The notes beneath the pieces were generated by a model that had not been told where the DNA came from, made no database searches, and saw nothing but the letters and a program-made list of their open reading frames with translations. DNA of 47,677 nt from a virus (lineage: Duplodnaviria > Caudoviricetes). The stretch lies in the IMG/VR virus record IMGVR_UViG_3300020440_000023, positions 1 through 47,677 of that record. One strand, written 5' to 3'. Of this stretch, positions 1 through 47,677 are shown piece by piece (position 1 is the stretch's first letter; the number at the start of each line of letters is the position of its first letter). The position numbers and the translations under genes were made by a program.

Positions 1-116
1 ATTTCTACTACCAAGCCTGGGTACCACCCCTAAACAGCCAAGTTCGACGCTCTGGTAAACGCCTCTTCCTTGCACTAAATAAAAACTCTAGCTACAAGTT
101 TTTAGCTTATGTATAC

Positions 117-145
117 ACTATAGCAGACTTTATTCGTAAAGTCAA
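117..145 (-). promoter_or_regulatory. sigma70-type promoter downstream of the capsid terminator
   Basis: Minus strand reads TTGACT (145-140), 17-nt spacer, TATAGT (122-117). Confidence 0.65.
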
Positions 146-175
146 CCTCTTTTTTACCAAAATAGGAAAAAAAGT

Positions 176-207
176 CAAAAAAATAGGGCCAATTACGGCC
201 CTATTTT
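176..207 (-). terminator. Rho-independent terminator of the major capsid gene
   Basis: Inverted repeat AAAATAGGGCC-aattac-GGCCCTATTTT followed by a U-tract on the minus strand, ~25 nt after the capsid stop. Confidence 0.85.
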
Positions 208-231
208 AATTTTGTGTTTCTACTAAGAGAC

Positions 232-1389
232 TTAGCTGAATGTTACGTTGGCAATTGAAACTTTGCCTAAGTAGTCAGCCGCGTTACCTAGTGAAGAAGC
301 AACGTTTGATAGCTCAACATAGCCGTATCTTGTCATGAATGACACTACTGGCTCAAATGTTGATGGATCTAACACAACTCCACTTGACATTAGAGGAATG
401 TAAGGAGCGTAGAACGCTGGTGCGTCTGATTCGCTTGATCCTTTGTATCCAACTAATACGTCAGTGCCGTCGCCTGCATATGCGTCAACGTATACTTTCA
501 TTGCACCGTTAAGAGTACCAACCATTTTAGTGTTAGTTGGTGCTTCAAAAGTACCTTCAGTTGTACGTGCAAATGCACTTGTTGTTGCAGACTGTAGGAT
601 AGTTAATGCAAATGGGCTAACCACTGCATAGTTACCTGCGCCACGACGTGTTCTTGCCGCAATATCGTTAGCAACTTTGTTGATCATAACAGCTAATGCC
701 GCATGTTCGTCACCTACGAATGTAGCAGTACCACTTACACCTGTTTGGTCATACGCTTGACCAGCTGTACCAGCTAGTGTACGTAGAGATGCTAGGATCT
801 CTTGATCAATCTCAGCAGTAATTTCTTGGGCTAGTGCCGCCATAACTTCTGCTTCGATGTCAATGCCTTGTTGTGCTTGAGCGTCTTGAGCCGCTTCAAA
901 AGTCCATCTAGCTGATAGCTTTCTGGTTTTTGCTTCGACTGTCTGCTTTAAGATCTGGATGCTTAAACGCTTTCCAGCTGTACCTTCAAGTGTTGCTGTA
1001 GCATCAGCTTTGTCGGTAGAACCGCCACCACTGTAGCCTACACCAATCTTGAATGGTGATAGAGCTTCTTCGCCCGCAGTCACATCATCTAATGTGTCTG
1101 AGTAACGTACTCTTAATGTGTGGATTTGACCCACTGGACCTGTCATAGGCTGTACACCAACTAATTCGTTGGCGATAACAGTTGGCATAACACGTCTGAT
1201 TACCGGTAGGATAACTCTGTTAAGAGTTGCAACATTACCTGCTGAAGATGCACCCGCTGTAGCGGCCTCTGCCAAATACTTTTTAGTATTTTCTAGAGTA
1301 ACGCCCATTACGGCTTTCTTATTGCCTTCTAGGCCTTCAAGAAGTGCAGTCTTTGTATCCTGCCAGCGACTTTCTAATAGTTCTGACAT
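232..1389 (-). CDS. gp23: T4-like major capsid protein (gp23 family)
   Basis: Motifs GVQPMTGPVGQI, VEAKTRKLSARWTFEAAQD, EITAEIDQEI, FYAPYIPL, F.PV..FMTRYG; GGAG Shine-Dalgarno; downstream of scaffold and protease genes. Confidence 0.95.
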   Translation of the reverse strand: MSELLESRWQDTKTALLEGLEGNKKAVMGVTLENTKKYLAEAATAGASSAGNVATLNRVILPVIRRVMPTVIANELVGVQPMTGPVGQIHTLRVRYSDTLDDVTAGEEALSPFKIGVGYSGGGSTDKADATATLEGTAGKRLSIQILKQTVEAKTRKLSARWTFEAAQDAQAQQGIDIEAEVMAALAQEITAEIDQEILASLRTLAGTAGQAYDQTGVSGTATFVGDEHAALAVMINKVANDIAARTRRGAGNYAVVSPFALTILQSATTSAFARTTEGTFEAPTNTKMVGTLNGAMKVYVDAYAGDGTDVLVGYKGSSESDAPAFYAPYIPLMSSGVVLDPSTFEPVVSFMTRYGYVELSNVASSLGNAADYLGKVSIANVTFS

Positions 1390-1399
1390 TTTTTTCTCC

Positions 1400-2500
1400 T
1401 TATTTCAATCCTGCAAGTCTTCTAATATCTACAACGTTATCGGGTGTAGATGTGCTTGCATCTATGTCATTGGTTTGTTTATTGCCTGTTACTTGTGTGC
1501 CTTCGGTAAGTGTTGCCTTGGTATCCTTGGCTGGAGTGTTCCCTGCGATGACGCTTGGCATGTACTTGTCGAAAGATTTTTGTAATCTATCGGTTTGTAC
1601 AGATTCCAGCAAGTCAGCCATGATTTCTCTTTGACCTTGATTTAAAGGTGAAAGGAGCTCATTCATAACTTCTTTTCTCTTAGCTGTGTCTTTAGCAATT
1701 TTAATTTCAGCTTCTTTGCTTTCAACTAATGTTGCTTTTTCTTCAGCCGCTTTTTTAGCTTCAGCTAATTGCTTATCTTTTAGATCAACTACTTTTAATA
1801 GTTTTGCAGTCTCGGACTTCTCATTAAGATAGCTGTTTGAATATTCTGATGCAAAAGATTCGAAAATCTTACGTCCAAAATCATTCTTACGAGCTGAATC
1901 AATGTCTTCCTTCAATTGAGTCATTTCTTTATTAAGACCTTTCTCAACTGTTTCTGCAACAATTTTAGTTGCGTCTTTGATAAACTTAGATTTAACTTTA
2001 GCTAGATGTTCTTTGGCTTCACGTACTAAACGTACTTTCGTGTCAGCCAAGTCCTTTTTATCTTCGTAAAACTCTGCAATTTCTTTAGATAATGAATCAA
2101 CAACAAAATCTTCAAGTTTGGAAAATTTACCTGCCATAGCTTTCTGATCTTCGTGTAGCTCGCCAATTTCTTTGCCTAGTTGTTGAACAACAAAATTCTT
2201 CATTAGATCTGCGTTTTCACGCATTGCTACTGCATATTTTGCTCTTGCTTCGGCTAGTTTTTGACGGTCATCTGCGAACTCAGTTAGCTCTTCACTTAGT
2301 TTTTCATCAAGCATTTTGTCAATAGCTTCTACCATTGTTTGCTTGTCATGCTCATACTTTTGAGCAAATTCTTCTCTAAGTTCAGCTGTGGCGTGCATAC
2401 GATTTTCTTTAATCTTTGCGTCCCATGCTTGTTCGATTTCTGCTCTGATTTCTTCGGAAATAGCGTTATTTTCAAAGAGTGCTTTCAGTGCATCTAACAT
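1400..2500 (-). CDS. prohead core scaffolding protein (gp22-like)
   Basis: Long E/K/A-rich coiled-coil protein between protease and capsid genes, matching the T4 21-22-23 order. Confidence 0.8.
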   Translation of the reverse strand: MLDALKALFENNAISEEIRAEIEQAWDAKIKENRMHATAELREEFAQKYEHDKQTMVEAIDKMLDEKLSEELTEFADDRQKLAEARAKYAVAMRENADLMKNFVVQQLGKEIGELHEDQKAMAGKFSKLEDFVVDSLSKEIAEFYEDKKDLADTKVRLVREAKEHLAKVKSKFIKDATKIVAETVEKGLNKEMTQLKEDIDSARKNDFGRKIFESFASEYSNSYLNEKSETAKLLKVVDLKDKQLAEAKKAAEEKATLVESKEAEIKIAKDTAKRKEVMNELLSPLNQGQREIMADLLESVQTDRLQKSFDKYMPSVIAGNTPAKDTKATLTEGTQVTGNKQTNDIDASTSTPDNVVDIRRLAGLK

Positions 2501-2514
2501 TTATTTTCTCCTTG

Positions 2515-3147
2515 TTAGCGGAGACCGTTGATTATATTCACCAACGATTCCTTTAAGTATTTCTGTGCCTTTTCGTCGCCATGTAGTTCGCGAGCCATAT
2601 TCATTGCCTGATAGCCACCACGGCTATTTAATAAGTGTTCGTAAATGGGAGTTGGATATGCCCCCGGAGCACTTGGTTGAGCAACGGCATCAACAGTAAT
2701 AATTTCAAACTCGCTGACCTCGCCGCTTCCGTCTTCTTTAACATTTCCACTACCCCTTGATGAGACACCAATTTTGACGCCGTTATTAATCATTGTCGAA
2801 ATTAATTGTCCCATCGGGGTTGGAATTACTTTAAGTTTTCCGTAACCGTTTGGACCATCCATCCACATTTCTGTGATCATATGGCTTACACGATCTAAAT
2901 TAATATTAAGTCCTTCAGGATGATCAACTTCACCTAGTACACTATATCCACCTTTAATTTGATCGTTGAGCGTGTTGACAGCTCTACTAATCTCAGTTAC
3001 AGGATATACACGTTGGTTAGCGTTACGAACACCACCTTGTATGCAGATACCTTTTAAATACAGGTCTTTTCCACCTGCATCGTTTTCAGTAGTCTCGACG
3101 ACCATTTTTGCTTGGTCGAATGATAGTGTTTCAGTTAAGTTTAACAT
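2515..3147 (-). CDS. gp21: prohead maturation protease (gp21 family)
   Basis: Motifs N.NQRVYP, GEVDHP, RVSH.I, GVSSRGSG (catalytic Ser), D.VAQPSAPGA. Confidence 0.93.
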   Translation of the reverse strand: MLNLTETLSFDQAKMVVETTENDAGGKDLYLKGICIQGGVRNANQRVYPVTEISRAVNTLNDQIKGGYSVLGEVDHPEGLNINLDRVSHMITEMWMDGPNGYGKLKVIPTPMGQLISTMINNGVKIGVSSRGSGNVKEDGSGEVSEFEIITVDAVAQPSAPGAYPTPIYEHLLNSRGGYQAMNMARELHGDEKAQKYLKESLVNIINGLR

Positions 3148-3167
3148 CTGTTATTCCTTAATCTCAA

Positions 3168-4145
3168 TTAAGAACCAATAGTACTTTTAGTATTGGCTCC
3201 AGTTTCGCCTGCGCCTTTCTTCTCTGCGCCATGGCCTTTAGCGTTTGACATACTCTTAGAAGCTTTTCCGCCTGGTACATTTACGTTCCCTGCATTTTCT
3301 TCTTTAGAGGACATTGCTGAACCGCTTGTAGCACCTTCGCCGCCTGCGGCTATGTTACTTGCTGTTCCACCCATGTCATTTTTTGAAGCAACTGGTGATT
3401 TCGCTTTGTTGTCTTCGCCTTTCGGCTCAGCAACTTTTTCTACGTACTCACGCATTTGTTCGCCAGCTGTTTTTGCTTTGCTTTCAAATGGCATTGCTTC
3501 GTCTTCTACGCTAAGTTCGGAAGGAACTGCAATAGCTTCTTCCTTGTCTTCATCACCTTCGTCATCCATGTCCATGTCAGCTTCGCCGTCATCTTCATCT
3601 TTGTCGCCAGCCATCATTTTTTCAAATTCAGCTTTTAGGTCATCAAGAGCATCTTCTAGGTCAACTACACGGTCTTCGATTTCTTCTTCGTCATCTCCGT
3701 CTTCGTCGCCTTCACCGTCTGCATCAGCTTCGATGTCACCCATCATGTCATCTGCAGGATCGCCGCCCATTGGGTCAGCTTCTGGTGTAATTTCTCCGAA
3801 ATTTTCGTCTGTTTTTTCGTCTGTAGCTTCTTCAACGTCTTCGTCTGATGCTTCGTCTACTTCTTCATCTGTAGCTTCATCAACTTCTTCGTCAGTAGCT
3901 TCGTTAGTTTCTTCGTCGTCTGAAGACTCATCTGATGCTTCGTTAGTTTCTTCGTCTTTTGACGCTTCATCTACTTCTTCATCTTTTGCTTCATCGACTT
4001 CTAAATCTTCTAAATCGTTTTCTAGCATCTTTTCATAGATACCACGTGACTTTTCAATAACAAACTCGTGGAATAGCTCATCTGCGCCAGCACGATCATT
4101 ATTGACAAGTTTTTCGAGCATTTGCTCTAATTTATTGTCTGCCAT
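3168..4145 (-). CDS. highly acidic prohead core / internal protein (gp67-like by position)
   Basis: D/E-rich with repeated (V/T)xE-A units; GGAG SD; lies directly upstream of the protease gene. Confidence 0.65.
   Translation of the reverse strand: MADNKLEQMLEKLVNNDRAGADELFHEFVIEKSRGIYEKMLENDLEDLEVDEAKDEEVDEASKDEETNEASDESSDDEETNEATDEEVDEATDEEVDEASDEDVEEATDEKTDENFGEITPEADPMGGDPADDMMGDIEADADGEGDEDGDDEEEIEDRVVDLEDALDDLKAEFEKMMAGDKDEDDGEADMDMDDEGDEDKEEAIAVPSELSVEDEAMPFESKAKTAGEQMREYVEKVAEPKGEDNKAKSPVASKNDMGGTASNIAAGGEGATSGSAMSSKEENAGNVNVPGGKASKSMSNAKGHGAEKKGAGETGANTKSTIGS
3800..4000 (-). repeat. imperfect 21-24 nt tandem repeats encoding (D)EEVDEA(T/S)-like units
   Basis: Protein segment EVDEAKDEEVDEASKDEETNEASD...EETNEATDEEVDEATDEEVDEASDEDVEEATDE; boundaries approximate. 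Confidence 0.75.
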
Positions 4146-4189
4146 TGTTTTCTCCTATAGTTTTATTAAGTTGTAAGGCTGTCTAGTAG

Positions 4190-4195
4190 TATTTA
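4190..4195 (-). promoter_or_regulatory. gp55-dependent late promoter core (TAAATA)
   Basis: gTAAATAc on the minus strand in the intergenic gap upstream of the core/protease/scaffold/capsid genes; matches the T4 late consensus TATAAATA. Confidence 0.7.
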
Positions 4196-4257
4196 CACTA
4201 TGATTTAAAAATACACGGATAACGGCGCCAAAACGAGCTCGTTTTGCCACAAACCGT

Positions 4258-4857
4258 CTAAAAATCATAATATCTTTTAAACTCACTGACTGTTATGTGA
4301 GATAAATTCGTACATTTCTTTAATTGTTTAGGTACAAAATCATCATCATCGGCTACTATTCTAATATATCTTTTACCTTGATGTGAATCGCACGTTGATG
4401 CTGTCTGTCTCTCCCAATTACCAAAATATGTTGCAGGATCACCTTGTTTCTTATAATTGTGTGTTCCTGCGTACAAGTTATTTACCTTAGATCTGTTTCC
4501 ATGATCATCCTTTTCACCATGAAAATCAAATCCTAGTATGTAAATTGTATCATGTGCATGTGTGCTTGCTAACCATAAAGCAGTAGGTCCACTACTCCAG
4601 CCCTTGCTTGGTTGAAAATATCTAAAACCTTGCATTCCGTTAAACTGTTTGTTGGGATTGGTCCAAACTTCGTGTTCCATTTGCCATTTGTGCTGATTTA
4701 TTTCAAGTATCATCTTTACATCAACAGCGACCAAGTAATCAGGCTCAAAATGCCTATACATGGCATTACATGCATATAGTTTTCCGTAGTTTTTAAGGGG
4801 ATATAAATCTATGTCTTTACGGCTCGTGCCATTACCTATTACAAAGGCTACAGTCAT
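4258..4857 (-). CDS. Maf/MptE-like or sialyltransferase-like (Rossmann-type) transferase
   Basis: N-terminal AFVIGNGTSR, YACNA, PDYLVAVD, SSGPTALWLA and IYILGFD; this motif pattern is shared by GT42/GT29-like sialyltransferases and Maf/MptE proteins. Confidence 0.6.
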   Translation of the reverse strand: MTVAFVIGNGTSRKDIDLYPLKNYGKLYACNAMYRHFEPDYLVAVDVKMILEINQHKWQMEHEVWTNPNKQFNGMQGFRYFQPSKGWSSGPTALWLASTHAHDTIYILGFDFHGEKDDHGNRSKVNNLYAGTHNYKKQGDPATYFGNWERQTASTCDSHQGKRYIRIVADDDDFVPKQLKKCTNLSHITVSEFKRYYDF

Positions 4858-4868
4858 TATACATCATC

Positions 4869-5108
4869 CTATACTTCAGGTTGTGCTTGAATACCGTACA
4901 TTTGACGTACAAATTCTAATTCTTTTTGTTTCTCTTCGTTGTGTAGTTCTGATGCTCTACGAGCTTTATTGATTTGACGTAATGTCAAACGTGTTTTACG
5001 TGTGTCGTCACGATTCACAATGCTTTTATCATCTGTCGCATCGTAACTCTTGTCCTCAATAGGATCAACAGTTTCTTTGTCAAAATAAAATAATTCTCTT
5101 AGTATCAT
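4869..5108 (-). CDS. small conserved-looking head-module protein
   Basis: 79 aa, directly after the portal gene; begins MILREL; TAAATA 5 nt upstream. Confidence 0.7.
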   Translation of the reverse strand: MILRELFYFDKETVDPIEDKSYDATDDKSIVNRDDTRKTRLTLRQINKARRASELHNEEKQKELEFVRQMYGIQAQPEV

Positions 5109-5116
5109 GTTAGTAT

Positions 5117-6862
5117 TTATGCCGGAGGCGTTTCTCCGCCTGCATCTCCTCCGCCTGCTGGTGGTGTTGTAACTGATTCTGGTCCTTCAGTTTCGCCTGT
5201 GGCAACACCTTCTTCACCTTCAGGTGCTGTGTCTGCTCCTGCTCCTAGGTCTGCTTCAATTCCTGCACCACTAATTCCTGCACCACGCATTTCTGCACTT
5301 GCATCAGTTGGCTGTGAAGATAATGTTTCGTCATTTTCTTCTCTCCAGTATCTTTCATTTTCTGCAACTTCACTGTCGCTCATTCCTAAGAAACGTTTCA
5401 TTGCATATCTATTACTGATAAATGGAATAGCTTGAATCTGTGCAAACGTACCAATACGCTGATTATCTAATTCGCTTTGTCTGTAACTTGCAAAGTTTTG
5501 TGGTGGTTGAAATAATAAATCAAACATTGCAATATCAACATTGATACCTTTTTCTAGTAAGTAGCGTTTAAATTCTTGATTAAACACTTCAGCAATTAAG
5601 TTTTGCAAACGTTCACAGTATTTGTTGAAACGCAATTCTTGGATATATGCTGTACCAACTCTACCGTCATTGAAAGAACTTTGACCTTCGTCTTGTGCGG
5701 CCGCTGGTAAGTATGAACTCGGAATACGTAGTCCTCTTACAAGTTTATTTGTAAAATACTTAAGGTCATCAATTTCACCTAAGTTTGTGCCGCCTGGTAG
5801 TGTTTCAACTTTAGAACCTCTACCTTCTGCTGTCTGCGGGAAAAAGTAATCTTCATTAGTTGATAAAGGATTGTAAGCACTGTCTATGACAGATGTACCG
5901 CCTCCTGTCTTTGATGGTATCCTTCTTTGGTGTATTTCAGTTTTAACTCTTTCAACAAACTGCATCGCCAGGTGCGATGGCATATTTCCTACATCAACAT
6001 AAAACACTCTACGTTCAGGTGCTCTCTGTGTTCTGTAAATAATAATAGCATCTTCTAATAATTCTTTTTGTTTGTATACTTTAAATATACCTTCTAACAA
6101 ACTATTACCAAACGGAGCATTGTTGTCCAAGCCTTCACTTAAACTTAGATGCACCATATGTTCTGCACTAATAGCATGTTCTTTTGTTTTGTCATGACCA
6201 AAGCGTCCTCCACTTGATCCTGATGTTTGTGTGTTACCAACCATACCACGAACACCACCTGTCAGATAACCATCGCCGCCACCTGTTACATTTCCGTTAG
6301 TAGTGTATGGTGTTGTAGCAACATTGTCGATAAAATTTAAATTAATATCTTTTACAATGTACTGTTCAGGTTTTTTACCTTCTGATTCGTTAACAATAAT
6401 ACTAGATACTTTTGCAGGATCAACGTGAAACCATTTCTTTGTTTCAGGATCTCTAATAAAAAATGCATCGCCAAACTTGAACACATTACGCACAATTTTA
6501 AACATGCGTGTGCCAAAGTCATTCATTTTAGTCCATTGTTGTAGATACTGTTCTAGTACTTTAATTTCTGAATTAGTAGCCATTTTTTTGAAATCAATAC
6601 TAAAACTAGTTTTGTTAATTGGATTCTGTTGTGAGCAAAATTCTGCAAGAATATCAAGTGCGGCATTCACTTCACTATCCTGATCCATTACATTATATTG
6701 TCCGTATCTCTCAACTCTGTTAGGAGCTCCTGTGTATACATCAGGTAAAAAACTAGAATAGTTTGATCTTGCTGGTCCTGGCTGTGTTCCTTGCCCTACT
6801 GATAGTGGACTACGTGTGCCTGCTTCGCCCTCTACTGGTGTAAAATATCTTTTCCAACTCAT
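5117..6862 (-). CDS. gp20: portal protein (gp20 family)
   Basis: Motifs LLEDAIIIYRTQRAPERRVFYVDVGNMP, EDYFFP, GRGSKVETLPGG.NLGEIDD.KYF..KL...LRIPSSYL, QELRFNKYCERLQ. Confidence 0.96.
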   Translation of the reverse strand: MSWKRYFTPVEGEAGTRSPLSVGQGTQPGPARSNYSSFLPDVYTGAPNRVERYGQYNVMDQDSEVNAALDILAEFCSQQNPINKTSFSIDFKKMATNSEIKVLEQYLQQWTKMNDFGTRMFKIVRNVFKFGDAFFIRDPETKKWFHVDPAKVSSIIVNESEGKKPEQYIVKDINLNFIDNVATTPYTTNGNVTGGGDGYLTGGVRGMVGNTQTSGSSGGRFGHDKTKEHAISAEHMVHLSLSEGLDNNAPFGNSLLEGIFKVYKQKELLEDAIIIYRTQRAPERRVFYVDVGNMPSHLAMQFVERVKTEIHQRRIPSKTGGGTSVIDSAYNPLSTNEDYFFPQTAEGRGSKVETLPGGTNLGEIDDLKYFTNKLVRGLRIPSSYLPAAAQDEGQSSFNDGRVGTAYIQELRFNKYCERLQNLIAEVFNQEFKRYLLEKGINVDIAMFDLLFQPPQNFASYRQSELDNQRIGTFAQIQAIPFISNRYAMKRFLGMSDSEVAENERYWREENDETLSSQPTDASAEMRGAGISGAGIEADLGAGADTAPEGEEGVATGETEGPESVTTPPAGGGDAGGETPPA

Positions 6863-6872
6863 TATTTGTTCC

Positions 6873-9176
6873 TTATCCAGCCATTATATTGCCGTTAAGA
6901 GCTTTTACGGCTGTTGTGTTCTTTTTTGTTAATTCAATAAGCTGAAGCATGTTAGTATTTAACATCGCAAGCTCTGTACTAGGTTCTGATGTGGTTTCTG
7001 GTTTTTTAGGAGTTACAGAGCCAGTAGCATTGTTTTCTGATGTTTCTTCTGATTTTTGTTCATTGCTTTCGCCTTCCCACCATTTTTTAAACCAACCTTT
7101 TTCTTCACTGTTGCTGTTAGATCCTTGTACACTTCCTGGATCTCCTCCGCCAAAACCAAAGAAACTTTTGATTCCTTCAAATGCTCCAGACATCCAGTTC
7201 TTTATACCGCCCCATAGATCAGATATTGCATCAGTAACCCATTTAGTCATTTCACCATCAAAAAATGCAAAGTCTACAGCTACAATTGCCGCGGTGATAG
7301 CACCTCCGATAAGCACTGGTAATGATAGTAATGCGCCGCCGGCGGCTGTTAACACTGTAGCGAGTGCCGTTGCTATAAAGCCTGCTGAAGCTGTTAATGC
7401 TGTGCTAATAAAGCCTAATACTGCTGTACCAATAGTTCCACCAAGACCTGCCAATCCAACACCAATTTTAGCCGCAAGTGCTGATGCGGAGAACCATGCA
7501 ACTATGCCACCGCCTAGTATTAACATTGCGTTTGTAACAAATCCCGTTAAACTATCTATTGCTGAATTAAAAAATCCTGCAGGATCTTTTGCGAAATCGT
7601 CTGCCCATTGTTTTAATGTTGGTAATATCTTACCCATATATTCTACAGCTTTATTGAAAGCCTCTGTACTAAATTTTATCGCATCATCAAGTAGTTTTTT
7701 ACCATCAGTTTTTAACCAATTCCAAGCATCATTCATTGCTGTTTCTATTGTGCCTTTATTTGCTTCAAATAAATCTACTGCTGTGTTATAGTCAGGAATC
7801 AAATCTGCTATTGATTCTGCGGCTTCTTTAAATGCATCTGTGCCTGTAAGTAATGCTTGTGATCTTCCTGACAAGTCTTCTAGTGTGGTAACACTATTTC
7901 CTACGGCAGTTGTTAATTTGTCTCTAGCTGATTGTTCATTGTCAATTGCTGATTTAGTTGTTTCAACAGTGGTTGCTAATTGACCTGCGATTTGCAATGC
8001 ACTTCCAAACGTTGAATTCATAGCCGCATCAATACCGCCATCTTTAAATCTAAGTGCTAACGCTTTCATTTCTTCGCCAACCTTCTTTTGGAAATTATTG
8101 AATTCAGCCGCATCCATATTTTCTATGTCTTTTGCAAATTGTTTAAAGGTTGGAGAGTTTGCCATTAGCTGTTGAGTAACAGGATCGTTTGCAATACCGT
8201 CTGCCATATCAACAAGTGCCGCTTCAAATTCAGGTGACTTAGCCGCGGCTTGTTCTAGATTTCCTCTAAATTTATTCATTTGGTCTGTTGTCATAGTAGA
8301 CATTGCCGCTTGTCTACGTATGTCAGTGTTTTTAGATTTCATTTCTTCTTCAAGTTGTTTACGACTTTTACCTGTCAGTCTTGCAATTCTATCAAGTTCT
8401 AAAGAATACTCAGCCGCTCCTTGAGCCAACTGCTGGTCAGTCATAAATCTGTCTCTACCTGTAGAAACCATTAATTCATTGTAATTGATTAAATTTTCAT
8501 TAAGTTCATCTGTGGTTACACCCATTCCTAAAAGTTGTCTACCTAAATCACCTGTACGTAATTCTTTTGATAGTCGACCAAATCTACGAGTACCGTCTTG
8601 CACACTTGCACCAAACAATCTTAGTGGTTCTGAATTAGTAGCAATGACTTTTGCAAGTGTTTGCATAGATAGTGCTGATTGCCCTGCAACTTGTGTGATT
8701 TCAAACATGTTATTACCAAATCCTGCACCAATTGAAGAAAGTTCTTTGAACTGGTTCATTTGATTTTCAATAACACCTGTGACTAAATTTAAACCAGGAA
8801 CATTTTTAGTAAACTCATGTATACTATTTTTGCCTTCAAGTAGTCCTGTTGCAAGTCCTGTTACTGCTCCTGCCGCGGTACCAATGGTGCCTACAATCAG
8901 ATTAAATGCGCCGCCGACTACACTACTAGCCGCTGATGCCATTTTGTTAATAGCACTTGCACCGTCTTTAGACGCTGTTCCTAATTTTTTAACTGATTGA
9001 CTAGCTTTTTTTGCTTCAGGACCAACACCTGCACCGCCAGCACCTCCGCCACCTTGACCGTCAATTTGACCAGGTCTACCGCCTAAGGCTTTAAGTATTT
9101 CACGTAATGTTTGCTCTGAAGCCGCATTATCCGCTTGTACTTCACCAATACCGGGTATATCTATTTTTACTGCCAT
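6873..9176 (-). CDS. probable tail tape measure protein
   Basis: 767 aa, helical Ala/Gly/Leu-rich, hydrophobic segment near residues 555-640, periodic W/F residues near the C-terminus; adjacent to a frameshifted chaperone candidate. Confidence 0.75.
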   Translation of the reverse strand: MAVKIDIPGIGEVQADNAASEQTLREILKALGGRPGQIDGQGGGGAGGAGVGPEAKKASQSVKKLGTASKDGASAINKMASAASSVVGGAFNLIVGTIGTAAGAVTGLATGLLEGKNSIHEFTKNVPGLNLVTGVIENQMNQFKELSSIGAGFGNNMFEITQVAGQSALSMQTLAKVIATNSEPLRLFGASVQDGTRRFGRLSKELRTGDLGRQLLGMGVTTDELNENLINYNELMVSTGRDRFMTDQQLAQGAAEYSLELDRIARLTGKSRKQLEEEMKSKNTDIRRQAAMSTMTTDQMNKFRGNLEQAAAKSPEFEAALVDMADGIANDPVTQQLMANSPTFKQFAKDIENMDAAEFNNFQKKVGEEMKALALRFKDGGIDAAMNSTFGSALQIAGQLATTVETTKSAIDNEQSARDKLTTAVGNSVTTLEDLSGRSQALLTGTDAFKEAAESIADLIPDYNTAVDLFEANKGTIETAMNDAWNWLKTDGKKLLDDAIKFSTEAFNKAVEYMGKILPTLKQWADDFAKDPAGFFNSAIDSLTGFVTNAMLILGGGIVAWFSASALAAKIGVGLAGLGGTIGTAVLGFISTALTASAGFIATALATVLTAAGGALLSLPVLIGGAITAAIVAVDFAFFDGEMTKWVTDAISDLWGGIKNWMSGAFEGIKSFFGFGGGDPGSVQGSNSNSEEKGWFKKWWEGESNEQKSEETSENNATGSVTPKKPETTSEPSTELAMLNTNMLQLIELTKKNTTAVKALNGNIMAG

Positions 9177-9205
9177 TAATTAAATACTCACTTAATAAGA
9201 ATCCA

Positions 9206-9236
9206 TAAATACTATCATATATGTTAATACTATTTA
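9206..9236. promoter_or_regulatory. face-to-face TAAATA late promoters for the divergent gp26-like (+) and tape measure (-) genes
   Basis: TAAATA at 9206-9211 (+) and at 9236-9231 (-) within a 75-nt intergenic region. Confidence 0.65.
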
Positions 9237-9251
9237 GCAGGAGAAATAAAC

Positions 9252-10160
9252 ATGGTAGATAATAACTTCCCACCAAACATGGGACAGCAAGGTATTCCTA
9301 TGGGACAACCGCAAGGTAATCCATTAGCGAAGCACCTTAGACAACCAAAGATCTACATCAGATTGCCAAGCAACGGTGAATATTGGCCAGGTAAGTCTTT
9401 GGAAAAGACGGAAAATGGTGAATATCCAGTTTACGCAATGACAGCAAAGGATGAGATTACGTTTAAGACTCCCGATGCATTATTAAATGGACAAGCAACA
9501 GTTGATGTTATTCAGAGTTGTATGCCTAATATCAAAGACGCATGGCAAACACCTTCTATTGATTTAGATGTTATTCTAATTGCAATTAGACGAGCAAGTT
9601 TTGGCGAAAAGATGACAATGACTGCAACAGTGCCAAAAACATCAATTTCCAAAGACTACGAGCTAAGTTTACAAACTTTGTTTGACAACTACATGAGCAA
9701 AGAGTTTGTAGACACTTTTCAAATTGATGGTTTCAAAGTAAAGATACAACCTTTGAACTATAAAATTATTACTGAAGGAATGATCAAAGCATTTGAAGAA
9801 CAGAGAATTTTTGCTGTAATTGATAATGATGATCTTGGCAATGAAGAAAAACTAAAAAGATTTCAAACTAGTTTTGGAAAACTTACTGAGCTTAATGTTC
9901 AAACACTTGTAAGAAGTGTTATAGCTATTCAACCAGACGGTGAAAATGAAGCAGTTGTAAATCCAGCACATCTAAAAGAGTTTTTAGAAAATGTAGATGC
10001 AAAGGTTTTCAATCAAATCAAAGAACACATCGAAAAAGAAAAAGCTAAGTTCAATCAACAGCCTTTAGAAGTAGAAGCAACTGAAGAAGAAATCAAAGCA
10101 GGCGCAGATTCTACTTATCAAATCCCAATTACATTCGATCAAGGTAATTTTTTCGGCTAA
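9252..10160 (+). CDS. gp26-like baseplate hub / tail assembly chaperone
   Basis: Motifs P.IYI.LPS.G, MTAKDE, IDLD.IL.AIR.AS.GE and C-terminal FF resemble T4-type gp26 assembly proteins; AGGAG SD. Confidence 0.7.
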   Translation: MVDNNFPPNMGQQGIPMGQPQGNPLAKHLRQPKIYIRLPSNGEYWPGKSLEKTENGEYPVYAMTAKDEITFKTPDALLNGQATVDVIQSCMPNIKDAWQTPSIDLDVILIAIRRASFGEKMTMTATVPKTSISKDYELSLQTLFDNYMSKEFVDTFQIDGFKVKIQPLNYKIITEGMIKAFEEQRIFAVIDNDDLGNEEKLKRFQTSFGKLTELNVQTLVRSVIAIQPDGENEAVVNPAHLKEFLENVDAKVFNQIKEHIEKEKAKFNQQPLEVEATEEEIKAGADSTYQIPITFDQGNFFG

Positions 10161-10208
10161 GGATCTTAACGTGGAGCCTCGAAAAAATCCAAAACGAGGT
10201 TAAGGTCC
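10148..10208 (+). promoter_or_regulatory. putative -1 programmed ribosomal frameshift signal
   Basis: In-frame heptamer T TTT TTC (10148-10154), 6-nt spacer, stem GGATCTTAAC (10161-10170) / GTTAAGGTCC (10199-10208). Confidence 0.7.
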
Positions 10209-10384
10209 TAGAAGATGAGGTCAAGCAAATCAAAAATGAGATGATAAGAATCTCTTGGTGGATGCGTGGCGGTATTCAAATCAACGACTGTTATGAATTA
10301 GATAGAGATGATAGAGCTATTATCTCAGAACTTATCAAAGAAAATATGGAATCTGCTAAAAAGTCAGGTATGCCTTTTTGGTAA
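10154..10384 (+). CDS. unannotated -1 frame ORF (gp51-like position); probable frameshift extension of the gp26-like protein
   Basis: Stop-free frame RLRILTWSLEKIQNEVKVLEDEVKQIKNEMIRISWWMRGGIQINDCYELDRDDRAIISELIKENMESAKKSGMPFW*; first ATG only at 10241; fills the gap to the next gene. Confidence 0.75.
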   Translation, partial: RLRILTWSLEKIQNEVKVLEDEVKQIKNEMIRISWWMRGGIQINDCYELDRDDRAIISELIKENMESAKKSGMPFW

Positions 10385-10386
10385 GT

Positions 10387-11118
10387 TTATGCTTTTTGCT
10401 TTTGCTTCTTAGGCTCTTTTACTGTCCACCCCAAAGACCTTAAAAATTTTACTGCACTATCAACGTCCATTGTAGGTGTTGCCATTGCTTTAGCATCTAC
10501 TTTAGAACTAGATCCTTTAGCTGTATCAGCAGGAGCATCGCCGTAGCTACTTTTAGATAGTCTGTTGCCCATCTGCTTTTGAAAGCCTTGCTGTACAAAA
10601 CGTTTGATAATTTTCTTTGCTTCTCCACTTGATAATTTTAAATCAAGTTCCATAAGTCTTGCTTCACTGTACATACTTTCAATACCTGGAAGATTAGGTT
10701 GATCTGGAGTAAGTCCTGTTGGCTCAGGAGAAAGTTTTTTCTTTAGGTTGCTAGCCGCTTGTTGGACCTTGCCTGCTCCGGACTTAGTCTTTTTAACAAT
10801 ATTTTTACCTGCTTTAGCCGCTTTTCTACCTAGACCGGAGTCTTTCTTAAGATACCGTATCACTGCCATAGGATCGCTTACAAAACCTTTTGCTTTTAGA
10901 AAGTTAGCAAGTCCTTTAGCAGTCATACCGCCCATTTTAGGATCTTGTTTACTTACAGCAACAAAGTCTTTGTATATACTAGACACTTCTTTGTCTAGTT
11001 CAACATCTAGCTGTGCGGCTTTGCCCATAGCTGTGTTTTTTCCTAGTGTTCTTTTCAAAAATCTAACAGGACCTTCGTCAACCTGCTTAGATTCTGTTAA
11101 AACGTCGTATACTTTCAT
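10387..11118 (-). CDS. basic Lys-rich late protein, possible internal head protein
   Basis: 243 aa; GGGAG SD; perfect TATAAATA upstream; N-terminus MKVYDVLTES..VDEG contains L/V-x-E sites. Confidence 0.7.
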   Translation of the reverse strand: MKVYDVLTESKQVDEGPVRFLKRTLGKNTAMGKAAQLDVELDKEVSSIYKDFVAVSKQDPKMGGMTAKGLANFLKAKGFVSDPMAVIRYLKKDSGLGRKAAKAGKNIVKKTKSGAGKVQQAASNLKKKLSPEPTGLTPDQPNLPGIESMYSEARLMELDLKLSSGEAKKIIKRFVQQGFQKQMGNRLSKSSYGDAPADTAKGSSSKVDAKAMATPTMDVDSAVKFLRSLGWTVKEPKKQKQKA

Positions 11119-11139
11119 AGTTAGTCTCCCGATTAATTA

Positions 11140-11147
11140 TATTTATA
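11140..11147 (-). promoter_or_regulatory. T4-type late promoter TATAAATA
   Basis: Exact consensus on the minus strand, 21 nt upstream of the ATG at 11118. Confidence 0.8.
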
Positions 11148-11182
11148 CTTTTGAATTGATAATTACATATTAAATATCTATT

Positions 11183-11368
11183 ATGATCACAAGATATAGA
11201 ATAATTGATAGCTCCGATAACGAAATCGAAGTTCTAAATACCATAGAAGAAGCAGTTCAGTATATTGACACTATGCGTGAAACACAACCGCATTTAGAAC
11301 TTAGATATGAAACTTTCGAAATTAGCCTTGTAAAACCAGGATTTGGAAGAGATCCTGAATTACACTAA
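11183..11368 (+). CDS. hypothetical protein (61 aa)
   Basis: ATG-started ORF in an otherwise empty interval; TAAATA at 11171-11176. Confidence 0.65.
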   Translation: MITRYRIIDSSDNEIEVLNTIEEAVQYIDTMRETQPHLELRYETFEISLVKPGFGRDPELH

Positions 11369-11379
11369 ATAATCATCAG

Positions 11380-11451
11380 ATGTGCGATCCATACGTGTAC
11401 TTTATTATTATAACTGTAGCATTGTTGTGGATTGTTTATAAAAGTAATTAG
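11380..11451 (+). CDS. putative 23-aa membrane peptide MCDPYVYFIIITVALLWIVYKSN
   Basis: Manual translation ATG 11380 to TAG 11451; one hydrophobic stretch; TAAATA at 11366-11371. Confidence 0.45.
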   Translation: MCDPYVYFIIITVALLWIVYKSN

Positions 11452-11887
11452 AAATGAGCTAAAGCTCATTTAGTTTTCGCTAACGCTCAAACTTAGCACT
11501 TCGTTTGTGATAGAAGTAATTACTTGAATTAAAGCAATATCACGTAAGTGATATTGTAATTGCTTCATGTAGATTGTTTCAGTCAGACGGAACCTAACAG
11601 CGGTTCCATCTAATCTTGGTCTTCATGTGAGTTCGTCACAGCCGAGATTCGGAAGTAGGTGTTTGACTATGCTACATGGGCTCTGACCTTTCCCAACCTA
11701 CGTCGACATCACGAAAAAATTTGCAAAACCGCTTTACCGCTTCGCGGATTTTTTCGCTATCCCCCGCTTCGTTCCCTTGCGTGGGGTTTTCGTAGCATAC
11801 AGCCTGTTGGACTCGCTAGTTCTGAACATGTGGCCATGTCCTCAAAGCGGATCGAGCTATCTCGATCAAACAGTGTCCTTATATTGC
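11452..11887. ncRNA. large structured non-coding element (ncRNA or structured DNA site), family not recognised
   Basis: GC-enriched, no credible ORF, at least 9 helices including long-range and crossing pairings (see findings). Confidence 0.6.
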
Positions 11888-12310
11888 CTATAATGTTTTT
11901 AAGTGTTCTTTAAGAATCTTTGAACCGCCTACACGCACATTGATAATTCCATTGTAATAATCATCATTTTCTAGTACTCTACGTTCAAATTGTTCTCTAG
12001 CCTCTAGGTAACTTGCAATGCCTCTGCTTGGACAGTAATGTAATATTTCTCTAGTGAATTTGTCTTCGCCTAGTTGTGCAACATCCGCAATCAATCTGTC
12101 TGAAGATCCCCAATAGTCTCTCCAGTCTGACTCTTTTGTTCCACGTCTTTTGTTTTTTTTGCCTTTAAGCGGTGGCTTAGTTGTCTTGAATTTTGCTAGT
12201 TTCTTGCCTACGTACTTCATGCCATTGACTTTATTTGTTATCAAGTAGACAAATGCTTCTACACCTTCGGGTATTTCATCCACATTTTCACCTTGATAAG
12301 TCCATTGCAT
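11888..12310 (-). CDS. stand-alone GIY-YIG nuclease (T4 endonuclease II / Seg-like catalytic domain)
   Basis: AFVYLITN...KYVGKK (GIY-YIG hairpin), W..YWGSS, F.REIL, conserved Glu in YLEARE, YYN; 140 aa with no appended DNA-binding domain. Confidence 0.85.
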   Translation of the reverse strand: MQWTYQGENVDEIPEGVEAFVYLITNKVNGMKYVGKKLAKFKTTKPPLKGKKNKRRGTKESDWRDYWGSSDRLIADVAQLGEDKFTREILHYCPSRGIASYLEAREQFERRVLENDDYYNGIINVRVGGSKILKEHLKTL

Positions 12311-12328
12311 ATTGGTACTTACCGTTGC

Positions 12329-12529
12329 CTATGTATCTGGGGTCTCTTTCTTGGAATTGTGTTTATAATGTATCTCGTCCATACGTTCTTTTGCTAGTGA
12401 TCTTATTTCTCTCAACCACTTTCTGCTTTCGCGATGCGTTCGCACAGAGTTGCGAGCCTCAAATTTCTCGTTTGCCTTAAAATATGCCATATAAGCCTTG
12501 GTCAATTTATCATGCGTATCGTCATTCAT
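12329..12529 (-). CDS. hypothetical helical protein (66 aa)
   Basis: Overlaps the gp46 stop by 8 nt (translational coupling). Confidence 0.7.
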   Translation of the reverse strand: MNDDTHDKLTKAYMAYFKANEKFEARNSVRTHRESRKWLREIRSLAKERMDEIHYKHNSKKETPDT

Positions 12530-14297
12530 TGTGTATTTCTACATCGTTCTCGTATGATGTAAACCCATTTTCCTTTATAACTTTGAGAACGTGTGTTACT
12601 CTTCCTACTAGTTCGTCTTTGTGTGATATAAGATATACGTTTTTATCTCTCTCACGACCCATTTTCTTGAGAATACCTAGTGAATTCTCAACTCCGCTTG
12701 TATCCATACCACTATCAATTAGCTCATCAATGAATAACAAGTTGATATTTTGATATAAACTCTCCCAAACATCGCGGAATGCAAAGCTCATACCAAGTAT
12801 TAGTCTATTACGCTCACCTCTTGATAGATTATCAAAGTCTAAATCTTGTCCTAATTGTGTAATTTCTACAGCAAGGTCATTTTGGAATACAACTTGATGT
12901 GGTAATCCTAGTTTGTCAAGATAATGCGTAAGTCTGTTGTTTAGATATGCTAAGTTTTGATCAATAATCTTTTTACGTATAAAACTATCTTTGTTAGTAA
13001 GCAGTTTTAACATAAAGTCTTGATGTTCTTTGTAACTTGTAAGATCGTTTACTGTACTCCAATCAATCTCTTGTATCGCACTATTCTTTAGGTCGTCAAT
13101 TTGTTCTTGATATGGATCTACTTCTGTTTTAGTGCGTTCAAGTGCTTCCTGTAGTTGTGCGACATTTTGTTTATGATCATAAACTTCTTTTATAGTTTCA
13201 TAGAATGTAGTAGGCTTACCATTGATATCTCCAATTTCTTCTAATGCTTGTGTAACATCAACTACTTTATCACCTACTTCTTTTTGATATGCTTTTGCAT
13301 CTTCAAGTTCTTTATTTTTTTTGACTGCTAGTTCTTCTTTTTTATCGTCGTGTAGTGCTTGTCCACATGTATGACAAGTACCTTGATCTAAATTTTCTGA
13401 GTCTTTTTGTGCTTTTTCTACAGAATTGTCTGCACGTACTAATGCAGGCTCAAGTGTACTTAATTCCTTTTTAAGAGCCAAAATGGCATTGTTTTGTTCA
13501 GACCAAGTTGACAGTTTTTCGTGCTTATCTAATTCATCTTCTACATCTAAATGTTCTAATTCGTCAATTGAACGTTCTAGTTTTGCTATATCTTCTTTTT
13601 GTTTTGTAGACCAAGCACTTTGTTTTGTTTGCAAACTACGTATTGTTTCGCCAATACGCTCGTTGCTTGTTTCAATAGCATTAATACGGGCTGTTTCGTC
13701 TGTAATTGCTTCTCTTGTTTGTCTAAGTTTGTCTTTAAGCACCTCAGCTTTTTCACTAAGGATAGTAATACCAAGTAACTGCTCAATAATATCCTTTTGA
13801 TCATTTACTCGCATACTCAAGAAAGGTTCTGTATATGTGTTTAGTGCCACAACATGTTTGAACATGTTATGTGACATACCTAATAGATCAATAATATCTT
13901 CTTGAGTCTTGCGTGAATCGCCTTGCGACTCATCTAGCATCTCTTGCTCTTGTCCATCTACATAAAACTTAAGAAGATTAGGTCCTCTACCTCTTTCAAT
14001 CTTATATTCTCTACCATCTTTTTCAAAAGTGAGAGTAACTAACATACCTTTGTTGTTAGTTTTGTTAATAAGGTTGTTGCGTTTGATGTTTGTTAGTGCA
14101 AGTCCGTATAATGCGTAACTTAACGCATTTACAATAGTAGTTTTACCTGTACCATTACGTGATCCGCTGTCGTCACCGCCTTGGTCAAGGTTTTCTCCTA
14201 GTACAAGTGTTAGTTGTTGCTTGTCAAAATCAACTGCTTGGGTTTGATTGCCCACACTCATAAAATTCTTAACAGTTAAACTTTTAATTTTAATCAT
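12522..14297 (-). CDS. gp46: recombination endonuclease ATPase subunit (gp46 / SbcC / Rad50)
   Basis: KNFMSVGN, Walker A NGTGKTT, coiled coil with zinc hook CHTC, signature LSRGE, Walker B LLFIDE, ISH switch. Confidence 0.95.
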   Translation of the reverse strand: MIKIKSLTVKNFMSVGNQTQAVDFDKQQLTLVLGENLDQGGDDSGSRNGTGKTTIVNALSYALYGLALTNIKRNNLINKTNNKGMLVTLTFEKDGREYKIERGRGPNLLKFYVDGQEQEMLDESQGDSRKTQEDIIDLLGMSHNMFKHVVALNTYTEPFLSMRVNDQKDIIEQLLGITILSEKAEVLKDKLRQTREAITDETARINAIETSNERIGETIRSLQTKQSAWSTKQKEDIAKLERSIDELEHLDVEDELDKHEKLSTWSEQNNAILALKKELSTLEPALVRADNSVEKAQKDSENLDQGTCHTCGQALHDDKKEELAVKKNKELEDAKAYQKEVGDKVVDVTQALEEIGDINGKPTTFYETIKEVYDHKQNVAQLQEALERTKTEVDPYQEQIDDLKNSAIQEIDWSTVNDLTSYKEHQDFMLKLLTNKDSFIRKKIIDQNLAYLNNRLTHYLDKLGLPHQVVFQNDLAVEITQLGQDLDFDNLSRGERNRLILGMSFAFRDVWESLYQNINLLFIDELIDSGMDTSGVENSLGILKKMGRERDKNVYLISHKDELVGRVTHVLKVIKENGFTSYENDVEIHNE

Positions 14298-15304
14298 AGT
14301 TCGTCATAGATTCCTAATAGCATTTTCTTATTGTAGTTTTCTGTGTCCAATGCAGTAATTTCCTTTGTAACAATTTCATCTACACTTTCAAATTGTGTAA
14401 TGTCAATGTCGGTGTGTATTTCCTCATCTTTTTGACTTGGAATAAGTGTAATTTCTCTACAATCATAATCATTAATAAATGTTTCTTTGATAAAACTTGC
14501 TTCTTCATAACTAATAGGTAAGTCAAGTGTTACTCTAAGATACATTTTAGATTTAAGTAGTTTGTCTTTGTCATCTAATAGTTGACTTAGTTTCACTGTT
14601 CTATACTTAGGACAGTCTGGCCAATCAATGTATTGTGGTTCTTTGTTATTTTCTTTGTCAAGAATCATCATACCACGTTTGTCATCCCATGCATCTGCAT
14701 AATTGTGTGGAAATGCGTTACCCATATAATGGATTGATCCTTGTACTTGACGTTTGTGAAAGTGTCCAGAGAACACGTATTCTTGATGCTTGAAGTGTTC
14801 TGCTTTTAGTTCTCCATGATCAGGCATTTGTACCATGGCATTCATATAGAAACTAGGCAATTCAAAATGACCAAACATATATCTTGCTTTGATGTTACTA
14901 ATTTTTTTCCACTCATCACCTACTAGCCATGGGACTAGTGCAACATCATCTATTTCTAATATTTCATCTACGTATGTAATACCAGGAATATGTTTACCAA
15001 ACTCGAGGCTGTATAAATCACGTTTGTCTTTGTAATATAAATCGTGGTTACCTGCAAAGAAATAAAACTTTTCAAATGCCGCACCTAGTTTTTCAAGACA
15101 CCTAGTTGTGCTATCAAGTGTTTGCACATTAATAGTATTTCTGTTGTGATGCCAATCACCACAAAAGATACCGGTCTCACAACCGTTTTCTTTAGCTTGT
15201 TCTATAAACCAATCTACAAAGTCTTCACAATCTTGTAGATGTAGCCTACTGTTAGACTTCAACCCAAGGTGAATATCTGTAAATACTGCCGCTTTCTTAA
15301 ACAT
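14294..15304 (-). CDS. gp47: recombination endonuclease nuclease subunit (gp47 / SbcD / Mre11)
   Basis: Metallophosphoesterase motifs DIH, GD, GNHD, GHFE, SGHFH; ATGA overlap with gp46. Confidence 0.95.
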   Translation of the reverse strand: MFKKAAVFTDIHLGLKSNSRLHLQDCEDFVDWFIEQAKENGCETGIFCGDWHHNRNTINVQTLDSTTRCLEKLGAAFEKFYFFAGNHDLYYKDKRDLYSLEFGKHIPGITYVDEILEIDDVALVPWLVGDEWKKISNIKARYMFGHFELPSFYMNAMVQMPDHGELKAEHFKHQEYVFSGHFHKRQVQGSIHYMGNAFPHNYADAWDDKRGMMILDKENNKEPQYIDWPDCPKYRTVKLSQLLDDKDKLLKSKMYLRVTLDLPISYEEASFIKETFINDYDCREITLIPSQKDEEIHTDIDITQFESVDEIVTKEITALDTENYNKKMLLGIYDEL

Positions 15305-15323
15305 TCGTACTCCTGTTTTATAT

Positions 15324-15352
15324 AGTATACTTGAAAAAGTTACCTAAGTCAA
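15324..15352 (-). promoter_or_regulatory. sigma70-type promoter for gp47-gp46
   Basis: TTGACT (15352-15347), 17 nt, TATACT (15329-15324), followed by AGGAG SD. Confidence 0.75.
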
Positions 15353-15359
15353 GTATTTT

Positions 15360-16196
15360 TTACTTCTTTTGGATAGATTCCTTGGCTTCTTGGGTTTTTA
15401 CACGATCCCATTCAGTTGATGCTTGTCTAGTGTAACTAGGATTCATATTGTTCATTTCTAATATGTCATCTCTGATGTTTTGATTGCGTTTTTCTATGTT
15501 AATAACTCTTACAAAAGAATTTGTAACTGCCGCAGTATAATAAGCGAACGGATTATTAGACTTTGACTCGTCGAACTGAAGTCCGATTTGAGCAAGCTGT
15601 AGTATTGCTTGTCCTCTCATTTCGTCATTGTATGTGTATCCACGTACATTTCCTCTTGTTGCATAACGATCGCACAATTTCATCCACATCAATGCAAGTT
15701 TGTTAGTGGCTTTGCCGTGATCTTTATTAAAGAAACCGTTTTCCATACCACCTTCCCAATGGCTTTTTCCTACACAAATAAGCTCATCATTTTCATCAAA
15801 CTTAAAATGTTGAAAAGGAGGAAAGTTTAACTTTACTCTATAATCAGCAGGAGTTTTAGGATTCTTTTTACGGCCTGGTTCTTCTGGTATGTGATCAAAA
15901 GTCATAATTCTAAAGATCAATTCGTCTTTTTGTATCTTTCTGTAGTCAATTTCGAATTCAGCTAATTTTACTCTTTTGCCTTCTGACTTGGCTTGTTCAA
16001 AGTTTTGTTGTTGTAGCCTTTTGGCTTTATTGCGTTTTGCTTCTGCAATAGTCCTAATATTGATTTTATCAATGCTAGGCAAAATGATATCATATTGTCC
16101 ATACTCGTTGTCTGTGTAACTACAAAATGTAGCCTTTGACTTGTGTATTTCTTTTAAAATATCCTTGTTGTTTAGATAATTTACACGTTTATTCAT
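15360..16196 (-). CDS. gp55: late-transcription sigma factor (gp55 family)
   Basis: YLNNKD N-terminus; RGYTYNDEM, FDESKSNNPFAYYT, F.R.I..EKR; upstream of gp47/46 as in T4-like phages. Confidence 0.88.
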   Translation of the reverse strand: MNKRVNYLNNKDILKEIHKSKATFCSYTDNEYGQYDIILPSIDKINIRTIAEAKRNKAKRLQQQNFEQAKSEGKRVKLAEFEIDYRKIQKDELIFRIMTFDHIPEEPGRKKNPKTPADYRVKLNFPPFQHFKFDENDELICVGKSHWEGGMENGFFNKDHGKATNKLALMWMKLCDRYATRGNVRGYTYNDEMRGQAILQLAQIGLQFDESKSNNPFAYYTAAVTNSFVRVINIEKRNQNIRDDILEMNNMNPSYTRQASTEWDRVKTQEAKESIQKK

Positions 16197-16218
16197 ATTT
16201 TCTCCGATTATTTGTTAT

Positions 16219-16247
16219 ATTATAAACTACTCTGATAATTTTGTCAA
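16219..16247 (-). promoter_or_regulatory. perfect-consensus sigma70 promoter for gp55
   Basis: TTGACA (16247-16242), 17 nt, TATAAT (16224-16219). Confidence 0.88.
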
Positions 16248-16248
16248 C

Positions 16249-16254
16249 TAAATA
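16249..16254 (+). promoter_or_regulatory. late promoter core TAAATA for the baseplate operon
   Basis: TAAATA followed by AGGAG SD and ATG at 16277. Confidence 0.7.
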
Positions 16255-16276
16255 ATGTATATAGGAGACAATTAAT

Positions 16277-17194
16277 ATGGCAACATTTTTCAAAGACGGC
16301 ATCATATCTAAAGACGGCAAGAACATGGGTGTCAAGGTACCTCCAACAGGAACAAATGCTCCAGGACAAAATGTAGCAAGCGGTAATATTCCAGATTTTG
16401 CTTCAGATTTTGTTAGCGGCGCAAAAGACATAGGCCAAGACATATTTGACGGAATTTCAGGAGGTGCAGAAGATTTAGTTTCTGGATTGCGTGGAAAAAA
16501 TTTACCAGGTAAAGCAGGCGCTAAACCGTTTGAAGCAAAGTCTCCAGCAAAATTTACTGCTGAATTAGAAGAAAAAGATTGGCGTGTCAAATTATCAGTT
16601 CCTAGATCGATTGGCAATTCCGGAGGAATGTTAAGTCCGCTGTTTGTACAAAACGACGGACATATGGTTTTTCCATATACACCATCAATTATTATAAGTC
16701 ACAGTGCAAACTATAACACTGTGTCCCCTATACATAATAATTATCCGTTTTTTGCTTACCAGAACTCACAAGTGGACGCACTAACAATAGTTGGACAATT
16801 TTATTGTCAGAACAGTTTAGAAGCACAATATTGGACTGCTTGTTTGCATTATCTTAGAGTAATGACAAAAATGGATTATGGTTCAAGAAGTAGCGGTGCA
16901 CCACCGCCTATTGCAAAACTAAATGGATATGGAGATTATGTTTTTAATAATGTTCCTGTAATAATACAAAACTTTACAGTTGATATGCCAAACGAAGTAG
17001 ATTATGTTGCTTGTGGATTTACTCCAGGGGCAATAAGTCCAGTAGATTTTGGCGGAACTACTAAATTTGGTTGGGCACCATCAGAATCTCAATTTTCAAT
17101 TACAGTACAACCAATATACAGCAGAGATAGTCAAACTAATTTTAGTTATAGAAACTTTATTAATGGAAGTGATTTAGGAAAGGGATATATTTAA
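16277..17194 (+). CDS. baseplate tail-tube initiator / cap (gp48/gp54-like)
   Basis: FPYTP.I, GAPPP...LNGYG, VPV.I.NF.VDMP.EVDY pattern of tube-fold baseplate proteins; first gene of the baseplate cluster. Confidence 0.6.
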   Translation: MATFFKDGIISKDGKNMGVKVPPTGTNAPGQNVASGNIPDFASDFVSGAKDIGQDIFDGISGGAEDLVSGLRGKNLPGKAGAKPFEAKSPAKFTAELEEKDWRVKLSVPRSIGNSGGMLSPLFVQNDGHMVFPYTPSIIISHSANYNTVSPIHNNYPFFAYQNSQVDALTIVGQFYCQNSLEAQYWTACLHYLRVMTKMDYGSRSSGAPPPIAKLNGYGDYVFNNVPVIIQNFTVDMPNEVDYVACGFTPGAISPVDFGGTTKFGWAPSESQFSITVQPIYSRDSQTNFSYRNFINGSDLGKGYI

Positions 17195-17488
17195 ATGCCA
17201 AGTTATAGTCCTTATGCAAAAACAAAAATTAACCGTGACGGAGCATTAGATATCTTGTCTATCAGACCTGTACCGGCTTATACAGATGATTCGTTATATA
17301 CTATAGAACCTCAATATACTCATAGACCAGATTTATTGGCATACGATATGTACGGAGATAAAAATTTGTGGTGGATATTTGCACAGAGAAATTTAGATGT
17401 AATCGAAGATCCAGTTTACGATATGGTTCCTGGATTACAAATTTACCTACCAGAGCCCAGTCGTGTCAAAGAACACCTAGGAGACTAG
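17195..17488 (+). CDS. baseplate wedge LysM-like protein (gp53 / tail X family)
   Basis: RPDLLAYDMYGD..LWWIFA..N and PG.QIYLP motifs. Confidence 0.8.
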   Translation: MPSYSPYAKTKINRDGALDILSIRPVPAYTDDSLYTIEPQYTHRPDLLAYDMYGDKNLWWIFAQRNLDVIEDPVYDMVPGLQIYLPEPSRVKEHLGD

Positions 17489-17495
17489 TAGGCTA

Positions 17496-20400
17496 ATGGC
17501 AACCTTTCGCACAGACCCACTTACGGGCAAAACTATCATTAGCAAAAATAATCAAGTCGGTAAAGACGGATACACACCTAATGAAAGAAAAGCCGGAATT
17601 GAAGTAAGAAATGCAGATGGTAGGTCAAATGTAGCAAGCAAGTTCAATCAATCTAAACCAGAAAATAACGGAGACCCTGAAGAAGCCAAGAGATTGATGC
17701 GAAAGTTTGGTTTTAATGGCCTTGCTAATTTTTATGAAGAAAATGGAAATGCCGCAGAGAATGGACAAATACCTCCAGTATTTTCAGGATTCTTAGATGA
17801 TAAAGGTCTTGATACTGGCATCCCAGCGAGATTGAATCCCACAACTGGTCCTACTGCACAAGATTTTATTAATGCCGCACCTCAAGCAATGTATGCAAAA
17901 GACAGTGCAACAGTGGGTGACGAAGACAAGAATGCAGATTACATCACCGTAGAACCAAAGAGAGAAAGAACTTCAAGTCTTTTACCTTTAGCAAATGATC
18001 TTGAACCGTATGCATTAGTAAATCATATATTTTCTTTTGGTTGTATTAGTCCTCATGAATTAAACTATCCAGATGAAACTTATAGAAAAAACGGAATTAA
18101 AAACGGGCAACTTGTTTTTAGATCTGGTGCAGGACTTAAACCTCCTAAGAAGCCAAGGACAGCCGCAGAACAAGATTACAATGTAGATACACAATATTAT
18201 ATTGATAATGTTGAAATAGATACTTATATTGCACCTAATAAGAAAAGTCGACAAACAAATTTCTTTCAAATTAAATTTGAAGTTAGAGAACCATATAGTA
18301 TGGGACAACTATTTCAAACACTGCAACTTTGTGCTTTAAATGCAGGATATAGAAATTATTCTGAAGCACCTTGGTTATTACATTTGTTTTTTGTCGGTTG
18401 GAAGGATGTTGAAAACATCAAACCAGCATCACCTTTTGCACAGAAGCTACTTCCATTGAAGATTGTTACAGTAGACTTTGAGGTTGATACAGAAGGTTCT
18501 AAATATAATTTTTTATGTAGTGCATACAACGATGAAGCATTTACTGATGCAGTGCAATCTTTACCAACTGACATAGTAGTATCAGGAGGTACTTTAGAAG
18601 AGATTTGTCAATCGGGATTTGATAGTCTTTCTACCCATATAAACACTCATTATCTAAATGCACAGAACAATGATAAAAATAAATTTGAAATCGACGAGTA
18701 TATAATTGCATTTCCTTCAGAATTAGCAAGTGCAAAAAAAGCCGCACTATACAAAACTGATACTAAAGAAAATCAGCAGGCTACTGTTGGCGACAGAGAA
18801 CTTAGAGATATTAATTATGATGATGCAATATCTACAGCTGGCCAAGACATTAATTTTACAAGAATGTATTCAGGCGGCCCACCTTTTGAGAATAGGTATA
18901 TGGGTGATGACTATTCAAAGAAAACTTTTGTTAATAATAGATTAGGTTACAGTGTAAAAAGAAGTAATTTAAGTGAAGCAATTAAAAAAGTTATTACTAA
19001 TAAAGAAACAGGTATTAATCCAATAGGCGCATCAAAAATCCAACCAGACGAACCTTTAGGTGGAGGTGACAGTCAATTTGCAAAAACCAAATTTATATAT
19101 AATGAACAAGCAAATAACTGGAGTAGAGGTGCAACAACAATTGATCCAAAAAAACGCACAATACAATTTAGAGCAGGTACTAAAATACAGCGTGTAATAG
19201 AAGAATTGGTTTTAATTAGTTCTTACGGTCAAAGCCTATTAGATCAAAAACCCAGTAAATTAGGTTTTCTAGATTGGTTTACAATACAAGCAGAATTGTT
19301 TATTGTTGAGGACAAAGAATCTGAAAAGATTGTTGGAAGAATGCCTCGTATATATGTTTACAATGTGATTCCTAGACAAGCACATGTATCAGAATTTCAA
19401 ATGCCTAATGAACCTCCAAAAGGTTACAATGAACTAGTGAAGCAAGCGGCAAAAGCATACAATTACATGTATACAGGATTAAACAAAGATATACTTGATT
19501 TTGAAATTAGGTTAGATAACACATTCTACGCTTCAATAGCACATGATAGAGGAAACAACAACAAGTCAGATGATCCATCTGAAAGAGGTGATAGCGATCC
19601 TAACTTAACAGTTGGACTTTCAGGAAACAAAGGACAAACTATATCTGCTCTAGCTGATGCAAAAACTATAGCCGGACAATTAGCAAATGATACAACTCCG
19701 CTGTCAGCAGGAGCAGTATCAGAAAATACAAGAATTCAAATAGCAAGATCTTTTAACGAAGCAATAGTAAACAGTGAAGCTGATATGATTTCGTTGAATC
19801 TTAGAATATTAGGAGATCCTTACTATATTGCAGATAGCGGCACAGGCAATTACAATGCTGAACGAACAGCATATATTAATGTTAATTCAGACGGTTCGAT
19901 AGATCATCAAACAAGTGATGTTGATATCAAACTACAATTTACAACACCTATAGATATAAATCCTGCCGCAGGAAATTATCTCATGGACAATAGAATCATA
20001 GGTGTCAGTAACTTCAGCGGTCTTTACCGAGTAATTAGTGTAGCTAATAGATTTGAAGGAAATTTATTTACGCAGGATTTACAATTAGTAAAACGAACAA
20101 ACTTTGATCTTAAAGACCAAGGTGAAAACAATGATACTAAGAAATTTGAACCTTCTAAAGAATGGGTGAAAAAAGCGGCCGCAGTAGAAAGAATATATTC
20201 TAAGGATTCAGATGAATACAGATATGTAGAAGCTCAAAAAGACGGAATAGTTGAATCCACAGAGTTACAAGGACTCACAGGTGATTACAAAGATACTGCC
20301 TATCTTCAAAAACTTGCAGAAAATGTTAAGAAGGCAGAAGAAAAAGCCGCAGTGCCTCCAGTGTATCAAGATGCTATCTTACGAAAAGCAAATCAAGGAG

Positions 20401-20546
20401 CTAAGTCTACAGCAGATCAAGCTGAATCTAGTGCTAATTCAGGAACAACCGGAACAGCAAAAAGTAAAAAGAGTGAACCAGTTACAACAGGTGCAGGATA
20501 TATTGACCAAAATGGTTTATGGGTACCATATGGAATAGGAAGTTAA
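17496..20546 (+). CDS. large baseplate hub protein (gp27-like, extended)
   Basis: Located between gp53-like and gp5-like genes; LRILGDP and FSGLYRVISV.N.F....FTQ.L.L hub-type motifs. Confidence 0.6.
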   Translation: MATFRTDPLTGKTIISKNNQVGKDGYTPNERKAGIEVRNADGRSNVASKFNQSKPENNGDPEEAKRLMRKFGFNGLANFYEENGNAAENGQIPPVFSGFLDDKGLDTGIPARLNPTTGPTAQDFINAAPQAMYAKDSATVGDEDKNADYITVEPKRERTSSLLPLANDLEPYALVNHIFSFGCISPHELNYPDETYRKNGIKNGQLVFRSGAGLKPPKKPRTAAEQDYNVDTQYYIDNVEIDTYIAPNKKSRQTNFFQIKFEVREPYSMGQLFQTLQLCALNAGYRNYSEAPWLLHLFFVGWKDVENIKPASPFAQKLLPLKIVTVDFEVDTEGSKYNFLCSAYNDEAFTDAVQSLPTDIVVSGGTLEEICQSGFDSLSTHINTHYLNAQNNDKNKFEIDEYIIAFPSELASAKKAALYKTDTKENQQATVGDRELRDINYDDAISTAGQDINFTRMYSGGPPFENRYMGDDYSKKTFVNNRLGYSVKRSNLSEAIKKVITNKETGINPIGASKIQPDEPLGGGDSQFAKTKFIYNEQANNWSRGATTIDPKKRTIQFRAGTKIQRVIEELVLISSYGQSLLDQKPSKLGFLDWFTIQAELFIVEDKESEKIVGRMPRIYVYNVIPRQAHVSEFQMPNEPPKGYNELVKQAAKAYNYMYTGLNKDILDFEIRLDNTFYASIAHDRGNNNKSDDPSERGDSDPNLTVGLSGNKGQTISALADAKTIAGQLANDTTPLSAGAVSENTRIQIARSFNEAIVNSEADMISLNLRILGDPYYIADSGTGNYNAERTAYINVNSDGSIDHQTSDVDIKLQFTTPIDINPAAGNYLMDNRIIGVSNFSGLYRVISVANRFEGNLFTQDLQLVKRTNFDLKDQGENNDTKKFEPSKEWVKKAAAVERIYSKDSDEYRYVEAQKDGIVESTELQGLTGDYKDTAYLQKLAENVKKAEEKAAVPPVYQDAILRKANQGAKSTADQAESSANSGTTGTAKSKKSEPVTTGAGYIDQNGLWVPYGIGS

Positions 20547-23327
20547 ATGGACGACAAGCAATTAAAACACGGAAGCCAACATAAGAGATCCGCAGGTGCC
20601 GGCGGCGGCAGAATGTCACCTGGTCCTTATATTGCTAAGGTTATAAGTCATTTGGATACCAAACGTCAAGGTTCGTTAAAGGTACAATTACTTACAGATG
20701 CTATATCAGGTAACGATAAAAAACAAGATGGACAGTTATTCACAGTAAGATATTGTATGCCTTTCTATGGTGTAACAAATGTAGAAAGTAATCAAAAAAA
20801 TAACGACTATTATTCATCTCAACAAAGCTACGGATTTTGGGCAGTTCCACCTGATCCAGGAACAAAAGTAATGGTAATTTTTGCTGAAGGTTTGCCTAAT
20901 CAAGGTTATTGGATTGGTTGTATACAAGATGAATATATGAATTTCCAAGTACCCGGAGGATATCCTTCAGATAAGGGTGACAACATTATACAGAATACCG
21001 TTCCTAATGATTTTAAAAATTTACCTTTACCAGTTGGTGAATTTAATAAAAAATTAAGAGACAGTAAAAAAAGTAATAATCCAGATAGGTTTCCGCGTCC
21101 TCATAATCCAATGATGACAGCAGTATTGGGTAAACAAGGCTTACAAGAAGATATGATAAGAGGACTAACATCTACATCATCTAGACGAGATTTACCTAAC
21201 ACAGTGTATGGTTGGAATACACCAGGACCTTTAGATAAACAAGCAGGAAGACCAAAAGGCAAATACGGGGAAGCAGGCGCAGAAAAAGATGTGTATAGAA
21301 GTAGACTAGGAGGATCTGCATTTACAATGGATGATGGAGATCCTACACTGCTAAGAGAAGGTCCTGCAACGCAAGTTGGTGCAGTATACTATGATATCGA
21401 AACTACTCCAAAAAATGTATCTAAGGCTGATGTTACATTACCTTTTAATGAACATATAAAATTAAAAACTAGAACAGGACATCAGATTCTATTACACAAT
21501 ACAGAAGATTTAATTTACATAGGTAATGCAAACGGTAGCACCTGGATAGAACTTACAGGTAATGGCAAAATTGATGTATATGCACAAGACAGTATAAACA
21601 TCAGAACAGAAACAGATCTAAATATTACAGCTGATAGAGACATTAACATCCAATCTGGTAGAGACACAAACATTACTACAGGTAGAGATTTCAAACACAG
21701 AGTAAATCAAGATAGTGATGTAAGTGTTGCAAAAGATTCTAAAGAATTTGTTGGAGCAGATAGAGATGTTTGGGTTGGAGCCTTAAACACAAGAGCTGTA
21801 GGTGAAGATGAAGATGTTCAAATTAAAGGAACACAGCGTACAACTATAAACGGAGATTATAATCTACAAGTAAGCAAAGATGGACACATTGCTATAAACG
21901 CAAACTTCCACAGTAAAGTGGTTGGTGATTATAGGCAGACTGTAAATGGTGCGTTTAATTTAAACACACTTGGCGAAAACAAACTTACTAGTTATCAAAG
22001 CACACAAATTAGAAGTTTTCTAAATAATAAATTTGATGCTAATACAGGAAACACAGAAATAAAATCAGGAATAAATCATCTTGAAACAGCAGGCAATCAT
22101 ATACACATGAATAGTACTATACCAGCAACATCAGCAGATACAGCAGATGTAATTGGCGATACATTCACTAAAGTAGCAACTGGCAACTCTCTTGACGATG
22201 CCGATGAAGTACGTGATAAAGATAACCAAGTAATTAATGATGCTGACGGAAATCCATTAAGAGTAACAGCAGATGCGGCACGAGCCGACGAAGCCCTTAT
22301 TGCACTACGTCCTAGACGTATTCCAAGACACGAACCTTGGGAAGGTCATGAAAATTATAATCCTACAGGACATACACCAGGAACCACAGCAAGTATTGAA
22401 GCACCTGCTCCTGAAGTCAGAATACTTTCGCCTTTGATAGACAAAGCAGGCGATCAACCTGAATATAATGATACTTCTGGAATTTACAATGCACAAGATC
22501 CATACATTAAAAATGCAGAAGGAAAAACAGTTAGAGAAGAAATAGAAGTAGTTGCAAGTAAAGACACAGACAGAGATGGCGAACAACCTGCAGATCCTGT
22601 GCCTGTAATAGAACAACAAAGATATTTCTTGTCAGAGCTAATCAAGGGATTAGGACTACCAGCCGCGACCTGTTTGAATTCTGCTAATCCTGCAGACCTT
22701 GCACCTGGCGAAGTACCAGGTAATGCACAAGCACTGGCAATGGCTATGGCACAAATTCAAAAAGAATGTGCCTTTGAACCTAAGAGCGAAAACATGAGAT
22801 ATAGTGCAGAAAGATTGATAGCAGTTTGGCCTAATAGATTTGGCTCAGCAACGGGTCGAAGAAAGGCTAGAGAACTAGCGGCGGCAGGGCCTGCGGCAAT
22901 AGCAAATTCAGTTTATGGTAACAGAATGGGCAATGGTCCAGCAACTACTGGAGACGGATATAGATATAGAGGTAGAGGATTAATTCAAATCACAGGTAAA
23001 AGTAATTACAAGACATATGGTGGAAAAGCTGGTGTTGATATAATAAAGAATCCTGCACTTGCTAATGATCCTATAGGTGCAACAAAAATTGCTGTAGCAT
23101 ATCTAAAATCAAAAAGTGTATCTTGGGATAGTTTTAATTTTAACTCGTTAGGATCAGAGTTTCAAAAAGCAGTTGGATATGCCGGTGGACAAGCAAATAC
23201 TAACAGTAGAATAAAACTAGGTAAAGGTTTTTACCAACGTATTTCCAACGGTGAATTAACACCATTAGCAAGTGTTACTCCACCAACACCAATAGATAAC
23301 GGCAATGGAACATCAAAGGTACAATAA
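20547..23327 (+). CDS. baseplate central spike (gp5/VgrG-like) with C-terminal GH19 lysozyme/chitinase-like domain
   Basis: N-terminal OB-fold (VPPDPGTKVMVIF...GYWIG), RTGHQI, beta-helix repeats; C-terminal SENMRYS, IANSVYGNRMGNG, GDGYRYRGRGLIQITGK.NY. Confidence 0.85.
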   Translation: MDDKQLKHGSQHKRSAGAGGGRMSPGPYIAKVISHLDTKRQGSLKVQLLTDAISGNDKKQDGQLFTVRYCMPFYGVTNVESNQKNNDYYSSQQSYGFWAVPPDPGTKVMVIFAEGLPNQGYWIGCIQDEYMNFQVPGGYPSDKGDNIIQNTVPNDFKNLPLPVGEFNKKLRDSKKSNNPDRFPRPHNPMMTAVLGKQGLQEDMIRGLTSTSSRRDLPNTVYGWNTPGPLDKQAGRPKGKYGEAGAEKDVYRSRLGGSAFTMDDGDPTLLREGPATQVGAVYYDIETTPKNVSKADVTLPFNEHIKLKTRTGHQILLHNTEDLIYIGNANGSTWIELTGNGKIDVYAQDSINIRTETDLNITADRDINIQSGRDTNITTGRDFKHRVNQDSDVSVAKDSKEFVGADRDVWVGALNTRAVGEDEDVQIKGTQRTTINGDYNLQVSKDGHIAINANFHSKVVGDYRQTVNGAFNLNTLGENKLTSYQSTQIRSFLNNKFDANTGNTEIKSGINHLETAGNHIHMNSTIPATSADTADVIGDTFTKVATGNSLDDADEVRDKDNQVINDADGNPLRVTADAARADEALIALRPRRIPRHEPWEGHENYNPTGHTPGTTASIEAPAPEVRILSPLIDKAGDQPEYNDTSGIYNAQDPYIKNAEGKTVREEIEVVASKDTDRDGEQPADPVPVIEQQRYFLSELIKGLGLPAATCLNSANPADLAPGEVPGNAQALAMAMAQIQKECAFEPKSENMRYSAERLIAVWPNRFGSATGRRKARELAAAGPAAIANSVYGNRMGNGPATTGDGYRYRGRGLIQITGKSNYKTYGGKAGVDIIKNPALANDPIGATKIAVAYLKSKSVSWDSFNFNSLGSEFQKAVGYAGGQANTNSRIKLGKGFYQRISNGELTPLASVTPPTPIDNGNGTSKVQ

Positions 23328-23530
23328 TGCATGAATTTGTAATAATGAAAAATAACCAACTTTTAACATACACAAATTATGAGGATATTCCTCTAGACTT
23401 TGATCATGTTATAAAGTTTCGACCTCAAATTCCTGAAGGTCCTCACACAGAAGAACAACACGAAGAAATTGAACAATGGAATACAAAATTACAAAGATTA
23501 ATGGAGATTGAACGTGCCAGCAGTTTGTAG
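23327..23530 (+). CDS. hypothetical protein (67 aa)
   Basis: TAATG coupling to the spike gene; overlaps the PAAR gene start. Confidence 0.7.
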   Translation: MHEFVIMKNNQLLTYTNYEDIPLDFDHVIKFRPQIPEGPHTEEQHEEIEQWNTKLQRLMEIERASSL

Positions 23531-23810
23531 AGGTGATAGCGTTGATGAAGATGTAGCACATTGCTCTACTCCTTTTAGAGATCAGTGTAGTGGTGATGTT
23601 TTTGTTAATGGGACAGGAGTATCTCGACAAGGCGATAATAACACAAGTCACGATGTTCCACCGGACCCGTGTGGCACACATGCACAGCCTATTACAACAG
23701 GTAGTACAGAAGTTTTTATAAATGGCAAAGGTTGCGGCCGTGTTGGAGATGCTATTACTAGTTGTACAAGCGTTTCAACAGGAAGCGAAACAGTTTTCGC
23801 TGGTCCTTAA
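23508..23810 (+). CDS. PAAR-like spike tip protein (gp5.4-like); true start possibly GTG at 23514
   Basis: PAVCRGD, VFVNG..VSRQGD, GS.EVFINGKGCGRVGD repeats with Cys/His residues; GGAG at 23503-23506. Confidence 0.88.
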   Translation: MNVPAVCRGDSVDEDVAHCSTPFRDQCSGDVFVNGTGVSRQGDNNTSHDVPPDPCGTHAQPITTGSTEVFINGKGCGRVGDAITSCTSVSTGSETVFAGP

Positions 23811-23828
23811 TGAAAGGTAAATATTAAC

Positions 23829-24260
23829 ATGGCAGACTTATATAAACAAATTAAAATTACTCCTAAAAGAGAGAAATCACCACCTATAAAACAGAAGGCT
23901 TATAGGGGGTTTAGCACAGTAAATCCTGAAAACAGTTCTTTTCAGCAGTATGATATATCTTTAATAAAACAAAATCTATTAAATCACCTTAACATAAGAC
24001 AAGGTGAAAAGCTAAGTGATCCTACTTTTGGTTGTATTATTTGGGATGCCTTATACGAACCACTTACAACAAGATTGAAAGAAGCTATTACAACAAATGT
24101 TACAAATATAGTAAACTATGATCCAAGAACCCGTGCATCTGAGGTGCAAGTGTCTGAATACGAAAGTGGTTTACAAATTGAATGTACACTTTTATATTTA
24201 GACTACAATATAAGTGAAAATTTAAAAATGCAGTTTGACAAAAACATTGGGTTGACGTGA
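23829..24260 (+). CDS. gp25: baseplate wedge protein gp25 family
   Basis: D..LIKQNL.N.L..RQGEK..DP.FG....D.LYEP, YDPR. Confidence 0.9.
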   Translation: MADLYKQIKITPKREKSPPIKQKAYRGFSTVNPENSSFQQYDISLIKQNLLNHLNIRQGEKLSDPTFGCIIWDALYEPLTTRLKEAITTNVTNIVNYDPRTRASEVQVSEYESGLQIECTLLYLDYNISENLKMQFDKNIGLT

Positions 24261-24291
24261 TAGAATTAACTACTAGTATTATTGTTTATAA

Positions 24292-24297
24292 TAAATA
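24292..24297 (+). promoter_or_regulatory. late promoter core TAAATA
   Basis: aTAAATAc in the intergenic gap before gp6, followed by AAGGA SD. Confidence 0.7.
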
Positions 24298-24323
24298 CTG
24301 TAGCATTAAAAGAAGGATAATCA

Positions 24324-27300
24324 ATGTCATCAACCGACAGACAAAATAGACTGCTACTAGCAGAAGATTGGCAAAAAGTATATCAGAGCTACCGTAATGC
24401 GGAGTTCCGTAGTTACGATTTTGACACACTTAGAAGGGCAATGATTACCTATCTAAGAAATAATTACCCTGAAGACTTTAACGACTATGTTGATACATCG
24501 GAATATCTTGCACTAATCGATATGATTGCCTTTTTAGGGCAAAATATTAGTTATAGAGTCGATCTTAATGCGAGAGAAAATTTCTTAGAACTTGCAGAAC
24601 GTAGAGAATCAGTGCTACGTCTAGCACGTATGCTATCTTACAATCCAAGACGTAACCAAGCCGCTAATGGATTATTGAAATTTGAGAATGTAAGCACTAC
24701 AGAAAATATTACAGATAGTAATGGAAATAATTTATCTGGCCAGACAATAAGCTGGAATGATCCTAGTAACTCAAATTGGGCAGAACAGTTTAGAAGAGTT
24801 TTAAATGCATCACTACCACAAAATGGGACTGTAGGAAAACCTATTAAATCAAAAGTTATAAATGGTGTGTTGACGCAACAGTATAGATTTAACAGTGGAG
24901 GAACAGATGTTCCTGTATTTGGTTTTACAAAAGCTGTTAACGGACTACCATCACAGTTTGAAATAGTATCAACAGGCATTGATGATGATATCAATACTAT
25001 TAAAGAAGAAAATCCTGTACCTGGAACATCTCTAGCATTTTTATTTAGAGAAGACGGCAGAGGTTCAGGAAGTTCAAACACAGGATATTTTGTACATTTT
25101 AGACAAGGGCAACTAAAATCAAATTTATTTAATGTAGGCAATCCAAGTGCCAATCAAACCATTGCAGTTGAAGCACAAAATATAAACGACACTGATGTAT
25201 GGTTATATTCATTAGATCAAAATGGAGTCGCAGATAGAATATGGACAAAAGTAAGTTCATTGGAAGGTAACAATGCAATTTACAATAGTGTGAACAAACG
25301 TATTAGAGATTTTTATGTAGTACAAACAAGAGCTGATGACGAAGTTAGTTTAGTTTTTGCTGACGGAACTTTTGGTAACCTACCAGGAGGAAGTTTTAGA
25401 GTATACTACAGAACAAGTGCTAATAGAGCTATGGTGATTAATCCAAACGAGTTGACTGGCATCACATTTGAACTTCCATATACAAGTAGAGCAGGGATAA
25501 CAGAGACTTTAACAATCGGTGTTGAATTAAAGACACCAATCACTAATGCAACGACCAGTGAGTCAACTGCAAGTATTAGAACAAACGCACCACAGACATA
25601 CTATACACAAAATAGAATGATCACTGGTGAAGACTATAATATTGTACCTCTAACAAGTAATCAAGAAATAATTAAAGTAAAATCAACTAATAGAACCACT
25701 AGTGGTATTAGTAGATATTTTGATTTAAAAGATGCAACTGGAAAATATTCAAGCACAAATTTATTTGGTTCTGATGGTATACTTTATAGAGAACCTTACG
25801 AAAGCAAAACGTCATTTACTTTTGCAACACAAACAGATATTGAAGGCGTAATAGAAAATAAAATTTTACCTATAATACAAAGTAGAGCTATAAGTAATTT
25901 CTATTTTGGTAATTACGCAAAAATTATTGTTAGCGACCTAAATGCAACTTGGAAACAATCTACAAAGACAACAAATAGTTCTACAGGACTGTTGAATAAT
26001 ATAAGTGACATCCCTTATCAAGTAGGAACATTTACAGGTGGTTCATTAAAATATGTTGAAGCAGGAGCATTGCTTAAATTTAAATCTCCAGCAGGATTTT
26101 ACTTTATTGGTGAAGGTGAGTTGACTAGCAATAGTAAAGCTAAAGGTGCAAGTGATTACAAATGGGTGAAAGTAATTAGTGTAAACGGTGCAGGAACAAG
26201 TGTAGACAGTGTAACTGGACAAGGTCCAATTGTATTCAATGAAATACTACCTTCAAACAGTATACTAGAAGAAGTAAAACCAAAAATAGTCAAGGATATT
26301 TCAGATGATGTGAGATCACAGATAATTGATCAAGTATTTGCATATAAAACATTTGGTTTACGATATGACCAAGTAGGAAGAGCTTGGAGAGTAATTATTA
26401 ACGAGAACTTAAACACAATTGATGTTTTTAGTAATGGTAAAACGGGTGATGTTACTAACAACCAATTAGACTCTAGTTGGATTATTTTATTCCAAACTAA
26501 CGGAGAAAAATATACTATAACTAACAGAGGATTGCGTTATATATTCGAAAGCGATAAAGAATTAAGTTTTTACTTTGACGGACAAAATAAGATTTATGAT
26601 TCACAGACAGGACAACTTGTAAAAGACAAAGTTGCAATTATGAATTTCAATACTAAACCAGATTCATTAGATGCATTTAATAATGATATTAATTGGGAAA
26701 TAGTCAAAGAATTTAGAAACACTGACGGTTATGTTAATAGTAAAAAAGTTGAAGTTAGTTTCTTTGATTTAAACGAAGATGGTAGTGTTGACGATCCTGA
26801 TATTTTTGATAATGTAGTTGATCCTTTAACAAATAGTTCTACAAAATATATTTTCTTAAAGAAAGTTTCATCGGATCAAGGATTTAGCAAATTTAATTAT
26901 GATAGTAAGGGCAGTGAAATAAAAATTGTAAGCACAGAAATAGACATAGGTGCCTACAGTCAATACACAGCAGGACAAGTATTTTATATTATTGATAATG
27001 ATAATTTTAAAATATTAAACAATGGTGTCTTAAGTGTTACAGCAGACTACAAAGCACATGTAGGAAGATCAGATCTAAAATTCCAATATGTACACAGTGC
27101 AGATGAAGGAAACAGAATTGATCCTAGTGCAAGTAATATTATTGATATTTACTTACTAACAAAAAAATATGATACAGATTTTAGAAGTTACATTAGAGGC
27201 GAAACAAATGATTTGCCTTTGCCTCCAAGCACTGATGAATTATTCCAAAATTATGGTACAAAAATTGGTTTATACAAATCAATTAGTGATGAAGTAATTT

Positions 27301-27890
27301 ATCATCCTGTTGAATACAAACCATTATTCGGAACACATGCACAGGATAATTTACAAGCAACAATCAAGATTGTAAAAAATGGCGGCGAAGTAGTTAATAA
27401 TAATCAATTAAAAACAAATGTTATTAATGCTGTAAACAGATTCTTTTCATTACAAAATTGGGACTTTGGAGAAACATTCCACTTTACTGAACTTGCAACT
27501 TATGTGATGAATCAAGTAGCACCAGATGTTGTAAATATTTTACTTGTACCAAAACAAGCTACACAAGGTTTTGGCAGTTTGTATGAAGTAAAATCAGAAA
27601 ACAACGAAATCTTTATTAATGACGCAACAGTTGACGATGTAGAAATTATAGACTCGGTAACAGCATCAAGAATACAGGCTTCAGGAAATGTTATAACAGC
27701 AACAGGTACAACTAACACAGGTATAAGAAGTCAATCATTAACGACTTCAACTACAGCAAGCACAACGACTAGCACCGGAACAACTACAACTACTACAACA
27801 AGCAGTACTAGTAGTTCAGGTAGTTCAGGCGGTTCAGGTTCAAGCGGCGGAGGCGGAAGCTCCGGCGGCGGTGGAGGCTACGGGTACTAA
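24324..27890 (+). CDS. gp6: baseplate wedge protein gp6 family (extended)
   Basis: DFDTLR, FNDY..S....LID..A, NENFL..A.RR.SV..LA..L.Y.P-type N-terminus, FADG.FG, ES..SIR.NAP..Y.TQNR.IT..DY; follows gp25. Confidence 0.88.
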   Translation: MSSTDRQNRLLLAEDWQKVYQSYRNAEFRSYDFDTLRRAMITYLRNNYPEDFNDYVDTSEYLALIDMIAFLGQNISYRVDLNARENFLELAERRESVLRLARMLSYNPRRNQAANGLLKFENVSTTENITDSNGNNLSGQTISWNDPSNSNWAEQFRRVLNASLPQNGTVGKPIKSKVINGVLTQQYRFNSGGTDVPVFGFTKAVNGLPSQFEIVSTGIDDDINTIKEENPVPGTSLAFLFREDGRGSGSSNTGYFVHFRQGQLKSNLFNVGNPSANQTIAVEAQNINDTDVWLYSLDQNGVADRIWTKVSSLEGNNAIYNSVNKRIRDFYVVQTRADDEVSLVFADGTFGNLPGGSFRVYYRTSANRAMVINPNELTGITFELPYTSRAGITETLTIGVELKTPITNATTSESTASIRTNAPQTYYTQNRMITGEDYNIVPLTSNQEIIKVKSTNRTTSGISRYFDLKDATGKYSSTNLFGSDGILYREPYESKTSFTFATQTDIEGVIENKILPIIQSRAISNFYFGNYAKIIVSDLNATWKQSTKTTNSSTGLLNNISDIPYQVGTFTGGSLKYVEAGALLKFKSPAGFYFIGEGELTSNSKAKGASDYKWVKVISVNGAGTSVDSVTGQGPIVFNEILPSNSILEEVKPKIVKDISDDVRSQIIDQVFAYKTFGLRYDQVGRAWRVIINENLNTIDVFSNGKTGDVTNNQLDSSWIILFQTNGEKYTITNRGLRYIFESDKELSFYFDGQNKIYDSQTGQLVKDKVAIMNFNTKPDSLDAFNNDINWEIVKEFRNTDGYVNSKKVEVSFFDLNEDGSVDDPDIFDNVVDPLTNSSTKYIFLKKVSSDQGFSKFNYDSKGSEIKIVSTEIDIGAYSQYTAGQVFYIIDNDNFKILNNGVLSVTADYKAHVGRSDLKFQYVHSADEGNRIDPSASNIIDIYLLTKKYDTDFRSYIRGETNDLPLPPSTDELFQNYGTKIGLYKSISDEVIYHPVEYKPLFGTHAQDNLQATIKIVKNGGEVVNNNQLKTNVINAVNRFFSLQNWDFGETFHFTELATYVMNQVAPDVVNILLVPKQATQGFGSLYEVKSENNEIFINDATVDDVEIIDSVTASRIQASGNVITATGTTNTGIRSQSLTTSTTASTTTSTGTTTTTTTSSTSSSGSSGGSGSSGGGGSSGGGGGYGY
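27740..27890 (+). repeat. low-complexity Thr/Ser/Gly tail ending GGYGY
   Basis: TTSTTASTTTSTGTTTTTTTSSTSSSGSSGGSGSSGGGGSSGGGGGYGY. Confidence 0.8.
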
Positions 27891-30800
27891 TGGCGCAAGA
27901 TGAAAGTCCAATTCCAGTTCCAATAAATGGAAATCACAAAAGAAAAGCAACTGATCTATTACCAAGATACTTTAGAACTACTGCAAACAAGAAGTTTATA
28001 ACAAGTACATTAGATCAATTAATGCAACCTGGCGTGATCGAAAAGGTTGACGGGTTCATAGGTAGAAAAGATGCTAAGGCATTTAAGGCATCCGATAATT
28101 ATATTCCGGATGTTTCAGCAGATAGAGAAAATTATCAGCTAGAACCTGTAGCTATAATTACAGATAAACTTGGCAATACTACATTTTACAAAGATTATAG
28201 AGACTATGTAAATAGTTCTAAAATTAGAAATACAGACAATGCTGATCATAGTAAGTATAGTTCGCAAGAATACTACGCTTGGGATCCACACATCAATTGG
28301 GACAAGTTTGTTAACTTTAGAGAATATTATTGGCTTCCAGCAGGTCCTGACGAAATACCAGTGTATGGAACTGCAAGAGATATTATTAGCACATTTTCTG
28401 TAAAGCGTCAAGATAATGTTGATAATAACAGTTATATTTTTAGCGAAGAAAATAAAGTTAGTAATCCTACTTTAACATTATATAGAGGACAAACTTACAA
28501 CTTTGATATTGATGCTACTGATATGCCTTTCAGTATTAGAACTAGCACAGATATTGATAATGATACAAATTTATATAATGTAGGTGTAAGTCAACAAAAG
28601 GTTGAGCAAGGTACAATAACTTGGAAAATTGATTTAGAATCTCCTGATACTTTATATTATACAAACGGAAATGATATAGAAGCTTCTGGTTTAATTATTA
28701 TTAAAGATATTATTGATGCTACTGAACTTGACGTAGGTTCAGATATTGTAGGTAAAAAAACTTACACAATGCAAAATGGTTATGATTTAACTAATGGCAT
28801 GAAAGTAAAGTTTTATGGGACAATTACACCTGCTAAGTATGGTGAAGGCAATTGGTATGTAGAAGGTGTTGGCGATTCAATAAAATTAATATCTGAGTCT
28901 GACCTTGTTATTACAGCTGATTATTTAACCGATATTTCTACAGAATTTGATGCACAAGGATTTTCTTCATTACCATTTGATGATGCTACTTCCTATGCTA
29001 CATTAAAAGATTATATTGTCATAAACAGAGCGTCTAAAGACGGAAACCAATGGTCACGTTACAATAAATGGACACATAAAAGTGTAATTGAAAATATAGC
29101 ACAAATTAATAATGTTCCTGTGGTTCTTGATCAAAATTACAGAGCTACAAGACCTATTATTGAGTTTGATGCAGGTTTAAAACTGTATAATTTTGGAACA
29201 CAATCTAAAACATCAGTTGATCTTGTTGATACAGTTACCAAAGATGTATTTTCAGATATTGAAGGACAAGTAGGTTATTTTGTTGACGGTGTAGAATTAG
29301 TTAATGGTATGCGTGTTTTATTTACAGCAGATCCAGACAGTCTTGTTGCAGGAAAAATTTACGAAGTAAATTTTATAAGTCAAAACGGAAATTTACAACT
29401 TGCATTAAAAGAAACTACTGACGCGATTCCACAGACAAACGAAACTGTTTTGGTAAAGTCTGGTACAAACTATAAAGGAAAATTATTTTTTTATGATGGT
29501 ACAACCTGGAAACAAACACAAGATAAAACAAAAGTAAACCAACAACCATTATTTGATTTATATAATGATGCAGGAACTCAGCTATCGACTTTAGAATCAA
29601 GTACATTTAGAGGAAACAAAATTTTTAGTTATAAAGTTGGTACAGGAGTTAACGATACAGAACTAGGATTTCCACTAAGTTATAGAACGATTGAAAACAG
29701 CGGTGATATTGTATTTGATTTCAATTTATTAGCAGACACTTATCAATATGACGAGTTGACAGATGTATTTACTGTAAGTACCGACACAGCGTTACTAAGA
29801 AAATATACAGATAGAACAAGTTTTACAAACGTATCAGGTTGGACAAAAGCTCCTACAAAGTCTACTCAACCTGTCGTAAAACAAGTAACAGTCGGTCAAA
29901 GAACTAATAACTTTATTGTAGATACGTATACTAACAGTGGCGACTTAAATGACCTTATAGTAAAAGTTTATGTAAACAATGAACGTAAGCGTGAAAACAC
30001 ACATTACACAATCAATAGAGTCAACGGGTATGCATACATAACTTTTATTGCAGAACTGAGCACTAACGATAAACTTGTTTTAAAGACAACTTCAAGTGCA
30101 CCTAAGAGATCAGGTTTTTATGAATTTCCTATTAACTTTGAAAAGAATCCACAAAATGAAAATGTTACTACATTTACATTAGGAGAAGTATTAGATCATG
30201 TAGATAGTATAGTCGATAATGTAAATGGTTTTACAGGAGTCTTTCCCGGAGTAAGCAATCTAAGAGATATAGGTGACGCATCTAAGTACGGTTTGAAGTT
30301 TGTACAACATAGTGGACCTATAAATCTTGCATTGTTTAATTTAACAAATAAAGATTATGATGCTATTGAGGCACTTAAATATTCAGGATTTGAATACATC
30401 AAATTTAAAAGAGAATTTCTAAGAATCGCAAATGAACTAGGTTTTGAAGGTACAGACAAAATACATGTAGATAAAGTTTTATTTGAACTAAGTGCAGATA
30501 AAAATAATACAGATCCTTTTTATTTTAGTGATATGTTACCACAAGGTGGCGATACAAAAGTCACACATAACATAGAAGACTCTTCACAAACAATTTTTAG
30601 TTTAACAAGAGGCATTGATTTTACTACACTGTCTGATAAAGCAGTTTTAGTTTACTTAAACCAGAAACAATTAACTATTAACAAAGATTACACAATAAGC
30701 ACTGACGGATTTTTAACATTATTAAATGCACCCACAGCAGGTGATGTTTTAGATGTTTATGAATATATTACCACAGACGGTTGTTGGATTCCGCCAACAC

Positions 30801-33800
30801 CTACAAAGTTAGGTTTATATCCAAAATTTACTCCTGAGATATTTCTAGACGACACTTATCTAGACACTCCTACAGACTCAACAGGACCATGGAAAGTATA
30901 TGGCAGAGACGAACAAACAACATTGTCTTACAAAGGAAAAGTTGGCTGGTTTTATCCGTTATTTACAGATGAACTATCCGCACAACAAGAAGATCTAAGA
31001 AACGGTGGAAGTGGTTCAGCACATACTCATGTATTTGCAGGTTCAAATACTTTATTTTACATGCCTAGCGGCAGTGGCGGAATGAATCATGCAACTAACG
31101 ATACACAAGTAATTGACGAGTATCCAAATGCAAAAGCAATGCTACAAGGACATGACGGAAGTTTATGGAGATGTTTTGGTGACTTTAGAGATAATTTATT
31201 ATTGGATTTTGAAAAAAGAATATACAATAATCTAAAAATGCCATATGATGAAAGTGTATTAGATATCGCTGATTATGTAAACAGCAAAAGCAGGAATACA
31301 AGTTTCACTAGGACACAAATTTCTAAAACAATGATTTCTGAATTCAATAGCTGGTTAGAAACTGTTGGCACTCCTGATTATGTAGCAAACAATTATTATA
31401 GAGTAGGAGATGGATTTACTTTTTATTACGGAGCGGCAAGTGATCCATATGGTAACCCACTTTCCGGATTTTGGAGATCAATTTACAAAGATTTTTATAA
31501 CACTGACAGACCACACAGTCACCCCTGGGAAATTTTAGGATTCAAAGAGAAACCAGATTGGTTTGATGACGAATATGGTCCTGCTCCATATACTAGCAAT
31601 AATTTATTATTATGGGAAGACTTGTCCAAGGGTATAGTTAGGGGTAAGTCAGGATCTAAGGTAACTTATAGAAATAAATTTAAGAACGAAGATATCTTTA
31701 GTTATATTCCAGTTGATGAAAATGGAAATCTTCTTCCTCCTAACCTAACAGGTTATTCTCAAGGTAATATAAGCACAACATATAATTATGAATTTAAATT
31801 TGGTGACGAAGCACCTGTAGAAACTGCATGGAGAAGAAGTTCTCATTATCCATTTAGTTTAATGATATCGTGGGCATTAAATCAACCAGCTCAGTTTTTT
31901 GGACTGGCATTTGACAGAAGCAGAATTACACGTAACGGTGCAGGACAATTAGTTTATAGAGATACAAGTAAACGTATTGAATTAAGTAAACTTAGATTTC
32001 CAAACAGTGCATCCGATTCTCAGAGAGTATATACAGCAGGAATACTAAACTATATCCAAGGATATCTTGCAGGTAATGAAACTTTAAGATTTAAAGAATA
32101 CCAAGATAACATTACAAATTTACAAAACAAACTCGGAGCCAAGTTAGGTGGATTTACACAAAAACAAAAATTTAGATTAATTTTAGATTCAAGAACGCCA
32201 ACTAATGAAGGTAACGTTTTTGTACCTGATGAAAACTATTCAATACATTTGACAAAAAGTATTCCTATTGATGTATTTTCTTACAGCGGAATGATAATTG
32301 AAATCACTCCTTCCGGATATACTGTCAAAGGATACGATAAAGATAATCCTGTTTTCAAGTATTATCCAGTGCGAAGAAAAAATAGTGACCAAACAATAAG
32401 TGTTGGCGGAATAAGTGAAAACTTTTTGACATGGACAGAAGGTAAAACATATGAGGCAGGACAGATAGTTGAACTATCTGATAATTATTATAGAGTAAAA
32501 ATAAGCCATACGTCTGGTGAAGGATTTAATCAAGATAATTTTCAAAAACTTGCAGAACTTCCTGAAGAAGGAGGAGCAACAGCACAAATAGCAACAAACT
32601 TTGATACAACATTAGTAGAAATGCCATATGGAACTTTGTTGAGAGAAAAACAAGATGTTGTAGATTTAATGCTAGGTTACCAACATTACTTACAAAAAGT
32701 TGGATTTAGATTTGATAACTTTAATCAAGACATTGAAGAAATTGAAAATTGGCAATTAAGTGCAAAAGAATTTTTATTTTGGACAACTCAAAATTGGCAA
32801 GATGGAACTATACTTACTGTAAGTCCTAGTGCAAGACAAATAGAATTTTTTAGAAATAATGTTGTTGTAGACGATATATATGACAACTTTTATGATTATA
32901 GTTTATTGAAAGCTGACGGTAAAAGATTACTTGCAGATTTTGCGACTACTGAAAGAGATAATACAAACGAATTTGGTATCTATGTCAAAAACACAGAAGA
33001 AGGTATCTTCCATCTTAAAATTCCTGTAATCCAACATGAACATGCAGTTCTGATTGATAATAAAACTGTATTTGGAGATGTAATTTATAATAGACCTCAA
33101 GGATATAGACAAGAAAGAATTAAAGTTAAAGGATATAGATCAGATGAATGGAACGGTTCATATAACATTCCGGGATTTATTTATGATGATGCAGTGCCAA
33201 CTGAATGGCAATCTTATCAAGATTATCCTATAGGAGCACTTGTAAAATATAAGCAATATTTTTATGTTGCACAAACAAAAGTTGTAGGCACAGAAAATTT
33301 TAACGATAAACTTTTTTTACGCTTAAATGAAAAACCAGAACAGCAATTACTTCCTAACTTTGATTATAAAGCAAAACAATTTGCTGACTTTTATGATTTA
33401 GATAGTGATAATTTTGATGTTGAACAACAAAAACTTGCACAACATCTTACAGGATATCAAAAACGCAAGTATTTAGAAAATATTATTAATGATGATGTAG
33501 CACAATATAAATTTTATCAAGGGGCAATACAAGATAAAGGAACAAAAAATGTTCTTACAAAGTTATTTGATAAACTAGGAAGTGCAACAAAAGATAGTTT
33601 AGAATTTTATGAAGAATGGGCAGTGCGTGTAGGACGTTACGGGGCAACAACAGGTGATGACCAATTTGATATTATATTTGATGAACAAAAATATAGACAA
33701 GAACCACAACAAGTACAACTTGTAGATGCAATAGATCCTACAGACACAAGTCTAATATACAAATTAGATAGAAATAATGTTTATGTCAAATCCGAAAATT

Positions 33801-36800
33801 ATAATCATAAACCTTTACCTGTAAAATATTTTAATGATGACAATAGTTTTACTAAAACAGCCGGCTATGTAAATCCAAGTGATGTATCTTTATCATTATT
33901 AAATTATAATGACTTGCTTACACAATCTAACCTAGCAACAAACAGTTATGTTTGGACTGCTACAGATAAAACACAGCAGACATGGGGAGTATACAAACTT
34001 GTAGCTACAGATTTACGAATCACAGGCTTTACTGCTAGTAACGCAAATAAATTTACAATTACATGTGATAAGGTTGCTAACTTTGATACTGGTGATATTA
34101 TTGGAATTAATGATATAGATGACGCAACTAATGGTTATTATAAAGTAGTAAGTTCATCTTTAAATGTAGTAACATTAGAATCTACTGAAGGTGAAGATAT
34201 AAGTGAACCAGAAGCTGATGCTGAATTTAATGGTTATGTAACTGAGTTCAAAATAGCAAGATTGCCTTCATTGTCATTAGCTAATGACAGCTTAGGTGTA
34301 AGCAACATTAATAATACTATATGGGTTGATGATGACGATACAGGAAAATGGTTAACATTAAGCAATAGGCAAATATTTGAACTTAAACCTAATATTGTAA
34401 ACACAGCCGCAGGTTTATTAGATTCTACTGAAAAAGATTTTGGTACAGCATTTAGTGTAACAAGTAATAATAATCGTATTGCAATTACTGCTCCTAAAGA
34501 TTTAAACGGTAGTGTATACATTTTCCAAAGACCAAGTGATAATAACGAATTTGGTTTCTTGCAACAGATTGATGAGCAATTATTCTTGTTTGACTCTAAC
34601 GGAGGATTTGGACAGAGTGTAGCAGTTAGCCCAGATGGAAAATATCTAGCAATAGGTTCTCCACATGCATCTAATGTAAAAAGTAAATTAAAAGGCGATT
34701 ATAATAATAAGAATGCTTACAGTCAAGGTGATATAGTATTATATTCTGAACAATTATGGAGAGCAGATAGAAATATTGATGCAGATGCTACCCAAGTTTA
34801 TAGTAATCATTCATCTAACGCTCAGTCAAAAGAAGATGAATACGATTCAACTTCACAATCATATCCGACTATTGAATACATTGTTCGTGGAGACTATACT
34901 TTAGGTGCTGATTCAGATACTGACCATATATTAATACGTGCAGAAAAAGAACAGTTTGAAGGAACTAAACCTGGCGACATTCTAACATTAAAATGGAACA
35001 AATATACTACTTCTTATCAAGCAGGTTTGTTACCATTTAACGGAGACAGCACATTAACTGAATCATTAATTAATGGTAATCATACTATTGTAAACAAAGT
35101 ACAACACATAATTCATATTCAGAGTGCGTTAAGTGTACCTGATGCAGGTGCAGAAATAACAACCGATACTTGTAGAGCGACTATTGCATATCGTAGAACA
35201 AACGATGAAAATGAAATGACTGTTTATATTAAAGATGTAAATGGTGCATTCCAAGGTTCAGGAAAAATTTATGCAAATGGAATATTAATTGGTGATTACG
35301 AAGAGTCACTTAACATAACTGACAACTATCATTCAGGTTGGTGGTACGTATCGATAGGAAGCACATTTAGCTCAACAAACTTAACAGAAACAAATGCAAA
35401 TTTAGTTATACAAGACATCACACCAGAGAATGAAATTGTAAACAATCCTTTCTTTAGTAATATTTTAGATACTAAGTTTGTTTCATCAGTAAGTAATCCT
35501 ACAAAAGCATCTGAATTTGGTATACTATCACATACACAAGGTCAAAGTGATATACAAGTTTTAGATAGTAAATGGTGGATAAGAACACCACTGGATCACG
35601 GAAATAGTATTACACCAGGCGACAAAACAAGAGTTTGGATAAACACAATACGTGTGAATGGATTAGTACAAGATCCTAATGCTATTGGACTTACATCTAG
35701 CTATGTTAATGGCACAGAGCATACTGTCGCTGATGTATGGAACGGATACGTAGAGGTAAGATTAACAAATTTTGATCTTAACGGTGATCCTTTCATTCCA
35801 AATGTGGGAGACACACTTACTGATACAGCAACTGGTTCTACCGCAGAAATTGCATTTATTGAAAGAGCATTTGCTACTGCAAAAATTTATTTAAAAAATA
35901 GAAATGGGACCTGGGCTGTAGGTTCTGATTTTGGAGTGAATTCAAACGCAACATTTATTGAAAATGATTCTACAGTAAGAACTATTGGTCCTATTAATTC
36001 AGCTCACATGGAAAATTCTATTTCAGGACCTATTATTGTAGTAGAAAGCGGAACAAACATTCCAGTAGTAAATGGAAACAATTATCTACGTGATTTAGAA
36101 TATTGGATTTATTCTTCTAATAACATTCAAGGTATTACGGATACTGCTAATCCGCCGTCTTCTATTAACTTAGATTGGAAAAGAGTTTATAATATTCCGG
36201 TAATTGCAGAAGGATATGGTACAGGACTTAATGAGCAAGGTACTTTTGCAATTTATGAAATGAAAGGCGTAACGTACCAGCTAATTAGTTATTACACAGT
36301 GCCTAATAGTGCAAATAATAGAAAGTTAGGTACAAAATTAAAATTTGTTCAGCCCGACTCGTCTAGTTATAAACTTTATGTACATGCTGAAGGAGACGGC
36401 ACAGAATCTAACCAAGGAAGAGTATATTTTGTTAATAAGAATGCAACAGATGATTGGGCATTATCTGTACAACAAAATTATAGAGGAGACTTTAGAGTTT
36501 CAGCAACATATTTTGAAGGTGAATTTGTAAGATTTGGTGAAACAATTTACAAAGCAAATACTAATTTAATACCAGGCACTTTCAATGTTAATCAGTGGAC
36601 TGCTCAAACAAGCGGATTAGATCTATTAGGTTATGTTCCTAATGATACTAATTTCTCACTAGTAGAAAGCACACTTGAGCAAGATAATTTAGAGGCATTT
36701 GGATCTGATTTCGATGTTAGCTCTAAAGGTGAAGTCTTAATTGCTAATTCAGTATATACGAGTGTATATGAAATAGAATCCGGCGGCGTTACTCTAGGAC

Positions 36801-39800
36801 TAGATAGTAGTATAGCAAATAGAAAAGTAGTTGTATACAGATTAAACGGAACAAACTACGAATATTCACAAATACTTGAACCTTTTAACCAAACTGAAGA
36901 CTATGGATCAACTATTGCAGTTTCAGAAGATGGTAAAAAAATAGCCGTTGGTGCGCCATTTAATAGTGATATAACAGATAACGGTGGTGCAGTTTATCTT
37001 TATATTCAAAAAGATGGTATGTTTGTGTATTCACAGACACTTCGTCCTATTGATAAATCTCCAAATGTGCAATTTGGAACAAAAATTGACTTTGATGGTA
37101 ATACACTTGCAGTTGCATCACGCGGCGGCAGTATGATAAGTTCAACTACTTTTGATACATACAAATCTATCAAAGAAAATGAACAATATGTTTTAGATCC
37201 TAAATCGGGTGCGAATCCTATTGCAACATCGTTTGACAATAGCAGTACTAAATTCCAAACAGTTGATGTTGGAAGCGGCGTAGTAAGTTTATATGAAACA
37301 GTAAACGATACATTGTTATACAGTCAAAACTTTACATATGATTTAGATACACAAGATTTTGGTAACAGAATGCTTGTGAATAAAAATCATGTATACATTG
37401 GGTTACCAAAGCAACAAGTTCCAAACAGTAGTGTGTTAGACAAAGGTTTAGTTGCAGAATATAGGAAACCACAAGGACTTACATCTTGGTCTATTACAAG
37501 ACAACCTATATTACCAGCAGATACTTCTAAGTTCAAAGGTGTATATCTTTATGATACCAAGACAAATGGTTTACTAACATATTTGGATTATATTGATCCG
37601 ATACAAGGAAAAATTGCCGGACCAGCTGAACAAGAAATTTCATTTAAGACTAGTTATGACCCAGCAAGATATTCCACAACAACAGCAGATTCAAATATTG
37701 TAGCTCATCCTTTAGATTACACAAGTGATGAGTGGGTAGGAAAATTATGGTGGGATATTGATAGTGGTAAATTCATTAATCATCATCAAGGTGATATCAC
37801 AGAAGCAACAGCAGATTTCAACAAATTATTCCCTGGCTCAACGGTTGAAGTTTGGGAATGGGTTGAATCAGAGTTGCTACCTAGTGAATGGGACGATCAA
37901 TCAGATACAGATGCTGGAATAGCCGCAGGTATAAGTGGCACATCTAAATACGGAGATAGTGCATATACAGTACGCAGAAAATACGATACAGCATCACAAA
38001 CATTTACAAATTATTATTACTATTGGGTGCTAGGAAAATCAACATTGCCTCCTGTAGAAAATAGGGAAACAACTTGTGCAGATGTTATAAGATATATTTC
38101 TGATCCTGAAACAACGGGTTATAGATTTGTAGCAATGCTAGGATCTAATAGATTTGCTTTATATAATTGTGCATCTTTCATAGAAGACAGAAGAACTGCA
38201 ATTAGTTTTAATTGGTGGACAATTGATAATCAAGAACAACCAACTCATATACAATATCAACTTGTAAGTGATGGACTTGAAACAAGCGTGCCTAACAGAG
38301 AGATCGAGCAAAAATGGTTTGATAGTTTAGTAGGATTTGACAGTAATGACAGACCGGTTCCAGATATTAATTTACCTGTAAAAAGTCGTTATGGTGCATT
38401 GAATGAACCAAGACAAAGTTGGTTTGTAAATAGAACAGAAGCTCGTAAACAATTTGTTGAAAGAGTAAACAACACTCTAAGCAAAAACTTGGTTGTTGAT
38501 GAATTTGATTTGTCAAAACTTACAGGTTTTGATCCACAGCCTACAACAGCAACAGGAATTTTTGATACTACATCAGACAGTTTTGGTGAAATTGGATTTG
38601 TAAGTGTTGCAAGAGTTAAACCTGCTAACCTTTCATTAGAGGTTGAAAATGGTGTTATTATTAATGTGCTTATTAATGATGCAGGACAAGGATATATAAA
38701 TGTTCCTACATACACAATTACCGACCTAGAAGGATCAGGTGCAGAATTAGAATTTATCTTAGACGCTAACGGTTCAATTTCTAGTGTAAACATTATAAAT
38801 GGTGGTAGAGATTATACTTCTAATCTTGCAATTAATGTAAGAAGTTTCTCAGTGCTTGTAAAGAGTGATGAAAGCATCGGCGGCAAATGGAGTGTTTATC
38901 AATGGACCGGAACAGAATATTTAAGAACCCTTACACAAAGTTATGATATTAATCTTTATTGGCAGTACATAGATTGGTATGCTACAGGATACAATCAATT
39001 TACATTCATAAACCATACTATTAATTCTAGTTATGAAATTTATGCATTAGATGATAAGATAGGTGATATTGTAAAAATTAATAGCGTAGGTACCGGTGGT
39101 TGGTTACTACTTAGAAAAATTGCTAATTTAGAGTCACAAGATTATACTCTAAGCTATGAAACAATTGGTAGAGAAGACGGAACTATAGAATTTAAAAATA
39201 GTTTATATGACACCGACGCAAGTAACACTGCTTTTGATGGCGCAAGTTTTGATAAAATATTTTATGATACAGAACCAAACACTGAATTTAGAAAAATTTT
39301 AGAAATATTAAAGAATGATATTTTCGTTGATAATCTAGCTATTCATTGGAATGAATTATTCTTTGCAGGTATTCGCTACGTATTAAGTGAACAACCTAAT
39401 GTTGACTGGGTATTTAAAACAAGTTTTGTAAAAGCAAAACATAACGTAGGAGAATTACAGCAAAAAGTAACCTTCCAAAATGATAATTTGCCAAGCTATC
39501 AAGACTATGTTAATGAAATGAAACCATACAAAACTAAGATAAGAGAATATCTAAGTTCGTATGAAAAAATTGATCCAGCAAACAATGTTGTGACTGATTT
39601 CGATCTTGCACCATACTACAACGATCAAGAAGGTAAAATTGTTCCGCAAAGTGTACAAATTATAGATAATCAAGTATATGCAGGAGTAGCTGATATACAA
39701 AATTATCCTAGTAAACATTGGTTAGACAATGTAGGCTTTAAGATCACATCTTTTAGTATTGCAGATGCAGGATCAGGATACCAAGTACCGCCAAAAATTG

Positions 39801-42800
39801 TAATCAGCGGTGGTGGAGGATCAGGCGCTACAGCAGAAGCGTTTATTGGTAACGGAAAAGTTACAAGTGTAAAAGTTACAAACGGTGGAAGTGGATACTT
39901 AACAAGGCCTACAATACAAATTGTTGGTTCAAATGAAGGCGGAACAGTTGCAAGATTAAGTCCAATACTAGGTGAAGGTAAATCTAAATCAGCTCATATT
40001 AGATGTAAATTTGATAGAGTTACAGGAACATATCTATTCCAAACACTAAGTGAAACAGAAACATTTACTTCGTCAATAGATCAGCAGATATTTAATTTAA
40101 AATGGCCTATGCAACTTAAATCAACACAGATCACTGTTACTGTTGATGGCTTAGAATCTTTACGTAGTGAATATACATTTACTAATGTTACTGACACGTC
40201 AAAAGGATTTACAAGAAGTTACGGACGCATTACATTTACTAATGCTCTTGCTGTAAATAAAACTGTTGTCATAACATATAATAAAGCACCAGAATTATTA
40301 CAAGCACAAGATAGAATAAGTTTATATTATAATCCAACATCAGGAATGTACGGTAATGATTTAGCACAGTTGCTAGACGGTATAGATTACGGAGGAGTAG
40401 AAGTAAGCAGTTTCAGTTTTGGTTCAGGAACTGGTTGGGACGCAGATGAATGGTTCACAACTACATATGATACTTTCGACACAACCTTTGAAGATGAAAT
40501 TTTCCAAATTGGAGACGATAGCACAAGAGTATTAAATTTTGCAAGTCCACTAGAAACTGGAGTAGTTTACAATGTTTATAAAAATGGTGTAAGATTAGAC
40601 GATCCTAATTTTGGTACAAATAATCCTGTTACAAACACTGCGGCTGTCATGCAAAGTATTACAGGTGCAGGACAGACAGGCGTTGCATTGTATGATGACG
40701 CAGGTGCCTTAGCTAGTGACATAATTGTATTTGATGAAGACATTATTAGCACTAGACCAAATGATATAATTGTATTTAGAAAAACAACATCAGATGGTTC
40801 TTTCTTACCAGATCCTAGATCATATGATACAGTATTACAAGGTGGCGACTTTGCATTTACTACAGCAAGGGGTATTAATCCTGAAGAAATTATAGTTGAT
40901 GGAGATGACTTTGTTTCTCCTACAACAAGTAAAGGACCAGAAGAACAAGTTCCTGGACAAGTTCTTGATACGGTCAACATCAATGTATATCACAGACCAA
41001 AAGACGGCGGTAGTGTATTATCAAGTAATTCCTATAGAACAGACGGTACACGAACTGTATACGAATTTGGTATTCAACCTCAAAATAAGGACGGATTGTT
41101 TGTAAAACTTGACGATGTAATACAAGCACAGTCTTTGTATACTGTAGATTATAAAAATAAAACTATTACTTTCAAAAATGTTCCAAATGCTAATTTGGAT
41201 GTGAACATAGTTTCAATAAGTGGTAACGGAAAAAATGCAATTGAACAAAATGAATTTATAGGAGATGGTAGTACAACAGCATATCCAACTAAAATACATT
41301 ATACTACTAAATTAGATTACTATGCTACTGTAAATGGAGAGCCAGTAGAATCAGTGTTAACTAGTACTGGTGATAGTACAGACGAAGATCCAAAAGCAAT
41401 GATTGTATTTGGTAGTGCTCCACCAGACAATAGTATCATTAATTATGCAGTATATACAGCAGTTGATAGTTTTAGTAAACTTGAAACCACTGAGTTTGTA
41501 GGAGACGGCAGTACAAAGGTATTCAGTCTTGATAAAACTCCTTATAGTGCTAAACCAAATAGTCATAATGTAATTGTAAAACTAGATAATCAAATATTAA
41601 ATCCTGGATACAATCAACAGTTTCAATGCTCACCAGCACAAAGAGAATACTTCTTAGAGTTGTGGCAAACACCTATAGGAAGTTTTGAAGATTCAGACAT
41701 TCTTATATTACTAAATGGTAAAGAACTTACTATTGCTGTTGAATATAATATCCGTCCTGCAAACAGTAGTGTAATACTTGAGCCAGGCATAGGCGGCGAT
41801 GGAGATATATTAGAAGTTTATCTAAGGACAGATGGAGATTATGCTTTTGGTAGTGTGCAAACTATAGATTCAAACTTGACTTGGGTAGACAGTGGTTCAG
41901 ACTTACAACTTACTACAGCACCTGCTGAAGGACAAAAATTAACTGTGTACACATTTAATAAACATGATAGCATGGATTTTGAAAGACAAAATTTTGATAT
42001 AATTGCAAGAACACCTGTAACAGTAGGGACTGACGATCATGTACAATTCAATCATATCAAAGCAGGATTAGTGAAACTTAGATATCCTGCAATTGATGCT
42101 CAATATGTTTGGTTAACAATAAATGGTACACTTCAAACACCTAGTGTAGATTATAAACTGACAGAAGATCGTAATTTCATTAAGTATAAAGGTTCTTTTG
42201 CAGATAATGATGTAGTAGAAGTTATACAATTTAGTGCCCAAGGTGAAATAAGCTCAAACTTTGGATTCAGCCAATTTAAAGATATTCTAAACAGAAATAT
42301 TTACAAAAGACTTGGAGATGTTGCTCCGCTTAAATTAGCAAAAGATTTGAAAACTTTTGATAAAGAAATTTTCTTAGATGATGCAAGTGCAATTAGCACT
42401 CCGGATAAAAATAGTAGTATTCCGGGTATTATTTTCATAAACGGTGAGCGTATTGAATTTCTAATAAAACAAGGTAATGTATTACGTCAAATACAGAGAG
42501 GAACACTTGGAACAGGTGTTGCAAGCGTTCACGAAGCAGGTAGTGATGTATATAATCAAGGAGCAACACAAACAGCACCTTATGCAGATCAAACTATTGT
42601 AGATGAGCAAATTGGTGACGGTTCAACCACAGTATTTCCACTAGCGTTTACACCAAAAACTGTTAACGAGTTTGAAGTGTTTGTAGCAGGTAAAAGACTG
42701 CGTAAAAACGCAATACAGATGTTTAATCCTGCATTAGACCAAGATTCACCGGAAGCAGATGAAACTGCACCAGCGGAGTTTTCAGTAGATGGTACCACAG

Positions 42801-42958
42801 CAAATTTAACTTTGTTAAATACACCAGCAGTGAATGCTAAGATAAAAATTGTTAGAAGACAAGGAAAACGCTGGACAGACCCAGGAATTTCACTTAATGA
42901 TGCGGAAAGTTTGGTAGCACGTTTCTTTAAGGCAGAAAAGGTGGAGCTACCCAAATAA
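27890..42958 (+). CDS. giant 5022-aa baseplate wedge / adhesin-like structural protein (gp7 position)
   Basis: Single open frame coupled to gp6 by TAATG; FG-GAP-like repeats, W....Y..G..V modules, G.GY...P repeats, GDGST repeats. Confidence 0.75.
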   Translation: MAQDESPIPVPINGNHKRKATDLLPRYFRTTANKKFITSTLDQLMQPGVIEKVDGFIGRKDAKAFKASDNYIPDVSADRENYQLEPVAIITDKLGNTTFYKDYRDYVNSSKIRNTDNADHSKYSSQEYYAWDPHINWDKFVNFREYYWLPAGPDEIPVYGTARDIISTFSVKRQDNVDNNSYIFSEENKVSNPTLTLYRGQTYNFDIDATDMPFSIRTSTDIDNDTNLYNVGVSQQKVEQGTITWKIDLESPDTLYYTNGNDIEASGLIIIKDIIDATELDVGSDIVGKKTYTMQNGYDLTNGMKVKFYGTITPAKYGEGNWYVEGVGDSIKLISESDLVITADYLTDISTEFDAQGFSSLPFDDATSYATLKDYIVINRASKDGNQWSRYNKWTHKSVIENIAQINNVPVVLDQNYRATRPIIEFDAGLKLYNFGTQSKTSVDLVDTVTKDVFSDIEGQVGYFVDGVELVNGMRVLFTADPDSLVAGKIYEVNFISQNGNLQLALKETTDAIPQTNETVLVKSGTNYKGKLFFYDGTTWKQTQDKTKVNQQPLFDLYNDAGTQLSTLESSTFRGNKIFSYKVGTGVNDTELGFPLSYRTIENSGDIVFDFNLLADTYQYDELTDVFTVSTDTALLRKYTDRTSFTNVSGWTKAPTKSTQPVVKQVTVGQRTNNFIVDTYTNSGDLNDLIVKVYVNNERKRENTHYTINRVNGYAYITFIAELSTNDKLVLKTTSSAPKRSGFYEFPINFEKNPQNENVTTFTLGEVLDHVDSIVDNVNGFTGVFPGVSNLRDIGDASKYGLKFVQHSGPINLALFNLTNKDYDAIEALKYSGFEYIKFKREFLRIANELGFEGTDKIHVDKVLFELSADKNNTDPFYFSDMLPQGGDTKVTHNIEDSSQTIFSLTRGIDFTTLSDKAVLVYLNQKQLTINKDYTISTDGFLTLLNAPTAGDVLDVYEYITTDGCWIPPTPTKLGLYPKFTPEIFLDDTYLDTPTDSTGPWKVYGRDEQTTLSYKGKVGWFYPLFTDELSAQQEDLRNGGSGSAHTHVFAGSNTLFYMPSGSGGMNHATNDTQVIDEYPNAKAMLQGHDGSLWRCFGDFRDNLLLDFEKRIYNNLKMPYDESVLDIADYVNSKSRNTSFTRTQISKTMISEFNSWLETVGTPDYVANNYYRVGDGFTFYYGAASDPYGNPLSGFWRSIYKDFYNTDRPHSHPWEILGFKEKPDWFDDEYGPAPYTSNNLLLWEDLSKGIVRGKSGSKVTYRNKFKNEDIFSYIPVDENGNLLPPNLTGYSQGNISTTYNYEFKFGDEAPVETAWRRSSHYPFSLMISWALNQPAQFFGLAFDRSRITRNGAGQLVYRDTSKRIELSKLRFPNSASDSQRVYTAGILNYIQGYLAGNETLRFKEYQDNITNLQNKLGAKLGGFTQKQKFRLILDSRTPTNEGNVFVPDENYSIHLTKSIPIDVFSYSGMIIEITPSGYTVKGYDKDNPVFKYYPVRRKNSDQTISVGGISENFLTWTEGKTYEAGQIVELSDNYYRVKISHTSGEGFNQDNFQKLAELPEEGGATAQIATNFDTTLVEMPYGTLLREKQDVVDLMLGYQHYLQKVGFRFDNFNQDIEEIENWQLSAKEFLFWTTQNWQDGTILTVSPSARQIEFFRNNVVVDDIYDNFYDYSLLKADGKRLLADFATTERDNTNEFGIYVKNTEEGIFHLKIPVIQHEHAVLIDNKTVFGDVIYNRPQGYRQERIKVKGYRSDEWNGSYNIPGFIYDDAVPTEWQSYQDYPIGALVKYKQYFYVAQTKVVGTENFNDKLFLRLNEKPEQQLLPNFDYKAKQFADFYDLDSDNFDVEQQKLAQHLTGYQKRKYLENIINDDVAQYKFYQGAIQDKGTKNVLTKLFDKLGSATKDSLEFYEEWAVRVGRYGATTGDDQFDIIFDEQKYRQEPQQVQLVDAIDPTDTSLIYKLDRNNVYVKSENYNHKPLPVKYFNDDNSFTKTAGYVNPSDVSLSLLNYNDLLTQSNLATNSYVWTATDKTQQTWGVYKLVATDLRITGFTASNANKFTITCDKVANFDTGDIIGINDIDDATNGYYKVVSSSLNVVTLESTEGEDISEPEADAEFNGYVTEFKIARLPSLSLANDSLGVSNINNTIWVDDDDTGKWLTLSNRQIFELKPNIVNTAAGLLDSTEKDFGTAFSVTSNNNRIAITAPKDLNGSVYIFQRPSDNNEFGFLQQIDEQLFLFDSNGGFGQSVAVSPDGKYLAIGSPHASNVKSKLKGDYNNKNAYSQGDIVLYSEQLWRADRNIDADATQVYSNHSSNAQSKEDEYDSTSQSYPTIEYIVRGDYTLGADSDTDHILIRAEKEQFEGTKPGDILTLKWNKYTTSYQAGLLPFNGDSTLTESLINGNHTIVNKVQHIIHIQSALSVPDAGAEITTDTCRATIAYRRTNDENEMTVYIKDVNGAFQGSGKIYANGILIGDYEESLNITDNYHSGWWYVSIGSTFSSTNLTETNANLVIQDITPENEIVNNPFFSNILDTKFVSSVSNPTKASEFGILSHTQGQSDIQVLDSKWWIRTPLDHGNSITPGDKTRVWINTIRVNGLVQDPNAIGLTSSYVNGTEHTVADVWNGYVEVRLTNFDLNGDPFIPNVGDTLTDTATGSTAEIAFIERAFATAKIYLKNRNGTWAVGSDFGVNSNATFIENDSTVRTIGPINSAHMENSISGPIIVVESGTNIPVVNGNNYLRDLEYWIYSSNNIQGITDTANPPSSINLDWKRVYNIPVIAEGYGTGLNEQGTFAIYEMKGVTYQLISYYTVPNSANNRKLGTKLKFVQPDSSSYKLYVHAEGDGTESNQGRVYFVNKNATDDWALSVQQNYRGDFRVSATYFEGEFVRFGETIYKANTNLIPGTFNVNQWTAQTSGLDLLGYVPNDTNFSLVESTLEQDNLEAFGSDFDVSSKGEVLIANSVYTSVYEIESGGVTLGLDSSIANRKVVVYRLNGTNYEYSQILEPFNQTEDYGSTIAVSEDGKKIAVGAPFNSDITDNGGAVYLYIQKDGMFVYSQTLRPIDKSPNVQFGTKIDFDGNTLAVASRGGSMISSTTFDTYKSIKENEQYVLDPKSGANPIATSFDNSSTKFQTVDVGSGVVSLYETVNDTLLYSQNFTYDLDTQDFGNRMLVNKNHVYIGLPKQQVPNSSVLDKGLVAEYRKPQGLTSWSITRQPILPADTSKFKGVYLYDTKTNGLLTYLDYIDPIQGKIAGPAEQEISFKTSYDPARYSTTTADSNIVAHPLDYTSDEWVGKLWWDIDSGKFINHHQGDITEATADFNKLFPGSTVEVWEWVESELLPSEWDDQSDTDAGIAAGISGTSKYGDSAYTVRRKYDTASQTFTNYYYYWVLGKSTLPPVENRETTCADVIRYISDPETTGYRFVAMLGSNRFALYNCASFIEDRRTAISFNWWTIDNQEQPTHIQYQLVSDGLETSVPNREIEQKWFDSLVGFDSNDRPVPDINLPVKSRYGALNEPRQSWFVNRTEARKQFVERVNNTLSKNLVVDEFDLSKLTGFDPQPTTATGIFDTTSDSFGEIGFVSVARVKPANLSLEVENGVIINVLINDAGQGYINVPTYTITDLEGSGAELEFILDANGSISSVNIINGGRDYTSNLAINVRSFSVLVKSDESIGGKWSVYQWTGTEYLRTLTQSYDINLYWQYIDWYATGYNQFTFINHTINSSYEIYALDDKIGDIVKINSVGTGGWLLLRKIANLESQDYTLSYETIGREDGTIEFKNSLYDTDASNTAFDGASFDKIFYDTEPNTEFRKILEILKNDIFVDNLAIHWNELFFAGIRYVLSEQPNVDWVFKTSFVKAKHNVGELQQKVTFQNDNLPSYQDYVNEMKPYKTKIREYLSSYEKIDPANNVVTDFDLAPYYNDQEGKIVPQSVQIIDNQVYAGVADIQNYPSKHWLDNVGFKITSFSIADAGSGYQVPPKIVISGGGGSGATAEAFIGNGKVTSVKVTNGGSGYLTRPTIQIVGSNEGGTVARLSPILGEGKSKSAHIRCKFDRVTGTYLFQTLSETETFTSSIDQQIFNLKWPMQLKSTQITVTVDGLESLRSEYTFTNVTDTSKGFTRSYGRITFTNALAVNKTVVITYNKAPELLQAQDRISLYYNPTSGMYGNDLAQLLDGIDYGGVEVSSFSFGSGTGWDADEWFTTTYDTFDTTFEDEIFQIGDDSTRVLNFASPLETGVVYNVYKNGVRLDDPNFGTNNPVTNTAAVMQSITGAGQTGVALYDDAGALASDIIVFDEDIISTRPNDIIVFRKTTSDGSFLPDPRSYDTVLQGGDFAFTTARGINPEEIIVDGDDFVSPTTSKGPEEQVPGQVLDTVNINVYHRPKDGGSVLSSNSYRTDGTRTVYEFGIQPQNKDGLFVKLDDVIQAQSLYTVDYKNKTITFKNVPNANLDVNIVSISGNGKNAIEQNEFIGDGSTTAYPTKIHYTTKLDYYATVNGEPVESVLTSTGDSTDEDPKAMIVFGSAPPDNSIINYAVYTAVDSFSKLETTEFVGDGSTKVFSLDKTPYSAKPNSHNVIVKLDNQILNPGYNQQFQCSPAQREYFLELWQTPIGSFEDSDILILLNGKELTIAVEYNIRPANSSVILEPGIGGDGDILEVYLRTDGDYAFGSVQTIDSNLTWVDSGSDLQLTTAPAEGQKLTVYTFNKHDSMDFERQNFDIIARTPVTVGTDDHVQFNHIKAGLVKLRYPAIDAQYVWLTINGTLQTPSVDYKLTEDRNFIKYKGSFADNDVVEVIQFSAQGEISSNFGFSQFKDILNRNIYKRLGDVAPLKLAKDLKTFDKEIFLDDASAISTPDKNSSIPGIIFINGERIEFLIKQGNVLRQIQRGTLGTGVASVHEAGSDVYNQGATQTAPYADQTIVDEQIGDGSTTVFPLAFTPKTVNEFEVFVAGKRLRKNAIQMFNPALDQDSPEADETAPAEFSVDGTTANLTLLNTPAVNAKIKIVRRQGKRWTDPGISLNDAESLVARFFKAEKVELPK

Positions 42959-42961
42959 ATA
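42956..42961 (+). promoter_or_regulatory. late promoter core TAAATA overlapping a stop codon
   Basis: aTAAATAc uses the TAA stop of the 5022-aa gene. Confidence 0.65.
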
Positions 42962-42978
42962 CAGTATAGGACAAAGGT

Positions 42979-43590
42979 ATGATTGACAACATAAAAGAAG
43001 AAAACGGAGTTATGCTCCAAGGACATATTAAGATAACTGATGCTAAAACCGGCGAAGTTATTGTTGATAAACGTAATGCTATCCACTACGAAAACATGAG
43101 TATTTCACTTGCAGAAAGTTTAGCAAATGCAGGTCAAGGCACAATTTACCAGATGGCATTTGGTAATGGAGGAACTAGTATTGACCCTACTGGAATTATT
43201 ACATACCTTACACCTAACAGTACAGGTACTAATGCTAGTCTTTATAACCAAACATTTATTAAAGTTGTTGATGATAGAAGTGTTAATAACACAGATCCTG
43301 CAAGAAATAAGATTGAATCAAGACACGTAAGTGGTACAAACTATACAGACATTGTAGTAAGTTGTTTACTTGATTATGGTGAACCTTCAGGACAAGATGC
43401 TGTAGATAACGCAACCAATGCTGACAGTTTATATGTTTTTGATGAACTAGGACTAGTAAGTTATAGTCCATCAGGACAGGGTAGATTGTTAACACATGTA
43501 ATTTTCCACCCAGTACAAAAAAGTTTGAATAGATTGATTCAAATTGATTATACTGTGCGTGTACAAAGTTTGTCAGGATTTAGTGAATAA
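42979..43590 (+). CDS. baseplate / fibre-attachment structural protein
   Basis: Beta-rich; MAFGNGG, FDELGL, LLTHVIFHPVQKS.NR.IQI.Y.V; lies between the wedge and fibre genes. Confidence 0.65.
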   Translation: MIDNIKEENGVMLQGHIKITDAKTGEVIVDKRNAIHYENMSISLAESLANAGQGTIYQMAFGNGGTSIDPTGIITYLTPNSTGTNASLYNQTFIKVVDDRSVNNTDPARNKIESRHVSGTNYTDIVVSCLLDYGEPSGQDAVDNATNADSLYVFDELGLVSYSPSGQGRLLTHVIFHPVQKSLNRLIQIDYTVRVQSLSGFSE

Positions 43591-45671
43591 TGGCTTATAC
43601 AATTAACTACTCAGATACTAACAAAGGCACTATCTCAATTGAAGATAGTACAATTAATCAGCAAACAAGTCTAGATATTCCTGGACGTAACACAACTAGT
43701 TATGGGTCAGTTATTGCAGAAAACTTTTTGAAGCAATTAGAAAATTTTGCAAATACATCAGCACCACGTAATCCAGTACAAGGACAATTATGGTATGATA
43801 GTTCAACAGGAATTGATACTTTAAAACTATATGACGGAACAAGTTGGGTAAATGCTAGTGGATTGAAAAAAGGAAACACAGCACCAGATGTAGCAAATGC
43901 ATTACAAGGCGACCTTTGGTCAGATACAGATAACAATCAGTTATATATTTTTACAGGTAGTGGTTGGACACTAGTTGGACCTGAATACAGTGACGGTTTG
44001 TTAACAGGTGCAAAGCCGGTTGTTGTTACAGGTAAAGATGAAGTTCTTTATACTATTCTACAACTTGAAGTAGGCGGTAATCCTATTGCAATTTATTCTA
44101 CAAGAACATTCCAACCTAAAAGCACAATAGCAGGATTTACAATCATACAGCCAGGATTAAATTTATCAAATTCAAATATCGGAGGCGATGGCATAGGAAA
44201 ATATTTTGGTACAAGTGAAAAGGCAGAAAATTTAGTTGTTGCAGGCGCAAGCGTAGCGTCAACTAATTTTTTAAGATCAGATGTAGCAAGTACATCATCG
44301 CAAAAATTAACAATTAGTAATAACTCAGGTTTACAAGTAGGACAGGATGCTATTGTTACCTTTGATGTACAAGGAACTTCAGGAGTTGTTACAAACCTAA
44401 CATCAGGAGCACCGATTGATTTCAAAGTAAACAATTTAGGTGTACAGGCAAATGTAATTAGAATTGACTCAACTGAAAAAGTTGGTATTAATACACTGTC
44501 ACCTGCAGAAGCATTAGATGTTGCAGGATCAATTCAAACAAGTGCAAATTTAATTGTACAAGGAACTACAGATAGTGCAAGTATAGGAACAGGTGCAGTC
44601 AAAATTAGTGGCGGTGTTGGAATTGCAAAAAAATTATTTGTTGGAACAGATTTAAGTGTAGCAGGATCAAGCACAGTTGGTGCAATAACACCAATTGCAA
44701 CACAACAATATTCTTTAGGAACAAGCGACAAGCGTTGGTCAGCTGTACATGCTGTTGAGTTTAGAGGTAACTTAATTGGTAACATTACAGGTACAGTAAC
44801 AGGTGGTTCTACAAACGCAAACAAATTAACAAGTGCGTCAACTTTCCAACTTACAGGAGATGTAAGTTCAAACCAAATTACATTTGATGGACAGGTTGGC
44901 GGAACAACTAAAACATTTAATACTGCAATTAGTAATACTTTTATTGCTAACAAAACTCTTGCTACTACACCTAATAATGATGACGAAATTATTATAAACA
45001 GGATTTCAGGTGATGATACAGGTGTATTTAAAATATCACAAGCCGCACTTGTAAGTAGTGTGCCTGTCATTCCAATTGGTACTATTGTGCCATTTGGTGG
45101 AGTTAACACACCGGCAGGTTGGTTATTGTGTGATGGTACAGAAGTTAGAATTGCAGATTACTTGACACTTTATAATACAATACAATATCAATTCAAAGAC
45201 CAAAGCCAAGTACAATCAGGATTTTTTGGATTACCTGACTTTAGAGGTAGATTCCCACTAGGTGCTGATAATTTGGGCGGATCTAGTGCTAACAGAGTAT
45301 CAGATGTAAACGCTGATACAGTTGGTTTAGCATCAGGTGTTGAAAGTAGAGCTATTGACGTTAAAAACTTACCTGAACACGAACATGATTTAAGATCTCC
45401 TAAAGGTGCTCAGTTTTATGTTATACTTGATGATAGTGGTGTTCAGCAAGACGCTGATACTATTCCTTATGATGCTCCTACAGGATCAAATGCAGGACAA
45501 GCACGTACTTCATCAGGCGGTGTTCTAAATAGAAGAAATATTCAATACAATGAAAGTACTGGATTAGAAGAATTTGAAACATTTGATATTACAGAACTAG
45601 GAACGCCATATAATGTTATGAACCCGTTCTTAACAGTCAAATACATTATCTACACAGGAGTCGGGGGCTAA
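43590..45671 (+). CDS. tail fibre protein with phage tail-collar domain
   Basis: IPIGTIVPFGG...PAGWLLCDG, FGLPDFRGRFPLG, LPEHEH, NPFLTVKYII; N-terminal anchor module shared with the next two genes. Confidence 0.85.
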   Translation: MAYTINYSDTNKGTISIEDSTINQQTSLDIPGRNTTSYGSVIAENFLKQLENFANTSAPRNPVQGQLWYDSSTGIDTLKLYDGTSWVNASGLKKGNTAPDVANALQGDLWSDTDNNQLYIFTGSGWTLVGPEYSDGLLTGAKPVVVTGKDEVLYTILQLEVGGNPIAIYSTRTFQPKSTIAGFTIIQPGLNLSNSNIGGDGIGKYFGTSEKAENLVVAGASVASTNFLRSDVASTSSQKLTISNNSGLQVGQDAIVTFDVQGTSGVVTNLTSGAPIDFKVNNLGVQANVIRIDSTEKVGINTLSPAEALDVAGSIQTSANLIVQGTTDSASIGTGAVKISGGVGIAKKLFVGTDLSVAGSSTVGAITPIATQQYSLGTSDKRWSAVHAVEFRGNLIGNITGTVTGGSTNANKLTSASTFQLTGDVSSNQITFDGQVGGTTKTFNTAISNTFIANKTLATTPNNDDEIIINRISGDDTGVFKISQAALVSSVPVIPIGTIVPFGGVNTPAGWLLCDGTEVRIADYLTLYNTIQYQFKDQSQVQSGFFGLPDFRGRFPLGADNLGGSSANRVSDVNADTVGLASGVESRAIDVKNLPEHEHDLRSPKGAQFYVILDDSGVQQDADTIPYDAPTGSNAGQARTSSGGVLNRRNIQYNESTGLEEFETFDITELGTPYNVMNPFLTVKYIIYTGVGG

Positions 45672-45672
45672 T

Positions 45673-47514
45673 ATGGCATATCAAATTAATAAGACTAGCG
45701 GTGCATTACTTGTTAACCTAGCAGACGGGCAAATAGATACACTATCAACTGATATAACACTTATTGGTAAGAACTATACAGGGTTTGGTGAAAGTATAAA
45801 TGAAAATTTTGTTAAGATGTTGGAAAATTTTGCCAACGCTTCGGCACCATCTAATCCGCTTGCTGGACAAATTTGGTGGGATACTTCAAATTCAAGACTA
45901 AAAGTTTACACAGGTACAGACTGGACAACAGGCGGCGGCCCTATAGTACAACCTACACAGCCAACAATGGTTGCAGGAGATATGTGGATCAACAATGATG
46001 CTAATCAACTTTACTTCTTTGATGGTACAGATTTAGAATTAGCAGGACCAATCTATAATGCTTTCCAAGGACGTTCAGGACCTGAAGTTGTTACTGTACT
46101 AGATAACACTGGTACAAGTAGAACTATTGTTAAGTATTGGGTCGGCGGAACTTTTGTTGGACTTTGGAGTAAAATAGGATTTACTCCACAGAACGTAGAC
46201 ACTATTCCAGGTTTTACTGGAGATGTTGTTAAAGGATTTAATGTTGTAGATAGTGATTTCATTTTTGCAGGAACTGCATCAAGGACATCTGCACTTGTTG
46301 ATAGTAACAATGTTTCAAGAACTGCGGCACAATTCTTAGCTAGTGATTCAGATGATGCAACATCTGGTGCATTAACAGTTAGAAACAATAACGGTATTAC
46401 AATAGGACTTACAGATAACAATGTTATTAAAGTAACATCAGAAGGTGTTATTAACGAAAACCAAGTATCAGGACAAAATTATACTTTTAGAATGACAACA
46501 AGTCTAGGTAAGACTGATGCAATGACAATAGATTCTGCGAACAGTAGAATTGGTATCTATAATACAAATCCAACACAAACATTAGATGTTGGCGGCAACA
46601 TGCGTGTTGCAGGAAACTTGATTGTAGACGGAGATACTACCGAACTTGACGTACAAAAATTATTAGTAAGAGATAAAAGCATAGAACTAGCAAAAGGTGA
46701 CGATAGTACATTGCTTGATGATGCAGGAGTTGACGAAGCAGGTATAACAGTAGCATCTTCCAACGGCAATAAAGAATTGCTATGGAGAAATTCAACAAAT
46801 GCCTGGACATCAAATGTAAGTATTAACCTTACAGGCGCAAGTTCATTAAAATTTAATGGTGTCGACATAATTACAGGCTCTGCAGGTGTTGGTATTACTA
46901 GTATTGGTGCTTTGACATCAGCTAACATTGGTAGTTTCAGCTTCACAGGAGGCAATAATGTAGAAACTACAACAGTTGATGGCAGTGGTAACGGTATGAA
47001 TATTACAGCGGCCGGCAATATTAACTTAGTTACACCAAGACAAATAAGAAATGTTAGTGATCCGACAGCAGATCAGGATGTTGCAACTAAAGCATATGTA
47101 GATAGTAGTATTAATTTAGAAGTTTTATCATTAGCATTAGATGTTACAGGACTAGGAACAGCAGGTACAACACAACAACATACAAATATTGCAACAATTT
47201 TGAATGATATTGCTCCTGCAATCACAAAACAGAACGGAACTGAAGCTAGAATACACTGTACAACTACTACAGGTGCTACGGCAACACTGACTGGTTCTGC
47301 TTTGAACACAGCATTTAACGAAAATACAGTGCTTGTACAACAAAAAGACAATAGTGGCAATGATGACGGCTCTGTAAGCGTTATTCAAAGTGCAACATTT
47401 AATGATGCTACTGGTAATATTACTAGTACAGTTACAAGAACACTTAAATTATTTAGAATTTCGTCAGGAGCGTGGGGTTATGTACAAGACTTGACTCCGG
47501 GGACTTTGATATAA
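45673..47514 (+). CDS. tail fibre-like protein, paralog of the preceding gene
   Basis: Same N-terminal module (GKNY.G.GE...ENF..MLENFAN.SAP.NP..GQ.W.D); RIGI....P...LDV.G; VSDPTADQDVATKAYVD fibre motif. Confidence 0.8.
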   Translation: MAYQINKTSGALLVNLADGQIDTLSTDITLIGKNYTGFGESINENFVKMLENFANASAPSNPLAGQIWWDTSNSRLKVYTGTDWTTGGGPIVQPTQPTMVAGDMWINNDANQLYFFDGTDLELAGPIYNAFQGRSGPEVVTVLDNTGTSRTIVKYWVGGTFVGLWSKIGFTPQNVDTIPGFTGDVVKGFNVVDSDFIFAGTASRTSALVDSNNVSRTAAQFLASDSDDATSGALTVRNNNGITIGLTDNNVIKVTSEGVINENQVSGQNYTFRMTTSLGKTDAMTIDSANSRIGIYNTNPTQTLDVGGNMRVAGNLIVDGDTTELDVQKLLVRDKSIELAKGDDSTLLDDAGVDEAGITVASSNGNKELLWRNSTNAWTSNVSINLTGASSLKFNGVDIITGSAGVGITSIGALTSANIGSFSFTGGNNVETTTVDGSGNGMNITAAGNINLVTPRQIRNVSDPTADQDVATKAYVDSSINLEVLSLALDVTGLGTAGTTQQHTNIATILNDIAPAITKQNGTEARIHCTTTTGATATLTGSALNTAFNENTVLVQQKDNSGNDDGSVSVIQSATFNDATGNITSTVTRTLKLFRISSGAWGYVQDLTPGTLI

Positions 47515-47543
47515 ATACATATAACACAATTAGGGGTTAATAA

Positions 47544-47677
47544 ATGGCATACGTAATAAATTTAACAAATGGAGCGTCGTTAGTTACTGTTGAAGACGGA
47601 ACCATTGATCAGAGTACTTCACTTAAATTAGTAGGTAAGAACTATGCTGGTTATGGTGAAATTCAGAACGAAAACTT
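47544..47677 (+). CDS. third fibre paralog, truncated by the window end
   Basis: Manual translation MAYVINLTNGASLVTVEDGTIDQSTSLKLVGKNYAGYGEIQNEN...; TAAATA at 47512-47517 and AGGGG SD upstream. Confidence 0.85.
   Translation, partial: MAYVINLTNGASLVTVEDGTIDQSTSLKLVGKNYAGYGEIQNEN

Follow-up and report, generated by a model that had tools for sequence, protein, structure and literature searches.

A conserved, covarying structured element behind a GIY-YIG nuclease gene of giant T4-related phages: twin 7-mers and a possible role as an RNA-primed replication origin

The gap behind a GIY-YIG nuclease gene in the window (the whole 47,677-nucleotide stretch of phage DNA analysed here) holds a conserved, covarying and uncatalogued structured element, which is a real subtype of a large phage RNA-like family. 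The upstream part of the element appears to act as RNA, and its A+T-rich tail as DNA. The chances are about even, in our estimation, that the element works as an RNA-primed replication origin resembling those of ColE1 and T4, while being a member of neither group. These results add a large pseudoknotted RNA family, of which Rfam covers only a part. If the origin reading is true, they also provide a single candidate replication-start site for a large clade of giant T4-related phages.

Gene neighbourhood and relatives

The window is a piece of a giant marine T4-related phage, with capsid, portal, baseplate and tail genes, and the contigs related to it reach 347 kb. By gp46, the closest cultured relatives are Phosso, PA5oct, Atu_ph07, GAP32 and 121Q, at 37-48% identity. 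Profile matches define a minus-strand operon (12329-16196) that encodes the late sigma factor gp55, gp47, gp46 and then a 66-residue protein, and the 140-residue nuclease gene comes after the 66-residue gene at the end of this operon, on the same strand. On its far side, the element usually has a convergent gene as its neighbour, the gp26-like baseplate hub gene (9252-10160, plus strand), which is followed by a short gp51-like ORF (10160-10384). A 61-residue gene (11183-11368, plus strand) faces the element; it is kept in many relatives, and neither PHROG nor Pfam profiles match it. Elsewhere in the window, a single ORF of 5022 residues (27890-42958, plus strand) lies amid the baseplate and tail genes.

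Among the 80 closest nuclease loci, a related element lies behind the nuclease stop in 62 and is missing in 7, while 11 loci are too short to read. The 62 elements fall into subtypes A (24), B (14), C (15) and D (9), and the window carries subtype A. The estimated numbers in IMG/VR, which count stored stretches rather than genomes, are about 420 for the A core, 680 for the B/C loop and 1300 for the B/D core. A covariance model of 41 B elements matches C elements (E down to 1e-16), D elements (1e-11 to 7e-5) and, in subtype A, four elements (2e-4 to 1e-3). It places the window element correctly, at an E of only 0.38, and gives no match in nine element-free loci. A 268-kb contig contains the B loop and the tail tetraloop once. 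A scan of GTDB yielded 12 matches, of which two are true elements on contigs of metagenome bins, and the other 10 were judged to be chance matches and excluded from all counts. The contigs with true elements (L336, L338) are binned into a Legionellales and a Flavobacterium metagenome genome, and may be phage contigs.

The 5′ domains mix with the cores across the family, and two of the 20 scanned loci carry the Rfam family Polynucleobacter-1 as their 5′ domain (L388 and L241; 120 and 83 bits). A weak Polynucleobacter-1-like match (35.5 bits, below the cut-off) lies at G016:C1:165725-165864, 110 kb from the element of that genome. In the window, Polynucleobacter-1 (RF01718) has no match. The comparison with Rfam by cmscan that the first-pass annotation had proposed left the element without a known family: no model reaches its gathering score in the window, nothing does so at the element in nine relatives, and relaxing the threshold to E<=10 on the element brings up chance matches only, with no intron or ribozyme among them. 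ARAGORN finds no tRNA or tmRNA. In the literature searched on phage structured RNAs, on GIY-YIG proteins with noncoding RNAs and on jumbo-phage origins, the element is undescribed; the supplements of PMC10690425 (files 1, 2 and 4) and of PMC5737381 may hold pieces of it.

Architecture and strand of the element

The gap begins at the nuclease stop, as the first-pass annotation had stated, and the absence of a credible ORF also holds, as the only overlapping ORF of at least 40 residues has 84 and matches no PHROG or Pfam profile. The region 11440-11890 beats 100 of 100 dinucleotide shuffles in folding on both strands (z -4.7 on plus, -5.1 on minus). The gap had further been described as GC-rich. 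This is correct for 11563-11887 (0.48) and wrong for 11452-11562 (0.315), which is poorer in GC than the whole window (0.356); the element thus consists of two parts and does not form a single GC-rich block.

The helices read by eye in the first-pass annotation are real: eight of the eight two-arm helices checked are present at their positions, seven of them fully paired on the plus strand. The helix 11612-19/11642-49 contains one G·U pair on that strand. The helix 11585-94/11602-11 is correctly placed and not fully paired on plus, where it has a C·A that is a G·U on minus. The claim that G·U pairs favour the plus strand is reversed by the relatives. When distinct strand pairs are counted, G·U exceeds A·C by 16:1 in subtype A and by 52:5 in subtype B, and this excess on one strand indicates that the minus, gene-sense strand folds.

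Read on the minus strand, the predicted structured RNA, a subtype A core with 5′ domain I, extends approximately over 11563-11875. Domain I (11800-11870), including the hairpin 11850-67, is common to many subtype B elements, and other domains substitute for it in relatives. It is followed by the 5′ strand of the pseudoknot PK1 (11792-11799), by P2, a covarying stem that closes a conserved purine-rich loop (11762-11786), and by a hairpin that is free in length and sequence among relatives (11712-11756). The nearly invariant core (11651-11710) has the stem 11696-701/11655-60, a hairpin (11677-95) whose loop is able to pair with 11581-85, and the 3′ strand of PK1 (11668-75). The first copy of the 7-mer ACATGAA, termed R1 (11622-11628), lies in the loop of the stem 11642-49/11612-19. 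The second copy, R2 (11564-11570), is the predicted DNA target of R1, and a terminal hairpin (11586-11610) stands between the two copies. Finally, the A+T-rich tail (11452-11562), which likely acts as DNA and is assigned to neither strand, carries three short hairpins at 11535-56, 11473-92 (with a GTTA loop on minus) and 11452-71.

Both the pseudoknot and the twin 7-mer are absent from the first-pass annotation. Column-wise covariation in MAFFT alignments is blurred, because the hairpins are variable, and the helices were therefore counted at motif anchors, which parsed 67 distinct elements of 128 subtype A loci; the shuffles used in this count ignore relatedness. Counted in this manner, the relatives show covariation of both helices and pseudoknot. 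The long-range pseudoknot of subtype A joins a strand ahead of the A-run to one that lies 120 nt further along, within another stem. Its 12 distinct strand pairs are Watson-Crick at 70 of 72 positions, and its best-register score is 5.8 of 6, as compared to a shuffled maximum of 4.8. P2 covaries in subtypes A and B, and subtype B has a kissing pair and a terminal hairpin of its own, both of which covary. Covariation lends no support to the core helices P4 and P8 or to the loop-to-TGAC pair, which hardly vary. RNAalifold proposes an alternative in which the core pairs with the bases at R2, and R2 may therefore also act in RNA.

The twin 7-mer and the tail

How do the two copies of the 7-mer behave among the relatives? 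R1 follows CTC and is located in a loop, while R2 follows TCT and is located past the last hairpin. The two are about 58 bases apart in the window and 46-70 nt apart across the family, with no helical period. When read at fixed anchors, R1 equals R2 in 91 of 94 distinct subtype A elements from a metagenome sample that overlaps IMG/VR in part; a minority word is found in both copies in 17 of the 94, and the copies differ by one base in the remaining three. The family-wide search gives identical copies in 180 of 194 elements, with 35 words and five loci lacking a repeat, a count that is biased because the search itself seeks repeats, so that the fixed-anchor count is the unbiased one. The 35 words differ on average at 3.7 of 7 positions, and subtype A has nine words. 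Moreover, both copies switch together between otherwise near-identical elements, such as L077 and L080. For the variable, guide-like segment that the first-pass annotation had suggested looking for, R1 is a candidate, which is variable and matches R2 in cis. Such a covarying self-match is the signature of programmable RNA-DNA pairing.

The complement of the word is not enriched in its own element; in the flanks of the element, it scores 5.09 for own words against 5.31 for those of other elements upstream, and 5.02 against 4.87 downstream. The identity of R1 and R2 without an internal partner suggests that the partner is the opposite DNA strand, the nascent strand or a protein. Within the available flanks, there is no third copy of the word at a constant place. 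The base after R1 is G in 169 of 180 elements and R2 is followed by A or G in 161 of 180, consistent with an rG·dT wobble, while the bases before the words, C at R1 and T at R2, would mismatch in the proposed hybrid. Position 6 of the word is A in 33 of the 35 words, and each copy sits in a similar, longer module.

Past R2, the GC content drops from 0.43-0.45 to 0.28-0.36. Hairpins with c-GNA-g loops are present in 108 of 149 tails, as compared to 0-4 in 20 shuffles, and occur on both strands, typically on the antisense strand first and on the sense strand later. GNNA hairpins are found in 116 of 180 tails, and 70 of these 116 are not GNRA. The window tail has four-base-loop versions of these hairpins. 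GNA and GNNA loops are stable in DNA, and we accordingly read the tail hairpins as probable DNA signals. Two terminator-like sites also lie within the tail.

The GIY-YIG nuclease

The gene at 11888-12310 (minus strand) encodes a 140-residue SegE-like GIY-YIG nuclease of PHROG 447, which matches Pfam PF19835 (SegE_GIY-YIG) at an E of 6e-33. Residues Y22, Y33, G35, E103 and N120 are invariant in 31 nuclease sequences. The best structural match of the modelled protein (pLDDT 82) is the I-TevI catalytic domain (1ln0; Z 8.0, rmsd 2.7 over 82 residues), the match to Slx1 is weaker (Z 3.1 vs 8.0), and Foldseek returns nothing at E<=0.001. A basic hairpin of the nuclease is nearly invariant, and it is also kept in the element-less relatives L017, L027, L037 and L045. 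The TAAGTA that had been noticed ahead of the gene at 12321-16 is present as part of a GTAAGTA motif (12316-12322, minus strand) just before the nuclease start, which is kept in 41 of 80 relatives and is possibly a late-type promoter.

PHROG 447 is labelled 'NAD synthetase' in databases, though it is a GIY-YIG nuclease, and the window protein matches 774 cultured-phage records. In the annotated cultured phages inspected, other genes stand close behind the nuclease, and several of the nucleases are adjacent to exonuclease or recA genes. From sequence and gene order, the nuclease is likely the Holliday-junction resolvase of the phage by role, a branch-cutting enzyme that is a neighbour of the element rather than its guided partner. 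This suggests a job, junction resolution, for a widespread phage protein.

Coupling of the element and the nuclease

The first-pass annotation had proposed an undescribed noncoding RNA that partners the nuclease. The conserved, covarying and uncatalogued element supports the former half of this proposal, while an obligate link is contradicted by the relatives. Subtype A is always behind the nuclease, in 74 of 74 and 51 of 51 cases in two samples, and the gene and the element are inverted jointly between gp26 and gp46 in 6 of the 80 close loci (L030, L055, L057, L063, L066 and L074). Linkage across genomes is thus confirmed for subtype A, and it often breaks down in the sister subtypes, where unrelated resolvases can occupy the slot. 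The element is absent behind the nuclease in 7 of 69 readable close relatives, and eight of nine annotated cultured phages have the nuclease family with no such gap, the ninth, Asswx_1, having a longer nuclease protein and a 345-nt gap. Among 71 B/D loci found by the element first, only 41 have it directly behind the nuclease. Nine of the others have a gene between the two, in two the nuclease faces away, nine have the element behind a PD-(D/E)XK resolvase (PHROG 244), and 10, including two chance matches, have it behind other genes. Some nuclease, whatever its type, lies close to the element in 61 of these 71 loci. For 22 of 75 subtype B/C elements, no GIY-YIG gene lies within 1.2 kb. The element also persists behind unrelated and behind divergent genes, in some cases with its own promoter. 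An obligate nuclease-RNA system across the family is not supported; a partnership may be limited to subtype A and its nuclease.

The genome-wide content of nucleases is consistent with substitution. Two genomes that are 99-100% complete (G019 and G020) have the GIY-YIG nuclease with neither the PHROG 244 type nor Endo VII, the element-bearing G016 (85% complete) has the PHROG 244 type only, and a 72%-complete genome that lacks GIY-YIG carries, next to its element, an Endo VII-like gene (E 2e-5, below the cut-off). Nuclease searches of ten nuclease-less contigs, most of them less than 25% complete, were empty. Among the cultured phages, 121Q, GAP32 and Vibrio phage 2.275.O have Endo VII in the nuclease slot, and Phosso and PA5oct have the PD-(D/E)XK type. 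In these few genomes, three enzymes (GIY-YIG, PD-(D/E)XK and Endo VII) thus appear to fill one role.

Cultured phages and expression

In both 121Q and GAP32, the slot holds a conserved gap of about 800 nt, with a promoter-like site, a subtype-B-like loop and a c-GNA-g hairpin. The gap also has a pair of repeats that flank a GC hairpin at a distance of 82-84 nt from each other, and the repeat differs between the two phages in both copies. Plain 7-mer repeats occur 2.3 times per shuffled gap of this size. In six cultured giant phages, the subtype B model has no significant match (best E 0.06), and the element of 121Q and GAP32 is therefore an analogue by position and layout, with its homology unproven. 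These are cultured phages of enteric hosts, and this look-alike opens the element to genetic testing. In PA5oct, no twin repeat was found in the gap, and the four noncoding RNAs detected by RNA-seq are located outside the element slot (PMC7318152). Neither subtype A nor subtype B has a real blastn match among cultured phages or plasmids. Phosso has a 1-kb gap between its PD-(D/E)XK resolvase and an RNase HI gene (L486:8410-9811). In Vibrio phage 2.275.O, a 566-residue SF2 helicase gene occupies the element slot (L490:7756-9456), possibly as a protein substitute.

Fourteen runs recorded as RNA contain part of the element stretch. Seven were examined; they were chosen for containing the stretch, and the parts without contig cover carry no weight. 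Two of them, from different studies, have near-identical contigs that lie inside the element only and reach the tail (11427-11687 and 11448-11678), while other contigs cover the nuclease and gp46 too. Metatranscriptome contigs give no strand, ends or level, and a discrete RNA is therefore not demonstrated by them. A sigma-70-like promoter precedes the element in 7 of 129 relatives in the sense direction and in one in the antisense direction. The window has no sigma-70 site ahead of the element, and its RNA would arise by read-through from the nuclease gene.

A possible replication origin and its alternatives

How could such an element work? The origin reading is based on the concerted change of R1 and R2, the lack of an internal partner, the A+T-rich hairpin tail and the precedents of ColE1 and T4. 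It also draws on the sigma-70-like promoters before the elements of some relatives, and on the RNase HI gene of Phosso and the SF2 helicase gene of Vibrio phage 2.275.O at the slot. We propose that the folded transcript would offer R1 for pairing with the template strand of the DNA at the identical R2, which lies about 58 bases further along. This pairing may start a lasting RNA-DNA hybrid, which would then either prime synthesis or open the tail for the loading of helicase and primase. In its most far-reaching version, which we consider unlikely, origin firing would be RNA-guided: self-targeting RNAs with a freely reprogrammable 7-nt guide would invade their own DNA, start the replication of the giant phage, and pass the opened junction to the adjacent branch-cutting nuclease. 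Against the origin reading, seven bases are short for strand invasion, subtype A never separates from the nuclease, and the C and T before the words mismatch. Base skew in a 268-kb relative tracks gene direction and leaves the element site unmarked, and RNase HI is present in one of five genomes and absent from both near-complete uncultured ones.

Some of the same observations can be explained by proteins. R1 and R2 could be twin iteron-like binding sites for a phage protein, in DNA or RNA, that change together as its specificity drifts; such sites would be compatible with an origin. Covariation of iterons with their initiator has precedents, and the similar module around each copy, the A at position 6 and the missing internal complement suit such sites. 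However, the two copies switch even between near-identical elements, subtype A alone uses nine words, and their 46-70 nt spacing lacks a helical period, which makes this explanation rather unlikely. The invariable position of subtype A behind the nuclease, the joint inversions, the guide-like R1, the nearly invariant basic hairpin and the frequency of some nuclease nearby (61/71) would also be expected if the RNA were a scaffold with a 7-nt guide for the GIY-YIG nuclease, or aimed any junction-cutting nuclease at R2 for recombination-dependent replication. We regard this as improbable: many B/C elements (22/75) have no GIY-YIG gene within 1.2 kb, the 85%-complete element-bearing genome has none at all, and element-less relatives keep the basic hairpin. 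Furthermore, the subtypes track gp46 at least as well as they track the nuclease, with 7 changes on the tree of the former and 10 on that of the latter (50 loci, FastTree, short proteins), and it is unlikely that a single RNA would be recognised by three unrelated folds.

The invariant core of subtype A is larger than a plain scaffold needs, and its helix order resembles that of the P3-P7 core of group I introns. The element might thus be a ribozyme with a group I-like core, or a template RNA whose short product jumps from R1 to R2. A group I intron was rejected, with no Rfam core match, no interrupted gene and no fixed terminal G. The ribozyme or template reading is very doubtful, as these points and the lack of any Rfam match at E<=10 count against it, the subtype B pseudoknot is differently placed, and five incomplete contigs of 169-268 kb (46-75% complete) have no RVT_1 reverse transcriptase in a search that detected its controls. 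Comparative methods are unable to tell single-stranded DNA from RNA (PMC5737381). The whole element might be single-stranded DNA (a single-strand origin or a packaging or recombination signal) or a 3′ regulatory RNA of the gp55-gp47-gp46 operon, and the DNA-type loops and the two terminator-like sites of the tail speak for this pair of readings. Both are very unlikely, because the upstream helices and pseudoknots use G·U freely on one strand only, and the element persists behind unrelated or divergent genes, some with their own promoter. The RNA-primed origin remains our preferred reading.

Comparison with known systems

The only catalogued family that overlaps with the element is Polynucleobacter-1 (RF01718), whose 141-nt model does not reach the shared core, the twin words or the tail, and whose table row and alignment state no function (PMC2864571). 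A likeness to ARRPOF (RF02933) was dropped, as its model matches no element; no positive-control genome exceeded the cut-off either, and five small plasmid records contained no ARRPOF. The two were compared by model. Like the element, ARRPOF has about 250 nt and several pseudoknots, and it is tied to plasmid replication without a Rep gene (PMC5737381, PMC12990946). A Fusobacterium plasmid without an annotated rep gene carries a skipping-rope RNA (L344:4397-4467).

The priming hybrid of ColE1 arises where a stretch of rG in the RNA anneals to a stretch of dC in the template (PMC4412123), and the DNA is opened beyond the hybrid for helicase loading (PMC5043065). RNA II and the predicted transcript of the element are both structured and noncoding, with an upstream stretch that matches a downstream stretch of the non-template strand, a likeness of sequence pattern. 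In contrast, the matching stretch of the element is a free 7-mer with 35 words rather than a G run, the element resides in giant lytic phages with no antisense regulator seen, and priming is only inferred. As for homology to RNA II or plasmid replicons, subtype A has no plasmid match, and subtype B has only short ones at E>=1. The T4 origins combine a promoter and an unwinding element, and transcription enters an A+T-rich stretch (PMC4412123). The phages that carry the element share T4-like replication genes and the A+T-rich stretch with oriF and oriG, while the element itself, unlike these origins, is a 300-nt pseudoknotted fold with twin words.

The nuclease resembles the I-TevI/Seg-type domain in its fold and its SegE_GIY-YIG match. 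It differs in that it has no separate DNA-binding domain and alternates with Holliday-junction resolvases, rather than being an optional homing gene. Measured by the defining traits of the OMEGA systems (IscB-omegaRNA/HEARO and TnpB-reRNA), the locus is similar in its compact nuclease gene beside a structured RNA, and possibly in its short, variable segment that matches DNA. Unlike in those systems, the link between gene and RNA is not obligate, the locus occurs as a single copy in which no transposon ends were seen, and the DNA that the variable word matches is that of the element itself.
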